Shown here one piece after another: positions 1 through 64,000 of a DNA stretch of 64,000 nt. The stretch is from an uncultured delta proteobacterium (GTDB lineage: Bacteria; Desulfobacterota; Binatia; UBA9968): the NCBI GenBank assembly GCA_963771465.1, contig CAVYTU010000015.1:1184001-1248000 (forward strand). Direction: 5' to 3'. Every line of letters begins with the position of its first letter. The stretch's first letter is position 1. A model generated the notes under the pieces. The model did not search any database, was not told the DNA's origin, and was given only the letters and a program-made list of their open reading frames with translations. The position numbers were made by a program, and so were the translations under genes.

Positions 1-414
1 CGCGTCCACGATAACGATCTTGCCGCGCAGATCGGCGAGTGTTTTGATTTCAGGCTGGGCCACCAGCTCAGTCGGTGTGTAATCGGTCGCGGCAACGAGT
101 ATCACATCGACACCGGCGTTTTCTACCATCGCGATGGCGTTGTCGATACCATAATCGGCTAGATCCAATTCACCGGACGCAAGCCACTTGCGCACTTCAT
201 CCGAACCACCCGACGCCGAACGCGGAATCTGAATCTGCAAACCATACTTCGCGAAAAGCCCGTTCGCTTGCGCGATCGAAGTCGTAAAACTTCCGCCGCC
301 GAGTTTTATAGTTTTGAGATTAGCTTCTTGCCCGAACGCGATAGCGCGACCGAAAATCCCCACCGTCATGACCACAATCGCAATCATTAGATACGTTATC
401 AGTTTCAATTTCAT
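1..414 (-). CDS. ABC substrate-binding protein, NMT1/SsuA-like (runs off the window; apparent frameshifts)
   Basis: Manual translation: signal-like N-terminus MKLKLITYLMIAIVVM, then AQANGLFAKYGL and ELDLADYGIDNAI...ELVAQPEIKTLADLRGKIVIVDA in different frames; GGAG RBS before the start at 414. Confidence 0.7.
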   Translation of the reverse strand, partial: MKLKLITYLMIAIVVMTVGIFGRAIAFGQEANLKTIKLGGGSFTTSIAQANGLFAKYGLQIQIPRSASGGSDEVRKWLASGELDLADYGIDNAIAMVENAGVDVILVAATDYTPTELVAQPEIKTLADLRGKIVIVDA

Positions 415-544
415 GGTTTTGACTCCCGTGGCACTGTGGGCGCTGAAAAATTCGAACGAGGACCTCATCTTAAACAAACCCTCCGTGCGCTATTTCCCTA
501 TGAGAATATGGCTTCACAGTAAAGCGGATGCGCTTATTTTTTCG

Positions 545-1903
545 CTACTCAGGGAAAAAGCGCGGTAGCACCGCAGCAGGCTCAGTTGTTGGCGCAATCC
601 TGGAGCCAATCGGCAGAGGCTGTTCGCGCAGCATATGGGCGATGAGCACCTCGCGGACACGCTCGATGTCCAGTCCAGCCATAGCCGGTTGTCCGGCAAC
701 TTCCGCGAGCACCTTATCGACGTCTTGCATCATCTTCCACTGCTTAAAGAGATCGTCACGCTGTATGTCCATGGCTTCTCCGACGAGTTCAAGGAAGTTG
801 ACGATCTTGAACGGATACGTCGATTCATGAGCGCATAGCTCGCGATGGCACGCGTGGTAAATGCCGACAAGGCAGTCGACGCCGGCGGCCTCGGCTGCGG
901 CGAGCTCTCGGGCATGAAGCTCGCGCTTGTAATCGGCTATAGGCGCGAGCGAGTTGCACATGTAGCCAACTCGCGGCTGTTCGAGATCGACAAGCTCGAT
1001 CCCCGGGATCGCCGTGAGAATCTTGACGGCACCTTCGGTCACGCCGGCTACGCCCGGATGCTCGTGCAGCGCAACGCGCTTGTTGACAGGACGAATGAAT
1101 TGCGAGCGCAAACGATCAATCCGCGCGGCGATGTAAGGGACGACATGCCCCAAGGCAAAGCCAGCTTCCGTGCTCGGCACGACGATTTCGCTGAGTTGGA
1201 TATTACATGTCGGGCACCAGGTGAGGACCTGCGCGGCGCCGGTGCCGGCAAAACCGGCCACCGTGTTGCCGCCGATGCGTCCCGACGCCTTAGTATCGCC
1301 GGCGCGGTATTGAATGACACCGCAACAGTTGGCCGGACCGCCGAAGACTTTGTAGCGTGTCCCGAGCCGATCCAAGACCTCCAGGCAGAGGAGCGCGATG
1401 TGCGGCGTCTTGAGGACATTGCAGCCAAGATACATCACGACCTCGGGCGGAGGCCCGCTGTCGGCGCGGGCTGACCGGATCATGCCAGCAAGTAAATCGG
1501 CGGGGAGCTGTAGACGTGACAGCACCTTCACTCCTTCGGACATTTTTTGGAATCCCGCTTGCCCGGTGGCGTGGCGCTCGCTCGCCGCGCGCCGCTCATT
1601 GATCCTCAAGCGGGTGGCGGCCAACATGAAGCGTGGATTGACGCCGTCGTCGCAGGCAGAGATACAGCGGCCCGAGCCGGTGCAGGTGCTCGCCCAGCGG
1701 GCGCCGCGGCTCGACGGGTCCCCGCCGCCGCGGAGAATATCCAGCACATCGCCAACAATTGCAGTGGGCTCGCGGGTGTCGATACCCGCGGGACCGGCGG
1801 TCGGACAGACCTCGACGCATTTGCCGCAGCGGGTGCAGCGGTCGATAATCTCGCCTATCCTAGCATCAAGTGAGGCGGCAAAGGCATCAGCGTGATCGGT
1901 CAT
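545..1903 (-). CDS. (Fe-S)-binding oxidoreductase subunit with 4Fe-4S dicluster and CCG domains (GlcF/HdrD-like)
   Basis: CTRCGKCVEVCP, CTGSGRCISAC, YLGC, NCCG, WCPTC, YHACH motifs. Confidence 0.85.
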   Translation of the reverse strand: MTDHADAFAASLDARIGEIIDRCTRCGKCVEVCPTAGPAGIDTREPTAIVGDVLDILRGGGDPSSRGARWASTCTGSGRCISACDDGVNPRFMLAATRLRINERRAASERHATGQAGFQKMSEGVKVLSRLQLPADLLAGMIRSARADSGPPPEVVMYLGCNVLKTPHIALLCLEVLDRLGTRYKVFGGPANCCGVIQYRAGDTKASGRIGGNTVAGFAGTGAAQVLTWCPTCNIQLSEIVVPSTEAGFALGHVVPYIAARIDRLRSQFIRPVNKRVALHEHPGVAGVTEGAVKILTAIPGIELVDLEQPRVGYMCNSLAPIADYKRELHARELAAAEAAGVDCLVGIYHACHRELCAHESTYPFKIVNFLELVGEAMDIQRDDLFKQWKMMQDVDKVLAEVAGQPAMAGLDIERVREVLIAHMLREQPLPIGSRIAPTTEPAAVLPRFFPE

Positions 1904-1945
1904 GGATTCTCCAAATGAATCATGGCAATTTTTTTTACCGCGCTG

Positions 1946-3073
1946 CTATTTGTTCAGTTTGCCAAAAATCTCGTTAAACAACTTATCAGCGGGCCGGCGG
2001 TCAGCAGTATTGTCGTCGTCGGAATCAAAGTAATCGACGTTATCCTTTCTCTGCATTTCTTCCGGCACATCGTTCTTGGGAATATCGATGCGCAGCGAAT
2101 TCGAACCGGTGCGCGGCCGTCCCTTGCGCCCCTTCTGAACTTGCGCTTGTCCGTCGCGCGATAAGAGCCAATTAACGAAAACCTTCGCTGCGTTGGGATG
2201 CGGCGCGTTTTGCAGCAAGCTCAACGTCCCGCCCGACGAACTCAATGTGCCACCTTCTTTCAAACTAAGAATCTGACTGACGGGCAGACCCTGATCCATC
2301 GCCTTGTCCATCTCATTCGACACGCACGGAATGCACAGCGAAAACTTTCCCGCCGCCAGCCAATCGACCGGCTGGCGGTAATCGCGCGCGATCGAAACAT
2401 CCATCTCGCCGTAGAGTTTTCGAATAAACTCAGTTCCTAGCTTGGCGTGGTAGTAGAAAAATAGCACCGGATTGTCCATGCCGCGCATGCGCGGATCGGT
2501 AGCGACGATCTTGCCTTTCCATTTGGGCTGAATCAGATCCCAGTAAGAGCTAAACTCGCCCGGGTTGACCAGTTTGGCATTGTAATTGATCTCCACTCCG
2601 CCGGCGTTACCGATGTAGGCAAAGACATATTTATTTTCCGGATCGACGTACTTGTGCGCACCACGCCACCACTTCGTTTCATCCAAGACGTCCGGAAGCA
2701 AAAGAATCGGCTTGATCGGATCGAGAATTTTGCCGACGTAAAGCGTCGCATATGCCGTGCCTTTGCCGCCGGCGAAAAGATCGGCGATATATTTCCCGGC
2801 GCGTCGCTCCGCGACCAGCCGCGGCCCAAGATCGTTGCCACGGCCGCGCAGTTGGCTGACTTTGATCTTCGGGTACGCGCGCTCAAAAGCGTAAACCGCC
2901 TCCTCTGTCAGCGGCCCGGCATCGAAGATATAAATACTGACGACGCCTTCTTTCTCCGCCGCCGCAACGGTCTTGTCCCACTCGGCACGCCACGCAGGTT
3001 TAGATTCCGCGGCGAAACCAAAGGTGGCGTTGAGTAATAGTGATGAGATAAGCAACAATAATGTCGACTTCAT
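1946..3073 (-). CDS. Extracellular solute-binding protein (Fe3+/AfuA-like family)
   Basis: Signal peptide MKSTLLLLISS; AAAEKEG; YWDLIQPKWKGK; APHPNAAKVFVNWLLS. Confidence 0.85.
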   Translation of the reverse strand: MKSTLLLLISSLLLNATFGFAAESKPAWRAEWDKTVAAAEKEGVVSIYIFDAGPLTEEAVYAFERAYPKIKVSQLRGRGNDLGPRLVAERRAGKYIADLFAGGKGTAYATLYVGKILDPIKPILLLPDVLDETKWWRGAHKYVDPENKYVFAYIGNAGGVEINYNAKLVNPGEFSSYWDLIQPKWKGKIVATDPRMRGMDNPVLFFYYHAKLGTEFIRKLYGEMDVSIARDYRQPVDWLAAGKFSLCIPCVSNEMDKAMDQGLPVSQILSLKEGGTLSSSGGTLSLLQNAPHPNAAKVFVNWLLSRDGQAQVQKGRKGRPRTGSNSLRIDIPKNDVPEEMQRKDNVDYFDSDDDNTADRRPADKLFNEIFGKLNK

Positions 3074-3290
3074 GAGTCTCCCGCACGGGAATGGCAGTTC
3101 GAAAAGAAGCTTCCACTGCTCTGCTACATTCCGATTGGTTCTGACAGGCACACTATTAGACAACGCTTTGCTAAGTCAACGTTGTGCGCTGCTCGTACAA
3201 GTGACAATGCGACCCGTGCGCGTTGGCCACGAGAATTGGATAGCTGGGGAATACAATCGACTGCGACAAGTCCGCCGGACTATTTATTAT

Positions 3291-4290
3291 TTATCTTACG
3301 GCGAAAGTGTCATTGTAGAGCTTGATGTAGCGATTGAAGTCGCTGTACATTTCCGGCGACCCAAATGCCGGCTTAATCCCTTCGACAAGGCGCGCAAGCT
3401 CTGGCGGAGTGTCGATGCGATCCGGAATGCGTTTTTGCGCTCGTAGGATTTCCTGGCCGGTCTTGGACAGTAAGAAATCGATAAAAAGTTTTCCCGCGTT
3501 CGGATTAGGCGCTTTGGCAGAAAGCGCTACCGGATGGAGATTGGCGTAAACCGGATCGAGCGCAACCCAGTCCACCGGAGCGCCGCGTTGTTTTAGCGTT
3601 TCAAAGTTCTGCGAGTAGGCAGTCAGAGCCAGCTTGAACTCTCCGGCCGCCACCAGTTCTGAGACCAACTCTCGCCCGTTGCGTAATTGTGGATTGTTTT
3701 TTGCCAGCTGGCGCATCAAGCTGAGGCCCTTCTCCTCTCCCAGGCCGCGAATCACGACGGCGAACCACTCGTAAGACTTCGCATCGAGCCCGATCTGTCC
3801 GAACCAAACACGCTTCAATAAATCCGCATAAGATTTCGGCACGTCTTCTTTAGCGACTAATTTGGTGTTGTATCCAGCGACCGCGTAGTTGGTGTAAATC
3901 GATGTCCACGTTCCGCGGGGATCCTTGTAACCTTCACGGTAAAATCGCGACTCGGGCGACTCGTAAACAGCCAGCATGCTCTTCTCACTAAGCAGGTGGG
4001 TATAAATCGCCGAATTCATGAAGACATCCCAAAGATGTCTCCCCGCCCGAGCTTCAGTAAAGATGCGCTCCACCAGCTGAGGACCACCGGTGCGGAAATA
4101 CTCGGCCGCGATCTTTGGGTAACGCCGGCGAAACTCGTCCACCAGCATCTTTGCGTCGGCCGACCCGATGGTCGTGTACCAGACCATCTTCTTTTCGGCT
4201 TCCGCCGCCTCCTTCCATTGTGATCCCCAGCGCGACCTGCGGAGCCAGAGAGATTCCGAGCAATAACCAGAGCCAAATTTTTGCTACCAT
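3291..4290 (-). CDS. Extracellular solute-binding protein (AfuA-like), frameshift near 4200
   Basis: Signal peptide in ORF 4054-4290 and body in ORF 3291-4187 (APNPNAGKLFIDFLLS). Confidence 0.8.
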
Positions 4291-4310
4291 GGACTCACCC
4301 TCGCGTTCAC

Positions 4311-5061
4311 CTATGGCATATTCTCAAGTAACAAACCTCGACCGTTGATGGGCTGCCTCACGTGCAAGCGTTTCTCGATCGCCCAAACCCTGGCGGCAAC
4401 AGCGCAGACCACCGGAATTTGTAAATCCTGTTCCAAAAGCGGAACCACATCGAGCATACGCCAGCCGGAACCAATCAGACAAATCCCATCGGCCGTCGGA
4501 TTTTGCAAATAGAGCTTCCGCGCGAAGTCGTATGCCTCAAAGGGCGACACGCTGCCAATCTCGGTAAATGCTACCGGGAAACCGGTTACCGCTAACACCT
4601 GAAACCCAGCGTCGGAAAAATAACTGGAGTATTTTGCCAATCGACCACCACTGTTGCCATCGTCATAGGAGCTGATCACTAGCAGTCGCTTGATTCCGAG
4701 CGCCTTGGTTGCTTCGACGAGAACCATTCCCGTCGTGACGATCGGCGTGGAATATTTCGCTTCCAATTCTTGGACGATCTCCTCCGAACGCTGATACCCT
4801 TTCTGAACGAAAAGGGGCGCGCCTTCCGGATGAATGATGTCCACGTTCATTTCCGCCAATTGGGCGATGATCTTCTCCGCGCCGGCAAAGGCGTCGACAA
4901 ATTCTTCCTCCAGTCCCTGCTTTGACGCCGACAAACATGGGAATGACGCCGATCCCCTCTGGAAGAAGTCGAATAAATTCTTCCAGTGAACCCGGGCGAT
5001 AAGTGGGTTTGATAACCCCGACAACACCGCGCCAACAGCCAGTAAAAGTTTTCTTGGCCAT
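4311..5061 (-). CDS. Maleate isomerase/arylmalonate decarboxylase (Asp/Glu racemase) superfamily protein, frameshift near 4915
   Basis: N-terminus WRGVVGVIKPT in ORF 4663-5061; C-terminus EATKALGIKRL...ADGICL...LEQDLQIPVV in ORF 4311-5027. Confidence 0.75.
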
Positions 5062-5218
5062 CTTAGATTTTCGCTTACTTAAGTTTTCGATTCATCAAGC
5101 CGCCGTCCTTTGAAATCGAGCGTTATACTGTTGCCCGCGTCTCCAAACAGCTCGTGGAAAAAATGGAACGAGCAGGGTCAAACCCCTGCTCGCTCAACAT
5201 CATCAAATCGCTAATAAG

Positions 5219-5791
5219 TCATTTAGTATCAACACCCAGTCCACCGCGAACACACCAGACGAAGTTCTCGGCGGTCTTAACCATGGCTTCCGGACCTCCG
5301 GCAAGGGGAAAGAAGTCGAAGTTCACTTCCCACGCTCTAGCGCTATCGCCGGCATCGGTAGTAGCCGACCAATAGAGCTCCGCCAGCACATCGCTAAAAG
5401 GATGGCCAACGGGTAAGTCTGGATCCCCGCCAGCATTACTAGGATCTATCAGACTCGCTAACTCATGGACTGTCGGTAGCCTCCAACCTTTACGATTACC
5501 CACAGCCTTGACGTTGCAAACGATTTGAGCATCAACCCAGTTTTTCGGTGTTGTTTTGTCTGGCGACTGCTCCCAGACAAGCCCGGTCTCTTTGTCTAAA
5601 ACACCTGCGCCACTCATCACCAGCACAAACCTCTCTGTGGCCGGCAATATCTGGCTCCAGGCGGGCGGAATCCGATTTATCGCATCCAGAACGTTTTGAA
5701 TGAGTAACCGAGGGAGCCACTGCCGCGAACACCGGCGAGGCAAATAGACAAAGGCAAATGCGGCGATCAGAATAGAATAAAGTTTCTTCAT
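5219..5791 (-). CDS. DUF1566 (Lcl C-terminal) domain secreted protein
   Basis: VLDKETGLVWEQ, GWRLPTVHELASL, YWSAT, VWCVRGG motifs; hydrophobic N-terminus. Confidence 0.85.
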   Translation of the reverse strand: MKKLYSILIAAFAFVYLPRRCSRQWLPRLLIQNVLDAINRIPPAWSQILPATERFVLVMSGAGVLDKETGLVWEQSPDKTTPKNWVDAQIVCNVKAVGNRKGWRLPTVHELASLIDPSNAGGDPDLPVGHPFSDVLAELYWSATTDAGDSARAWEVNFDFFPLAGGPEAMVKTAENFVWCVRGGLGVDTK

Positions 5792-6115
5792 GGTGGTGCT
5801 CCTTTTTTAAGTTTTAACTTGGTGATTGAGGGGCGCAAAAAGCTTGACCTGGCAAGGGGACACTGGCGGCCCCCGGGCGACGAGCGAGCGCTGCTGTAAC
5901 CAGATCAAAAATATTTTTGCGCGAGTACTCACCAATGTCCTCGCTGCCAACATGACAATCTTGCCGGTGTGGAATCTGCGCCGAGCGTGGCGTATGGCTT
6001 GCGCCACGCAGCGGCCTCCGTTACGGGCTTTTACTACGCCGACTCCTTAATAGTCGGGCAGCATTTCCGATTGCAACCGTCCGAAACGGCAGCAAGCTGC
6101 GGGGTATCAGACCTC

Positions 6116-6230
6116 CGCGATGAGATTTATCTCTACGGCGTCACCGCCGAATGCATTTATCGGGGGTCCAATCCCGAACCCGCCTGGATTCCCGCTTAAA
6201 ACATGCGGGAATGACGGACTTCAGATAGGT
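6116..6230. repeat. REP-like palindromic element, copy 1
   Basis: CTGGATTCCCGC-ttaaaacat-GCGGGAATGAC hairpin at 6184-6215; related copy at about 20228-20316. Confidence 0.65.
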
Positions 6231-6359
6231 GATTACTGTAAGCGGCGAGCTGCGGGAAATCGATCCACAGCGATTGATTCGGTCCGTGTGCGACCGGATC
6301 AGGAAGGGGGCGAGGACTCAATTACGCGGCCAACTCAGTTACATTGCACTTGCTTTCCT

Positions 6360-7373
6360 TTACTTCTCGTAGAGCCGTTTGATAAACCCGCTCGCCTCTA
6401 TCTCCCGGGCAATCTTGTACGAGACGAATTGTGCTGGATCGGCGTTCTTGGCCGCGGGAAGCGTGCTTGATATTTCCGCCAGAATTGTCCGGATGCCTTC
6501 GAGCGTCGGAACCGGCAATGGCAGATACTTGCTTGCGGAACTTGCGTAAGCATCCTCCAGCACCTCGCGGTCGTCGTTGCGGGTATATTTCTTCAACACC
6601 GTCAGCGCGACTTCTTTGTTGCGCTTGAAGTCATGGATCGCTTCGATATAGGCGAGCGTGAATTCTTTCACGAGCGCTTCGTTTTTCTGGAGATAAGACT
6701 TCGTCGTGCCGATGGCCGACGTCGGATAATGCAGCCCCAGATCGGCGAGATCTCCCAGTTCACGAAAGCCGGCTTTGCGTGCGACCAGCGACGAGGTGCC
6801 GCTCATCACCCCGGCGTCGAGCATTTTGGTCTGCATGGCGCGGACAATGTCTTGTGATGTGCCGATTTGCAAAATATTGACATCGCGGTCGGGATTAAGT
6901 CCCCATTTTTTCAGCGCCAGCCGGACGGCGAAATCCGAAGTCGCGCCGTAGCGGCTGACGCCCAATTTTTTGCCTTTGAGTTGCGCCGGGGTGGAAATAT
7001 CCGGCGCGCCGAAAACCTTGAAAACAAATCCGTTGATGAGAGCAGAAAGCAACACGGTGTCGGCCCCCTGCAATGCGGCTTGCACCAAGCCGGAACCTGA
7101 GAGCGACGCAATTTCCAAATCTTTGGCGATCAGCGCCCGCAACGACACCGATCCGGTGCCCATGCCGACGAGCACCACATCGAGACCGTGCTTCTCAAAT
7201 AATTTGGTTTCCTTGCCATACCATAATATCTGGGCGCCGCCGTCGGTCGAACCATAACCGGACATGACTTTGATGAGCGGTTTCGCCTGCGCCGTCAACT
7301 CAGCTGGAGCATGAGCACCAAGAAAAACTATGATAACTGCCGCTGTTAGTAGACCGCGGCCATTTGTCCACAT
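6360..7373 (-). CDS. ABC substrate-binding protein, NMT1/SsuA-like
   Basis: LFEKHGLDV, LKGKKLGVSRYG, LKKWGLNPDRDV; start at MWTNG. Confidence 0.85.
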   Translation of the reverse strand: MWTNGRGLLTAAVIIVFLGAHAPAELTAQAKPLIKVMSGYGSTDGGAQILWYGKETKLFEKHGLDVVLVGMGTGSVSLRALIAKDLEIASLSGSGLVQAALQGADTVLLSALINGFVFKVFGAPDISTPAQLKGKKLGVSRYGATSDFAVRLALKKWGLNPDRDVNILQIGTSQDIVRAMQTKMLDAGVMSGTSSLVARKAGFRELGDLADLGLHYPTSAIGTTKSYLQKNEALVKEFTLAYIEAIHDFKRNKEVALTVLKKYTRNDDREVLEDAYASSASKYLPLPVPTLEGIRTILAEISSTLPAAKNADPAQFVSYKIAREIEASGFIKRLYEK

Positions 7374-7477
7374 GATCAAACCTCCATCACGACAGCAGCC
7401 CAGCCGGCGACAAAATAATTTGTCGGCGTCAAAACCACTCTCGTCGGGCCCGGAAAAATTGCAATAACATTGGTTGG

Positions 7478-8293
7478 TTAATGCCCGCGGATGAACTCCA
7501 ACACATTGCGGTTGAAAACTTCGGGCTGTTCCCAGTTGATCGAGTGAGATGCCTCGGGCACGACTATGAATTTCGCGCCGGGGATATGGGCGAGCTGGCG
7601 GCGCATGACCCAGGGCGGACACTGCAGGTCTTGATCTCCGGGCATCAGTAGTGTCGGCACGCGAATCGTTGCGAGCTTCTCGAACGTGATCGTCGTGCGC
7701 TGGGCTTGCGCCGGCACGCCTTTATGTTGCGAGTTGTGATGAATTTCTAGCCAGCGCTTGAGGCCGTCGGGATTGGTCGCCATGTAACCCATGCTCACTT
7801 CGCGAAACTCCGGCGGCCAGTTAGAAAAATTCGGCAGCACTGTCTTCGCGCGAAGCTCACGCAACTCTTCGTCGACGATGGCGCCGCCGCTGGCGGCGAC
7901 GACTAGGCTGCGCAGCCGCTCGGGATGCCAGAGAGCGTAGTCATAGGCGGCGAAGCCACCGCCCGCCACGCCGACGAGATGGAATCGGTCGAGTTTCAGG
8001 TATTCAATCAGGTCGTTCAGATCATCGGCGATGGTGCCGGGCTGTTTACCCGTCTCTGGATTCGCCCGACTGCGGCCCCACCCGCGCCGATCAAAAGTGA
8101 TGACCCGATAGCCCGCCTCGACGAAACCCGGAATATTATATTGCCAGCTGTCGGCATTGCCGGTGTTGGCATGCAGCAACACCAGTGGCACGCCTACACC
8201 ACAACTGTCCGTGTACCACAGTCGCACGCCCGGCAGGTCGGCGTATCCTGCGAAACTCAGGTTAGAAGTTTGTGTAGTGGCTTCCACAATCAA
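7478..8293 (-). CDS. Alpha/beta hydrolase fold protein
   Basis: LVLLHA, DRRGWGRS, HLVGVAGGG, GDQD, ASHSINWE. Confidence 0.85.
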   Translation of the reverse strand: MIVEATTQTSNLSFAGYADLPGVRLWYTDSCGVGVPLVLLHANTGNADSWQYNIPGFVEAGYRVITFDRRGWGRSRANPETGKQPGTIADDLNDLIEYLKLDRFHLVGVAGGGFAAYDYALWHPERLRSLVVAASGGAIVDEELRELRAKTVLPNFSNWPPEFREVSMGYMATNPDGLKRWLEIHHNSQHKGVPAQAQRTTITFEKLATIRVPTLLMPGDQDLQCPPWVMRRQLAHIPGAKFIVVPEASHSINWEQPEVFNRNVLEFIRGH

Positions 8294-8380
8294 AAACCTC
8301 CCTCCTTTTTCAATCCTCGCGTCCCGTGGTCAATCCCATTTAGTTCAATCGTTATAACTCGGCACAGCGATCCATTTTTT

Positions 8381-10400
8381 CTACTCGTCTTTCCCCGCCG
8401 TCACCAGCGGCTCGATGGTTACCGTGGAATCGAGCGGATTTTTTCGCCGCGCCGCTTCGACATAGCACTCGCCGTCTTGCGGCAGCAGGAAACCTTCCTT
8501 GACCAATTCATCGACAGCGCGTTTCACAATGTCGACGTACGCTTGATGGTTGGGATAGCGTTCTTCGATGGACAAGCGCGGATCGCCGATCTTTTCGCGC
8601 TCCGCTTTGGTGCGCGCGAAGGCTTTGATGCAACCATTGGTCATCATCAGCTCGCCTTCGGCGAAACCGGCTTTGCGTAGCGCCCAACCGATATAGGTTG
8701 CGATCGGCGCCTGCATGTCCGGATAGCGCACGCCGCCCAAGATCATTGCCGTCGGCGTCGACCTGCGGCACTTGGATCGGATATTCTTTTCCCGGCACTG
8801 CCTCAGGTGGAAAGATGCTCATGATGCCGCGCTCGTCGAAGTCGGGACCGTAGTTCCATAGCGGCAACCGGCTCGGCGTCGCGGGCAGATTGACGCCGGG
8901 GATTTTAGGGAAGTTCTTGAGCGCTTCCTCGGGGGACACCAATTGTCCATCGGCGCGTCGCGGCACACGGCTCGGCGGCGGCGCCACGCCTTCACTCGCC
9001 CAACGATCCATCAACACGAAGCAGGCGCGCAAGAACGGTTGCGGCGAAAAATTACTCGGTGGCAACTGGCCGGCCCAGCGCGGGTTGTCGGCGGCGATCG
9101 CCGCATGCGGCGAGCCTGCCAACATATACATGCGCACGTTGGCGGGAATCTCGACGTCGCTGCCGTCGCGCGGGTCGGTGTGGGTCATCGAACCATGTCG
9201 CTCCCAGTACTCGCTCGAAGTATGGCAGTGGACGATCAACGGATCGCTGTCGGGCCGCTTGAGCACGCTGTCGACTCTGCCGGTGAAGGGATCGGGCACG
9301 GGAGAAAAATTAAATGGATAGCGCTCCGACGGATAGGAGTGTTCCTCATGCTGGCGCGGATAGCGGCCGATCTGCGCGAAGCGCATGTTGAAATATAAAC
9401 GGCCGATGCCGGTATGAGTTTGCACCGCGTCGAAAATTTTGCGCCCTTCGGCGTCGCGGTTCCAACCCTCGTAGACGTACTCGCGCACCACGCGGCCGGC
9501 GAGCGATGCGCCGTAGCCGTAGGTTTTGTCGACGGAGCCGGCCAGCGGATTGGCGACGCCCCCCGAATCCGCTTTGCCGTAGCGCAAAAGCGAAACCAAA
9601 TCGCGCAAGCCGAGAAAGCCGAGTCCCATCACGCGCGAGCCTTCGGTCTCGTAAATCAGTTCGTAAATCCAACCGGTCTTGAAACCGCCTTTGACGTAGA
9701 GATCGACGTTGGAAGGCGTGAGCTCGACTTTGCCGTCTTTTTCCTTCGCCTTGGCCAAATCCCACTCGCTCGCCGGCACGGCAACTCTCGGGTCGGCTTC
9801 TTTCTCGCGCATGGTCAACGTCGCCGTGGCGCGGTTGAGCACTGGATAACATTGAATGTTGGCGTTGCCGCTTACGAGCATCGACAGCACGCCCTTTTTG
9901 TCGGAAATAAACTCCTGGCGAACTTTACCGCGCAGCGGGTGGCCGTTTTGGCGCGCCTCCGGCAAAAAAGCGACGACGTTGTTGCCGTTGTAGACCAAAT
10001 CGCCCTGCCAGCCGGCGGTGACCACTGTGTAGCCTTGCAGATTGAGAAAACCGTTGCCCGCATACGATTCTTTCGACAGATCCGGTCCGCCGCCGTCGTT
10101 TAAGCGGGTGAACGCGCCGCGCCCGCCGCGATTGGAAAAATCGAATAGCAGTTTGCGATTGCCGCGGCTCATATCGACCGGCTTGACGATGTCGAGCACG
10201 GTTTTGAACTCAACTAGCCCCTCCGGATTGCGCGGCGCGAATTCTAGATCGCAGATGAAGGGCAAGTCTTTTTCGTTGGGATCGATGGCAAGGGACGCCG
10301 TCCCCAATAGGCGCTCGTAAGAACCAACCTTGCCGAAGGACTTGCCACCGGCGAATGAGGTTTTGCTGACGAACTCGATATGAATCTGATTGCGTGACAT
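8381..10400 (-). CDS. Large alpha/beta hydrolase domain protein, frameshift near 8746
   Basis: FGKVGSYE, SNRGG, GWQGD, YGASLAGR, SSEYW, VPQVDADGN; C-terminus LGGVR...DPRLSIEERY in ORF 8381-8746. Confidence 0.8.
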
Positions 10401-10590
10401 AGCTATTCTCCTTCTTCGTAAGGGCAAATGAGCGGCATAAAATTATTCGTAATCGTTAGCGCTCCTTACTAGCGGACGCTAACAAAGTAGTTTGGCACGG
10501 TCAACGACACCTTCGTGACATTTTCAGTTTGACAGCAAGCGTGCCGATTGAATATCGTCGGCGGTAAATCTTCCCAGCTCGTTAGGAGGA

Positions 10591-11790
10591 GTGATTATGA
10601 GCACCAACGGCAATAATTTGGATCCCGAAAAACAACCCGCGCTAACCCGCCTCGATATGTACCAAGAGTGGCGCAAGCACGAGGGCGCGCCGCTGGTCGG
10701 CGGCGTTTACATCAAAGACATGAAAGCGGTCGATGTCGGCCCGTGGCCGCGCAAAGGCGACGGCGTTAAGGGCGCGCTCAGTTATCTCGACGGCGACGAT
10801 GAAGCCGACGAACATGTCGTCGAATTGCCGCCGGGCGGTGCCACTGCGCCGCTGCGCCATCTTTATACCGAGGCGATCTACGTCGTCAGCGGCCACGGCT
10901 CGACTTCGGTGTGGCGCGGTGAGAACGGCGCGAAGCAAACCTTCGAGTGGGGCCCGGGCAGTTACTTTGTCTTGCCGACCAACGCGTCGCATCAGTTTTT
11001 CAATGCCAGCCTGTCGCGCCCGGCGCGCTGGTTTTCGGTCACCGATTTGCCGCAGCTGATGCGCCAGTGGGCCAGCGAAGATTTTATTTTCAACAATCCC
11101 TACGACTTCATCGATCGCTACGCCGGCGGCGCCGACTATTTCACCGCCGAGGCGAAGCTCTACAAGGGACGCGTGTGGGAGACCAACTTCATTCCCGACA
11201 TCAAAAAGCTGCCGCTCTACGAATGGAAGAGCCGCGGCGGCGGCGGCAAGAACGCGTTCATGGTGATGGGCGCCGGCATGATGGAGTCGCACGTTTCCAG
11301 CTTCCCGTCGGGCCACTATAAAAAAGGACACCGTCACGGTCCCGACGCACATCTCTACATCACCGAAGGCGAAGGCTATGTTTTGACCCAACGCGGCAAC
11401 GAGCCACGGGTGCGCTGCGACTGGCAGGAAGGCAGCCTTTATCTATCAGGCGCCGGCGCGGGCATCTGGCTGCATCAACATTTTAACGTCGGCTCCACAC
11501 CGGCGACGTACCTGGTGATGAATCAGGGCATCTCGCGCAAACACGCGTCCAATCGCTGGCAAGCGAGCGAATCCACGGTGCTGCGCGGCGGCGAGATCAG
11601 CGGCAAGGAGGGCGGACGCCAAGTCGAGTATGAGGACGAAGCGCGGGACATTCATGAAATATTTGAAGCCGAGCTAAAAAAGCACGGCATTACCTGCAAG
11701 ATGAAAAAGATGGTGCCTTGGTGCACCGGCGAAGCCGGCGCCGAAAGCGCCAAAGCCCACTATCTCGATGAGCACGGCGAGGTCGCGTAA
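10591..11790 (+). CDS. Double-cupin protein (gentisate-dioxygenase-like fold; type often found with EutA)
   Basis: Two cupin motifs RHLYTEAIYV...HQFFN and GHRHGPDAHLY...HQHFN; AGGAGGAG RBS. Confidence 0.8.
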   Translation: MIMSTNGNNLDPEKQPALTRLDMYQEWRKHEGAPLVGGVYIKDMKAVDVGPWPRKGDGVKGALSYLDGDDEADEHVVELPPGGATAPLRHLYTEAIYVVSGHGSTSVWRGENGAKQTFEWGPGSYFVLPTNASHQFFNASLSRPARWFSVTDLPQLMRQWASEDFIFNNPYDFIDRYAGGADYFTAEAKLYKGRVWETNFIPDIKKLPLYEWKSRGGGGKNAFMVMGAGMMESHVSSFPSGHYKKGHRHGPDAHLYITEGEGYVLTQRGNEPRVRCDWQEGSLYLSGAGAGIWLHQHFNVGSTPATYLVMNQGISRKHASNRWQASESTVLRGGEISGKEGGRQVEYEDEARDIHEIFEAELKKHGITCKMKKMVPWCTGEAGAESAKAHYLDEHGEVA

Positions 11791-11846
11791 TTGGCGGCGA
11801 TTGTCCTTTATTTGGCACAGCGCCGGTAAAAGATAAATCGGTTCTC

Positions 11847-11911
11847 CCACGAAGGCACGAAGGACACGAAGGTTTCGGAATCCGGACTTCGTGCTCTTCG
11901 TGCCTTCGTGG
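11847..11911. repeat. CACGAAG-triplet palindromic intergenic element, copy 1
   Basis: Three CACGAAG units followed by three CTTCGTG units forming a long hairpin. Confidence 0.85.
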
Positions 11912-11933
11912 TAAATCCTTAAAAAGGCCCATC

Positions 11934-13430
11934 ATGCACGACGTCCCCGACGATCACGAGCACGACGACGAAGCCGAGCATCCGCTATGGAAACTCGACA
12001 CGATCACGCTGACCAGCGTCGGCATCGACGTCGGCACAGCGACTTCGCAGATTCTTTTTTCTCAATTGGTTCTGCGCCGGCTCGGCCGCGAGTTGTCTAG
12101 CCGCTTTGTGGTGACCGAGCGCGACACACTGTATTTATCACCGGTGCATCTCACACCTTATATCGCCGGACGAGAGCGCATCGATGATCAGGCGCTCGGT
12201 CAGCTGGTCGACAGCGCCTACCGGGAAGCGGGCTTGAGCCCGCGCGATGTCGACACCGGCGCGATCATTCTCACGGGCGAAGCGATCCGGCGCGACAACG
12301 CGCGCGCCATCGCCGACCTGTTCGCGGCGCAGCGCGGCAACTTCGTCTGCGCCACGGCGGGCCACAACTTCGAAGCACAACTCGCCGCCCACGGCTCCGG
12401 CGCGGTGGCGCACTCTGCCGAGAAACAATGCCGGGTGTTGAATATCGACATCGGCGGCGGCACCACCAAGCTCGCCGTGTCTGAGCGTGGCCGCGTGCTC
12501 GGCACCGCGGCGTTTCACATCGGCGGCAGACTGCTCGCAACCGACCCAGCCGGCACGATCACGATGCTGGAACCGGGCGGTCAACTGTTGGCACGACAAG
12601 CAGGTTTCGAATGGCAAGTCGGCAGCCATGTGACGACATCCGCTATCGAGCAACTCGCGAGCCACATGGCGCAGGCGATTCTAAGCCTGACGACAGACGA
12701 GGCGCCAAAAAATGAATTTGCCCAACTCTGGCTAACGGCGCCGCTCCCTGGAGCGAAAAACTACGACGCCGTGATCTTCTCCGGCGGCGTCGGCGAATAT
12801 GTTTACAACAGGGAATCGCAATCCTTCGGCGATCTCGGCGCGCCGCTGGGGCGGGCGCTTCGACAGGCAATTGCTAACAACGCTTTCGCCTGGCCGCTCG
12901 TGCCGGCGCGCGAGTGCATCCGCGCGACGGTCATGGGCGCGGCGCAACACACGGTGCAAGTGAGTGGCAATACCATCCACCGCACCGACGAAAGCTTGCT
13001 GCCGCAAAAAAACCTACAAGTGTTACGGCCGCAAGTTGACTTGTCGAGCGACATCGACAGCGCGATCGTTGCCGAGGCGATCCAAAAACATTTCCGCGCT
13101 TTTGATTTAATCGAAGGACAAGCGCAAGTCGCTTTGGTCTTTCACTGGGACGGCGCGCCAACCGCGCTCCGCATCGCGGCCTTTTGCCGCGGCCTGATCG
13201 CTGGCTTGCCGGCGACGTTGCAAAATCGCCGACCGATCTATCTCATCTTCGATCACGACCTAGCCGGCCTCGTCGGCATGATTCTCAAAGACGACTTCGC
13301 CATTGAGAACGCTTTACTCTGCCTCGACGGCGTCACCTTGCATGATTTCGACTTCATCGATCTCGGCAACGTCTTGGAGCCGTCGGGCACAGTGCCGGTG
13401 ACGATCAAGTCGCTGATCTTTCAGTTCTAG
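11934..13430 (+). CDS. eutA: EutA-family ASKHA ATPase (ethanolamine ammonia-lyase reactivase homolog)
   Basis: SVGIDVGTATSQ, TGAIILTGEA, ATAGHNFEAQLAAHGSGA, NIDIGGGTTK, VPVTIKSLIF. Confidence 0.85.
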   Translation: MHDVPDDHEHDDEAEHPLWKLDTITLTSVGIDVGTATSQILFSQLVLRRLGRELSSRFVVTERDTLYLSPVHLTPYIAGRERIDDQALGQLVDSAYREAGLSPRDVDTGAIILTGEAIRRDNARAIADLFAAQRGNFVCATAGHNFEAQLAAHGSGAVAHSAEKQCRVLNIDIGGGTTKLAVSERGRVLGTAAFHIGGRLLATDPAGTITMLEPGGQLLARQAGFEWQVGSHVTTSAIEQLASHMAQAILSLTTDEAPKNEFAQLWLTAPLPGAKNYDAVIFSGGVGEYVYNRESQSFGDLGAPLGRALRQAIANNAFAWPLVPARECIRATVMGAAQHTVQVSGNTIHRTDESLLPQKNLQVLRPQVDLSSDIDSAIVAEAIQKHFRAFDLIEGQAQVALVFHWDGAPTALRIAAFCRGLIAGLPATLQNRRPIYLIFDHDLAGLVGMILKDDFAIENALLCLDGVTLHDFDFIDLGNVLEPSGTVPVTIKSLIFQF

Positions 13431-13471
13431 CCCGAATTATCCATGCGATGAGGGGTCACGACGACAGGCCA

Positions 13472-13648
13472 GCGATCGAGGTGTAACCCTGGAGGAACGA
13501 AGGCACCAGCGCAAGTATTTCATTACACGCCTGGTCCCCGGCACGATGTTCGAACTTTTCGCCGCTAATCTCACAGCAGCTCGCCGCGCTCGCGTCTTCA
13601 AGGCACAACTGCTTTGCCTTCGTTCCGGAAGGGTTGCACCTCGATCGC
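13472..13648. repeat. 177-bp element with 34-bp terminal inverted repeats (MITE-like or RNA hairpin)
   Basis: 13472-13505 GCGATCGAGGTGTAACCCTGGAGGAACGAAGGCA versus 13615-13648 TGCCTTCGTTCCGGAAGGGTTGCACCTCGATCGC; 30 of 34 complementary. Confidence 0.8.
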
Positions 13649-13684
13649 CTCCTTACCGCCAATGATCGAACTCAATCAGCAATC

Positions 13685-14686
13685 ATGAAACACTTCTCAC
13701 GATCGCGCCGGCAGCTAACCGCACTAGTCAGTCTAGTCGCATTACTGCAACTCTCTGCGCCAACCGAGATCAGCGGCCAAGAGCGCGAAAAAATCCGTGT
13801 CAGCACGCTCTTCATCGGCTCGTCGCTGGTGCCGTTCTGGATCGGCCAGGAACAAGGCATCTTCGCCAAGCATGGAATCGACCTCGAGCTGATCTGGATG
13901 CAGTCGGTGCTCTCGACCAGCGCGCTTTTAGCCGGCGAAGTCGACACCGTCTTCGGCACGCCGCAAAGTATCTTTGCCGCCTTGACCGGCAAAAATCCGC
14001 CGCCGCTGGTCACCATCGCGGCCTGGGGCTCGGCGTCGGAACATTGGCTGGTGGTGAATCCGGCGATCAAAACCGCCAAGGATCTCGAAGGCAAAGCCAT
14101 CGGCGTGAGCCGGCCGCGCTCGGCGGATCATGGGTATACCACGGTGATACTCGAACGGCTCGGTGTCGATTCGCGCAAGATTACTTTTCTGTCCATCGGC
14201 GGCCAAGGCAGCCGCAGCGCTGCCGTCGAAGCCGGCAATACCATGGGCAGCTCGTTCAACCGCTATTATACGCTTCAGCTCAAACGCAAAGGTTTCCGCG
14301 ATCTGGCCAAACTCGAGCGCCCTGATTACCCGTTTCCGCCGTCGATTTTTGTCGTCAAGAAAGATTTTCTGCAAACCAAGCGGCGCGCGCTCAAAGCGAT
14401 GCTGGCGGCGATGATGGAAGCGTCGGAGCGGCAAAAGAGCAACAAAGAACTTTCGCTGCGGCTGATTCGCAAGCACCTGCGCATGCAAAATCCCGAAGTG
14501 GTCGAAGCCGCCTACGAAGACGGCGTCACGCTCAGTTATCCTTATTTCAGCGAGCGCCAGTTTCAGATCTCCGTCGAGCTGTTGAGCAAGAGCATGGAAC
14601 AGCCGGTGCAGTTGAATTACAAGCAGGTCGTCGATCATAGCTTGGTCGACGAAATCAATCGGCCGGGAACAAACAAACCGAACTGA
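13685..14686 (+). CDS. ABC substrate-binding protein, NMT1/SsuA-like
   Basis: GIFAKHGIDLE, DLEGKAIGVSR; signal peptide. Confidence 0.85.
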   Translation: MKHFSRSRRQLTALVSLVALLQLSAPTEISGQEREKIRVSTLFIGSSLVPFWIGQEQGIFAKHGIDLELIWMQSVLSTSALLAGEVDTVFGTPQSIFAALTGKNPPPLVTIAAWGSASEHWLVVNPAIKTAKDLEGKAIGVSRPRSADHGYTTVILERLGVDSRKITFLSIGGQGSRSAAVEAGNTMGSSFNRYYTLQLKRKGFRDLAKLERPDYPFPPSIFVVKKDFLQTKRRALKAMLAAMMEASERQKSNKELSLRLIRKHLRMQNPEVVEAAYEDGVTLSYPYFSERQFQISVELLSKSMEQPVQLNYKQVVDHSLVDEINRPGTNKPN

Positions 14687-14714
14687 TGCGAATGGGTTGC
14701 CGCCCCCTGCTCAT

Positions 14715-14743
14715 TTGACAGCGTCCCTTGCCCTCAATAGACT
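14715..14743 (+). promoter_or_regulatory. Putative sigma70 promoter
   Basis: TTGACA-17 bp-TAGACT about 40 bp upstream of the ATG at 14786. Confidence 0.55.
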
Positions 14744-14785
14744 TGAGATTCCAGCGAAGCCGAAGCAAACCCAGGGAATTCTTCA

Positions 14786-15883
14786 ATGCTGTATTTGGCT
14801 AAATTCGTGTCCGCGACCATTTGCTTTCTCGGGCTGACGATCGCAGTCCCTGTAGCCCAGGCGGCCGCGCCGGAAGAGATTTGGAAATCCTTGGAGAAGC
14901 TGACCCCGGCTGAAAGAGAAAAAAAATTAATCGAAGGCGCCAAGAAAGAAGGCGAGATGCTCTGGTACACCAACTCGGGCATCGAGAACGCCACCCGCTA
15001 CATCCAGGCGTTTAGGAAAAACTATCCATTCATCAACGCCCAAGTCTGGCGCGCCAAGACGCGCCTGGTGACTCAACGGGCGATCTCGGAGGCCAACGCG
15101 GGAAAACACCTGGTCGATGTAATCAAGCCGTCAACCGATCTTCTCCCCGTGATGCTGGAAAAAAATCTCATCGGTAAATACGACACGCCGGTTCGGGCGA
15201 TCTATCCAGCCCACGCCAAGTCGCCGTTTTACACCAACATGAACTATGCCTTTCGGGTTTTCTCGTTCAATCCGCGTAAGGTCAGCGCCAAAGACGCGCC
15301 TAAGAGCTGGGACGACTTGCTCCAACCCAAATGGAAAAACGAGATTCTCTTCGACGAATCGTCGCTCGAAGAGGTCATGGCGATGCTCGCTGCGTGGGGC
15401 AAAGATAAGACGGTGAATTACCTGACCAAGCTGACCCAGCAAAATCTTTTGATCCGGGTCGGCCGCGACACCACGACGCAGATGATGATGGCCGGCGAGG
15501 CGAACCTCGCTGTGACGACTTACGCCTACAACAATGAAAGCTTGCGCGCGCAGAACGCGCCGGTGGATTGGGTTGCCGAAGATCTGATCCCAGCCTTGAT
15601 CTACCCACTCACTTTGGCGCGTAACGCGCCTCATCCTTACGCCGCAGCGCTCTTTTACGACTATTTGATCTCAGAAGAAGGCCAGCGCCTGATCGCCAAA
15701 GAAGGCCGTGTCGTTTCCCATCCGAAAGTCGAACCGATCTATCCGCGCATGAAAGAGCTGCAAAATCTGCTCGGCACGCCGCGCATCCAGCTCAACACCT
15801 TGGAGCAAAATGCCAAACTGCTCAAAGACGGCGTAAAAATTCTCGACGAAGTCGTATTGAAGCGAAAATCTTCCGGCCATTAA
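14786..15883 (+). CDS. Extracellular solute-binding protein (AfuA-like)
   Basis: EGAKKEG, PKSWDDLLQPKWK, APHPYAAALFYD. Confidence 0.85.
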   Translation: MLYLAKFVSATICFLGLTIAVPVAQAAAPEEIWKSLEKLTPAEREKKLIEGAKKEGEMLWYTNSGIENATRYIQAFRKNYPFINAQVWRAKTRLVTQRAISEANAGKHLVDVIKPSTDLLPVMLEKNLIGKYDTPVRAIYPAHAKSPFYTNMNYAFRVFSFNPRKVSAKDAPKSWDDLLQPKWKNEILFDESSLEEVMAMLAAWGKDKTVNYLTKLTQQNLLIRVGRDTTTQMMMAGEANLAVTTYAYNNESLRAQNAPVDWVAEDLIPALIYPLTLARNAPHPYAAALFYDYLISEEGQRLIAKEGRVVSHPKVEPIYPRMKELQNLLGTPRIQLNTLEQNAKLLKDGVKILDEVVLKRKSSGH

Positions 15884-15896
15884 GGAGAGCACACGT

Positions 15897-16793
15897 ATGT
15901 TCGGCGCTGAAACTCTCGACCACGTCGCCTTTCCTGTGCGCGATTTGCCGCGCTCGGAAAAGTTTTATCTCGAAACCGTCGGTTTGACGTTTCTAACCCA
16001 ACGCAAAAATGCCGACGGCTCGCCGCGCCACACCTACGTCAGAGCCGGCGAGAACATCGTCGGGCTGACCTTGCCCGGCGTCGCCGTGCCGGCGTCAGCC
16101 AGCGGCGCGCCGCGCTATGCCATCGCGATGGCGACTGACGAGACGTTTGCAACCACTGTAAAACGAATTCAAGCCAGCGGTGTAAAAGGCGGCGAAGTCG
16201 AGAATCATGCTATCGAGTCGCCGTTCGTCAAAACATTTCAATTCATCGATCCTGACGACAATCAAATCGAGCTCTGCCTGCGCCGCCAACCGCTGGCGCC
16301 AAAAGACGGCATCAGCCATGTGATTTTTGAGACGGCGAATCTCGTGCGGGCCAAGAAGTTCTATACCGAAGGCCTGGGACTGAAGTTGGTCGGCGAAGTG
16401 CGCGGCGAGACGCTATTCGAGTTCAAGAACGGCCAGATGGTCGGCGTCAAAGAGGTAAAAGAATTATCGGAACGAACTAAGAAAAAGGGCCGCGCCTGTC
16501 ACGTTGCCTTTAACGTTAGCCAGGAAGACTACGACGTGATGCTCGAGCGAATCCCCAAGTTGGAAGGCAAGTCTCTCGGCGACTTCCGCGCCAGCGACGG
16601 CCTGCGCCCGCCTGGCGAGCGGAGCATTTATTTTTTCGACCCCGACACCAATTATCTCCAGATCACGGCGATGGGTGAAGAAGACTGGTCGCTGATATCG
16701 GACGAAGAGAAATGGCAACGCACGATTGCCAACCGCGAGAAACAAGGCAGAGGCATCTCCAGCTTCGACAAAGGCGTGAAGATTCAGAAATAA
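15897..16793 (+). CDS. Two-domain VOC/glyoxalase family protein
   Basis: LDHVAFPVRDL, FIDPDDNQIE, ISHVIF, CHVAF, YFFDPDTN. Confidence 0.85.
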   Translation: MFGAETLDHVAFPVRDLPRSEKFYLETVGLTFLTQRKNADGSPRHTYVRAGENIVGLTLPGVAVPASASGAPRYAIAMATDETFATTVKRIQASGVKGGEVENHAIESPFVKTFQFIDPDDNQIELCLRRQPLAPKDGISHVIFETANLVRAKKFYTEGLGLKLVGEVRGETLFEFKNGQMVGVKEVKELSERTKKKGRACHVAFNVSQEDYDVMLERIPKLEGKSLGDFRASDGLRPPGERSIYFFDPDTNYLQITAMGEEDWSLISDEEKWQRTIANREKQGRGISSFDKGVKIQK

Positions 16794-16860
16794 CCGCATC
16801 TCTCGGCACAATTACGTTCTTCAAGGTAAATTAACTAGTGTCGGGATCCGTTCTATCCTT

Positions 16861-18075
16861 TTGAATGTGCAACAAGGAGACTCCGTGGCACTTGAAAAAC
16901 CCATTATCCCGACATTCTCGCTCAACGAACGCGACCGCCGCTGGTCGCTGCTGCGCGCGGAAATGAAGAAAGCGAATTTCGACTCGTTGATCGCACTACC
17001 GCACGAAGGCCACTGGGACCAGTTCGGTTGCGACACGCGCTACATCACCCAGATCGGCGGCACGCAAACCGAAGTCGGTTGCGTGTTGCCTCTCGACGCC
17101 GACGTCACCGCCGTCGTGCGCGGCGAAAACGAGATCGAATGGTGGGGATTGGCGCAGGACTGGGTCACCGACATTCGGCCATCGCGCCGCTCCTATGGCG
17201 AGCCGGTGATCGAACGCTTGAAAGAAGTCCGTGCCGAAAGAGTCGGCGTCATCGCGCTCTCCGGCATGGTGCGCGCGCCCGAAGGCGTCGTGCCTTGGGG
17301 TACGTTTGAGAAGATTCGAACCGCGCTGCCCAATGTAAAGTTCGACAACGCCACCGCGGTGGTGCAGGAAGTGCGCGCCGTCAAGAGCGCCGAAGAAGTC
17401 GCTTTCATCGAGAAAGCCGCGGAAATTATCGGCCATGCCAACGAAGTCTTGATCGCCCACGCGAAGCCGGGAGTGGGCGAACATGAGCTGATCGCGGAAA
17501 TGCTCCGTGAAATCGTGCGCCGCGGCGGTGAGCCGATCACCATGATGCTGTTCGGCACCGGCGGTCCGGAAGTTCCCTGGGCGCAGCGCGTCTTTACCAC
17601 GCGCAGGTTAAAACCCGGCGATCTGATCAACACCGAAGTGGAAGGCAAGTACGCCGGCTACATCGCCCAAGCGCTGCAACCGATCTCCCTCGGTCCCAAA
17701 CCGAAAGAGTTGGAAAAGATCTTCGACGCGACCAAAGTCATCTTCGATCGCATGGTTAAATTCGTGAAACCCGGCATTACGTTCGGCGCCGTCGCGAAGT
17801 TCTACCAAGACGAAGTGGCGGCGGCGGGTTATGAACCCGACGGCGCGCTCATGCACGGCCGCGGCCTCGGTGAAGATGCGCCGATGCTCTGGGGCGCGCG
17901 CAAAGATTTTCCCGAGAAAGATCAGCAGTTGAAACAAGGCCATGTATTCATCTTGAAGCCGGCCTGCAAACAAGGCTTCATGCGCGACTCCATCCGCGCC
18001 GGCGACACCGTGGCCATCGAAGCGAGCGGCGCGCGCCGGCTCGGCAAACGAGACCTGACGTTTGTCGCGGTCTAA
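16861..18075 (+). CDS. Creatinase/M24 (pita-bread fold) protein with non-canonical active site
   Basis: FSLNERDRRW, RAVKSAEE, GDLINTEVEG, MHGRGLGED. Confidence 0.8.
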   Translation: MNVQQGDSVALEKPIIPTFSLNERDRRWSLLRAEMKKANFDSLIALPHEGHWDQFGCDTRYITQIGGTQTEVGCVLPLDADVTAVVRGENEIEWWGLAQDWVTDIRPSRRSYGEPVIERLKEVRAERVGVIALSGMVRAPEGVVPWGTFEKIRTALPNVKFDNATAVVQEVRAVKSAEEVAFIEKAAEIIGHANEVLIAHAKPGVGEHELIAEMLREIVRRGGEPITMMLFGTGGPEVPWAQRVFTTRRLKPGDLINTEVEGKYAGYIAQALQPISLGPKPKELEKIFDATKVIFDRMVKFVKPGITFGAVAKFYQDEVAAAGYEPDGALMHGRGLGEDAPMLWGARKDFPEKDQQLKQGHVFILKPACKQGFMRDSIRAGDTVAIEASGARRLGKRDLTFVAV

Positions 18076-18173
18076 CCGGCGGCTGCGCGATCGCCATCAC
18101 GTTTCATGTCACCGCCTTGCGCATGGCGCGAGCGCTGTAATATAGATCAAGAAAACTCGCACTGGAGGTTTCC

Positions 18174-18794
18174 ATGAGCGATGAGAACGTTAACCCCGAC
18201 GCGCCGCTGCACATTCGCGGCTTGAATCATCTAACCATCCCCGTCAAAGATCGTTATTGCGCAGCGCGATTTTACATCGTCGCTCTTGGCGCCGAAGCGC
18301 ATCATGAATCGGCGCCCGATCGAGTGGCAAAAGGTTTGTCGCGCTCGCTGCAACTCGGCATTCGCATGGCCGCGGGCTTTGAAATCGATCTGTTCGAACA
18401 AGATTTCGGCCAACCGGACTGGAATCAGTCCCATCCCCATTTGGCACTCGACACTTCAGCGGAAGATTTGGAAAAATGGACCGAGCATTTCAAGAAATGG
18501 CGGATTCCTTTTGTCGGCCCGGTGACGCGTTCGGGCACCAAAGGCGCGGAAATTTATTTCAACGACCCCGACGGCAATCACCTCGAAGTCCATTGCTCCG
18601 AAGTGCCGCAAGCGCAGCGCGGCAAATACCCCGTCGGTCCCTACGACAAGAGCCTGTGCGTGCACAAACAAGCATGGCCGCCGCAAGAATTGGCGGATGA
18701 TGCCGAGCGGCTATTTCAAGCGTCGCTGACAACGCATGCGCGCCCGGCGAAAACCGCACTAAACGGCATGCCGCGATCAACCCGAAACACATGA
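18174..18794 (+). CDS. VOC/glyoxalase family protein (possible 3' frameshift)
   Basis: GLNHLTIPVKD, HPHLA, IYFNDPDGNHLE; GGAGG RBS. Confidence 0.85.
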   Translation: MSDENVNPDAPLHIRGLNHLTIPVKDRYCAARFYIVALGAEAHHESAPDRVAKGLSRSLQLGIRMAAGFEIDLFEQDFGQPDWNQSHPHLALDTSAEDLEKWTEHFKKWRIPFVGPVTRSGTKGAEIYFNDPDGNHLEVHCSEVPQAQRGKYPVGPYDKSLCVHKQAWPPQELADDAERLFQASLTTHARPAKTALNGMPRSTRNT

Positions 18795-18877
18795 TTCACC
18801 ACGAAGGACACGAAGAGCACGAAGTTCGGAGTAATAATTTTTCGAACCTTCGTGTCCTTCGTGATCTTCGTGGTGAA
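18795..18877. repeat. CACGAAG-triplet palindromic intergenic element, copy 2
   Basis: TTCACCACGAAGGACACGAAGAGCACGAAG...CTTCGTGTCCTTCGTGATCTTCGTGGTGAA. Confidence 0.85.
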
Positions 18878-18910
18878 AAGAATTTTCGTGCCTTAAACGA
18901 AAGAATAAAA

Positions 18911-20136
18911 ATGGCTGAACTGTACCCATATCCTCGTTTCTCCCTCGCTGAGCGCGACCGGCGCTGGAAAGCCGTACGCGCGAAAATGGCCGAGCAGCAT
19001 ATCGACGTCATCGTCACGCCGCAAAACACCGGCCACTCGATGGACTTTCAAGCCAACACCCGCTACTTGACCCACTGCGGCGGCGGCGGCGACGCCGATA
19101 TCGCCGCGGTGTTTCCGCTGACGGCGACGTCACGGCCATCGCGACATCGGCAAATCCGCGTTGGACGACGACGCAAGATTGGACTACCGACGTGCGCGAG
19201 GCGCGGCGCGAACTACGGTGCGAAAGTATCGTCGAGCGCTTAAAAGAATTGAATATCGAGCGCGGCCGCATCGGCATCGCCGGCCTCGGCGAAGTCGAAG
19301 GCACGCGCACGCCGGAAGGCACGATTCTTCACGGCACCTACGAAAAAATCCGCGACAGCCTTTCCCCAAGCCGAGATCGTCGACGCCACGCCGATCTTAA
19401 CCGAAGTCCGTTACATCAAGAGCCAGGAAGAAATCGAGGTTTTGACCAAATCGATGGAGATCGTCGAGCTCGCCTATCAAGCCGAGATCGAAACGGCGCG
19501 ACGCCGGGGTCAGAGATTGGGACGTTTGGGCCGCCACGCAGTACGCGCTCATGCGCAACGGCTCGGAGATGCCGGTGCACTGCAATTGGATCTCCGGAAA
19601 AAACGTCCGGCGCACTTTGACCCGTCCGAGCATGCGCATCTTAGAGCGCGGCGATTTGATCATTAATGAAGTCGAAGCTTCATGGATCGGTTATCGCTCC
19701 CAAGGTGTGCAGCCGGTTTTCGTCGGCATCGCCGATCCGGTGCATCAGGAATTGATCAAAGTGCAACGCGAGATTTTCAATCGCGTCATGGAGAATTTGA
19801 AACCGGGCGTATCCGTGAAGGAGCTCGCTGAGCTGACAATTAAAACCGGCGAAGCCACCGCGCCAAAAAGCGGACCGGCCGCCGGCGCGCGCGGCGATTT
19901 GAATATGCACGGCCGCGGCGCCGGCGACGACGGCCCGATCATCACGCGCGCACGCCAAAAGCCCGCGCCAGCTCGCCAGTCACACTGCAAGAAAACATGG
20001 TGTTCATCTGCAAGCCATCGGCCATCTCCGCCGACGGCCAATCGCTCAGCACCTGGGGCGACACCATCGTCATCACGCCAAAGGCGGCCAACGGCTCGGC
20101 AAACGGCCCCATGATCTAGCGGTGTCGGCGGGATAA
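18911..20136 (+). pseudogene. Second creatinase/M24-like paralog with multiple frameshifts (pseudogene or sequencing error)
   Basis: MAELYPYPRFSLAERDRRW; pieces in ORFs 18791, 19192 and 19551 (GDLIINEVEA, MHGRGAGDD); ends KRPHDLAVSAG*. Confidence 0.75.
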
Positions 20137-20227
20137 AACCGCAGCCCGCGTAGAAACGGTCCGGAATTTCCATCGATATTTCCTTACGGTCAATAAACAA
20201 TTCCGCAGCGCTGCGAGGTTCGAACTC

Positions 20228-20316
20228 GGCGATGAGATTGTCACCGCTCACTCTCGATGTCTTCGTAGCGGACAGCCGGATTGCGCTTGCATGCGGAATG
20301 ACGGACTTCGGATGGC
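20228..20316. repeat. REP-like element, degenerate copy 2
   Basis: Shares GCGATGAGATT, GTCACCGC and GGATT..CGCTT..CATGCGGAATGACGGACTTC with 6116-6230. Confidence 0.5.
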
Positions 20317-20389
20317 GTTAACTTTACGCAAGCTGGGAACACAACATTGTTTTCCCAGTTGCAGCATCGACATTCGTAGCACATTCGAT

Positions 20390-21865
20390 TCAGCGAATGA
20401 AATCGCCGTCATCGCCCACGCAAACCAATCGCCGAAGCGAACGTAGTAAGTCTCCTCGTTCAAAATATCGACATCGGTCTGCAATCGTTGCCGGCGTGAA
20501 CATCGGCAGCGTCTTGACGACCTCGCCTCGAGCATTGACCAACGAAGTCACGCCCGTGTTGGTGACCCGGAGCAAACTGCGCCGGGTTTCGATGGCGCGT
20601 GATTGCGCCAGGCGCAGGTGCTGCCATGGGCCAACGGATTTTCCGTACCAAGCGTCGTTGGTGAGATTGACCAGAACGTTGGCGCGAGTTTCTTTAACGA
20701 ATTCGCGCGCAAGATGCGGCATCAGATCCTCGTAGCAGATCAGCGGCGCGACCCGCACGCCGCGTCCTAAATGAAACGCCACCGGCCCGGCGCCGGCGGT
20801 AAACCCGTCAGCAAACGGCATGGCGGGCAACAACGAGAGAATTTTCGCGAAGGGCAGATATTCACCGAAAGCCAACAGCACCTGCTTGTGATAGCGCGCC
20901 AGAATTCTTCCGTTGGCGTCCGTCAAAAACGCGGTGTTAAATGCCTTGATGTCCGAGCGCCCCGGCCTGCCGCGCACGCTCTTAGCGCCAAATATGAACG
21001 AAGCCCGGTCGGCTTTAAAACTTGGCATCAGCTCCTTCGGCAACACCTGAAGGGTTTCAGGCACGATCACTTCCATCGCCGACTCTGGCCAGATCACCAG
21101 CGGCACAGCGGCTAATTCATCGGTGAGCCTGCGGTGCTGGTCGAGATTTTTTTGCGCCAAAACGGGATTCCACTTCATGTCGATATCGACATTGCCCTGC
21201 ACCACGCCCACCGATAATTTGCGCGCGTCAGCCAATTCCGCGTCGACAACTTGCAGCCGTTGGTAGCCATAGACGAGCGAAACGACTAGAGCCAACACTG
21301 CGTACGCCAGCGGCATCCAGGTAGCGTACCGCTCTCGCTTGGGCGCGAAGAGAGCGTGATAAATCGCCGCGTTCAACCACATGATGATGAAACCGGCGCC
21401 GTACGGCCCGACCAAGTCGGCGCTCTGTATCAACCATAGAAAAGACACCTGAGAGTTGGCGATATACCAGGGAAACAAGAGCGGAAATAAAAACTCCAAG
21501 GGCACCCAAAACAGCGCCGGGAAAATCGCCAGCGGGCCAAAGCCGACGGCGCGCACGAGCAACGCGAAGAGCGCCATCTGGATCGCCTGCAATGCGGCGT
21601 AAGCGATGAATACAATCACGCTCACCGGATAGGGAAAACCGCCGAAGGCACTGATGGTATAAACCAGCCAGTGGAAACCGATCACATGCGCCGCCAAACC
21701 CATGAGCCAACCGTAGAATACCGCGCGGCGCAAATTTTCTGCCCGCTGGACACCCCAAAACAGCGGCACGAACGCAAACCATGCGAGCGGGAATAGCGCT
21801 GGTGACAAATAAGGAGCCGCTAGTAAGACAGCCGAAACGAGGGCAGCGAAAAAATTACTTGACAT
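20390..21865 (-). CDS. lnt: Apolipoprotein N-acyltransferase (C-terminal frameshift near 20480)
   Basis: VQGNV, IWPESA, YHKQVLLAFGEYLP, ICYED, TNDAWYG, RAIETRR, NTGVT; terminal TYYVRFGDW lies in another frame. Confidence 0.92.
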   Translation of the reverse strand: MSSNFFAALVSAVLLAAPYLSPALFPLAWFAFVPLFWGVQRAENLRRAVFYGWLMGLAAHVIGFHWLVYTISAFGGFPYPVSVIVFIAYAALQAIQMALFALLVRAVGFGPLAIFPALFWVPLEFLFPLLFPWYIANSQVSFLWLIQSADLVGPYGAGFIIMWLNAAIYHALFAPKRERYATWMPLAYAVLALVVSLVYGYQRLQVVDAELADARKLSVGVVQGNVDIDMKWNPVLAQKNLDQHRRLTDELAAVPLVIWPESAMEVIVPETLQVLPKELMPSFKADRASFIFGAKSVRGRPGRSDIKAFNTAFLTDANGRILARYHKQVLLAFGEYLPFAKILSLLPAMPFADGFTAGAGPVAFHLGRGVRVAPLICYEDLMPHLAREFVKETRANVLVNLTNDAWYGKSVGPWQHLRLAQSRAIETRRSLLRVTNTGVTSLVNARGEVVKTLPMFTPATIADRCRYFERGDLLRSLRRLVCVGDDGDFIR

Positions 21866-22109
21866 AGAAAATAATTAAATATAAACGAGTTCTCGTCGAG
21901 ACTTGGCCGGCGAAATCTTCGCAGGCGAAGTGAGCTCTCGCTCTTTTTGCATCGCGAGCCTGAGTCTAAATTCTCCCCTGAACTCGACGGTTCGCTCCGA
22001 ACTTCAGGACGAAACGTTAACTGGTTATCGAGCCGCCAACAAAAAAGAATTTCATCAGAATTAGCACGAACCCGATGTAATGATAACTCAGCGCTCACCG
22101 GAGGAGTCC

Positions 22110-23831
22110 ATGGCATCAAACTACCGCAGGGTTGTTTTGGGTATCGCAGTAATCATTTTGGTTACTGCGCTCGTGGGTCATGCCCCGGCTGCGGAAGAGC
22201 CGATCGTTGACAGTGAGTGGGGAAGTTTTCTCAAAGATAAAGTCTCTTTCAACGGCTTCGTTGAAAATACCACTGGACTCTCGATCAGCCACGGCAGCCG
22301 GTTCTTCAATACGTCGAATCGTTTCATCATGAACCGGACGACCTTTCAGCCTGAGTTCAATGTAGAGGCTGCCGATTGGGCGAAGTTTTTCATCTCCTGG
22401 CGGTTTGTCAAAGAACCCCGCTACAACGCCGAAGCCAAAAGCCGTCGGGTGGCGGTCAACCCCAAACCGGTGCAACCTCTCGGCAACACGTATTACGACG
22501 AATACAGCCCCAAACCGTGGGAGGCAGTTCTCGATCTCAAACCGTCCGACAGCCTGAAAATTAGATTGGGCAGGCAATTCATTTCCTGGGGGGAAACCGA
22601 CGGGCTGAGGCTCCTGGACGTGATCAATCCGCAGGATGGGACGTTTGCGCCGTCACTAGCGCCGAATTTATTCGACCTCGACGAAACGAGAATTCCTTCT
22701 TGGGGCGTTAGGCTGACCTACACGATTCGCCCGGTAAGCAATACCAATCTCGAGTTGGTCGCTCTTCCCGGCTACTGGGACGAGCCAAAACAACGCGTCG
22801 ACGAAATTCTCGGCAGCAACGACATCCGTAGCGAAAAAGTGCGCTACGGCCGATGGTCGTCATACCCTGAAACGCGCATGCCTGCCGCTCTCGGCGGCAT
22901 CGGCCGCTTTTATGGAAATCCCTCGGGTCCGGTGCCGGTGGTCATTCCCCAGGTTTCCAGAGAGCTACCGGACGCCGGAGACAGTTGGAAAATCGGTGCA
23001 AGATTCACCCATACCATCGGCGCGTTGAATTTTGGACTCGGTTATATCTGGGGCTTCAATCCGCAGGCTGGCGACATGGTGTTCAAGTTAAAGGGCAAAG
23101 GCTGCCTGCCACCGGCCACCGGTCCACAGTGCCGCATCGGCGGCGTTGCCGCGCCGCTTCCGACCACGGTGAACATTGCGCTGGTAAACGACCGCACCAG
23201 TATTTTCGCCGGCCATTTCAATTACACGGTAAACGACCTTGCTGGCGTACCCGTTAACACCGCGATCCGCGGCGAGGTCGCTTTCTATCCCTCCGAACCT
23301 TATAACATCTCGGAATTCCCCGGCCGCAATTGTGCCACCGGCGCGCTAACCGGTCTGATCGCCGGACCGCGCTGCAAACGCGGCGTCGAAGACTCGGACG
23401 CCGTGGTGGAAAAGAATACGCTGCGCTACGCGCTGGGCTTTGACCGCACGACCTTGATACCGTTTTTGCAGGAAGATCCGTGGCGGCCATTTCGCTTTTC
23501 CTTCCAGTTTTTTCAGCGCGCCATCTTCGCTCACGAAGACGGCATCCGGGTGTTTTCGACGGCCAACAAGATCGCCAAGATTACCACGGTGCTCACCTTG
23601 CGCGGCTCCACCGGCTATTTTGGCGACACCATTCTTCCCGACGTATTTCTCGCGTACGACCCGCAAGGCTATTGGGCGGCAAACCCAGCGGTTACCTATG
23701 CACCGTCGTGGAACGAACGGCTTAAGTTCACTCTGACCGCAGCCATTTATGGCGGCAAGGATAAGTTCAGCTTTCCCGGATCGCTTTCGGAAAAGGATTC
23801 GGTGTTCTTAAAAATGCGCTATCAGTTCTAA
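22110..23831 (+). CDS. DUF1302-like outer-membrane beta-barrel protein
   Basis: Signal peptide, RLGRQFISWGETDGLRLLDVINPQD, C-terminal KMRYQF; gene context. Confidence 0.75.
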   Translation: MASNYRRVVLGIAVIILVTALVGHAPAAEEPIVDSEWGSFLKDKVSFNGFVENTTGLSISHGSRFFNTSNRFIMNRTTFQPEFNVEAADWAKFFISWRFVKEPRYNAEAKSRRVAVNPKPVQPLGNTYYDEYSPKPWEAVLDLKPSDSLKIRLGRQFISWGETDGLRLLDVINPQDGTFAPSLAPNLFDLDETRIPSWGVRLTYTIRPVSNTNLELVALPGYWDEPKQRVDEILGSNDIRSEKVRYGRWSSYPETRMPAALGGIGRFYGNPSGPVPVVIPQVSRELPDAGDSWKIGARFTHTIGALNFGLGYIWGFNPQAGDMVFKLKGKGCLPPATGPQCRIGGVAAPLPTTVNIALVNDRTSIFAGHFNYTVNDLAGVPVNTAIRGEVAFYPSEPYNISEFPGRNCATGALTGLIAGPRCKRGVEDSDAVVEKNTLRYALGFDRTTLIPFLQEDPWRPFRFSFQFFQRAIFAHEDGIRVFSTANKIAKITTVLTLRGSTGYFGDTILPDVFLAYDPQGYWAANPAVTYAPSWNERLKFTLTAAIYGGKDKFSFPGSLSEKDSVFLKMRYQF

Positions 23832-23852
23832 CTCTTGCAGGAGAATTACGAA

Positions 23853-25076
23853 ATGAGAATCCCGCGAATAGTCTTCGCCGCCATCCTAATTATCTTTGTG
23901 GCGTTATCGCTGCCATCGTCCAGCCCTGCGGCGGATACGGAGCTCAAATCCGGCGACACCATCGGACCGAATAACTGGCAGCGGATTCAAGGCATGGTCG
24001 GCGACAATTTTTTGAATCGGATCAAAGCCGGCCACTCCTTGCAGATCAAACCGGCCAAGACCTATCGCCATATAAAGGAATACACCGAAGCCACCGATAA
24101 ATACGCCGCCAAAGTTCGCCTCGGCGCCAACGGTGAACTGGTTGGCTACGTCGCCGGGCAGCCTTTTCCAAAATTCGAAACGAGCGATCCGCAGATCGGC
24201 CAAAAGCTCGCTTGGAATTTTTTCTGGCGCTGGCTGGGTGACGATTACAAGACGGGTGGCGCGGTCAAAGGCGGCAAGATAATCCGTTCGGTCATCGAAA
24301 AAGGTGGCGCGGAACGGCGCGCCGATCTAGTTTCCTACTTTCTCTTTCCACGCACCCGTTACAATTCGGATCCTAAACCGGTGATTCCAGGCTACGAGCA
24401 TATCGATTACATGCAGCTCCGTATCGACAGTTATCCGCGCGACGCCGCGGGCACGACGACCTTGGAGATCCGTTACGCCGATCCCAATCGTGCCGACGAT
24501 TTGTATATTTACATTCCGAGCATTCGCCGCATCCGCCGCGCGACCACGACACAACGCTGCCAGACGCTGGCGCCGAGTGAGTTCAATCTCGACGATATCA
24601 ACAGCTTCAACGGTAAGATCACCGACTTCAACTACAAACTTCTTGGCGAAAAAAAGATGCTGGCGAATTTGAGCCAAGAACATCTGCCCTTCAATCGGAA
24701 GCCAGGCGACTATTTGCCCCTCGATGAGAAGTGGGAAGTCGTCGACACCTACGTGCTCGAGGTCACGCCCAAGGACCCGAACTATTGCTATCCGAGAAAG
24801 CTGCTGCATCTGAACAAGGTGACCTTCGACACCCATTGGACTTTGATCTGGGATAAGCGCGGCGATTACTGGAAAGAACAGTTCGGCATGTTCACGCCGG
24901 TTAAACTGTCCGATGGCCGGGAAGTTTGGTCGGTCGGAGACGTGACCATTCTTAATGTCCAAAACGGCCGTTCGACAATCGTGACTTCGACGCGCGCATA
25001 CAACAAGGGCTATCCAGCCAGCATGTTCAGTTTAGCAACGTTGGAAAGCATTATGCGCGGCGGATCCATCGAGTAA
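23853..25076 (+). CDS. DUF1329 / LolA-like periplasmic protein
   Basis: GQPFP, KLAWNF, YIYIPSIRRIRR, PKDPNYCY. Confidence 0.85.
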   Translation: MRIPRIVFAAILIIFVALSLPSSSPAADTELKSGDTIGPNNWQRIQGMVGDNFLNRIKAGHSLQIKPAKTYRHIKEYTEATDKYAAKVRLGANGELVGYVAGQPFPKFETSDPQIGQKLAWNFFWRWLGDDYKTGGAVKGGKIIRSVIEKGGAERRADLVSYFLFPRTRYNSDPKPVIPGYEHIDYMQLRIDSYPRDAAGTTTLEIRYADPNRADDLYIYIPSIRRIRRATTTQRCQTLAPSEFNLDDINSFNGKITDFNYKLLGEKKMLANLSQEHLPFNRKPGDYLPLDEKWEVVDTYVLEVTPKDPNYCYPRKLLHLNKVTFDTHWTLIWDKRGDYWKEQFGMFTPVKLSDGREVWSVGDVTILNVQNGRSTIVTSTRAYNKGYPASMFSLATLESIMRGGSIE

Positions 25077-25092
25077 TTGCGATCGCCGCTCA

Positions 25093-26169
25093 ATGCGAGC
25101 GCGTCTCACGTCGGTCATCTCTGAGCCAGTTTTCATGCGCGCCATTATCGCATTGTTCGCCGGGCTGGTTTTTGAACTTATCTGCCTGGTTTCTCAATCT
25201 CACGCCGGCACCGTTCTCAAAGAAACTGCGTTCAACGAGAATTTCTATAGCGTTCACATCGTCGATGATCGCGCCTGGATCGTTGGCTATTACGGCGCGA
25301 TCTTGCACTCGCCGGATCGCGGCGTGACTTGGCAAATCCAGCCGAGCCCCACACGGAACGCCTTATTCAGCGTCGAATTTATCACTCGTGACAAAGGCTG
25401 GATCGCCGGCAGTTACGGCACGATTCTCCACACCCTCGACGGCGGCAAGAACTGGCGACCCCAATCAAGCGGCACGACCGAACATCTGTTTGGCCTGGCA
25501 ATCGCCGATGAGAACTACGGCTGGGCCGTGGGCAGCCGCGGCACCACTTTGCGCACGGAGAACGGCGGCCGGTCATGGTCGAGTACGTTAGTACCGGGAG
25601 ATTTTACTTTCAGCGGCGTCGCCTTCACCGATCGATCCCACGGTTGGATCGTCGGCGAGTTCGGCGTTATTTTTCAAACGATCGATGGCGGCAAGACTTG
25701 GCTCAAACAAAAAAGTCCCATTGAAGTCTCCTTCGCTAGTGGCGAAAGCCGGAATCTTTTTGCGCTGCAACTTAACGGCGTGAATTCCGGCTATGCCTTT
25801 GGACTCGACGGCCTGGTGCTGAAAATTCGCGCTGGCAAGGCGTGGGACGTCGTCCGCCAACCAAGCGCTATGGATAAATTGGCGGAAGCCAATCATCTAT
25901 TCGCCGCCGCCACGTCGCAGGACCAAATCTGGGCCGTGGGTGAGCGCGGCACCTTGCTGCGATCGGATTCTGACGGCAAGCACTGGCAGCAGGCCCAAGG
26001 CGAAATACCGCGTACCAGTTTGAACGGCGTCGCCTTTGGCAAGACTGGCTTTGGCTTAGTCGTCGGCAACCGTGGCGTGGTTCTGCGCACCGAGGATGGC
26101 GGCGCGTCTTGGCAAAGACTTAAGATCAACAGTCAATCTCCAGCCAAGGATTTGGGCCGCGTCCCATGA
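25093..26169 (+). CDS. YCF48/BNR-repeat beta-propeller protein
   Basis: Repeated GWxxGxxGxIxxTxDGGxxW units. Confidence 0.9.
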   Translation: MRARLTSVISEPVFMRAIIALFAGLVFELICLVSQSHAGTVLKETAFNENFYSVHIVDDRAWIVGYYGAILHSPDRGVTWQIQPSPTRNALFSVEFITRDKGWIAGSYGTILHTLDGGKNWRPQSSGTTEHLFGLAIADENYGWAVGSRGTTLRTENGGRSWSSTLVPGDFTFSGVAFTDRSHGWIVGEFGVIFQTIDGGKTWLKQKSPIEVSFASGESRNLFALQLNGVNSGYAFGLDGLVLKIRAGKAWDVVRQPSAMDKLAEANHLFAAATSQDQIWAVGERGTLLRSDSDGKHWQQAQGEIPRTSLNGVAFGKTGFGLVVGNRGVVLRTEDGGASWQRLKINSQSPAKDLGRVP

Positions 26170-28496
26170 GGCCGCTGGCACTCTGGGTCGTCAGGAAACG
26201 CGTCTTTATCCTCGCCGTTATAATACTGCTGACGCTCCTATTCTCCTATCTCGCGCTCAGGGCCGAAATCTACACCGCGTTCGCCGACCTCTTGCCAAAG
26301 AATCATCCTTACATTCAAGTTCATAATCGCTTCTGGGAAACCTTCGGCGGCGCCAACGTCGTGCTGCTTTCGGTGGAAGTCACGGACGGCGACATATTCA
26401 ACGTGACGGTGTTGGAGAAGATCAAGAAACTTACTGAAATCATCGAGCGCACGCCTGGGGTGAATAACTATCAAATCTTTTCATTGGCACGCCAGAAGGT
26501 CAAAGACGTGCGCGCCACGGCCTGGGGCATCGAGGTGCAACCGGTCATGTGGCCCAACGTGCCGCGTAATGGAGAGGAAATCGAACGGCTACGTAATATC
26601 GTCTACGCCAATCCCACCATCGTCGGTCGCCTGGTTTCCGAAGACGGCAAGGCAGCGTTGATTAGCGCCGCATTCCACGAGGAGCGGCTCAATTACGCCG
26701 CGCTGTTTGACCGCGTTCAACGGGCGATCAAAGAGTTAGAAGATCCCAAGACTCGCATATTCGCCGCCGGCGAACCGATTCTTTACGGTTGGATTTACCA
26801 TCATCTAGGCGCCATCGGTTTAATCATCGCGCTGACTTGTTTAAGTATTGCGGCGGTATTGATCCTTTACTACCGCAATTTGAACGGCGTCTTGATCCCG
26901 ATCATTTCCGCCCTGGTGACGTTTATTTGGGGTACCGGGTTTACCGCGCTACTCGGTTACAATTTCGAGCCGCTGATCCTTGTCGTGCCGTTTTTGATCG
27001 CGGCGCGCACGGTCAGCCATTCGATCCAGTTTCGCGAAAGATTCTTCGAGGAGCTCGACCGCTACGGCGACAAAGAAAAAGCGGCTATCGAAGCCGCTGC
27101 CGGCTTGATGATGCCGAGCGGCGTATCCATCGTAACCGACGCCATCGGCTTAACCGTGCTTCTCGTCGCGCCGATGCCGATTCTGACCAAGTTGGCGATT
27201 TCCGGAAGTTTCTGGGTGCTCAGTAATTTAGTTACCGTGGTGATTCTCGATCCGATTCTTTGCTGCTATTTCCCGACGCCGCGTCGACTGGTTCAAGGCG
27301 GAGAAGGCCACTGGCTCGACCGGCCGCTGCGCTCCGTGGGAAACTTTTGTGTGCATCGACTAGGACGCATGGTCGTGGTGGCTGGCTTTGCCGCGGTGGC
27401 GCTTTGGAGTTCGTATTGGTATCAGTTCCTCACCGTTGGCGATTCGCGTCCGGGCTCGACGCTGCTTTGGCCCGACTCCGAATACAATCAATCCGTGCGC
27501 CACATCAATGAAAAGTTTCACGGCACGGATCATCTCTACGTGATCGTCGAAGGCCAAATCGAGAGCACCATGAAATCGCCCAAGGTGCTGGAGACTATCG
27601 AAGCGTTTCAACGCCACATGCTCCGTTCGCCGCATGTCGGCGGCAGCGATTCCCTGGTGGATCTTACGCGTCAGATCAATACGGTCTTACATTACAACGA
27701 CCCGCGTTGGGGTCTGTTACCGCGCTCGGGGGAAGACGTTGGCGGCATCGTCATGGTCGCGGAACACGGCAGCGAACCGGGAGATTTCGACCGCTGGGTC
27801 AATTACAATTTTCAGCATGGACGGGTGACGTTTTATCTCTACGACCATAAAGGCGACACGCTGCGCGCGGTCATCGAGCGCGCCACGGAATTTATTAAAG
27901 ACAATCCACTCGACGGCGCCGAGCTCAAGCTCGCCAGCGGCTACGCGGGAGTGTTGGCGGCCGCCAACGAAGTCATCGCGCGCTCTGATAAACTTACCCT
28001 CGGCCTGATGCTGGTCGCCCAGTTGGTGTTTTGCGCCTTGGGCTTTGGCTCTCTAGCCGCCGGCTTGCTGTTCGTCGGCGTCGTATTGCTGTCAAATACA
28101 TTTGGCATGGCGCTGATGGCCTACTGGGGCGTGGGACTGAACGTGAATACCTTGCCGGTCATCAGCTTAGGAATCGGTTTCGGTGAAGACTATGGGATTT
28201 ACATAGTCTCGCGTGCCATCGAAGAGTATCAACGCCAAGGCGGCCGCGACCTAAATCGCGCTTTGGTCGACGGCGTTACTACGGCAGGGAAGGCGGTATT
28301 ATTTACCGCGTTTCTGATTTCCGCCGGCATCGCGCTATGGTCATTCTCACCGCTGCGATTTCAGGCTGAAATGGGTTGGCAGTTATTGATTATTTTATCC
28401 ATGAACATGCTCGGCGGTTTGTTTTTACTGCCCGCGCTGATCGCTCTGTTAAAGCCTAAATTTATCGTCGGAGCAGCCCATGAGCAAAACAAATAA
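26166..28496 (+). CDS. RND/MMPL-family transporter
   Basis: FGGAN, TDAIG, GIGFGEDYGIY, LRFQAEMG; two transmembrane halves; overlaps the upstream stop. Confidence 0.9.
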   Translation: MRPLALWVVRKRVFILAVIILLTLLFSYLALRAEIYTAFADLLPKNHPYIQVHNRFWETFGGANVVLLSVEVTDGDIFNVTVLEKIKKLTEIIERTPGVNNYQIFSLARQKVKDVRATAWGIEVQPVMWPNVPRNGEEIERLRNIVYANPTIVGRLVSEDGKAALISAAFHEERLNYAALFDRVQRAIKELEDPKTRIFAAGEPILYGWIYHHLGAIGLIIALTCLSIAAVLILYYRNLNGVLIPIISALVTFIWGTGFTALLGYNFEPLILVVPFLIAARTVSHSIQFRERFFEELDRYGDKEKAAIEAAAGLMMPSGVSIVTDAIGLTVLLVAPMPILTKLAISGSFWVLSNLVTVVILDPILCCYFPTPRRLVQGGEGHWLDRPLRSVGNFCVHRLGRMVVVAGFAAVALWSSYWYQFLTVGDSRPGSTLLWPDSEYNQSVRHINEKFHGTDHLYVIVEGQIESTMKSPKVLETIEAFQRHMLRSPHVGGSDSLVDLTRQINTVLHYNDPRWGLLPRSGEDVGGIVMVAEHGSEPGDFDRWVNYNFQHGRVTFYLYDHKGDTLRAVIERATEFIKDNPLDGAELKLASGYAGVLAAANEVIARSDKLTLGLMLVAQLVFCALGFGSLAAGLLFVGVVLLSNTFGMALMAYWGVGLNVNTLPVISLGIGFGEDYGIYIVSRAIEEYQRQGGRDLNRALVDGVTTAGKAVLFTAFLISAGIALWSFSPLRFQAEMGWQLLIILSMNMLGGLFLLPALIALLKPKFIVGAAHEQNK

Positions 28497-29490
28497 CTTG
28501 CCGCGCACCGAGTTCATGGTCGCCATCGTCGCGGCCTTGCTCTCCACCGCACCGATCTGCCTGGCCGCGACAAAAGTACGGCTGGCCCAGCCGACCATCG
28601 CGGTCATGTATGCACCGCTTTATTTTGGCGCCAAGCAGGGAATACTTACCAGCGAAGGGCTTGAGCTCGAGTTCATGACGATGCGCACGGACTTGGCCAT
28701 CGCGGCTTTAGGCGCCGGCGAGGTCGACTACATCGCCCACGGCGGTGCTGCATTACGCGCCGCCGCTCAGGGTTTTCCACTCAAGTTAGTTTTCGCCCTG
28801 GACCACAAGACACCATTTTGGTTGGCGGCCCGTGCGGAGTTGAAAAATGTTGCGCAACTTAAAGGGAAAAAGATCGGCATCAGTTTTCCCGCCGACACAC
28901 CTCACATCATTCTTAAGCGCTTTTTGCGCCAGCGCCAGATCGATCCCGATCGCGACGTCACCTATGTCGCCGGCCAGTTCTCACCTATAGGTCTGCAAAG
29001 CCTTTTGGTAGGCGTGCTCGACGCCGCGGTGCTGGCGCCGCCGTTCAATGTCTTGGCCGAGGAGAAAGGTCTCAACCTGCTCTCCTATCTCGGCCAGTCG
29101 GTGCCCGATGCGGCGGTTTCCAACGGTATCGTCACTAGCGATCAAAAAATTAAATCTCGGCCTGAAGAAGTGCAACGAATGGTTCGGGCAAGTCTCAAAG
29201 CGCTTTACGCCTATCGCCGAGACAAGTTAGCAGCTATCGAATTTCTTGCCGGCCACTTCGAGATATCGGCCAAAACCGCCGCCAAGGTCTATCCCAACGC
29301 GGTCGACATACTCACTTCAGACGGACAAATCAGCCAAGAAAAACTCCGTCAGATACTCGACATGATGCAAGATACCGGCAGGAAAGAACCGTCATCGATC
29401 CTTCCCAACGAGCTGCTGAATTTCTCATTTTTGCATGCCGCTCAGAAAGAGATCGCTGCAGCCGCTAGCGGCGTTAAGCGACTGCGGTGA
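28480..29490 (+). CDS. ABC substrate-binding protein, NMT1/SsuA-like
   Basis: EGLELE, LKGKKIGIS, IDPDRDV, LAPPF. Confidence 0.85.
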   Translation: MSKTNNLPRTEFMVAIVAALLSTAPICLAATKVRLAQPTIAVMYAPLYFGAKQGILTSEGLELEFMTMRTDLAIAALGAGEVDYIAHGGAALRAAAQGFPLKLVFALDHKTPFWLAARAELKNVAQLKGKKIGISFPADTPHIILKRFLRQRQIDPDRDVTYVAGQFSPIGLQSLLVGVLDAAVLAPPFNVLAEEKGLNLLSYLGQSVPDAAVSNGIVTSDQKIKSRPEEVQRMVRASLKALYAYRRDKLAAIEFLAGHFEISAKTAAKVYPNAVDILTSDGQISQEKLRQILDMMQDTGRKEPSSILPNELLNFSFLHAAQKEIAAAASGVKRLR

Positions 29491-29596
29491 ATGCTGAAGG
29501 ATTCAATCCCTAAATTCCTGGGTCAGACGGACTACGGTCGAGTGATAGATGGGTGTCTCTACCGTCGTATGCGCAGCTAACAACAAAAGTCCGCAG

Positions 29597-30169
29597 CTAG
29601 GATGCTTTAACTTCAAAATCATAGGCCAGCTCCAGCAGTTGCACGAGGATTCTCGCCGTCACGCCCCACACGTCCCAGCCGTTGACGTAAAAATGATAGC
29701 TGGGATGGCCGCCCGGGGACAATCGATCGTCGAGTACAAAATTGCGCCGCTCCATCAGCGATCGAATCGGCACCGACGCCACTGCCGCAGTCTCCCGCGG
29801 GTCCATGCGAAACTCGTAGTGCGCCGGAATCACGCCCACCACCGGCGTAACGACCAAACCATAGCCCGCGGTAAATTCATCCAAGCGGCCGAGTATCGTC
29901 ACTTGCGCCGGATCGATGCCGATCTCTTCCTCGCTTTCGCGTAGCGCGGTGTGAACAATATCCTTGTCGCCGGCATGGACCCGGCCGCCGGGAAAAGCGA
30001 TTTGTCCTTTGTGCGTTGGCAAGTGATCACCGCGCTGTGTGAGCACGAGATAATCGCCGTCCAGCCGTTGTTGAATCGGGATTAACACCGCCGCCGGCTT
30101 GTGGCCGTTGCCCGCGATGATTTCTGGTGTGCGCGATTTCAGAACGGCGGTAAATTTGTCGGCGACCAT
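29597..30169 (-). CDS. Nudix hydrolase, CoA pyrophosphatase family
   Basis: AAVLIP, LTQRGDHLPTHKGQIAFPGG, TALRESEEEIG, VWGVTA. Confidence 0.9.
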   Translation of the reverse strand: MVADKFTAVLKSRTPEIIAGNGHKPAAVLIPIQQRLDGDYLVLTQRGDHLPTHKGQIAFPGGRVHAGDKDIVHTALRESEEEIGIDPAQVTILGRLDEFTAGYGLVVTPVVGVIPAHYEFRMDPRETAAVASVPIRSLMERRNFVLDDRLSPGGHPSYHFYVNGWDVWGVTARILVQLLELAYDFEVKAS

Positions 30170-30251
30170 GAATAGAGAAACTTTTGACCTATGCGCGATC
30201 TATGATAGATACGTTTCAATCTAGCCAAACGAAAGGCAAAACACTAGCATC

Positions 30252-30908
30252 GTGATCGACCGCGACATCCATGCCGCCGTTCGCATTCTGCGCCGCGAAG
30301 TGCCCAAGTGGGACACGCCGGTCGTAACGCTGATGGCCGAAACCTATGAAAGTCCGTTTCGCGTCCTGATCTCCTGTATTCTCAGCCTACGCACCCAAGA
30401 CGCGACCACGGCGCAGGCTTCACACCGTTTATTCGCCGTCGCCGATTCGCCGCAAGCGATGATCAAGCTCAGCGCGAAGAAAATCGCCAAGCTTATCTAT
30501 CCCGTCGGCTTCTACAAAACCAAAGCAAAAAATATTCTCGACATCTGCCGGACGATCATCGCTGATTACAACGGCAAGGTTCCCGACGAAATCGACGAGC
30601 TGCTAAAGTTCAAAGGCGTCGGACGAAAGACCGCGAATCTCGTCGTCACCCTTGGCTACGACAAGCCCGGCATCTGCGTCGACACCCATGTGCACCGGAT
30701 TTCCAACCGCTGGGGTTATGTCAAAACCAAGACGCCCGAGAAGACCGAAGTCGCTCTGCGCGCTAAGCTGCCTAAACAGTATTGGATCGAATACAACAAT
30801 CTTTTAGTAAACTTCGGCCAACATCTATGCCGGCCGATCTCGCCGGTGTGCAGTGAGTGTCTGGTCAAGAAATACTGCAAGCAGATCGGCGTCGGTGTGA
30901 GGCGATGA
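30252..30908 (+). CDS. nth: Endonuclease III
   Basis: HhH motif KGVGRKTANLV, VDTHVHRISNR, CRPISPVCSECLVKKYC. Confidence 0.93.
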   Translation: MIDRDIHAAVRILRREVPKWDTPVVTLMAETYESPFRVLISCILSLRTQDATTAQASHRLFAVADSPQAMIKLSAKKIAKLIYPVGFYKTKAKNILDICRTIIADYNGKVPDEIDELLKFKGVGRKTANLVVTLGYDKPGICVDTHVHRISNRWGYVKTKTPEKTEVALRAKLPKQYWIEYNNLLVNFGQHLCRPISPVCSECLVKKYCKQIGVGVRR

Positions 30909-32143
30909 CCATGGCGCAGCAAATTCCCAAAGGTTATTTTGCAAAAAATATTGACGCCGTCGGTTATCACGATTTGAACGGCAAGCCGGCCTTCAAGCTG
31001 GCGCTGCAGGAAAAAAATCATCGTTGGTATCTTTATGTCGCTCACCTTTGGCACCGCGGCTGGAGCGTGCTCGACGTCAGCGATCCGGCCGCGCCGGAAT
31101 ATCGTTCTTACATTCCTGGTCCGGAAAACACCTGGACGATTCAGATCCAGGTGGCCGATGGCAAAATGATCACGGGCTTGGAAAGAATTGCGCCCGGCTG
31201 GGGCGGCACGGACGGCCAACCGGCGGCGGAAGGATTTTTCATTTTTGATGTCGACGAGCCGACCCAGCCGAAACAGATCGGCCACTTCAAAACCGGCAGC
31301 ACCGGCACGCACAGAAATTTCTACGACGGCGGCAATCTGGTCCACGCTGCCGCCGGCGCGCCGGGACTCAATGGAAAAATTTATCGAAGCGTCGATATCT
31401 CCGATTCGAGCAACCCGCGCGAGGTTGGCCGCTTCTCCCTTGCCGAACAAGCACCGGGCGCGATTACGAATGGCCTAAAATTTTCTTGCCATGGCCCGGC
31501 GCATATCGAAGGCAACCGCGCCTATCTTTCCTACGGCGACGGCGGCGGCATCATCCTCGACGTATCCGACATGGCGCAGCCGAAAATGATCAGCCAGCTC
31601 GCCTTTCGCGGCATCACGGCGACACAAGGAATCCATACTTATCTGCCGTTGCCGCGGCGCAAGATCGCCTTGATCAATGACGAAGCGATCCGCGAGAACG
31701 GCGATGAGAATCTCAATCTGGCCGGCATTGTCGACATCAGCGATGAAAAACGCCCGCGCATGCTGTCGCTCTTGCCGCTGCCCGAACCGCCGGTTGAGAG
31801 TGAATTGAAGAATTTCTACGAGAAAGCCGGCCGCTTCGGTCCACATAACCATCATCACCCCAACCACCAAGCCTGTCTCGAAGATCGCGACGACGTTGCC
31901 TACCTAACCTATTTCAATGCCGGCCTGCGCGTGTATGACATCCGCGATGCTCGCCAGCCGAAAGAGATCGGCTATTTCGTGCCGGCCGATCCGCTGGTGA
32001 GAATCGGCACCAAGCCAAGCCAGCTCGTCGCCCAATCCGAAGACGTGCTGGTCGATCGGCGCGGCTGTATCTATCTAAGCGACAAGACTCACGGCATTCA
32101 CATCCTGCGCCTCGACAACATCTGGCCGTACCAAAGCGCGTAA
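30905..32143 (+). CDS. LVIVD-repeat protein
   Basis: Repeated xxDVSDPxxP units, RFGPHN, YFNAGLRVYDI, EDVLVD. Confidence 0.8.
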   Translation: MTMAQQIPKGYFAKNIDAVGYHDLNGKPAFKLALQEKNHRWYLYVAHLWHRGWSVLDVSDPAAPEYRSYIPGPENTWTIQIQVADGKMITGLERIAPGWGGTDGQPAAEGFFIFDVDEPTQPKQIGHFKTGSTGTHRNFYDGGNLVHAAAGAPGLNGKIYRSVDISDSSNPREVGRFSLAEQAPGAITNGLKFSCHGPAHIEGNRAYLSYGDGGGIILDVSDMAQPKMISQLAFRGITATQGIHTYLPLPRRKIALINDEAIRENGDENLNLAGIVDISDEKRPRMLSLLPLPEPPVESELKNFYEKAGRFGPHNHHHPNHQACLEDRDDVAYLTYFNAGLRVYDIRDARQPKEIGYFVPADPLVRIGTKPSQLVAQSEDVLVDRRGCIYLSDKTHGIHILRLDNIWPYQSA

Positions 32144-32169
32144 AAAAAACGCGCGGCCAAAAGCCGCGC
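32143..32169 (-). terminator. Rho-independent terminator
   Basis: GCGCGGC-CAAAA-GCCGCGC stem-loop with T-tract on the minus strand, between convergent genes. Confidence 0.7.
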
Positions 32170-32213
32170 CTAACTTCACTGCAATCAAGTAAGCAGTTAA
32201 TGGTCAACTGGAT

Positions 32214-32537
32214 CTAAGGCTTCATCGACTCGGGAAAATATTTCGACGGCGCCCAAACGTTGGCGGTGAAGTTATTGCAGCCTAGGATGCGCAGCTCGCG
32301 CATAATGCGAATATAATCTTGCGAGTCGATGAAGTCGCGCCAATTGTCCAAGGTCTCAAAATCGATGGTGATGGCGACGTGGGGCGTGACTTCAAGCGGA
32401 TTGCGATAATTGCGAATCTCGATCACGCCTTTATGCGCCAAGGTGACCGGCAGCCAATCGTTCTTGGCTTTATTCGCGTAGACCGTCAGGTTCGCCTTCT
32501 GATCCGGCAGATCCCACTGGATAACGAAATGAACCAT
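32214..32537 (-). CDS. Small hypothetical protein (possibly dimeric alpha-beta barrel)
   Basis: 107-aa ORF translationally coupled to the SDR gene. Confidence 0.65.
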   Translation of the reverse strand: MVHFVIQWDLPDQKANLTVYANKAKNDWLPVTLAHKGVIEIRNYRNPLEVTPHVAITIDFETLDNWRDFIDSQDYIRIMRELRILGCNNFTANVWAPSKYFPESMKP

Positions 32538-33328
32538 TATTGAATCCCCCTGACCAAACCTCCGTCGATTTGAATCGTCGTGCCGGTGATATAACTGGCG
32601 CGATCCGAGCCCAGAAAAACGATCAGGTCCGCGGTCTCCTCCGCCGTGCCGTAACGGCCCAGAGGCACTTCGGCGGCCATCTCTTTATTGATCTCTTCCA
32701 CCGGGCGGCCAACCCGTTCAGCGCGCGCCTTGTTGAGCTTTTGCGCCCGGTCCGTATCGATGCGGCCGGGGCAAACGTTGTTGATCAGAATGTTATCGCG
32801 GCCGAGCTCACGGGAAATAGTTTTCGCCATGCCGATGACGCTGCTGCGGATACCGTTTGAAAGCACCAATCCGGCGATGGGCTCCTTGACCGAGTACGAA
32901 GTAATATTGATCACCCGGCCGCCGCCGACCTTGCGCATATGCGGCACCGCTTCGCGGGTCATGCGCATGGTGCTCATGAAACTCAAGTTAAATGCGTTGC
33001 TCCAGTCCTCGTCGGTAAATTTCATGAACTCGCCCGGCGGCGGACCGCCGGCGTTGTTGACGATTACATCGATGCGGCCGAAGTGTTTGGCGCTGTCATT
33101 GACAAATTTTTTGATATCGTCCGCCTTCGACATGTCGGCAACCATCGCGACAACTTCGCCGCCGGTCTGTTTGCGAATCGCCTCCGCCGCTTCGTTAAGC
33201 GCGGCTTCGCCGCGAGCGCAGATCGCAACTCGAGCGCCTTCGCGCGCAAACCCCATGGCCGTCGCTCGTCCCATGCCCTGGCTCGCCCCGGCGACCAGCG
33301 CCACTTTACCTTTCAATCCGAGATCCAT
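32537..33328 (-). CDS. SDR family oxidoreductase
   Basis: GASQGMG, NNAGGPP, LSNGIRS, IQIDGG. Confidence 0.92.
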   Translation of the reverse strand: MDLGLKGKVALVAGASQGMGRATAMGFAREGARVAICARGEAALNEAAEAIRKQTGGEVVAMVADMSKADDIKKFVNDSAKHFGRIDVIVNNAGGPPPGEFMKFTDEDWSNAFNLSFMSTMRMTREAVPHMRKVGGGRVINITSYSVKEPIAGLVLSNGIRSSVIGMAKTISRELGRDNILINNVCPGRIDTDRAQKLNKARAERVGRPVEEINKEMAAEVPLGRYGTAEETADLIVFLGSDRASYITGTTIQIDGGLVRGIQ

Positions 33329-33424
33329 TGTTAGTTAATCCTCCGGAACTTTTTCAGTCTGCGGGATAGTAGCAAACCCGATAAGGTGGGTCAAAAACTA
33401 ACGCAGCGATACTGCCAAAAAAAA

Positions 33425-33670
33425 TTACTTTTGTGCCCAGTAAATATTGTCGCGAAACTGTGGATTGAGTCGCTTGATATAGAGACAGAGCATGCCGTGT
33501 ACCCCAAGTTGGCGCAGTTTACGCGGATCACCAGCGCGTAGCGCGTCTTTCTCCTCACTCGACAAATCGTATTCGCCCATCACAGTTTCAAAGTCTTTTA
33601 ACGACCTCTGATAAGTTGATTCGTTCATTTTTAGGTCGAAAAGCAGGCGGCTCAAATGGTAGCAGCTCAC
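33425..33670 (-). CDS. LigA-like small subunit of class III extradiol dioxygenase
   Basis: EYDLSSEEKDALRAGD...LGVH; adjacent to the LigB-like gene. Confidence 0.75.
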   Translation of the reverse strand: MSCYHLSRLLFDLKMNESTYQRSLKDFETVMGEYDLSSEEKDALRAGDPRKLRQLGVHGMLCLYIKRLNPQFRDNIYWAQK

Positions 33671-33720
33671 AGGACCTCCAAGAAACGTGCCGGTTCCGAG
33701 TCACAATTAAAAAATGAAAT

Positions 33721-34590
33721 TTAATTTTGAAGCTTCCAACTGACAAATCCCCAGCCGGTGGCGACAAAATCCGGCATGTAAGCCGTGTAGCTTGCTTTGG
33801 CATCGCCGATGGCACCGACCACGACCATCCAGTTGAGAAACTCGCTGTCGCCCGCCTGCAAAAGATCTTGGACTGAATAGTCGACCAAGCTCTTGCCATT
33901 TCCCTGACGCATCACGTCGAGCAGTTTATGATCGAAGCTCTCGTCGATCTCGCCGATCCGCGGCGAACCGGGAAAGTGCGATAGCCCGCCGGTGGCGAGA
34001 ATCGCAACGCGCTCTGGTGATCGGTCCGCCACGGCGCGGATGAGTTCGCCGACTTGATAGCAACGGCGCGGCGACGGCGCGGGGTCGACCCAAGTATTGA
34101 CGTAAATCGGCAGGATCGGAATCGTCGGCTTGGGCAGCAAAAAATAGAGCGGCACGTTTTGCGTGTGCTGCAGCTCGATATGTTCGCCGTAAGAGAAATC
34201 GATTCCATTTTCCATGCCAGCCCGAACGATCGCTTTGCCGAGCTCTTTGTGATTCTTGTAATGAAATTTGTGCTGCGTGAATTGGCCCTTTACTTCGTCG
34301 CCGACGGTGACAAAAAAAGTCGGAATGTTGTTCCAGAAAAAATTGACGAACTGATCGTTCGCCACAACAATCAAAACCTCCGGCTTGGCTTGTTCTAAGT
34401 CCGCGCGCAGAACCGCAAACGCTTTTTCAGCGTCTTGACGCAGTTTCTTCTGTTGCTCGAAGGTCGGCCGGCTCGCCGAGCCGGAGGGCGCCATGCTGTA
34501 GTGGAGATCCATGAAATCTTCCCACTCACGGCCCGGTTCGAGCAGAATATTTGGCGCATGACTCGCGGCCAAAGCGGATACCAGGGGCAT
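33721..34590 (-). CDS. LigB-like class III extradiol ring-cleavage dioxygenase subunit
   Basis: ASHAP, ANDQF, ATGGLSH, IDESFD, GDSEFLNW; start at MPLVS. Confidence 0.88.
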   Translation of the reverse strand: MPLVSALAASHAPNILLEPGREWEDFMDLHYSMAPSGSASRPTFEQQKKLRQDAEKAFAVLRADLEQAKPEVLIVVANDQFVNFFWNNIPTFFVTVGDEVKGQFTQHKFHYKNHKELGKAIVRAGMENGIDFSYGEHIELQHTQNVPLYFLLPKPTIPILPIYVNTWVDPAPSPRRCYQVGELIRAVADRSPERVAILATGGLSHFPGSPRIGEIDESFDHKLLDVMRQGNGKSLVDYSVQDLLQAGDSEFLNWMVVVGAIGDAKASYTAYMPDFVATGWGFVSWKLQN

Positions 34591-34754
34591 AAGACAACTC
34601 CTCAGTGAAGCGAAAAAAATCCTATGCCCCGACCTGGGAAAATGCAACCGGGAAAATAGCGCGAAACGAAGACAAAGATCAGTAAGAATTTCGCAAATCG
34701 CGGGCAAGAAAAATTGCCCTAACACGGAGCGGGAGCCGCGGCGCCGACGCCACG

Positions 34755-34901
34755 CTAAAGCATGCGGTAATTACGAGCGGCAAAAAATACCATCACGACG
34801 ACAGCCGCCACCGAAATGATCGGGTGGTCTATCACCCAATGGAGGGCCGGTTCAAATACGTATTTCAGCGAGTAGTCGAGACCTTTACCGAGTTTATCCA
34901 T
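34755..34901 (-). CDS. 48-aa small membrane protein
   Basis: MDKLGKGLDYSLKYVFEPALHWVIDHPIISVAAVVVMVFFAARNYRML; AGAGG RBS. Confidence 0.55.
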   Translation of the reverse strand: MDKLGKGLDYSLKYVFEPALHWVIDHPIISVAAVVVMVFFAARNYRML

Positions 34902-35201
34902 TCGTAGCCTCTTTTCTTGGTTGCGCTATTCTAGCAAACCCCTGGGGAGCCGCAAAGGCATTTTATTAGGGTGAATCATACCATTCCGCGCCAAATTTTC
35001 TGTGATGCGAGTGACTTTGGTGGATCAGAAAAGCGCTTTAACCCACATAAAGGTAAATTCAATGTCATCACGAACAATACTGCTCAGCAATGGACAAACC
35101 TGAACGGTATCTTCGGGTTTAGTGGCGTTAGGGCTACCATAACTGACTGAAAGATCCTTGAAATCATGGGAGTTTTCGCATGCCGCAAAACAATTGGGAG
35201 C

Positions 35202-35218
35202 TTGGCATCCCGGTTGCT
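35202..35218 (+). promoter_or_regulatory. Putative sigma54 (-24/-12) promoter
   Basis: TTGGCAT-CCCGG-TTGCT with GG-N10-GC spacing, about 40 bp before the ATG at 35257. Confidence 0.65.
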
Positions 35219-35256
35219 CTATCGGTGGAATATCAAATCCATTGAAGGAGCATCCG

Positions 35257-35406
35257 ATGAAAATTTTACTCGCGACTATGTTTAAAAAAATGCCGGTGCG
35301 CAAGACCAAACAGCGCGCGACCATATGCAAGCGTTGCGGCACGAGAATCTATTCGATGAGCTTTTTAAAAGTTCATCTCGAGTCCCATGATCGCAGCACG
35401 CACTAG
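35257..35406 (+). CDS. 49-aa basic protein with C2H2 zinc-finger pattern
   Basis: CKRC-x12-HLESH; AAGGAG RBS. Confidence 0.65.
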   Translation: MKILLATMFKKMPVRKTKQRATICKRCGTRIYSMSFLKVHLESHDRSTH

Positions 35407-35436
35407 AAATCCGATTTAGACGCAGGAGAAAAAAAC

Positions 35437-35580
35437 ATGAACTTCGCTGTAATACCTTGGCAGGTTTTTCTCGACGCACTGCAAAAGCAGCAATCCACTA
35501 ATCTGGAAGCTTGGCTGCGTCGTTGGCTCTTCACCAACGAAGGCGTGCTATTGGCGCATCAGCAGACCGAAACCAATTAA
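35437..35580 (+). CDS. 47-aa hypothetical protein
   Basis: MNFAVIPWQVFLDALQKQQSTNLEAWLRRWLFTNEGVLLAHQQTETN; AGGAG RBS. Confidence 0.55.
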   Translation: MNFAVIPWQVFLDALQKQQSTNLEAWLRRWLFTNEGVLLAHQQTETN

Positions 35581-35604
35581 CCCTGGGAACAGGCGCCGCG
35601 CGCC

Positions 35605-35925
35605 ATGAAGAAACAGAAACCGGACAAGGACCGAAGTGAATCGGCCACCAAGCGTCAGCTTTGCAGCCATGCGCACGCCGTGATCGTCAATCCGAGTGAA
35701 CGTGAACTGCGCGAGTTCGAAGCGATGCTAGCCGGTTGTCCGAACTGTAGCCGCTGGTCACCCGGCGACGGCCCGATCATGGCGGTATTGTCGACTGAGA
35801 CAGCCAGCTTGAATGATGACAGCAAAGGGTTTCGGTTAGTTGTCGGGTGCAACAGAATGCAAAGACAATCTCCAAAAAATCGATTGGCTAGCCCGTTCGA
35901 CATCAACTGGAACAAGTTGAAATGA
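35605..35925 (+). CDS. Hypothetical Cys/His-containing protein
   Basis: 106 aa with CSHAH and CPNC; ATGA overlap with the next ORF. Confidence 0.55.
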   Translation: MKKQKPDKDRSESATKRQLCSHAHAVIVNPSERELREFEAMLAGCPNCSRWSPGDGPIMAVLSTETASLNDDSKGFRLVVGCNRMQRQSPKNRLASPFDINWNKLK

Positions 35926-36209
35926 ACAACGAGGAACGAATGGAAGCAGTAAAAATCATCATGCCCACCGTCGAACACAAACCTTGCGTGTGCAGCGCTA
36001 CACTCCGCCGTTCGATTGTGACGACAAGCCGGCGCAAGTCGGAGGTCTGGTTATGCACCAACCACTGCGGCGCCCGCGGCTTAACCTACGAAGGCGCGCT
36101 CAGACGCAAAGTCCGCTTGGATTTGCTCAGTTGGGGCGACCTCCGGCGCAACGCGCAAACACTGATCGAAGCTGAAAACGAAGACCAAGATATTTGTACC
36201 TTACAGTAG
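35922..36209 (+). CDS. Hypothetical Cys-rich protein
   Basis: 95 aa with CVC and CTNHC. Confidence 0.55.
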   Translation: MNNEERMEAVKIIMPTVEHKPCVCSATLRRSIVTTSRRKSEVWLCTNHCGARGLTYEGALRRKVRLDLLSWGDLRRNAQTLIEAENEDQDICTLQ

Positions 36210-36297
36210 TTCGCGAACGACGCGGTGACTCCGCTCGCTCAGGATAGCCTTCGAATTTTTTTTGAAGCGTCTGAATGTTGCCACGAACGAAATTGGC

Positions 36298-36316
36298 CCG
36301 CCGACACGAGGATTTT
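36298..36316 (-). repeat. 19-bp tRNA-Phe-derived att relic
   Basis: CCGCCGACACGAGGATTTT identical to 52718-52736. Confidence 0.55.
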
Positions 36317-36573
36317 TTGTTCCGCACTGGTTCATGCACCCCGTGGCGACATCAACTTAATGAGTCCAACCGTTTAGTCACTCTGCGCTCTCGCTCAATT
36401 CTTCCTTGAGAACACGTCGCAGTTAGGCACTCAGTCCGCGCTCTTGACGCGTACTTCCCCTAGCGATATACGTCTCGCCGCTTCCGTAGGTGAAAGAACG
36501 GAAGAGCGGATAGGACTATGGCTGCCGAGTATTTTCGAGCGGCCCGCTAGCAGTACGTCGCAAGGGAAATGGC

Positions 36574-38073
36574 GTGCGAAGCACCATAGACACTACTCAT
36601 CGGGGGTTCCGTGAAACGCCGATCGGCTTAACTCCGGACCCGCAGTTTTTTTACTTCAACACCGTTTATCGAGAAGCTTTGGCTGCCCTGACTGATGGTT
36701 TTGCGTCGCGCAAAGGCCTCATTGTTGTTACCGGCGAACCGGGGACAGGAAAAACTATTCTGCTGAGACAGCTGGTGCGCGGCCTCGAGCCTAAGTTCAA
36801 GACAGCATACATATTCAACACACGTGTCAGTTTCACCAACTTGCTTCATCTCATTTTAACTGGGTTGGGGCTGCGAGGATATGCAGAGGACAAGTTGGAG
36901 ATGATCGACCGGCTCAAAGATTATTTACTCGAACAGGATAGAACGGGACACATCGTCGCGCTGCTCGTTGACGAGGCGCAAGATCTTAGTTTGGAGATTT
37001 TAGAAGAGCTGAGGCTTCTCACAAATCTTGAAACCGATCAGAGGAAGCTACTGCAAATTGCATTGATAGGGCAACCCGAGCTCCAACGAAAGCTAGACGA
37101 ACCGGAACTTTGGCAGCTCAATCAGGCAGTGGCGCTACGTTGCCGGCTTGTTCCCCTAGCAGCCAACGAAGTAGGTTCCTATCTGGATTCGAGACTTCAC
37201 GCCGTGGTTCAACGGCACGAAGATCTATTTGATCGTGACGCCGTTAACAAAATTGGCCTCTATTCCAATGGAATTCCCCGCCTCATAAACATCATCTGCA
37301 ATAATGCGCTGTTGATTTCCGATGCATCGGAGAAAGCGAAAATTGATGAACAAATGATCGATGAGGTTGCCGCTGATCTACTCCTCGATCAATCCGGGGG
37401 CCGAATAGGATTTGCGCCACCACGAATCCAACGACCGATGGCAGGAAATGATTTCGTGGATTCCGGCCAGGAGAATACAGCCGATCACACGACGGCGGAA
37501 AATCCGTTCCACAATCAAAAGACTCTTAGCTGGCTGACGATCAGCCCGCTCCTCATCGTCATTTTGATCGGACTCGGCGGGTTCCTCTATTCACAAAAAA
37601 CCAATGATATGGAATATGCCAAGCTATCCGGAGCTGCACCTCAAGAGAGTTTTTCTAATATGCAATCTCAAATTCGGATTCCGATATCTCACAATCCCCA
37701 ACCATCCAGTACAGACCAGAATCTCTCAATTGCCGCTCTGCGGACGATGACGATTGTACCGAGTGCGGATCCGCATCTCTCACGGCAGGAAATCGAAAAA
37801 TTCCCGGCCAGCAACGAGAAACAATCCGAACATTGGCAACCGACCCACGACAAACCAGAAAGCGACCGGCTTGATACTTTTGAGGTTGTCGGAGCTTCCT
37901 TCGTTCGAAATCAGCCAAGCTCTGATGCAGACATAATCGCCACTCTCGAGCCCGGTACCCGCGTCATCGCTACGCGCCGAAATGGGGATTACTACGCGGT
38001 TCGATCCCTCGGAAATGAGCCAATCCGTGGCTACGTTCATCGGGAGGACGCGTTCTTTGAGCGAAGTAGATAG
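36574..38073 (+). CDS. ExeA/GspA-family AAA ATPase with TM helix and C-terminal SH3-like domain
   Basis: TPDPQFF, GEPGTGKT, VDEAQDL, IGQPEL, GIPRLIN; C-terminal VRNQPS...RGYVH. Confidence 0.85.
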   Translation: MRSTIDTTHRGFRETPIGLTPDPQFFYFNTVYREALAALTDGFASRKGLIVVTGEPGTGKTILLRQLVRGLEPKFKTAYIFNTRVSFTNLLHLILTGLGLRGYAEDKLEMIDRLKDYLLEQDRTGHIVALLVDEAQDLSLEILEELRLLTNLETDQRKLLQIALIGQPELQRKLDEPELWQLNQAVALRCRLVPLAANEVGSYLDSRLHAVVQRHEDLFDRDAVNKIGLYSNGIPRLINIICNNALLISDASEKAKIDEQMIDEVAADLLLDQSGGRIGFAPPRIQRPMAGNDFVDSGQENTADHTTAENPFHNQKTLSWLTISPLLIVILIGLGGFLYSQKTNDMEYAKLSGAAPQESFSNMQSQIRIPISHNPQPSSTDQNLSIAALRTMTIVPSADPHLSRQEIEKFPASNEKQSEHWQPTHDKPESDRLDTFEVVGASFVRNQPSSDADIIATLEPGTRVIATRRNGDYYAVRSLGNEPIRGYVHREDAFFERSR

Positions 38074-38174
38074 CTCTCAAGGCTACTTCGAACAGGTTTG
38101 TTGACGCATTCTTGGCTGCGTTTTACCACGCTTGTTCGCATGTTCCCAATCAACCCGAACGACACGATGGACGT

Positions 38175-39965
38175 TCAGCTTTGCCGGCGATCTTTTGCCG
38201 GTCCTTCCGACTGCGACAGATTCGACGCGGTATTGATCAGGGCGACGTGGCTAAACGCCTGGGGAAAATTCCCGAGGTGTCGTTTTGTCGCCGGGTCGTA
38301 TTCTTCCGCCAATAGACCGACGTCGTTACGTAGGCTTAGCAAGCGCTCAAACAGCAGTCGCGCATCTTCTGGCCGTCCCAACAGTGCTAGATTGTCGGCG
38401 AGCCAAAAGCTACAGGGAAGAAAGGCAGCTTCGCCGGGGGGCAGCCCGTCGACTTTCGGTTTAGTGCGATAGCGCAGCACAAAACCGTCGACCATGAGGT
38501 CGCGTTCAATCGCCTCGACAGTGCCTTTGATACGTGGGTCGTCCGGCGGCAGAAAGCCGACTAATGAGATCATCAGCAGGCTGGCATCGAGCTCCTTGCC
38601 GCCGTAGTACTGAACAAAGGTGTTGCGCTCGCGGTCAAAGCCATTACGGCAGACTTCGTCATGGATATTGGCGCGCACACTGCGCCAGCGCTCGATGGGA
38701 CCATCGAAACCGAAATTCTCGACGGCCTTCACCATGCGATCCACGGCGACCCATGCCATCACCTTTGAATGGGTGAAGTGGCGCTTCGGACCGCGCACTT
38801 CCCAGATGCCGTTGTCCGGCTCGCTCCACACCGATTCCAGGTGATCGACTAACGCACGTTCGAGCCGCCAAGCGTTTTCATCCGGTGGCAGCCCGCCGCG
38901 GCGCGTCAGATGCATCGCGTCCATCAGCTCGCCATAGACGTCGAGTTGAAACTGCTCGCAGGCAGCGTTGCCAATGCGCACCGGTGCCGAACCTTCGTAA
39001 CCGGGCAACCAGCCAAGCTCTATCTCGGGCAGCCGTCTTTCTCCCGCCAAGCCATACATGATGCTCATCTGCGACGGCTTGCCGGCGACCGCCCGCAACA
39101 ACCAATCACGCCACGCGCAGGCTTCGTCCGTGTAGCCCGCGAGCATCAAGGCATACAGAGTAAACGTCGCATCGCGAACCCAGCAATAGCGGTAGTCCCA
39201 ATTTCTAACGCCACCTAGGCGTTCCGGAAGAGAAGTCGTCACCGCGGCGACGATGCCGCCCGTCGGTGCATAGGTCAGTGCCTTCAAAGTCACGAGCGAA
39301 CGGATGACGCTAGCGCGGTAGGGACCCTCATACGTGCAGCGGCCGATCCATTCTTGCCACCACTTTTCCGTCTGTGCCAGCAACGCTTCGGCATCGGCCG
39401 TGACCCCTTCTGCATCGTGCGACGGTAGCCACGTCAAGACGAAGTGACGGCGTTGTCCGGCGGAGACCGTGAACTCCGCCTCGGTTCTAAAGTTTTGATT
39501 GCGCAGCTCAACATCCGTCTGCAAGGTCAGCGTGTCAGGACCGGCAACCGCGCAAATGCCATTTTTCGTTCGGCGCATCCACGGAACGATGGAGCCGTAG
39601 TCAGGCCGCAGCACGAGTTGCATGCGCATTGAAACCTGGCCGCTTTTGCCCACCACGATGCGAACTACGTCCGCTTCTTTGCTGCGCGGCGGCATGCAAT
39701 CGATGACGCTCGCTACGCCGTCGGCGGTTTCGTATTCCGTCTCGAGAACCAAAGTGTCGTCATGATAGCTGCGGCGGATTTGTCGAATCTCTCCGGCGGC
39801 GCTGAGGCTCCAGCAACCATGTTCCTCGGTCCCCAGTAGTGCGGCAAAGCAAGCGCCCGAATCGAAACGCGGGAAACATAGCCAATCGATGGAACCGTTG
39901 CGCGCCACGAGCGCGGCCGTGTGACAATCCCCGATGAGCGCGTAATCTTCTATCCGTGACGCCAT
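38175..39965 (-). CDS. Glycoside hydrolase family 15 (glucoamylase/trehalase-like)
   Basis: IEDYALIGDC, RNWDYRYCWVRD, GIWEVR, GNFPQAFSH. Confidence 0.92.
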   Translation of the reverse strand: MASRIEDYALIGDCHTAALVARNGSIDWLCFPRFDSGACFAALLGTEEHGCWSLSAAGEIRQIRRSYHDDTLVLETEYETADGVASVIDCMPPRSKEADVVRIVVGKSGQVSMRMQLVLRPDYGSIVPWMRRTKNGICAVAGPDTLTLQTDVELRNQNFRTEAEFTVSAGQRRHFVLTWLPSHDAEGVTADAEALLAQTEKWWQEWIGRCTYEGPYRASVIRSLVTLKALTYAPTGGIVAAVTTSLPERLGGVRNWDYRYCWVRDATFTLYALMLAGYTDEACAWRDWLLRAVAGKPSQMSIMYGLAGERRLPEIELGWLPGYEGSAPVRIGNAACEQFQLDVYGELMDAMHLTRRGGLPPDENAWRLERALVDHLESVWSEPDNGIWEVRGPKRHFTHSKVMAWVAVDRMVKAVENFGFDGPIERWRSVRANIHDEVCRNGFDRERNTFVQYYGGKELDASLLMISLVGFLPPDDPRIKGTVEAIERDLMVDGFVLRYRTKPKVDGLPPGEAAFLPCSFWLADNLALLGRPEDARLLFERLLSLRNDVGLLAEEYDPATKRHLGNFPQAFSHVALINTASNLSQSEGPAKDRRQS

Positions 39966-40119
39966 AGGTGAAACCTCGCAAAAGTTGCTACGGATCGCTA
40001 ACCGCCTTCTGTAAGAATAAATCGCGAAATTGGGGGTATCAACATGGACTCGAATTTTGACCTTACGTACATCGTGAGCATCAAAATCCAAACGACGCGG
40101 GAATTGCAGATTCTCATCG

Positions 40120-40604
40120 GTGGCTCCGAAAACCACCCCCCTGGCAGAACAGTCCGAAGAGGAGCTCGATCGAATGGTGGCCATTAATCTTAAGGAAGTC
40201 TGGCTGTCGATGAAGTTCCAGATCCCGGCCATCCTCAAAAACGGACGCGGGGCGATCGTGAATAACTCGTCGATGGGCGGTTTGATCGCCTTCCCCGGCA
40301 TCGCGCCCTACCACGCTGTCAAGCACGGAGCGCTCGGCTTGACGAAGTCGGCAGCGTTGGACTACGCCAAATCGGGGCTGCGGATCAATGTGGTGTGCCC
40401 CGTGCTGCTCATGACCGACCTACTAGCCGGAATGATGGGCGGGCAGGAGGCGATGTAGAAGTGGGCGGCCGAGCAACAGCCGATCGTACGGGCGGCGAAG
40501 TGAGCGAAGTTGCCAATGCCGTCATCTGGCTTTGCTCTCCCGGTTCGTCGCTGATGACTGGGCATCACATCATCCTGGACGGCGGCATGACGGCAACCGC
40601 TTAA
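40120..40604 (+). pseudogene. SDR oxidoreductase C-terminal fragment
   Basis: NNSSMGG, YHAVKHG, EVANAVIWLCS, DGG; no Rossmann N-terminus; internal stop. Confidence 0.75.
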
Positions 40605-40693
40605 ACGAGGATTGTCAATTCTCGTGTCGTGCCCAATTAGCACAGTGCCGCCGAAAAGTGATCATTCGGCAGCGCAAGGCTTGTGTATCTTCT

Positions 40694-41203
40694 CTATCCG
40701 TAAATGCGATTTATAAAGACATGCGCATACCAAATTTTATTTTCAGCCGTAGGAAAAATATTAATCTCGTAAATACCCGGTAGATCGCGCCACCTGGTAA
40801 CAGCGTGATTAGAGAAATCAGGCGTCGTATTTCGATCGAGACCAAGGTCTCCGAGAAATGTCCGTCCATCTTGGGGATAGGAATACCGCTGATATCTCTC
40901 GCTCAATTTTTGAATCCATATTGTCAGATATCTTGCTCCTCCTTCGATATAGGTGATCTGAATAGCTTCATTCATATACGCGGCCCGTATTGATGGATAG
41001 GTATTGCCGCGGCTACTTCTAAATAAATCATCGACTAACTTGGACGGTTTTCCCAAAATCTTTTCAACGTCCGCCGGAGGCCTATCGGTGACCTTTTTCA
41101 AATCGAAGAGGAACTTTTCCTGTGCTGCGGAATAGTCAAACACAAACAAAGTAAGCAACAATCCTGTAACAGAGATAATCTCCTTCAGACCCATAAACTT
41201 CAT
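40694..41203 (-). CDS. Hypothetical exported protein
   Basis: 169 aa, signal peptide, GGAGG RBS, AT-richer than the backbone. Confidence 0.7.
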   Translation of the reverse strand: MKFMGLKEIISVTGLLLTLFVFDYSAAQEKFLFDLKKVTDRPPADVEKILGKPSKLVDDLFRSSRGNTYPSIRAAYMNEAIQITYIEGGARYLTIWIQKLSERYQRYSYPQDGRTFLGDLGLDRNTTPDFSNHAVTRWRDLPGIYEINIFPTAENKIWYAHVFINRIYG

Positions 41204-41553
41204 CTCTTGTCACCTCCCTGACCTGAGCTATAATGCCGGCAGCGTCCCTCAACCACTTCGACGTTTGGCTGCGGTAAAATTGAATCTGAGGAGTTTAGAT
41301 TCTCGTAGCACGTGTAACCAGTTAAGAACACGAGCCAATTTTTTTGTTTTTGCCATTACTTTGCCAGAAGAAACCGCCGCAAAAATTCGAATGATGTCAC
41401 GAGCGAGCATACGAATCGTCCTGCGCAGCGGCAAAAATTACTCGCCGTGCGCTAGACTCCGCCCATGGCCGGATTAGCCGGCAAATCTCCAACGGTTCGG
41501 GATGGAGAGAGTCGCCAAAGCGCCATCCACAGTTATCAGAGAAAAATATCCGT

Positions 41554-41674
41554 CGAAATCTCGATGAATCTTTTGCTAACTAGCAAAGTAATGGCAAAGT
41601 AAACGGCGAGAATGCACTTCTGCAACGCGAGCAGAAAACTAACTGGTTGGAATTAAAGAAGTAAAAATGTGGCC
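41554..41674 (+). repeat. att-flank direct repeat, copy 1 (partner 52594-52702)
   Basis: Shared GGCAAAGTA.ACGGCGA.AATGCACTT...CAACGCGAGCAGAAA..TAACTGGTTGGA..TAAAGAAGTAAAAATGTGGCC. Confidence 0.85.
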
Positions 41675-41973
41675 GAACCAATGCAAAAACTAATGCTGAC
41701 TAGCGCCGGCAACCCCGCGGCCAATCCCACGGACGACATCTTGCTGCTTAAATCTTTTCTAAAGCACGGATTAGACTAACAGCATTCACCACCAGCACGG
41801 TTCTTTCCTTATTGAAATTCTCTTCCTGAAGGTCCTGGAAGAGACGGGTAACTTAAGACGTGAGACTCTTGCGGAAACGGATCATCGGAACTTCTTCGAA
41901 TTCATGATTCACCGCCTTGCCGTCAGAAAGCGAAATATCGGTCGGATTCAGACGACAAAAAGGCGAGCAACGG

Positions 41974-42762
41974 TTAACGTCGCTTGACGACAATGAACTC
42001 TTGAGCTGAACCCGGAGGGCAGGCAGCGAGCTTTGAGCCCGAATTCGCTGGCAGTCGAGGATCCGCGACAATAAAAAGTTCATAATTTCTCCCAACGCTC
42101 GAAGAGCCTTCCACCCCGACCGTCAAATTTGACCGCCATGTGCCCATTGTCCTATCGATCGTTGCTAATTCCTGCTTCCAATAACCGTCTGTGTTAACTG
42201 GATGTACGATCGGCAATAGCGATTTGAAATTTGCGCTGAGGAAACCGGTCGCCAAAACATTCCGGGGCACGGATGAGTTTGGAGTTGGGTTGGTAAAGAG
42301 TAGAAGTGGACCCAACCTGACGATTTGATCGTAAATCTCGTCCGTGGCCTCTCCTACCGCAGCGAGAAAATTATTATCAACACGTCGGCCATTAAAAGTA
42401 GCAAGTGACACGCCAGCAAGATCGCTTGGAATTTTCGGCGGCTTGCTCGAGTCGTAAATCATAAATGTACGATCTGGTCCCAGTCGTCCTAAAAACATTC
42501 CGGCTTCTAAAAGAACATTATCTCGTGGCCCAATAGTAGGGTTACCCCGACTTTCAACAAGATCATCCTGCGTAAGAACCAGAACGGCGAAATCAAATTG
42601 TGCTAATGCTTTTAGAAGGCTCTCAAGATTCCCACGATTAAGGCCGAATACGCCGTCTTTCCAAATCGTGATTTCAGCAACTTCTTTAAGTTGTTGCCTC
42701 ACCTTTCGAGCGATTTTAAGACCCTCCGCAGATGAACCAATGAACAGTGTTGGTGCAGCCAT
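41974..42762 (-). CDS. TIR-domain protein (Cap12/PycTIR-type) with beta-rich C-terminal domain
   Basis: FIGSSAEG, FDFAVLVLTQDD, PRDNVLLEAGMFLGRLG. Confidence 0.88.
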   Translation of the reverse strand: MAAPTLFIGSSAEGLKIARKVRQQLKEVAEITIWKDGVFGLNRGNLESLLKALAQFDFAVLVLTQDDLVESRGNPTIGPRDNVLLEAGMFLGRLGPDRTFMIYDSSKPPKIPSDLAGVSLATFNGRRVDNNFLAAVGEATDEIYDQIVRLGPLLLFTNPTPNSSVPRNVLATGFLSANFKSLLPIVHPVNTDGYWKQELATIDRTMGTWRSNLTVGVEGSSSVGRNYELFIVADPRLPANSGSKLAACPPGSAQEFIVVKRR

Positions 42763-43479
42763 ACCCCACTCCTTTGTGCTCGCGCCGTTGAAACCGCGGG
42801 TGCCTTCTCGTCCACCAAACTGGATCACTTTCAATGGCCGAACTCATTCCCCGGGGCGACTCACGGGAACAATTATTTGAACAACGTGAACAATATGCAC
42901 TTCTAAAATCCTAATAACAAAGCGCAGGGATTCAAAAAATACGGGAGGTGCTACTGAACGAATGGATTCATATCGCCGAAAGCAGTGAGGTTGATTTAAT
43001 AAGCTCTGTAACTAAATAGTTGACTCGATCCAATGAACTGCTCGCGAGAAAAGAAAATTGCCAGAAGCTGAATGAGTTGTTAGCGTATGTCGCAGTGCCT
43101 GTCGGAGCCGTGGAGACAATGATCGGAATGCTCCCAATACTTAGCTCTGCAATCGGGGTGGCGAGCCTCGGGTTCAATTTCGACGCAAAGAGTATCGATA
43201 AAAAACCAGGTGGCGTCCGTTGCTGCGCTAATAATTCGCCCGTTGAGCCTTCGCTTGCGGCCAGAATAGTGTCCTTCCCTACAGCGAAATGTCTGTGGCA
43301 CCGGCAGCGGCCAAAACCCCAGCCCTGCTGAGTTTGCCGGGTAGGACCAGTGTTCGTGCGATTAAATGAATTCAACTGTACGCGCGCTATCCCCTATGCG
43401 CTAACTCATTTGATGGCGCCAACGAGTTTTCTCGACTTGTTGACGAATACGCACATGGGCAACTATAAGACTTCCTAAG

Positions 43480-44085
43480 ATGGCTGCGATTCGACGATTC
43501 GTCCTCGGCGTCGATCTTGACGGAGTGTGCGCCGATTTCTACCGGGGTCTTCGTCCTATTGCCGCTGAATGGTTGGGTGTGGACGTCGCCACCCTGCCGG
43601 AGCGTGTTTCTTGGGGGCTACCCGAATGGGGAATTGACAAGGCACCCGGTGGATACGAGGCGCTTCATCGATTCGCAGTTACTCAGAGGGACCTGTTTCG
43701 GATTTTACCTCCGATGCCAGGCGCACCAGCTGCCCTTCGGCAGCTATCAGCGGCCGATGTGCGTATCCGTGTTATTACCCATCGTTTCTTTATCAAATTC
43801 TTCCACCAAGTGGCTGCGCGTCAAACTATTGAGTGGCTGGACCATCACGACATCCCCTATTGGGATTTGTGTTTCATGCAGGAGAAGGCAGCGGTCGGTG
43901 CCGACCTATACATTGAAGACTCGCCGACCAACGTCGAACGCCTCAGGGCCCAGCGGCTCAACACAATCGTATTTACGAATTCAACTAATGAGCACGTCGA
44001 TCCTCCGCGAGCGAATACTTGGACTCAACTTGTCGAACTAGTTCTAGAAGAAAAAATGCAATGGCAAAAGCAGAACGACAGCTGA
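43480..44085 (+). CDS. HAD-family 5'(3')-deoxyribonucleotidase (NT5C-like)
   Basis: GVDLDGV, PMPGA, VITHR, ADLYIEDSP. Confidence 0.85.
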   Translation: MAAIRRFVLGVDLDGVCADFYRGLRPIAAEWLGVDVATLPERVSWGLPEWGIDKAPGGYEALHRFAVTQRDLFRILPPMPGAPAALRQLSAADVRIRVITHRFFIKFFHQVAARQTIEWLDHHDIPYWDLCFMQEKAAVGADLYIEDSPTNVERLRAQRLNTIVFTNSTNEHVDPPRANTWTQLVELVLEEKMQWQKQNDS

Positions 44086-44115
44086 GACACTCAAGTACGC
44101 CTTTGCCGCGTTTAT

Positions 44116-44152
44116 TATCCGCAAAGGCTGGTCAGTATATTACTAGTTATGT
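44116..44152 (+). mobile_element. attI-like site 1
   Basis: GCAAAGGCTGGTCAGTATATTACTA directly followed by cassette core GTTATGT at 44146. Confidence 0.55.
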
Positions 44153-44336
44153 CGCAGGAGTCGCTCGACATTCCGACGGAATGGTGGCTTGACTAGTCTG
44201 GGCTTCCGGATCGGCTAAAATGGTGCGGATTTTACGGCTTATTGACGCGGAAATGTCGGCCAAGCCAATGCCCTTCGACTGCAAACGCATCGTTTTGCTG
44301 CGGCTTCGGGCGGCTCATCACGAATGGAGAAGTGAC

Positions 44337-44822
44337 ATGATGAAGCAAGCAAAGAACACGATTTGTCTTTGGTACGATGGCGACGCCGAGGACGCGGCGC
44401 GATTTTACGCCAAGACCTTTCCCGATTCATCCGTTGGCGCGGTGCACCCCGCACCGGGAGACTTTCCGTCCGGGAAGAAAGGGGATGTGTTGACGGTCGA
44501 ATTTACCGTGATGGGAATTCCCTGCCTCGGGCTCAATGGCGGACCCGCGTTCAAGCACAACGAAGCGTTCTCGTTTCAGGTCGCAACCGCAGACCAGGCC
44601 GAAACTGATCGTTACTGGAACGCGATCGTCGGCAACGGCGGCAAAGAGAGTGCGTGCGGCTGGTGCAAGGACAAATGGGGATTGTCCTGGCAGATTACGC
44701 CGATCGTTCTGACCAAAGCGATAACCGATCCCGATCCCGCTGCCGCCAAGCGCGCGTTCGATGCGATGATGGAGATGAAAAAGATCGACATCGCTGCAAT
44801 CGAGGCAGCGCGCCGCGATTGA
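44337..44822 (+). CDS. VOC/PhnB-like (3-demethylubiquinone-9 3-methyltransferase-like) cassette gene
   Basis: CLWYDGDAEDAARFY, LNGGPAF, CGWCKDKWGLSWQI. Confidence 0.9.
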   Translation: MMKQAKNTICLWYDGDAEDAARFYAKTFPDSSVGAVHPAPGDFPSGKKGDVLTVEFTVMGIPCLGLNGGPAFKHNEAFSFQVATADQAETDRYWNAIVGNGGKESACGWCKDKWGLSWQITPIVLTKAITDPDPAAAKRAFDAMMEMKKIDIAAIEAARRD

Positions 44823-44888
44823 AGTTGCAATCTTCGAAGCGTGCATGCCCTTCTCTATCGAAGTCGTTCCGCGGCCACGCGGCGTGCG

Positions 44889-44990
44889 ACATAACCCGCC
44901 GCTGGAGCGGACCGCGGCGGCGGTATACTTGGTTTGCGGTCGAGCGTCGCGCGTGCGCCGCCGCGGCCGCTCAACGGCCTTCCGTTAGGC
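44889..44990 (+). mobile_element. attC site
   Basis: ACATAAC...GAGCGGACCGCGGCGGCG/CGCCGCCGCGGCCGCTC...GTTAGGC imperfect palindrome. Confidence 0.85.
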
Positions 44991-45088
44991 TGACGATTCT
45001 ATCCACAGACTCGAACAGCTCAGCGTGTGGTTTCGATTAAAGAGCAACAGGGAACTCATTGAGTTCTGAAACGCGACATCAGGAGCCT

Positions 45089-45477
45089 ATTATTAAGCTT
45101 AAAGCAGTGCTGACCGTTTCGGCGATTTACCAGGCTGTTGTTGGCCTCGGGATGATGCTCGCTCCCCGGCAGTTTGGTATCGATGCTGTCCCAGCGGATT
45201 CCCCCCGGCGCTGATCGCCTTCCTCCGAATCTTCGGCGGTCCGATGCTTGGGATTGCAGTGCTTAACTGGATGGCTCGGAACGCAGAGCCTTCCGCTGCA
45301 CGAAACGCCATTGTCCTTGCAAATATCGTGGGGTTTGGTTGCGTAACTCTCATGGACGTATGGGGTGTGTTCACTGGTGGCGCCCGCCCGATTGCGAAAC
45401 TGTTCCTTCTGATTCATTTGCTTTTGACTGTCGCCTTCGTCGTTGCATGGCGAACCATCAAGGCGGAAAGGATTTGA
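45089..45477 (+). pseudogene. Cassette-borne small membrane protein, frameshifted
   Basis: KLKAVLTVSAIYQAVVGLGMML... joins ORF 45244-45477 across a C-run; no ATG after the AGGAG. Confidence 0.55.
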
Positions 45478-45489
45478 GACGATGACGCG

Positions 45490-45546
45490 CTCCGGTTGCA
45501 AGCGAACGCCCTCGTGGGCCGGGTCGCTGAGCTTGGGGCGTTAGGG
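45490..45546 (+). mobile_element. Partial attC (right arm)
   Basis: GTCGCTGAGCTTGGGGCGTTAGGG, near identical to the right arm at 52241-52265 on the minus strand. Confidence 0.65.
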
Positions 45547-45646
45547 CGCGAGCGCCTACAGCCGATAGGCGGAAAACGAATTTGATTCTCAATCAAGTAG
45601 TCCGCCCGAATAAGTTCGACTTGCTGGCGGTACTTGTCGATACTAA

Positions 45647-45683
45647 TTTCTGCAAAAGCTGGTCAGTATATTACAGTTAGGCG
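45647..45683 (+). mobile_element. attI-like site 2
   Basis: GCAAAAGCTGGTCAGTATATTACA directly followed by GTTAGGC at 45677. Confidence 0.55.
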
Positions 45684-45703
45684 TCACAGGGGGATCTTAT
45701 TCG

Positions 45704-46474
45704 GTGAACACGTCTTTGCCCGAGAACTGCTTTATCTCACATTCGTATGCCGACTCTGCCGCGCGTGAACGACTTATTCGTAATCTCCCCGACGGCGTAC
45801 GGCCCTTTGTATTCCCGCCTATCCAGGCAGAGCCGCATGAGTTTGTGAGCAAGCCACTAATCGACGCGATACTTGCCTGCGAAGGTCTCATTTACTTTCG
45901 CGGCGGCGCCTCGGACAAATCCTTTTGGGTAGCCTTGGAGCGAGACTATGCTTTACGTTCCGGCAAGCCGGTCTTCTGCTACGACGTCGCAACATCTGAA
46001 CTCTCGCGGGATACCGAGAGGCAGCTAGATCTGGCTGTCTTTGCATCCTATACGCACAATGACCGTACGCGAGTTAGGCAGATCTGCGATTTTCTGGGTC
46101 AAGAACGAAACTTCGATGTCTGGCTAATCTGAATTCTGGGGGTCTTTGGGAGAAAGAGATTGACGAGGGACTTGCTGATCGACTGAAACGCGGCGGCTAT
46201 GTCATTGCATTTTGGTCCGATAGTGCAAGTCGATCCAAGGAGATTGAGAAGGAGCTCGCGGCAGCAGCAGCAAATATTGAGCAGCTAAATGACAAAGTCC
46301 TCTTCGCGCTTCTTGAGCCCAGCCGGCTTCCCGAGTTCTGGCAACGGTTCCACGAGCCGTACGTCCAGCTCTATGGCGATTCCGATCGCTCTGAGACTCA
46401 TCGGATTGATGATCTCGTGGTGCGGTGTATTGGTTGATCTATCGGAAGACAAAGTCCACGGAGGCGATGCCTAA
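45704..46474 (+). pseudogene. Tandem TIR-like domain cassette gene, disrupted
   Basis: CFISHSYAD...SFWVALERDYA; second VFASYTHND...DVWL; then FWSDSASRSKEIEKE after a stop. Confidence 0.7.
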
Positions 46475-46534
46475 TCCATCGCACAAGCGGACAGACGTCG
46501 GCAAGTAGGAGTCTGTCGCTAATAAACGTTAGGC
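46469..46534 (+). mobile_element. Degenerate attC site
   Basis: GCCTAAT...GCGGACAGAC/GTCTGTCGC...GTTAGGC. Confidence 0.65.
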
Positions 46535-46554
46535 TGCACCCCGCCGAGTTTGAG

Positions 46555-46818
46555 ATGTCGCGATATCGCGGAAATATCGGTAACCTACTTCAGCATTCTG
46601 TGCTGGGTGAATTGCTCTGCTCCGCGAATTCGCAATGGGACAACATTCGATTCGTGGATGCCTATGCGATGGCTCCACTCGCAAAAGAACGATTCAAATC
46701 CGGCTGGTCGGCGGCGATCTTCGATCACGCCCGCGATCTATCTCCTGCAAACTCAACGTACGAGCGCACTTGGCGCATACGGATCCAGAATAATTCCGGT
46801 TATCCCACAGCGCGTTGA
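46555..46818 (+). pseudogene. Truncated cassette ORF (weak RlmJ-like N-terminus)
   Basis: GNIGNLLQH...FVDAYAM immediately after the attC. Confidence 0.35.
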
Positions 46819-47067
46819 TCATGCCTTGTGTTCTCGATGGAGAGAGCCGACAAACGTTCGACTGAGCCATCTCCTAAGGTCTCAATGCATCATGTCGAGC
46901 CCACCCGACACGGGACTATGGATTCTCGTAGCACCTGTAACTGCTAAATAATAAAAGATAAATTTTCTGCCAAATCAAACCCTCGGAGAGATAGCAGGCG
47001 GCACTCGCTGTGGGTCCGCAAGTGTTGAGTACGTTGGATTCAAAACCAAGGTTTGACTCGCGCGACA

Positions 47068-47190
47068 CAGCATCACGACCGAACGGAACGAAGTAGTCGC
47101 ACCGATTCACAACCGTATGCCGGCGGTGCTAGCAGACGGCGACGCACTCGAATTGCTCAGTGGCGGCGAGATCACCGACCGTTTTTGAAA
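47068..47190 (+). pseudogene. SOS-response-associated peptidase (SRAP) C-terminal fragment
   Basis: SITTERNEVVAPIHNRMPAVL. Confidence 0.65.
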
Positions 47191-48306
47191 ATCAAACCAC
47201 CACGAAGTTGACATGATGAGTTCAACCGAATAGCGGTCCCACCCACCAAACTCAGCAGAACCTAATGAGCTAGAGTTGTGGACGGCGCCGGTGCTACAGA
47301 CATTTCGGGGCAAAGAGCCGTTCTTCCGCCGTGGGCGAGGTTTCAAGAGGAACGGGTGATTGTCTCCCGCGCCGACCGTCTGAATCAGATGATAAAAGTT
47401 TTGGTTCTGATGATCCAGCTTCCTGCACGGCGGTCGCTCTATTCGGCATTTCGCCATAAGCGAGCACAGTCACAGGAGCGATTCTCACCCACGTTCACGA
47501 CTCGGACACCGCTGGCTGATGCGCTGTTTATGCTACCTAATCGGGCTATTCTGCCGGTGACGGTTTATCGAAACCTGTCTCACACGTGGGCCAAACTTCC
47601 CCAAACTTATTTCGCCGCTCAGGTACCCTGATTGCTCTACTAGCGAGACATCGAGTGAGGTACGGATGATGTACGAAGTCTTAATTCCAACAACGGTAGC
47701 GATGGTCCTACTGCCATTTAATTTTTGGAGTGCAGCGGAAATCGTGCTGTGGGTGGCGTTGGTCACTGTGTCTTGGGAACTTCGCGATGCTGTTCTTGAT
47801 AAGCTTTGCGAGTGCGTCGCTCAAACGCGCTGACCATTAACTTAACTCGTTTTTAGTCTTTCGCTACGTCAGATTTGCATCAATCCCGGCCTGCCGTAGC
47901 AAGCTCTACCCCAACTTCCGAAATAATTCTCAGCGGCGCGTACTAGAGTCGGAAACTCGCGTCGGCATTGGGTACGACCCAGTCCTTGGTGACGACGATG
48001 CATTGAGACAGTAGCTTCAATATCTTTTGGTCGCGGGAGAAACTAAAAGGTTGACAGAGTCGGGTTACGCCGTGACTACGGCTTCCCCAGCAGCTGAGAG
48101 CTGACTTTTACTTCAGGTGGTCGGTCGCGTCAATCGGGAAATGTGAACGCCGCTCGTTGAATGTTGCGGCGAGCGGAGAAGTGCCGACGTGACGGATAGA
48201 TTTTTGTTAGATAAACGTCTGAAGGAAAACTCTCGAAGCTGTCCTAAGTTCTCTGACATTTTGCGAGTTGGACAAACATCTAGCAGCGCTTTTCTTGCAT
48301 TACTTG

Positions 48307-48323
48307 TTGGTATGCCGTTTGCG
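48307..48323 (+). promoter_or_regulatory. Possible sigma54 promoter
   Basis: TTGGTATGCCGTTTGCG with GG-N10-GC spacing upstream of 48368. Confidence 0.4.
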
Positions 48324-48367
48324 TTTCACTTGTGAGTTAGTACTCACGCTAACTAAAGGAGATCACT

Positions 48368-48769
48368 ATGGGATTCTTCGACAAGATTCTCGCGAAACTG
48401 GGCTTCGGCGGCACTGCCGAAAACCCGACTACTATCCCGACATCCGGCACGACGCCCACCAGCTCAAGCACGCCCCCGACCGCTTCATCAGCTCCCAAGC
48501 CGGTTGCGGTCGTCGATGTCGTCGCACAACTGGAGAAGCGCGCAGCGGCTAACCCGCAGAAGCTTAACTGGCGCACTTCCATCGTCGACCTACTAAAGCT
48601 GCTCGACATTGACAGCAGCCTCAGCGCGCGCAAGGAGTTGGCCACTGAGCTGGGCTGCCCCGCCGATCTTATGCAGGACTCTGCTAAGATGAACATGTGG
48701 CTGCACAAGACCGTGCTTGCCCGCATCGCTGCCAATGGCGGCAATGTCCCCAAGGACCTGCTCGACTGA
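48368..48769 (+). CDS. DUF3597 domain protein
   Basis: LNWRTSIVDLLKLLDIDSSLSARKELATELG...MNMWLHK; AAGGAG RBS. Confidence 0.9.
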   Translation: MGFFDKILAKLGFGGTAENPTTIPTSGTTPTSSSTPPTASSAPKPVAVVDVVAQLEKRAAANPQKLNWRTSIVDLLKLLDIDSSLSARKELATELGCPADLMQDSAKMNMWLHKTVLARIAANGGNVPKDLLD

Positions 48770-49575
48770 GCAGATCAGAGCGCACCGCAAGGACATCGTA
48801 GCGGCGTCCAAACATGTTGCAGGGATCGGGGAAGACACCGAAATACTAGCGAGAATCCGTCTAGAACCTTTCAGCGGGTTACATTGTAACGGGTTTAATA
48901 TCGGCAAAGGCCGCCGGCGTGGGGTTTCCGACCCGACTCCGCGGTTGCCGGTCAAAACGAATACGGCAATGTGGAAAACTCTTCAGCAACCCAAGCTTCG
49001 CTCAATATTCTAGCCAGCAATTGATGATTAATCGGTTTGGTCAGATGGTGGTCGAAGGCGCGAAAGCGGCCACTCCATGGGAAGTTCTTTCGTGCGAATG
49101 CGGCTCAAAATCCGTTCAAGCATTGTCTGGCTCGTTCCTTCTCGCTGGAACACAGTACTACAAACCGAGCTCTGCAAAGTCCGGAAAGTCCTTTAATTAA
49201 AAACAGTCGGGGTAGCGACGCGACGAACGAGCAGTATATTTCTGCGATGCGCGCACCATGACCGGCAAAACCTCCAAGGCGCTGGCTCAATTGGATGGCT
49301 ACAAAAGGCCGCTCGTCGGCTCGTTGTCGTCCAATCTCCGCGCTTCGGCATGGAAAGAGTCACCCAACTAGAGTCGCTTCAGGAGATCATCAAGGAGAGG
49401 ACGGATGGGAACGGCGATAATTCACACGAGACCAGTCCAATTACGACGGCAGATACGCAGAATGATGATTGACCAGCCCTCTGCCATCGTCAATCGACAA
49501 CAGACAATTCTATGAGAAAATCGGTCGAGGAAAGCGAGGGATGGACAAAGCGTCTAGCTATGTCATGCTGATGGC

Positions 49576-49764
49576 ATGGCCAAAAAAGCAAAGAAGAGAA
49601 TTGCAACGTCAAAGAGAAAGGCTACCGACTGGAGTATAGGGCAGCCGTTAGTCTTCCCTCAGGTAAAAAATCTCACCGACAACGATCGGCTAGCGCAAGA
49701 AATCGTGGAGGAAATCATAAGACGTCCTTTCAAATCCAAGCGAGAAAAGCGGAAGAAAAAATAG
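49576..49764 (+). CDS. Small basic hypothetical protein
   Basis: 62-aa Lys/Arg-rich ORF. Confidence 0.4.
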   Translation: MAKKAKKRIATSKRKATDWSIGQPLVFPQVKNLTDNDRLAQEIVEEIIRRPFKSKREKRKKK

Positions 49765-49814
49765 CTTCTAATCTCATCTGTGCTGGTGCTTATTCCCGTC
49801 CCACCACTCCTGTA

Positions 49815-50030
49815 ACGCGCGCTACGTGAAATCATCGAGCGACAACTGGAACATACCAAAGCACTGGAGAAAGCGAGGGGTCGCATCATTCCGTCCGCGA
49901 CTTAGAACGCGCCGGAGATTTCCCGATCCGCCGCGATGAAATGGTTGGCCACAAGACCGAATCGATTTACCGGCGCTATGCGATTGCCGACGAATCGATG
50001 CTGCAAGAGGCGGGTGAAAAGATGGAAATC
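49815..50030 (+). pseudogene. Tyrosine integrase C-terminal fragment
   Basis: Across frameshifts: ALREIIERQLEHTKALEK...VRDLERAG.SRSAAMK.VGHKTESIYRRYAIADESMLQEAG (box II His and catalytic Tyr). Confidence 0.8.
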
Positions 50031-50131
50031 GCAATACGTGCATCCTCGCGGCTCCAGCCGAACTCGCCATTCGAGGCCTGAAAGCTTCGGCGCGTCAGCT
50101 CCTTTGGAAACATCCAGTCCTTCACCAGGCG

Positions 50132-50194
50132 GTCTAACGAGTTGGCGATGAGCCGCGGCGAGAAGCGCCGTCGGCTCCATCGCTCTGGTTAGGT
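50132..50194 (-). mobile_element. attC site downstream of the prpE cassette gene
   Basis: Minus strand ACCTAACCAGAGCGATGGAGCCGACGGCG...CGCCGCGGCTCATCGCCAACTCGTTAGAC. Confidence 0.88.
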
Positions 50195-50281
50195 GCCAGC
50201 CTCGACGAGTTCGTATCGTAGGTGCCGCTGGAGTCATGATTCACCCGTATGGACTCTTGGTCGCTCACCTCGCCGTACCGA

Positions 50282-52186
50282 TCACGCGCCCTTGGCGTAT
50301 CCGAGCTCCTTGAGTGCTTTCTCGATCTCCTGGAGGATTGTTGGGTCGTCGATCGTGGCCGGCATCTTGTACTCCTCGGAGTCGGCGATCTTCTGCATGA
50401 TGCCGCGCAGGATCTTCCCCGAACGCGTCTTGGGCAGCCGCTTGATCACGGTTGCGGTCTTGAACGTCGCGACCGCTCCGATCCTCTCGCGCACCATCTG
50501 CACGACCTCGCTCACGATCTCACTGGTCCGGCTGCGATCCACGCCTACCTTAAGCACGAGGAAGCCCAGAGGAACCTGGCCCTTGAGCGGGTCGGCGACA
50601 CCGATCACCGCGCACTCGGCGACGTCCGGGTGCGCGGCGAGAATCTCCTCCATCGCCCCCGTCGAGAGCCGATGCCCGGAGACGTTGATGACATCGTCGA
50701 TCCGGGTCATGACGAACACATATCCGTCTTCATCAATGAAGCCGGCGTCACCCGTCTTGTAGTAACCCGGATACTCCGCGAGGTAGGACTCCTGGTAGCG
50801 TGAATCGGCGTTCCAGAGTGTCGTCAAAGTCCCGGGCGGAAGCGGGAGCCTGCAGGCCAGCGCGCCCATGTCACCAGCCTTGGCGGGCTTGCCTCTCCGA
50901 TCCAGAACCTGGACATCCCACCCGGGCACCGGCTTGGTCGGCGAGCCCGGCTTGACCGGCAACATCCCGAGCCCGACGCAGTTCGCGCAGATGGCCCAGC
51001 CGGTCTCGGTTTGCCACCAGTGGTCGAGCACCGGCACCTCGAGCTTCTCCTGTGCCCAGCGGAGCGTGGCAGAATCGAGACGCTCGCCGGCCAAGAACAG
51101 CGTCCGAAACCTCGAGAGATCGTACTCCTTGATGAAATCGCCGTTCGGGTCTTCGCGCTTGATCGCTCGGAAGGCGGTCGGCGCCGTGAAAAGACACGCG
51201 ACCTTGTGCTGCGAGATCACACGCCAGAACACGCCGGCATCTGGCGACCCGACCGGCTTGCCCTCGAACAACAGCGTGGTGCAGCCGCGAATGAGAGGCC
51301 CGTAGACGATGTAGGAATGCCCCACCACCCAGCCGATGTCGGAGGCAGCCCAGTACACCTCCCCCGGGTCGACACCGTAGACATGCCTCATGGTCCAGTC
51401 CAGCGCCACCAGGTGCCCTCCATTATCACGCACGATGCCCTTCGGTTGGCCCGTCGTGCCCGAGGTGTAGAGGATGTAGAGCGGGTCGTTGGCATCAACC
51501 GGCACGCAGTCATGCGGCCTCGCGCCGGCCATGACCTCGTTCCAGTCGAGATCCCGACCCTGCACGAGCGCTGCACGCTCCATCCGACGCTGGTAGACGA
51601 TGCAACGCTCGGGCTTGTGCCCGGCCGTCGCGATGGCGGAGTCGAGGAGTTGCTTGTAGGCCACGATCCGGCCAGGCTCGACGCCACAGGACGCTGAGAT
51701 GACGAGCTTCGGCTTGGCGTCGTCGATTCGAACGGCTAGCTCGTTCGATGCAAAGCCGCCGAAGACCACCGAGTGAATGGCGCCGAGTCGTGCAACCGCA
51801 AGCATGGCTATCACGGCTTCGGGGATCATCGGCATATAGATGATGACCCGGTCACCCTTCGAGACGCCCAGCGCAGCGAGCGCCCCCGCGCACCTGGCGA
51901 TCTCATCCCGAAGCGCACGGAAGGTGTAAGACTTGATCGTGTCCGTGACCGGGCTGTCGTAGATCAGCGCCAGCTGTTCCCCGCGCCCGTTCTCGATGTG
52001 CCGATCGACGGCGTTGTAGCAGGTGTTGACCTTGCCGCCGACGAACCACCGGTAGAAGGGCTTGTTCGAATCATCGAGGACTTTGTCCCACTTCTTGTAC
52101 CAATGGATCTCATCTCCGGCCTCGGCCCAAAACCGCTCGGGGTCGTTGAGTGAGCGCGCGTAAGCCTCCTCGTATCGGCTGGTCAT
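50282..52186 (-). CDS. prpE: Propionate--CoA ligase (acetate/propionate acyl-CoA synthetase)
   Basis: YTSGTTGQPKG, SDIGWVVGHSY, DHWWQTETG, LPKTRSGKILR; start at MTSRYEE. Confidence 0.85.
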   Translation of the reverse strand: MTSRYEEAYARSLNDPERFWAEAGDEIHWYKKWDKVLDDSNKPFYRWFVGGKVNTCYNAVDRHIENGRGEQLALIYDSPVTDTIKSYTFRALRDEIARCAGALAALGVSKGDRVIIYMPMIPEAVIAMLAVARLGAIHSVVFGGFASNELAVRIDDAKPKLVISASCGVEPGRIVAYKQLLDSAIATAGHKPERCIVYQRRMERAALVQGRDLDWNEVMAGARPHDCVPVDANDPLYILYTSGTTGQPKGIVRDNGGHLVALDWTMRHVYGVDPGEVYWAASDIGWVVGHSYIVYGPLIRGCTTLLFEGKPVGSPDAGVFWRVISQHKVACLFTAPTAFRAIKREDPNGDFIKEYDLSRFRTLFLAGERLDSATLRWAQEKLEVPVLDHWWQTETGWAICANCVGLGMLPVKPGSPTKPVPGWDVQVLDRRGKPAKAGDMGALACRLPLPPGTLTTLWNADSRYQESYLAEYPGYYKTGDAGFIDEDGYVFVMTRIDDVINVSGHRLSTGAMEEILAAHPDVAECAVIGVADPLKGQVPLGFLVLKVGVDRSRTSEIVSEVVQMVRERIGAVATFKTATVIKRLPKTRSGKILRGIMQKIADSEEYKMPATIDDPTILQEIEKALKELGYAKGA

Positions 52187-52240
52187 GATCCTTCCCTTCT
52201 CACCGGCGATCCCTCTGCCCGACTTGTAAGCCTTCTGGGC

Positions 52241-52310
52241 ACCTAACGACCCAAGCTCAGCGACGGCGGCCACGGGCGCCGATTGAAACCGCAGCGCGAC
52301 GTCGCCGTTC
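52241..52310 (-). mobile_element. attC site (left end truncated) upstream of prpE
   Basis: Minus strand GAACGGCGACG...GCCGCCGTCGCTGAGCTTGGGTCGTTAGGT. Confidence 0.75.
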
Positions 52311-52593
52311 GCATACTGACCAGTATATTACCGAATCCAAAAATCACAGTTGCCCGAGCTTTATCTTTTCGACAAACAACTTGTCAATTAGTTTTCATCC
52401 ACGGTTTTTCCAAAATACCTGGTCAGTATATCACCAACATACCTGCACAGCACACTACGCCGCAGCACTGAACTGTAAGACGCAACAGTTCCATTGCACA
52501 AGAAATTAAGCTGCGATACACCCAGTTCGCTTCGGTCTAATTTCAGCGAATGCACCGCGCGTCATTGACTGAAATATACTAGTCTAAATTTTA

Positions 52594-52702
52594 CGAAAAC
52601 CCGATGAATTTTTTGCGATTGGCAAAGTAGACGGCGAAAATGCACTTGCGCAACGCGAGCAGAAATCTAACTGGTTGGATGTAAAGAAGTAAAAATGTGG
52701 CC
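52594..52702 (+). repeat. att-flank direct repeat, copy 2
   Basis: Homologous to 41554-41674; abuts the tRNA fragment. Confidence 0.85.
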
Positions 52703-52748
52703 AGGGACGGGATTGAACCGCCGACACGAGGATTTTCAGTCCTCTGCT
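52698..52748 (-). tRNA. tRNA-Phe(GAA) 3' fragment (att site, not a full tRNA)
   Basis: AGCAGAGGACTGAAAATCCTCGTGTCGGCGGTTCAATCCCGTCCCTGGCCA: anticodon arm, T arm and 3' acceptor strand; 5' strand and D arm absent. Confidence 0.9.
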
Positions 52749-52774
52749 GGTACCGGGACTATGTGTCACTATGT

Positions 52775-52879
52775 GTCGTCAAATGAATGAATCCAAGCGT
52801 CTGGAGCCGCTGCGCGGCGGCTCTATTTGCCGATTGAGACACATTCGCGCAGATAGTTCTGGCAAAGTTATGGCAAAGT
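52775..52879 (+). repeat. Island-end direct repeat (partner 55750-55854)
   Basis: GTCGTCAA.TGAATGAATCCAAGCGTCTG...ATAGTTCTGGCAAAGTT.TGGCAAAGT in both copies. Confidence 0.85.
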
Positions 52880-52884
52880 GGATC

Positions 52885-53283
52885 TCTTTTACCGCGACGA
52901 TAGTACTCGATGATATGCCGCTCTTCCCGAAGAACTGCGACGGACACTTGATGTTCCGAGCAATAAAGCCGTCTTGGGCGCTGTACCACAGCTCGTTAGT
53001 GTTCTTGTCTATCAGCGCCTGCTCCCCGGTATAGTCTCCGAACGCATTTTGCCCACTGTAAGTCATGCAGATCGTATTCCCGGCCACCGCCACCTTCTCG
53101 ACCGCGAACGCCATCGGATTGCGGCTGTTCCGTTTGGTCATGATCGCCAGCACCACCGCTCATTTTCGTCGGCGATGGCTCTGGCGTGTTCGACCGGTTG
53201 GCCGCCACAGCAAGAGCCCAAAGGATAATGAACCACGTCAATGCCCCTACCGTCAGGGCGATACAGAATGTTACGTTTTTCAT
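52885..53283 (-). pseudogene. Hypothetical membrane-anchored protein, frameshifted or truncated
   Basis: MKNVTFCIAL... TM segment (ORF 52996-53283) continuing in the frame of ORF 52779-53156. Confidence 0.4.
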
Positions 53284-53489
53284 GTCGATTTTGAGCTAGT
53301 GCAAACTGCCATGTTCGGCGCAAACATCATAAGTGTTGCCCCAAGCTGGACTCAAAGCTCGGTTACATCGACTGCAGCGAGAGCAGCTCCAGAGAAATTG
53401 GAGTCGAAAAGTCTTTGTTCCAATAAGAGGATTAATGGGCTATGTGCCCCAGTAGATTTTTGTAGTAGTTTTTCCTGGAGACGACCATC

Positions 53490-53805
53490 ATGCGAACCCT
53501 CCAGCTCCACTTTCCCGATGACGCCCTCGCAACCCTGCATACTGTGTTGAAGCAGACGAAAGACCCCCGTGTCTTCCGGCGCGCCCAAGCGGTCCATGAA
53601 GTGGTCAAAGGCACTCGCCTGCATACGGGCTCCGACACACGTGCGTTTCCTTCTTCGACCCTCAGCACATGGGCCCATCACTTTGCCCAGGCAGGGGCCC
53701 CTGGCCCTGTTGGCCGCCCGCGCTCCGGCCGACCGCCCACAGTCACGTGTGCTCTCGACATGCAGCTCAATCGCCTCGTCGAGCAAGAGCCTCTACCACA
53801 TAGCT
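53490..53805 (+). mobile_element. IS630-family transposase N-terminal HTH remnant
   Basis: KDPRVFRRAQAV...STLSTWAHHF...RPRSGRPP; no DDE domain. Confidence 0.7.
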
Positions 53806-53898
53806 TCCTTATTCTCAGTGGAGTGACCGCGTACTCGCCACGGCGCACGGTCGGGACAGGCACCGCGGCGGGGGGAATAGCGCGGGGGGGAGCTTCCC

Positions 53899-55230
53899 AT
53901 GCCGCCTAACAGATGCAGCATGCGCCGGCTGCTGCTACGCATCTGCGCCGTGTCATGTCTCGCGAACGTCTTGTTCTTCGCATTGATGCTGCTTGTGCAG
54001 CCGCATCCCGCAACGATCCTGGCACGCATCACGTTCCACGCCAGTGGCGCCGTGGTCTTGCAGCCGCATCTCGCTCGGAATGACTGCGTCGTGCTGCAAA
54101 TGCTCCTGAACCCCGCTTCATCGCGGCTCAAACGAGCTCTCGCGCCCGCGGTCTACTATCGTGAGGATTGGCGCCATCCGTGTGACGTGTTACGCGACAT
54201 GGTTGAACAGGGCCTGAAGCCGGACACCGTGACCTCGGGCACCATTGTGGGTGAGGGATACGCACGTTACTGGCATGGGTACAATGTCGTGACCGCCTTG
54301 GCGCTCCGCGTGATGGAGGTGCAGCACTTCCGTCGACTGCTCCTGGCCTGTGTCGGGCTCGCGCTTGGCCTGCTCGCTTTGGCAACCGCCCATGGCGGGG
54401 CTCGCACGCGCCGGACGGGGCTCATGATCGCGGTGACGGCAGCAACGCTCTGGGCGGTGCCTCGTTTTGCGCGGGAATTCACGTTCGGCCCCGGTGATAC
54501 CTTCCTGATTGCTGCCCTCGCGGTCATACCGGCTTGGCCGAGAATAACCGTCAGGCTTGAGACCCTTGTGCTCTTCGGATCGACGTACGGAGCGACGGTC
54601 GTGTTTTTTGAGATGTTGACAGGGCAACTACCCATCGCGTTCGCTTGGCTGGGCGCACTCACGCTGGCTGCGGCGCGAGATGAGCACCAGCCGGCTGGGA
54701 TGGCTGCCGCCGTGTCGGTCGGCGCAGCGCTGGGCGCCTTCTGCCTCTCGGCCGTGCTCACCGTACTGATCAAGCAGTGCTTAGCGGTGATCCTGGCAGA
54801 GCCTCAGGCGGCTGCCGCATTTCTCGGGCACCTCCAGATGTATAGTGGCCTGCCGACGTCCGAGGGAAGCTCCGCTTCCCTGATGGCACCGTTCGTTCGG
54901 ATGTTGCAGGAAACCCGCGTGCTCACTGCCGGGTATGCCGCAGCGGGCTACGGACTGATGGCTGCCACGGCGATCGGGTGGATGGCTGCTGCCGGCATGG
55001 CGTGGCGGCAACGGCGCAATGTCAACGGTCAGGACCGTGCGATTCTCCTGGCGTTATCGCTGGTGCCGGTTGGTTGGGTGCTGCTCCTGCCCACGCACAC
55101 GTTGCTTCACGCCTGGTTCATGGTGCGGATCATGATCATACCGATTGCACTCGTGCCCGTCGCATTGTGGTGGCCAAAGACGCCTGACCACGTCCGGCAG
55201 ACGGGTGTGTCACTGGCCCACGCCGGCTAG
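53899..55230 (+). CDS. Polytopic membrane protein (YARYWHG motif; possibly GT-C glycosyltransferase-like)
   Basis: Many hydrophobic segments, YARYWHGY, HTLLHAWFMVR; GC-rich. Confidence 0.65.
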   Translation: MPPNRCSMRRLLLRICAVSCLANVLFFALMLLVQPHPATILARITFHASGAVVLQPHLARNDCVVLQMLLNPASSRLKRALAPAVYYREDWRHPCDVLRDMVEQGLKPDTVTSGTIVGEGYARYWHGYNVVTALALRVMEVQHFRRLLLACVGLALGLLALATAHGGARTRRTGLMIAVTAATLWAVPRFAREFTFGPGDTFLIAALAVIPAWPRITVRLETLVLFGSTYGATVVFFEMLTGQLPIAFAWLGALTLAAARDEHQPAGMAAAVSVGAALGAFCLSAVLTVLIKQCLAVILAEPQAAAAFLGHLQMYSGLPTSEGSSASLMAPFVRMLQETRVLTAGYAAAGYGLMAATAIGWMAAAGMAWRQRRNVNGQDRAILLALSLVPVGWVLLLPTHTLLHAWFMVRIMIIPIALVPVALWWPKTPDHVRQTGVSLAHAG

Positions 55231-55287
55231 CAGGCTGGGGTTTTCCGCCCACCCCTCTCATGCAGTGCGCCGCATGAGAGGGAGCCA

Positions 55288-55435
55288 ATGGTCGGGAGAT
55301 CACTGGCCCGAGTTGAAGATGCCATCAATCATCTGCGTGAATTCTTTGGTCCTGATAAGGCCATCGAGATTCCGAGCGACCGCGTGACAGAATATGTGGC
55401 AAAGCGGCAGGACAAGAAGGCCGCCGCGAGCACCG
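55288..55435 (+). pseudogene. Tyrosine integrase core-binding-domain fragment
   Basis: GRSLARVEDAINHLREFFG...IPSDRVTEYVAKRQ...AAAST. Confidence 0.7.
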
Positions 55436-55749
55436 GCAAATCTGACCGTGCCTGCGCAGTAACTATTGCGCTGCGTCTGACAAATCGAATCCCGCCAATC
55501 CGCACGCAAAAACCGCGTATGTCCGCTATGCTGTAGGGACACGGCAGGCATACGCGGCAGATCCGGCCCACCAGGAAACCAGAACGCGTTCAGACACGGT
55601 TTAGCGGGCATCGCACAGCGCCGTTCTGACGGTGTTCTCAAACCCAGGGAACAGTCTATTCGAGAGGAAATCCTGTCCGGCTTGCTCACTGACAAAGGTG
55701 GAGCTGCGCAGATCAGCACCGCCACGTGCGTGCTGGCCGGTCACCATTG

Positions 55750-55854
55750 GTCGTCAACTGAATGAATCCAAGCGTCTGAAGGCGTTTGGCTCTCGCTCAA
55801 TTTACCGATTGGAACACATTCGAACAAATAGTTCTGGCAAAGTTGTGGCAAAGT
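55750..55854 (+). repeat. Island-end direct repeat, copy 2
   Basis: Homologous to 52775-52879. Confidence 0.85.
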
Positions 55855-55977
55855 AAAAAGCATAAAGAGCACAAAGTCGAGTAGATCACCGGATGAAGCG
55901 AATGCGACGGTCATAACGGCGTGAGCGTAAACCCGCCGCGGTGATCTTTTAGCGTTAGGCTCTTGGGAGAGTGCCTC

Positions 55978-56178
55978 ATGAGCGTGAGACGAATCCTCGT
56001 GCGGGAGGCGGCTTTGCTGGCCTCTGGAGCGCGGCTGGCGCGGCCCGCAACTCGACGAACTCGGATGTGGCCCAGAGGCCGTGAAGGTGACTCTCGTCAA
56101 CCGCGACGGCTTCCATAACATCCGTGTGCGCAACTACGAGTCAGACCTAACCCCGGTCCGGGTCTCCCTTGATGACGC
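55978..56178 (+). pseudogene. NAD(P)/FAD-dependent oxidoreductase (NDH-2-like) N-terminal fragment
   Basis: MSVRRILV.GGGFAGLWSAAGAAR...VTLVNRD...IRVRNYE across frameshifts; follows GTTAGGC at 55954. Confidence 0.7.
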
Positions 56179-56313
56179 TCCCGTTCTTTGTCGGGGTGCA
56201 ACGCGAATGCGCCCGCTAATGCAATTATACTGTCGCAGGAGTTGGCTGTGAGACTAAAACCTATGCCGCCAGAAATGATGCTAGGCAGTTTCCAGAACTG
56301 GCCCGCATCGCGA

Positions 56314-58080
56314 TCAGGGTCCATTCGCAAGAACGTCGAAACGAAGGCCACTCGATCCTTCGCCCCGGCCAATCTGTTTACGCCGTCCGATCCATACATG
56401 CGTCGAGCCGTCGAACCACCTGGTGTATTGGTAGTTTCGTGTGATACGCACGCCTTCGCGCGGCACTTCTTCTTCGTACATCTCCAGCGCTCGACCAGGA
56501 TCAGGCGTCAAGATAAGGCCCTTTGCGGTGACCGGCTCCGGAGAGCCATCTGTTTTGAGCACGGCACCACGTTTCAGACGCAGCCCTTCTCCCACACGTG
56601 CCGGCACGAGCGGGATCCAGTAATCAGGGATTTCCGTCGAAAGACGATAGCGCAGCGGTCCGGCTGCCGATGCAGCCTTATCCGCGGTTCTCAGTTCATT
56701 CCGCCGTTTCTTTTCCAAGTAGGTTTCAAATCGACTGAGTGGCCGCTCGGCGGGGCTTTCGATCAGCCGCTCAACCGCCCACGCCAGATTGGCCATTTCG
56801 TCACGCAAGAGCAGCACCTCTTCAATGGGCCGGCTCTCCATACTCTTGAGGAGCGATGGCGGCAGGAAAAACAGATTCATTGCCGGCTTTGTGATTCCGC
56901 TCTCCCGCGTGTAAGAATGCTGGAACATTCGCCACGTGGAGTGGGGCTCGCCCAATTCGCTCGAGGACTTTATCAATGTACGATCACCGAATGTATTGGT
57001 GATGATTAAGGAACGGGTCCGGTAGACAAATCCCACGTCCAGGTCAATAGGTACGACAAACCAGTCATTGCCGTAATCCAGTGCAAATTCGACCAGCAGC
57101 ATGCGCGCCAAGTCGGTCGGCCCGGCGTCCACCGAGCCGAAATCCACCTGGGCGTCTTCAAATTCCCAGAACCGCGCCGCCGGCATGCCGCGAAAGCTGA
57201 CGGGTGCCGGAATGACCGAGTGCGTAATTTCCCTCGAAGGATTGTCCGTCCCGGCTCCGAGGCTCACCTCAGGATTGGCATCGAAGCTGTACCAGTCCAG
57301 ATGACCGTCAAAATATTCCTGCGCGGTCAGTGTGCACTCGCCGTCGCTGAGCCGAGTTGCCACCGAAAACGCATACTCCATGCGCTCCGGCAACCACGAT
57401 GAATTGTTTACATCGGGCTCGCTGAAAAGTGTCTCATACCATTGCAGCCAGAGCCGCGCGGCCTTTTCGACTTCCGCCAAATCGGGCGAAGCAATATGCA
57501 GAACGGGGGCGATGGCAATTCCGCCCGCGTCCGCCGAACGGAAGGCGGCATAAAGCCGCCGACCGTCCGGGACGCGTGATGCCATCAGATCAAAGAAGCC
57601 GAGGCTGTCGCGATCAAGGGTGGCGCGTTGCTCCACCGTCAATGTCGGAAATGGATATTCGGCGATGAACGCCTCGCGGTAATCACGCGACAGCGGCTGC
57701 AGTTCGAGCATGCGTAAGAACTGCTGGCCCGCATCCGCGGCCAGCCTTAGCTTTTCCTGCTGCGCTGTTTGATCTGCTGCCGAACGAACTGGTTCTCGCT
57801 CCACCAGAGTTTCGAGTGGCATGCGGCTGCCGTCATAGTTCGGAGCGTCGACTCTGGTGGTTGGCGGAATGGCTCCCGAATGATACCGGGTCAGCGGCGC
57901 CGATTCGGCGCGCCAACGTGCCATCACCGGCGAGCCGTTGTCTTCTCCCTGGAACTCTCCGAACTGCCATTGTCGCGCCAACAGCCAGAGAGGATCGTAG
58001 ATCCTCGCTTGCAAACTGGTATTCATCTCGGCATCGCGGCTGCGCGGCTCGAGCCGCATCCAACTGGTGATCGATGGCAT
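56314..58080 (-). CDS. Uncharacterised 588-aa protein, third gene of the large-protein operon
   Basis: Intact ORF with WMRLEPR, DPLWLLARQWQFGEFQGEDNGSP, GMPAARFWEFED, YGNDWF, LLRDEMANLAWAVE, GEGSSGLRFD; GAGGG RBS. Confidence 0.85.
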   Translation of the reverse strand: MPSITSWMRLEPRSRDAEMNTSLQARIYDPLWLLARQWQFGEFQGEDNGSPVMARWRAESAPLTRYHSGAIPPTTRVDAPNYDGSRMPLETLVEREPVRSAADQTAQQEKLRLAADAGQQFLRMLELQPLSRDYREAFIAEYPFPTLTVEQRATLDRDSLGFFDLMASRVPDGRRLYAAFRSADAGGIAIAPVLHIASPDLAEVEKAARLWLQWYETLFSEPDVNNSSWLPERMEYAFSVATRLSDGECTLTAQEYFDGHLDWYSFDANPEVSLGAGTDNPSREITHSVIPAPVSFRGMPAARFWEFEDAQVDFGSVDAGPTDLARMLLVEFALDYGNDWFVVPIDLDVGFVYRTRSLIITNTFGDRTLIKSSSELGEPHSTWRMFQHSYTRESGITKPAMNLFFLPPSLLKSMESRPIEEVLLLRDEMANLAWAVERLIESPAERPLSRFETYLEKKRRNELRTADKAASAAGPLRYRLSTEIPDYWIPLVPARVGEGLRLKRGAVLKTDGSPEPVTAKGLILTPDPGRALEMYEEEVPREGVRITRNYQYTRWFDGSTHVWIGRRKQIGRGEGSSGLRFDVLANGP

Positions 58081-58088
58081 TATTCCCT

Positions 58089-61000
58089 CTACTTGATCGG
58101 TGTGAAATCAGTGGAAACGGTATGGCCGGACGTGTTGCAAGCAAAATACAAAGCCGGCAGGTAATGCCCGACTTCATCCAGCGCGTCGGGGTCGACGGCG
58201 CGAATTCTTGCCAGATCGAGAGTTTCCAGCAGCACCTGTTGCAGCGACCAGACCGTCCAAGGCAAATCGACCTGCGGCGGCACGGCGACCAGAATCGTTT
58301 GAGGTGGGGCGGCGTTCGGTTGATCGTACTGAAACGAGATGCCGGTAGTCTCTTTCGCACCCGGCACGACTTCCACCCATTCGTCGATGAGCAGCCCGGC
58401 CAGCGGCCGGCGCACGTCAACCGGCGCGGCGGATTGCACGGCGAGGGAAAGTTTTCCGCCCGCCATGCTCATCCCGGCTTGGAGTGGTAAGCCGACCCAG
58501 CGATCATTGGCGTTGTACGGAAGCTGCGCGATGGTCAATTTGAGTTTTTCTCCAGTCTTGAGCGCTTCGGAATAACTAAGCACGGCATGGAGCCGTGCTA
58601 CGCCTTCGCGCACGCGCGCCATTCGTTGGAACCAGGTGGTAGAAACAAGCGGATCGCCACCTTGTATCTTCGCGCTGTCGGCAAGCGCTTGCTCGAGTTC
58701 AGCGCCATTCACCGAAGTGAAACGAGGCAGTACAACAAACATTTTGCCAAAGACAAGGCGCAGCCGCGCCATAGCGTGATCGCGCCGCTGTTCAACCGTC
58801 GCCGCATTAGGGTTAGGATCGGTGGGGAGCACCGTCAGTTGCGCGACCCGTTGCGCCAACTCTTTTTGGATCGAGCCCGCCTGCGTGAGCAGTATGTGGC
58901 GCTCCGCTGGAGAATCGCCACCAGCGGAAAGCGGCACGGCGCCGGCCACGCCGAAGCCAGCGGAACGCGCAATCAATTCCCGCAATGCCTCCGGGTTAGC
59001 CGTGTTCGGCGCGCTAAATTGTTGGAAGTCGTTGGTCGTCCGGCGCAGCGACTCCTCGGCGTTGGCCGCACGAGTTTCTAACTCGACAACGTCCAAGCCG
59101 GAATCCGCGCTTCGCTCCGGCAAGTTCAAATCGTCAGCGTCAATTCCGCGCGCGCCGGTAATCAGTTTGCGCGCTGTCCGCAACAACTCGCTGAACTCTC
59201 CGTATCCCAACTCACCGGCCGACCATTCCGGTTTGCGGTCGGTATTAACGCGCAGCAGCGAACCGGGCGCGAAGGCGTTCGGCTGTCGCATGATCGTATA
59301 GAAGATGCGTTGTTCGATCTCCGCCTGCTGCCCGCCTTCTCCGCCTTCAACGGCATAAATGAAATCGAGCGGCGCAAGGCGCAGTTCGTTAAGGCGGATC
59401 TCTTTCGTCTCCAAAACCTGTCCGGTCGTCGGTTCAATCCGCTCAACCGCGCAGCGCACACTCGCTGGATTACCGAGCAGTTTGGCCGCCCAAGCGTTCA
59501 ATTGCGGCTCGGCGTTGGCGCGAAAAGATTCCTGGGATGACGCCCATTCGAACGGGAGCTGCGGATCACCGCTGAACAAGGTTACTAGCCGATGCGTCAG
59601 TGCGATGCCGGTGCGCGGCGTCCGTGCGACTTCAAGTTCGGGCGGCGGCGTTTCGCCGCCCGCGATGGATTCCACCGTCATGGCGGCGCGCACCGGATTT
59701 CCGCTCACGACCTGATACATGCTTTCGGCCATCAGCGCATCGCTGACGGCGTCGACGGAATCGGCCAGTCCGTCCAGCTCAGTTTCCAAAACGGATTTTG
59801 CGTTTTCCAGTTCAGGCTGCGGTGGCCTTTTCTGAAGCGGGTTAAAAAGCTCCTTGAGCGCGTCAGTACCCTTGCGCACAGCCAACCAGCGACGCTGCAG
59901 CTCAAGGCCATCCACGACGTTGTTGGCGGCGATGGCTTCGACCGGTTGATCGGTTTGCTCGAGCTTTCGCGCCACTAGAGGTGCCAGTTCGCGGAAAAAC
60001 GAAATGAATTGCGGCTTTTTAGCTTCCTGCAAACGGCGCTCGAATCGGTAACCCAGCAACGCGCCCAGCGGCTGCCCTTGTCTAACGCCGTCGAGCAGCC
60101 AGGTCGCTAACCGCAGACGCTCCGACGACAGATCGATGGCTAGCAGGTCATTCGGCATTTGATTGCCGGCGTGAGCAAGATGACCGCTCCGCAGCACGGC
60201 CGCCGTCGTGGCTTGCGCCAGCGATGGCGCGTGAATGAATCCGGGATTGTTCGCCAACTGAAATACCGGTTCGGATTCTCCGGCCGTCGGGGCGACGATT
60301 GGGATTGTTGCGGCCGCGGGCTGCAGATTCATCACCCAGCCGTAGCCGCCGAACAGCACGCCGGCCGGATTCATCTTGCGCATCTCGGCCAATCGCTTGG
60401 TCGCAAACGAAGTGATCCACGCATCGAGCCGGTAGGAGCACAGATCGAGCGTGCCAGTCATCAACTGTTCAAGTCTGGCGGAATCGAGCGACTTCAGGTG
60501 CGCCAGGCTGGTGCGGAATTCGCTCAGCACTTTAAGTTCGGGTTCCTGGCCGACGTCGGGTTCGCCGGAGGGCGTAAAGCCGAGCAGATATTTTCCGAGC
60601 TCCATTGGATCCTGAACGCCCTGCACGGTGATCTTCGTCGCCATCTGCCGCCAGACGGTTTGCATCAATTGTCCCAGGGGTAGATCCACCAGCTCCGGCT
60701 CGCGGCGCAGCGAGGATTGCAGCAATCCTCGCTGAATCAGCAGCCGCGAGGCGGCAGCCGCGTATTCGAGCAGCATCGAATGGCGGAGCAGCAGGTACAG
60801 AAGCGTGCGCGGCGGCGGTTGTAGAATTGTTTCGTGACGAATCGCGTCGAGGTCTTGCGCGGCGAGCAGCGCTTCGATGTAGTTCGGGGTGAGCGGCGAA
60901 TTTTCCGCCACCTGCCCTGCTTGCACCAACCCTCCTGTGAGGTTCGCGACGCGCGGCGCAAACACGCCATGCGCTAGCCGCGGTGTCCAAGTCACACCCA

Positions 61001-62807
61001 GCTTTTGCAACAAGGCAACAGTGCGCTGGTCGTGTATGGCCGACCAGGCGGATCCAGAGGCCCGCTTGGCAGTGATCATAGCGAGCCTTTGCCGGCGTGC
61101 CTCTATTAACCCGACCCATCGCTGATGCGCCCGTGTGAAAGCGAGCCTTTCCTGCTGCCGGGCGCGGATCCAAGCGATCCTTTCCTGCGGAGACAAGTCC
61201 GGCGGAGGCTCCTCGTCCTCCGGAGCCTGCGGCTCCGGAGGTGGCTCGTCGACAACGGCGCCCCAGACATCCAAAAAAAATTCGGCGCTCAAAAACACCC
61301 ATAGGTGTTCCAGATAGTGGCGGCCCATCAAGTTTCGAATCGAGTAGCTAGACGACCGTCCGTCCATGCTCAGGACCTCGGCCAAGTCTTTGTCGATGCC
61401 TTTTTCCTGATCGAAATCCTCACTCCGGCCGAGGCGCGGCACTTCCGGAAAATTACGCCGCCATAGATCGCGTAGACGGATTAGAAAATCCCGCAGCGCG
61501 ACGTCGCGCGCGAATTGGTTCTGTTGATCGGCCGGCGCCTGCCAGGCGTTGAGCGAGGTCACGGGAAGAATGCCATAGGGCTGCTTGCCGATGCGCAATG
61601 CCGGCAGCGGCCCGCTCGCGCGCACGTAATCGATGAAATGGCTGCGCGCCCAGGCGATGTCATCGTCGCTGAGCGGGCTTTCATTGTCTGCGCCGATACC
61701 GAGCATCTGCAACAGGAAGTAGCCCCACGTCGCCTGCCATAAAGCCGTGTTCATGTGGCGCGCGTCGAGCTGCTCCTTGGTCATCGCATTGGGAAGGTTG
61801 GCAAAAACCTGACCGGCATTCGGCAATCCCAATGCTTTTGTCAGCACATCGGCATTCGAGCCATCGCCGGGTTGAAACGCCGGAGCAGCGCGTTCGGCGA
61901 GATAGCTCGCTTCATGGCCGGGATCTCTGGAGCTGAAGCCGGAAGGCGCATCCGCCGTGTTATTGGAAGGTGTGCCTTCCGGCACGAAACTTAACCCATC
62001 GGTGTAATGGTGCGCGTCGAGCAATTCCGCCAGATGCGGCGTCCAATCTGTCGTCCGGTCGAGCGAATCTTTGATGCCCATCACCAAAACAAAATCCAAT
62101 CCCGCCGCGGCATCCTCTCTTGTCAGTTTTGCGCGAATCCCCATGCCGACGTTTTCCGCCGCGTCGAAATCCACCATCCACTTCATGCCGGCATCGATCC
62201 CGAGTGGGTCAACGTTGGCCGACGGCGAAGGATCCGGACCGGTCGCCAGCGTGTCCGAAATCAATCCTCCTTTGACGTTCACGACCAGCCGGCCGTTTTT
62301 GTAACCCAGCACGATCCACTGATTCGGCAATACGCGCGCCGCCGGTGCGCGCGTCCACGACTCGCTATTGGTCGCAGGAGACGGAAAGCGCGGCGGTTTC
62401 GGCAGCGGCTGATCGACGGCGATCGGATCCGACGGGCGGTCTTCGGGATTCAGCGGTTTGAGCGCGCGCGCGATCCACGCCGCGCGCGGCGGATCGAAAC
62501 GGTCGGCCAACTGGCGCCAGGCGGTTTTTCCGCGTTCTTCGTCGTTCGCCGCGCGCCACGTCTGTTCCCAGAAATGCCGCCCCCAGGCAAGCTCGTCGGC
62601 GGTCAGCTCGGGCTCGTGGGTATCGATATGCACCATATCGGGGTAGACGCGCACGCGCAGCTCGGAACTGCCGTCGACCAGAGTAAAGAACCGCGTTTCC
62701 AACCGCACCGGGAACAACACGAGTGGACGCGCTGGACCAAACGATAGCTGCATCGCGACTTCGGGCGTGTTGGGAATGTTTGGAATGTCAGGATTAGGAG
62801 TACGCAT
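58089..62807 (-). CDS. Uncharacterised 1572-aa protein, second gene of the operon
   Basis: Intact ORF with [56 protein letters not shown]. Confidence 0.88.
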
Positions 62808-62810
62808 GAA

Positions 62811-64000
62811 TCACGTCGAGCCTTGTTTGATCATTTCTTTCGCATGAATCGCGATGCGCACAGGGCGCTGCAGCGTGATGTAAGCCTGGTGCGCGGAGTT
62901 TTTGCCCCACTTCGCCTTGTCCACAACGTCCGGCAGCGTCGTTTTGGTCGAGGCGTGCGAGAGAGCCTTCAATTCGGCTTCGGTATTAGCGAGGTGCCGC
63001 CAGCTTAGATCATTCCAGGTCTCTAAGTCAGGCAGCGGCTTCGCGAAGTTCGCAACGTCCATCCCGAAGCGCGGCTCGGTTGGCTGTTCCTGTATGACGA
63101 AGAACCAGCCGGGGTCGGCGATGGCTTCTTTCTCGGTCAACGCAAAACCCAGAAACGTGACGTCGGGTTTCAGCGTGCCGCGAAAGATCGGATGGCTTTC
63201 CACGGCCGGGGCGGACAGCTCAAGCTGATCTTGTTCTCGCTTCGCCGCCACAGCATAGATCACCGAGTTCGGATACCGTCGCAGCAGCTCGCCGCGAATG
63301 AGCAGCACCAATTGTTCGCCCGCGCCGGCATTCTCGCCGAGCTTGCGGTCGGGCCATTGGTTAATCCTATCGATGTCCGGTTGATCACTGCCGGCCGATG
63401 TATCCCAGAACTGACGAAAATACGTGCCGCGCTGATCGGTCGGATAATTGCGCCAGAGCAGTTCACGGCTCATTTCAGCGTTGAGTCCGACCAGGAACGA
63501 TTCGACGAATTTTGGGTTGGTCTCAAGCAAGGTGACGGTGTTCGCCGGCACCTTCTCCAAACCGGGAAACAGAAAATCCTGCGAGAGGTCGCGTAGCGCT
63601 TCGTACATCGGTTGCGGGAAGTCCGGCGCATCGAGGATCGGCTCGAGCGGATCGGCGCGCGACTCCGTCCCGCCGGCTATGATCAGCGAAGCTTGCACCC
63701 GCGCGCTGATTGTCTTCTCGGGGTCGACGCTTTGCAGCAGCTGCGCTTTGGTAGCGAGGAGATTCATCCGAACCAACGCCGTGGAAGTCGCCGTAGACAT
63801 GAATGTTTTCTCCAGGTAAGCCTGATGCTCTTTCGCCACATTGCGAAACGCCTGCGCGTCAGCGCTATTGGCCGGCAGTCCCGGCGTGAAGTCCAGCAGC
63901 GTGCGCAGCGGCGCATCCTCGGGAACAATTTTAAAATCGCCCAGCGGCGGCGTGGTTTCGAGCGCGTTGGTCGCATTCTCGAAGCGAACGGTTTGCTTTA
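62811..64000 (-). CDS. Uncharacterised large protein, first visible gene of the operon (5' end beyond the window)
   Basis: Frame open to the window edge; FPQPMY, ELLWRNYPTDQRGTYFRQFWD, IRGELLRRYP, FFVIQEQPTEPRFG. Confidence 0.85.
   Translation of the reverse strand, partial: KQTVRFENATNALETTPPLGDFKIVPEDAPLRTLLDFTPGLPANSADAQAFRNVAKEHQAYLEKTFMSTATSTALVRMNLLATKAQLLQSVDPEKTISARVQASLIIAGGTESRADPLEPILDAPDFPQPMYEALRDLSQDFLFPGLEKVPANTVTLLETNPKFVESFLVGLNAEMSRELLWRNYPTDQRGTYFRQFWDTSAGSDQPDIDRINQWPDRKLGENAGAGEQLVLLIRGELLRRYPNSVIYAVAAKREQDQLELSAPAVESHPIFRGTLKPDVTFLGFALTEKEAIADPGWFFVIQEQPTEPRFGMDVANFAKPLPDLETWNDLSWRHLANTEAELKALSHASTKTTLPDVVDKAKWGKNSAHQAYITLQRPVRIAIHAKEMIKQGST

Follow-up and report, generated by a model that had tools for sequence, protein, structure and literature searches.

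Three large genes at one end of the window (the whole 64,000-nucleotide stretch analysed here) are genes 3–5 of a five-gene operon, the distal three fifths of a cassette that spans more than ten phyla and turned up in 581 or more stretches of their reference genomes. The proteins A–D of this cassette probably form a hetero-complex, and the slot in front of A is filled by different enzymes at different loci. We propose that B, C, D and the DUF6603 core of A would make up a chassis, and that the enzyme and the N-terminal region of A would make up an exchangeable cartridge. The reading we favour is of a particle assembled in the cytoplasm and then released, which binds a target and brings a hydrolase to the envelope of foreign cells; we regard it as plausible, if not quite probable.

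Layout of the operon

All five genes are on the minus strand, transcribed in the order payload, A, B, C and D (Table 1). An earlier note on this DNA described the last three as intact, co-directional reading frames, and the ORF listing agrees: B and C are 3 nt apart, C and D 8 nt, and the absence of internal stops from all three is consistent with its statement that they carry no frameshifts. The note treated the trio as a self-contained system, which does not hold. The sequence beyond position 64000, which the note suggested retrieving, completes B and adds two further genes, a DUF6603 gene and a gene of the phospholipase D (PLD) family. On the window's own contig, A ends 271 nt upstream of B, and the PLD gene overlaps the start of A by 16 nt. 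The cassette as found here therefore has a DUF6603 gene directly upstream of B, the series A–B–C–D and a variable enzyme slot. Its only recognisable domains, DUF6603 and PLD, sit in the two upstream genes.

Table 1. Features of the cassette, in window or window-equivalent coordinates and in those of locus record L002
Feature	Window or window-equivalent position	Position in L002	Strand	Description
Gene D	56314..58080		minus	588 aa; ORF P0003; last gene of operon
Gene C	58089..62807		minus	1572 aa; ORF P0002; largest chassis subunit
Gene B, 3' 395 codons	62811..64000 (ORF listing 62811..63998)		minus	open at window end
Gene B in full	to 65654 (window-equivalent)	6811-9654	minus	947 aa; P0004
Gene A	65926-69453 (window-equivalent)	9926-13453	minus	DUF6603 protein; 1175 aa; PF20248
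PLD-family payload gene	69438-71693 (window-equivalent)	13438-15693	minus	751 aa; PF13091 + PF00614
Duplicated 3'-end fragment of A		15705-16307		203 codons; exact ~567-nt repeat; in front of PLD gene

Promoter and terminator scans returned sites no more numerous than in shuffled sequence. A small ORF 3' of D (window 55741–56133) is of low complexity and was therefore rejected as a gene and taken as non-coding. Four RNA libraries gave no contig over parts of the stretch (for example, 62225–62995), which has no bearing either way. The view that most neighbouring genes are fragments stands in part, as far as the surroundings were checked: every ORF between 44.8 and 50.2 kb of the window is 142 aa or shorter, but several other neighbours are intact, including genes for acetyl-CoA synthetase, GH15, a CAP12/Pycsar-type TIR protein and NT5C.

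Proteins without a family

B, C and D have no match in Pfam or NCBIfam at E ≤ 1, and PADLOC-DB 2.0 gave no family at that threshold for C, D and the 395-aa part of B; the absence of recognisable domains reported from the letters alone is thus borne out. So is the absence of signal peptides, noted there for the two complete frames: no 19-residue window reaches a Kyte–Doolittle value of 1.6 in any of the three, which leaves no transmembrane or signal-like segment. Tryptophan makes up 1.9–2.6% of their residues. No weak Pfam match recurs among 26 relatives of C and 31 of B. In the PDB, single-sequence searches with each of A, B, C and D returned no match at E ≤ 1, and the profiles of B and C (the latter of 26 sequences) gave only chance rows at E of about 0.6–0.9. 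The sole match of the D profile, to the coiled coil of PI3K p85 (E = 0.003), was rejected as helical bias. We also discarded paralogy among the three proteins (hhalign probability below 1% for all three pairs).

Structure prediction yielded a model of B with pLDDT 77.6 and pTM 0.67, and an AF2 model of D with pLDDT 66 and pTM 0.58. Foldseek comparison of the whole models, one of the checks proposed in the earlier note, found no PDB match at E ≤ 1e-3 for B or D. A wide VIA search reached Z = 4.3 at best for D and Z = 6.1 for B, the latter over a 63-residue helical hairpin, both under the tool's noise level. In the ESM Atlas, C falls in unnamed clusters only, and there is no usable match for D. 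Our full-text literature search found no paper on DUF6603, PF20248 or IPR046538, and nothing relevant appeared among the papers listed for toxin neighbourhoods. B, C and D match no family in the libraries searched, and the whole models of B and D match no solved fold at the threshold used.

Constant order, co-divergence and fusions

The earlier note had suggested that such proteins recur as a fixed trio in distant phyla, and gene neighbourhoods fully agree. Wherever 300 nt or more of upstream sequence is available, C adjoins D (78 of 78 loci), and the order B, C, D is kept in all 60 loci with at least 8 kb. The same constancy extends to A: among D-anchored loci that extend 9.9 kb or more upstream, drawn from more than ten phyla, 54 of 54 keep the order A, B, C, D, and where A-anchored loci extend 9.5 kb or more downstream, 63 of 67 contain B, C and D together. 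Across the 54 loci, the identities of A, B, C and D to the proteins of this cassette correlate (r = 0.90–0.95). No conserved gene follows D: among 70 loci with 1.5 kb or more of downstream sequence, no family occurs there in more than 5, and the few co-directional genes tested encode SorC-type regulators, UPF0182, SDR, DUF4331 and M36 peptidase proteins.

Natural fusions bridge each junction: A to B in P0275, with PF20248 present in 4 of 71 long B forms; B to C in P0210, on a single contig; and C to D in P0170. Of 82 long D forms, 39 measure 1,804–2,044 aa, one of which was aligned. Some of these fusions may be sequencing errors, and many of the loci come from metagenome bins. Taken together, the invariant order, the co-divergence and the A–B, B–C and C–D fusions argue strongly that A–D form a hetero-complex, in line with the large hetero-oligomeric assembly that the earlier note had envisaged.

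D is the most conserved chassis subunit. Among 8,000 candidates scored, 4,332 are relatives of D at E ≤ 1e-3, and the best 120 of these are 68–88% identical; one cassette subunit keeps 45–88% identity across phyla.

Sporadic distribution and horizontal spread

Close relatives of this genome rarely carry the cassette: among 24 further genomes of the genus D was found in 1, among 16 others of the order in none, and DUF6603 was found in none of 300 others of the phylum. On a quick tree of D, as all our trees are, phyla are interleaved. The rarity of the cassette among relatives indicates that this genome acquired it horizontally, consistent with the earlier suggestion that it moves as cargo. Carriers are mostly soil and rhizosphere bacteria, and cultured ones include Variovorax, Caulobacter zeae, Caulobacter radicis, Sphingomonas deserti, Nodosilinea PCC 7104, Neobacillus, Arthrobacter, Micromonospora and Streptomyces.

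Strong horizontal transfer would also fit a mobile element, virus-like or other, of which the cassette would be a remnant or a module; the large proteins, with their receptor-binding-type insertions, would then form a structural particle rather than a cellular weapon. Orphan and broken copies point the same way (G019 has a second copy in fragments, and L110 is a module of A alone). However, no integrase, replication or packaging gene recurs beside the cassette in the loci examined, PHROG searches with B, C and D gave nothing but one match at E = 0.065, a Foldseek viral search with the B model gave nothing at E ≤ 1e-3, and Rfam and tRNA scans of the 64-kb window had no hits. We consider a mobile-element origin of this kind very unlikely.

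A payload slot and its cartridge

A matches PF20248 over profile positions 3–501 of 502 (E = 7.7e-140). Upstream of A, a co-directional gene of at least 300 aa fills the slot in 58 of 67 loci. Its product is PhoD-like in 24 loci, a PLD protein in 19 and M64-like in 3, an unknown cluster accounts for 4, and single genes encode, among others, trypsin-like, Amidase_2 and Rv2525c-like glycoside hydrolase proteins (the family search outside the PLD set covered 20 proteins). These payload classes are ones that cut envelope polymers.

The payload here matches PF13091 at residues 387–515 (E = 3.1e-16) and PF00614 at 485–511 (E = 6.7e-11), and H260/K262 and H485/K487/D492/N502 are conserved without exception across 20 sequences. 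By its two HxK(x)4D (HKD) motifs it is predicted to be an active enzyme of the phospholipase D superfamily. A strongly hydrophobic hairpin occupies one of two positions in this protein (residues 546–580) and in 16 of 19 relatives.

Payload type does not follow the chassis: on the D tree it requires 10 changes versus a shuffled mean of 10.3. On a tree of the N-terminal 400 residues of 32 A proteins, the PLD-linked ones lie on one side of a single branch (1 change; 0 of 200 shuffles were as low), whereas the DUF6603 cores of the same 32 proteins give 9 changes versus a shuffled mean of 9.8. In 22 of 24 loci with a PhoD-like payload, the N-terminus of A is of a different kind. An exact copy of about 567 nt from the 3' end of A, lying in front of the PLD gene, is a further sign of such exchange. 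From these comparisons, the payload gene and the N-terminal ~400 residues of A appear to be exchanged as one cartridge.

The enzyme may dock on this N-terminal domain. Predicted docking of PLD residues 1–125 and 590–747 against A residues 1–450 scored 0.52, in the weak band, compared with 0.01 for the best of three controls, on a scale on which 58 of 80 solved complexes but also 2 of 110 mismatched pairs reach the mark, and on which scores of 0.60 or less include only 7 of the 80 solved complexes but both passing mismatches. At least 40% of contacts agreed between runs and partner pLDDT was at least 71; the run used its own alignments and three chains, and the calibration was set up differently. 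We rejected a docking domain common to all payload classes: HMMs built from the two terminal domains of the PLD proteins, N and C, matched 19 of 19 PLD and 0 of 39 other slot proteins, so no such domain is visible by sequence.

The payload repertoire could also be that of a surface-bound or released scaffold that displays enzymes to scavenge phosphate, lipids, peptides and wall fragments from soil necromass. PhoD-like phosphoesterases are the commonest payload (24 of 58), with PLD, peptidases and wall hydrolases next; the carriers live mainly in soil and the rhizosphere, necromass could be bound through the glycan-binding modules, and such a scaffold would need no immunity gene. Against this, the proteins lack an export signal as well as any wall or S-layer anchor, a scaffold of about 4,300 aa is a high cost for one enzyme, the hydrophobic hairpins of the PLD proteins suggest insertion into an intact membrane, and a housekeeping role in nutrition would not be expected to be so sporadic among close relatives. 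We think that scavenging is an improbable function.

Inserted binding modules

Relatives of D in other lineages carry PA14 or lectin modules at a display site after residue ~66–88. Among the 82 long D forms, precomputed Pfam matches place PA14 in 6. The inserted PA14 matches those of RsgI3 (PDB, E = 1e-73) and anthrax protective antigen (5e-6), and other modules match a sialidase-B lectin, a LamG-like module of pappalysin and an arabinanase. Ig-like, Kelch, beta/gamma-crystallin and discoidin-type domains are also found, and one long D form carries TPR-type families. The PA14-bearing forms of cultured Caulobacter and Sphingomonas lie within full cassettes. In B, FG-GAP repeats occur in about 36 of 71 long forms, together with FN3, PKD and Big domains, and DUF3892 is inserted in about 27 of the 71; the FG-GAP/DUF3892 insertion falls between residues 543 and 586. 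The basic forms, including this cassette, have no lectin module.

DUF3892 bears on another function offered by the earlier note, an anti-phage machine. Two sources tie this domain to intracellular anti-phage conflict systems and propose that it senses viral RNA or ribosomes in defence (PMC12419801; bioRxiv 10.1101/2022.04.27.489752). In such an abortive-infection machine, the chassis would sense infection inside the cell and free the enzyme on the membrane, nucleic acids or wall of the host. The patchy, horizontally mobile distribution fits, as do the lack of signal peptides in all five proteins and the free swapping of effector enzymes, which is seen in many defence systems. A CAP12/Pycsar-type TIR gene lies 14 kb from the cassette (window 41974–42834), and the PLD payload weakly resembles DISARM DrmC at the HKD motif (E = 2.5e-5, well short of the cut-off).

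However, the PADLOC result for C, D and the 395-aa part of B speaks against defence, and nothing in ~5,000 aa resembles an NTPase, a nuclease sensor or a signalling enzyme. The PA14, lectin, discoidin-type, Ig-like, FN3, PKD and FG-GAP insertions are of extracellular type, and the M64-like peptidase, muramoyl amidase and GH25-like payloads fit attack on an envelope from outside better. In the few loci examined elsewhere, the neighbours are unrelated housekeeping genes rather than defence islands. An intracellular defence role is accordingly one that we judge unlikely. Nothing in the evidence speaks for the compartment that the same note proposed as a further option, here considered as one of encapsulin type.

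A proposed delivery particle

The lectin, PA14, Ig-like and FG-GAP modules, combined with envelope-cutting payloads, favour action on a foreign surface, and with it the toxin/effector delivery particle, one of three functions that the earlier note left side by side. In the proposed mechanism, the cartridge would be exchanged by recombination as a unit, and the chassis subunits would assemble at about 1:1:1:1 in the cytoplasm, given the lack of signal peptides and of an ATPase. The N-terminal domain of A would hold the enzyme, and the particle would be released and act outside the producer cell. Exposed loops of B and D, often with glycan-binding or adhesion modules, would bind the foreign surface, and the hydrolase would attack the envelope of the target cell. 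Against this reading, we found no signal peptide, anchor or secretion partner in the five proteins and no lysis or export gene in the operon. Nor is there an immunity gene beside the enzyme: there is no small ORF between the payload gene and A or, apart from the low-complexity one, after D. The published tie of DUF3892 to conflict inside the cell, the TPR-type families of one long D form and the lack of lectin modules in the basic forms also count against it.

If hydrolase delivery is true, the cassette would be a major unrecognised player in soil microbial conflict and a natural modular design of chassis, cartridge and aiming module. If it serves defence or scavenging instead, it is still a new kind of machine. 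Because cultured and harmless carriers exist, these possibilities can be tested directly.

Comparison with known systems

The known entity closest to hand is DUF6603 (PF20248), which A matches and of which B, C and D are the constant partners; the Pfam entry covers A alone and states no function, and B, C and D are in no library searched.

Tc (ABC) toxins, from bacteria associated with insects and nematodes, are what the cassette may resemble in its working. They combine several giant subunits without signal peptides, an exchangeable enzyme and receptor-binding modules, and they show natural fusions and horizontal spread. The cassette shares the giant subunits, the swapped enzyme, the inserted modules, the fusions and the horizontal spread. 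However, neither its five proteins nor the 26 C and 31 B relatives have a VRP1, SpvB, RHS or TcA-type match in Pfam or NCBIfam, and neither the TcA shell and channel nor the BC cocoon is among the listed Foldseek and VIA matches of the B and D models, which are large and of middling confidence. The enzyme here is a separate gene product, predicted to dock to an adaptor domain, and not the C-terminal tip of an RHS cocoon, and no channel-forming part was found in the cassette. Rhs and CDI polymorphic toxins place the toxin domain at the C-terminal end of a long carrier and a small immunity gene behind it, whereas the cassette enzyme is a separate first gene overlapped by A, with no small immunity gene.

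Extracellular contractile injection systems (eCIS) and tailocins are assembled in the cytoplasm and released, with swappable lectin- or Ig-type targeting modules and dedicated cargo adaptor regions. The proposed particle would share cytoplasmic assembly, release, swappable binding modules and adaptor-loaded cargo. It has only five genes, though, and no sheath, tube, baseplate, spike or AAA+ ATPase match of the kind found in eCIS, tailocins and T6SS (Pfam, NCBIfam and PHROG); the flanks of the cassette encode unrelated proteins.

In the T6SS, an effector with its specific adaptor plugs into a constant machine, and the cassette would likewise join an enzyme and a specific adaptor to constant parts. 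The enzyme repertoires are also alike: the effector classes listed for T6SS include phospholipase D, amidase, glycoside hydrolase and metallopeptidase (PMC12994826). However, the cassette lacks T6SS genes, PAAR, VgrG and Hcp among them, and its enzyme has no immunity gene beside it. With CBASS, Pycsar and similar defence systems, it shares a constant core, a swappable enzyme, a sporadic distribution and the lack of signal peptides, but it has no nucleotide cyclase, NTPase or known sensor, and homologues of B and D carry extracellular-type modules.

Across more than ten phyla and at least 581 genome stretches, the cassette keeps about 5,000 residues of protein in invariant order, and we found no description of anything like it. 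More tentatively than for delivery itself, we suggest that it may represent a fourth enzyme-delivery architecture next to contractile injection systems, Tc toxins and polymorphic toxins, mostly of soil bacteria: free of ATPases, built from four giant proteins, aimed by lectins and re-armed by the swapping of a cartridge.

Operon structure

The three ORFs that the earlier note had described are real, share the minus strand with gaps of 3 and 8 nt and contain no internal stops. When the sequence beyond position 64,000 was retrieved and the contig read 21 kb past the window's end, the first of them was completed to 947 aa and proved to be preceded by two more co-directional genes, for a PLD-like and a DUF6603 protein. 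Here A, B, C and D denote the four successive operon proteins, and the payload, or slot gene, is the enzyme gene directly upstream of A. We call the payload gene together with the N-terminal ~400 residues of A the cartridge, and the DUF6603 core of A with B, C and D the chassis. The genome carries one cassette. All five operon proteins are acidic, and no hydrophobic segment or signal-like N terminus was found in B, C or D.

Features of the operon and its surroundings (L002, continuation of the window's contig)
Feature	Position	Strand	Assignment	Remark
Payload, 751 aa	L002:13438-15693	-	PLD-like: PF13091 (E 3.1e-16), PF00614 (E 6.7e-11)	16-nt overlap with A
A, 1175 aa	L002:9926-13453	-	PF20248 (DUF6603), E 7.7e-140	271-nt gap to B
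B, 947 aa	window 62811 onward	-	without family	3-nt gap to C
B, part inside window	62811..63998	-		395 codons, open at window's end
C, 1572 aa	window 58089..62807	-	without family	8-nt gap to D
D, 588 aa	window 56314..58080	-	without family	last gene
A 3'-end repeat, copies	L002:15705-16307 and L002:9929-10537			window-equivalent 71705-72307 and 65929-66537
TIR protein, 286 aa	window 41974-42834	-	CAP12/Pycsar-effector-type, PF10137 E 1.2e-27	14 kb from operon
AAA_22 ATPase protein, 499 aa	window 36574-38073	+	E 4.9e-28	C-terminal bacterial SH3 domain

A conserved chassis across phyla

Among 8,000 candidates scored, 4,332 are relatives of D at E ≤ 1e-3; the best 120 share 68–88% identity with it and every one is unnamed. 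On contigs from one genome per species, a D relative is encoded on 381 stretches and an A relative on at least 581. Carriers belong to the Acidobacteriota, Chloroflexota, Verrucomicrobiota, Nitrospirota, Gemmatimonadota, Pseudomonadota, Myxococcota, Cyanobacteriota, Bacillota, Actinomycetota and Bacteroidota. A D-like region (35% identity, 77% coverage) also occurs in P0161, a 1040-aa protein labelled Candidatus Odinarchaeota, and the family thus reaches archaea or their bins.

Gene order is invariant in 80 D-anchored loci, each count being limited to loci with enough upstream flank: C adjoins D in 78 of 78 (at least 300 nt), B, C and D follow one another in 60 of 60 (at least 8 kb) and all four genes in 54 of 54 (at least 9.9 kb). 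The fixed trio in distant phyla that the earlier note proposed is thereby borne out. B, C and D are all present in 63 of 67 loci anchored on A and having 9.5 kb or more of downstream sequence; one exception has A only (L110) and three have no D within reach (L119, L136 and L137). B, C and D are all missing from the 10 kb around an orphan Amidase_2-type gene and DUF6603 gene at L110:6484-11956; the same metagenome bin also contains a complete PLD-type cassette (L093/L009). No recurrent gene family lies 3' of D (clusters of downstream ORFs extend over 5 of 70 loci at most), and the downstream ORFs that were family-tested are housekeeping genes. At one Nitrospira locus, a same-strand fungalysin-type (M36) metallopeptidase gene that may be a second payload follows D (L054:11284-13092).

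Across 54 loci, identities to our A, B, C and D are correlated between proteins (r 0.90–0.95), and natural fusions cover every neighbouring pair, always in gene order. PF20248 is fused to B in P0275 and three further proteins, B to C in P0210 (one contig, which could be an error) and C to D in P0170 from Streptomyces. Among the 82 long D forms listed, 39 have the size of a C–D fusion (1804–2044 aa), the aligned one being P0170. Two metagenome bins have further single ORFs, of C with D (L010:4656-11162, 2168 aa) and of B with part of C (L081:2007-7715, 1902 aa), which could reflect genuine fusion or indel errors in long reads. Because order is fixed, identities are correlated and fusions occur at each junction, we infer that A, B, C and D form a hetero-complex with equal subunit numbers; the hetero-oligomer suggested in the earlier note gains support from the same evidence.

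B, C and D resemble no family that we searched. HMM scans against Pfam, NCBIfam and PADLOC returned no family at E ≤ 1, in agreement with the absence of recognizable domains noted before, and a PHROG scan gave a single match (E 0.065). No recurrent Pfam family appeared among 26 C and 31 B relatives scanned singly, and PDB sequence searches were empty with single proteins and profiles alike. Paralogy among the three families was rejected by pairwise family comparison. AlphaFold2 models, built from alignments of our own, had a pLDDT of 66 for D and 77.6 for B. At E ≤ 1e-3, Foldseek matched neither model in the PDB, nor B in a viral library; in a Foldseek-independent fold search the best Z score was 4.3 for D and, on a 63-residue helical hairpin, 6.1 for B, both below the tool's noise level. 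We report no match found for the two whole-chain models and do not claim a new fold. A full-text literature search, with supplements outside its reach, found no papers on DUF6603, PF20248 or IPR046538.

A swappable enzyme cartridge

Of 67 loci in which A is full-length and 2 kb or more of upstream sequence is available, 58 have a slot gene (co-directional, at least 300 aa, ending within 600 nt of A); in the remainder the longest ORF is on the opposite strand (6), shorter (2) or absent (1). PhoD-like metallophosphoesterases (24) and PLD enzymes (19) dominate, followed by one unknown cluster (4) and M64-like peptidases (3, with a fourth, L111, outside the count). Single cases include a trypsin-like peptidase, Amidase_2, an Rv2525c-like glycoside-hydrolase domain and several proteins without matches. 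On a 49-row D tree with 29 labelled rows, payload type requires 10 changes, where shuffling gives 10.3 on average, and is without any phylogenetic signal.

The payload is nevertheless tied to one part of A. The first ~400 residues of our A are matched in 19 of 19 PLD loci (match starts at residues 1–31), whereas the match begins at residue 277 or later in 22 of 24 PhoD loci. We compared trees of residues 1–400 and of the DUF6603 core (455–1017) for 32 A proteins with our N-terminus type, 20 of them PLD-linked. In the N-terminal tree one branch separates 20 of 20 PLD-linked proteins from the rest (0 of 200 shuffles were as low), and all ten payload classes need the minimum of 9 changes, whereas in the core tree PLD/other changes number 9 (shuffled mean 9.8). 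Judged from these sequences, the payload travels with the A N-terminal domain, and the disagreement between the two trees marks a recurrent recombination boundary inside gene A. An exact ~567-nt copy (100% identity) of A's last ~189 codons, an open frame of 163–203 codons, lies directly upstream of the PLD gene. The resulting direct repeats flank this gene plus most of gene A and look like a fresh footprint of cartridge exchange or of tandem duplication.

PLD payloads keep both HKD motifs. A strongly hydrophobic insertion of 25–60 residues occupies one of two sites in 16 of 19 PLD relatives and in ours (residues 546–580); elsewhere it occurs in 0 of 3 M64 payloads, 2 of 31 B members and 5 of 37 D members. 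The payload alignment (A6) places the insertions at our residues ~240–300 and ~546–587 in two subgroups, which apparently gained them independently.

A three-chain docking prediction, of the PLD N- and C-terminal non-catalytic domains with A residues 1–450, scored 0.52 (best of three controls, 0.01). Replacing the PLD C-terminal chain lowered the score to 0.01. Runs agree on 40% or more of their contacts, and partner pLDDT is at least 71. The calibration, from which this job differs, has 58 of 80 solved complexes and 2 of 110 mismatches reaching the mark; scores of 0.60 or less at the mark belong to only 7 of the 80 solved complexes but to both passing mismatches. The model thus weakly supports docking of the PLD flanking domains on this part of A. 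These domains were found in no other payload class among the slot proteins searched, which argues against a general docking domain.

Binding modules inserted in B and D homologues

Of the 82 longer D homologues listed, six carry PF07691 (PA14); the other families, by accession, we take to be discoidin-type, TIG, Big, Kelch, laminin-G and pentaxin-type, and D forms of 766–770 aa carry a beta/gamma-crystallin module, so named by JGI. Residues 320–457 of the long D protein P0146 match two PA14 domains in the PDB, from RsgI3 (E 1e-73) and from anthrax protective antigen (5e-6), and P0127 gives partial matches to an extracellular arabinanase, an S-layer-domain protein, pappalysin-1 and sialidase B. 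The P0146 insert (~470 residues) falls between D residues ~66 and ~88, past the first predicted hairpin, and D proteins of this type sit in complete A-B-C-D cassettes of Caulobacter zeae, Caulobacter radicis and Sphingomonas deserti. Among 71 longer B homologues listed, about 36 have FG-GAP-like repeats and about 27 DUF3892, and some have FN3, PKD or Big families; the insert of P0218 (~810 residues) lies between B residues 543 and 586, adjoining the least confident stretch of the B model. Modules of these kinds serve surface binding in extracellular adhesins, in the fibres of phages and tailocins and in toxins.

Mobility and surroundings

Of 24 further genomes in the genus, one (G019) was found to have D, and of 16 further genomes in the order, none; PF20248 was not found in any of 300 other genomes sampled from the phylum of the window (of 301 searched, 259 were at least 90% complete). 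The cassette is rare in this genome's own phylum. The G019 genome has one long D copy and one in pieces with 2 TGA stops. Of the copies (G019:C16:218112-219882 and G019:C17:371412-373173), the one with the 2 TGA stops is spread across several reading frames and so is broken or mis-assembled; the other is in two pieces. On the D tree, a quick tree with many rows from metagenome bins, the starred branches force 7 or more changes for Acidobacteriota. A copy from Nitrospiraceae has one from Pyrinomonadaceae as its sister (100), and Heliomicrobium stands beside Verrucomicrobiota (99). This patchy occurrence and the interleaving of phyla uphold the proposal that the operon moves as cargo; that it is a module of an unknown mobile element we consider very unlikely.

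Near-identical DNA (at least half of sampled words) was found in 12 DNA rows. They come from soil, rhizosphere and 'urban' metagenomes of 9 studies, and the source may be among them. Parts of B, C and D are also covered by short contigs, mostly at least 99% alike, in four metatranscriptome libraries from four studies (15, 7, 5 and 3 contigs). These are only consistent with expression because such RNA libraries can contain DNA.

The surroundings are mixed, with intact housekeeping genes, a CAP12/Pycsar-type TIR gene that is likely a stand-alone or remnant defence gene, judging by its sequence, and a 5-kb stretch of short ORFs only. In this stretch (window 44822-50193, ~5.4 kb) ORFs do not exceed 142 aa, and neither a tRNA nor an Rfam match was found; it may consist of decayed genes.

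A proposed delivery particle

Tentatively, and at somewhat less than an even chance, we propose a particle that delivers a hydrolase to foreign cells. The A core, B, C and D would assemble in the cytoplasm, with one hydrolase held by the A N-terminal domain; the particle would exit by a route outside the operon (lysis is a guess), bind a foreign surface through B and D and bring the enzyme to attack the envelope of the bound cell. Against this proposal stand the missing export signal, lysis gene and immunity gene, the bare forms of our own B and D and the weak docking score. It is also countered by DUF3892, which section 28 of PMC12419801 and a passage of bioRxiv 10.1101/2022.04.27.489752, both citing Burroughs and Aravind 2020, tie to intracellular anti-phage conflict. 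An abortive-infection defence machine and a nutrient-scavenging display scaffold are each unlikely in our estimate, and the probability left over falls to something else. Working analogues of the delivery particle are Tc toxins and tailocin/eCIS particles, which it would resemble in how it works and not by membership: of the sequence-level features defining those families, none that we tested was found in the cassette.
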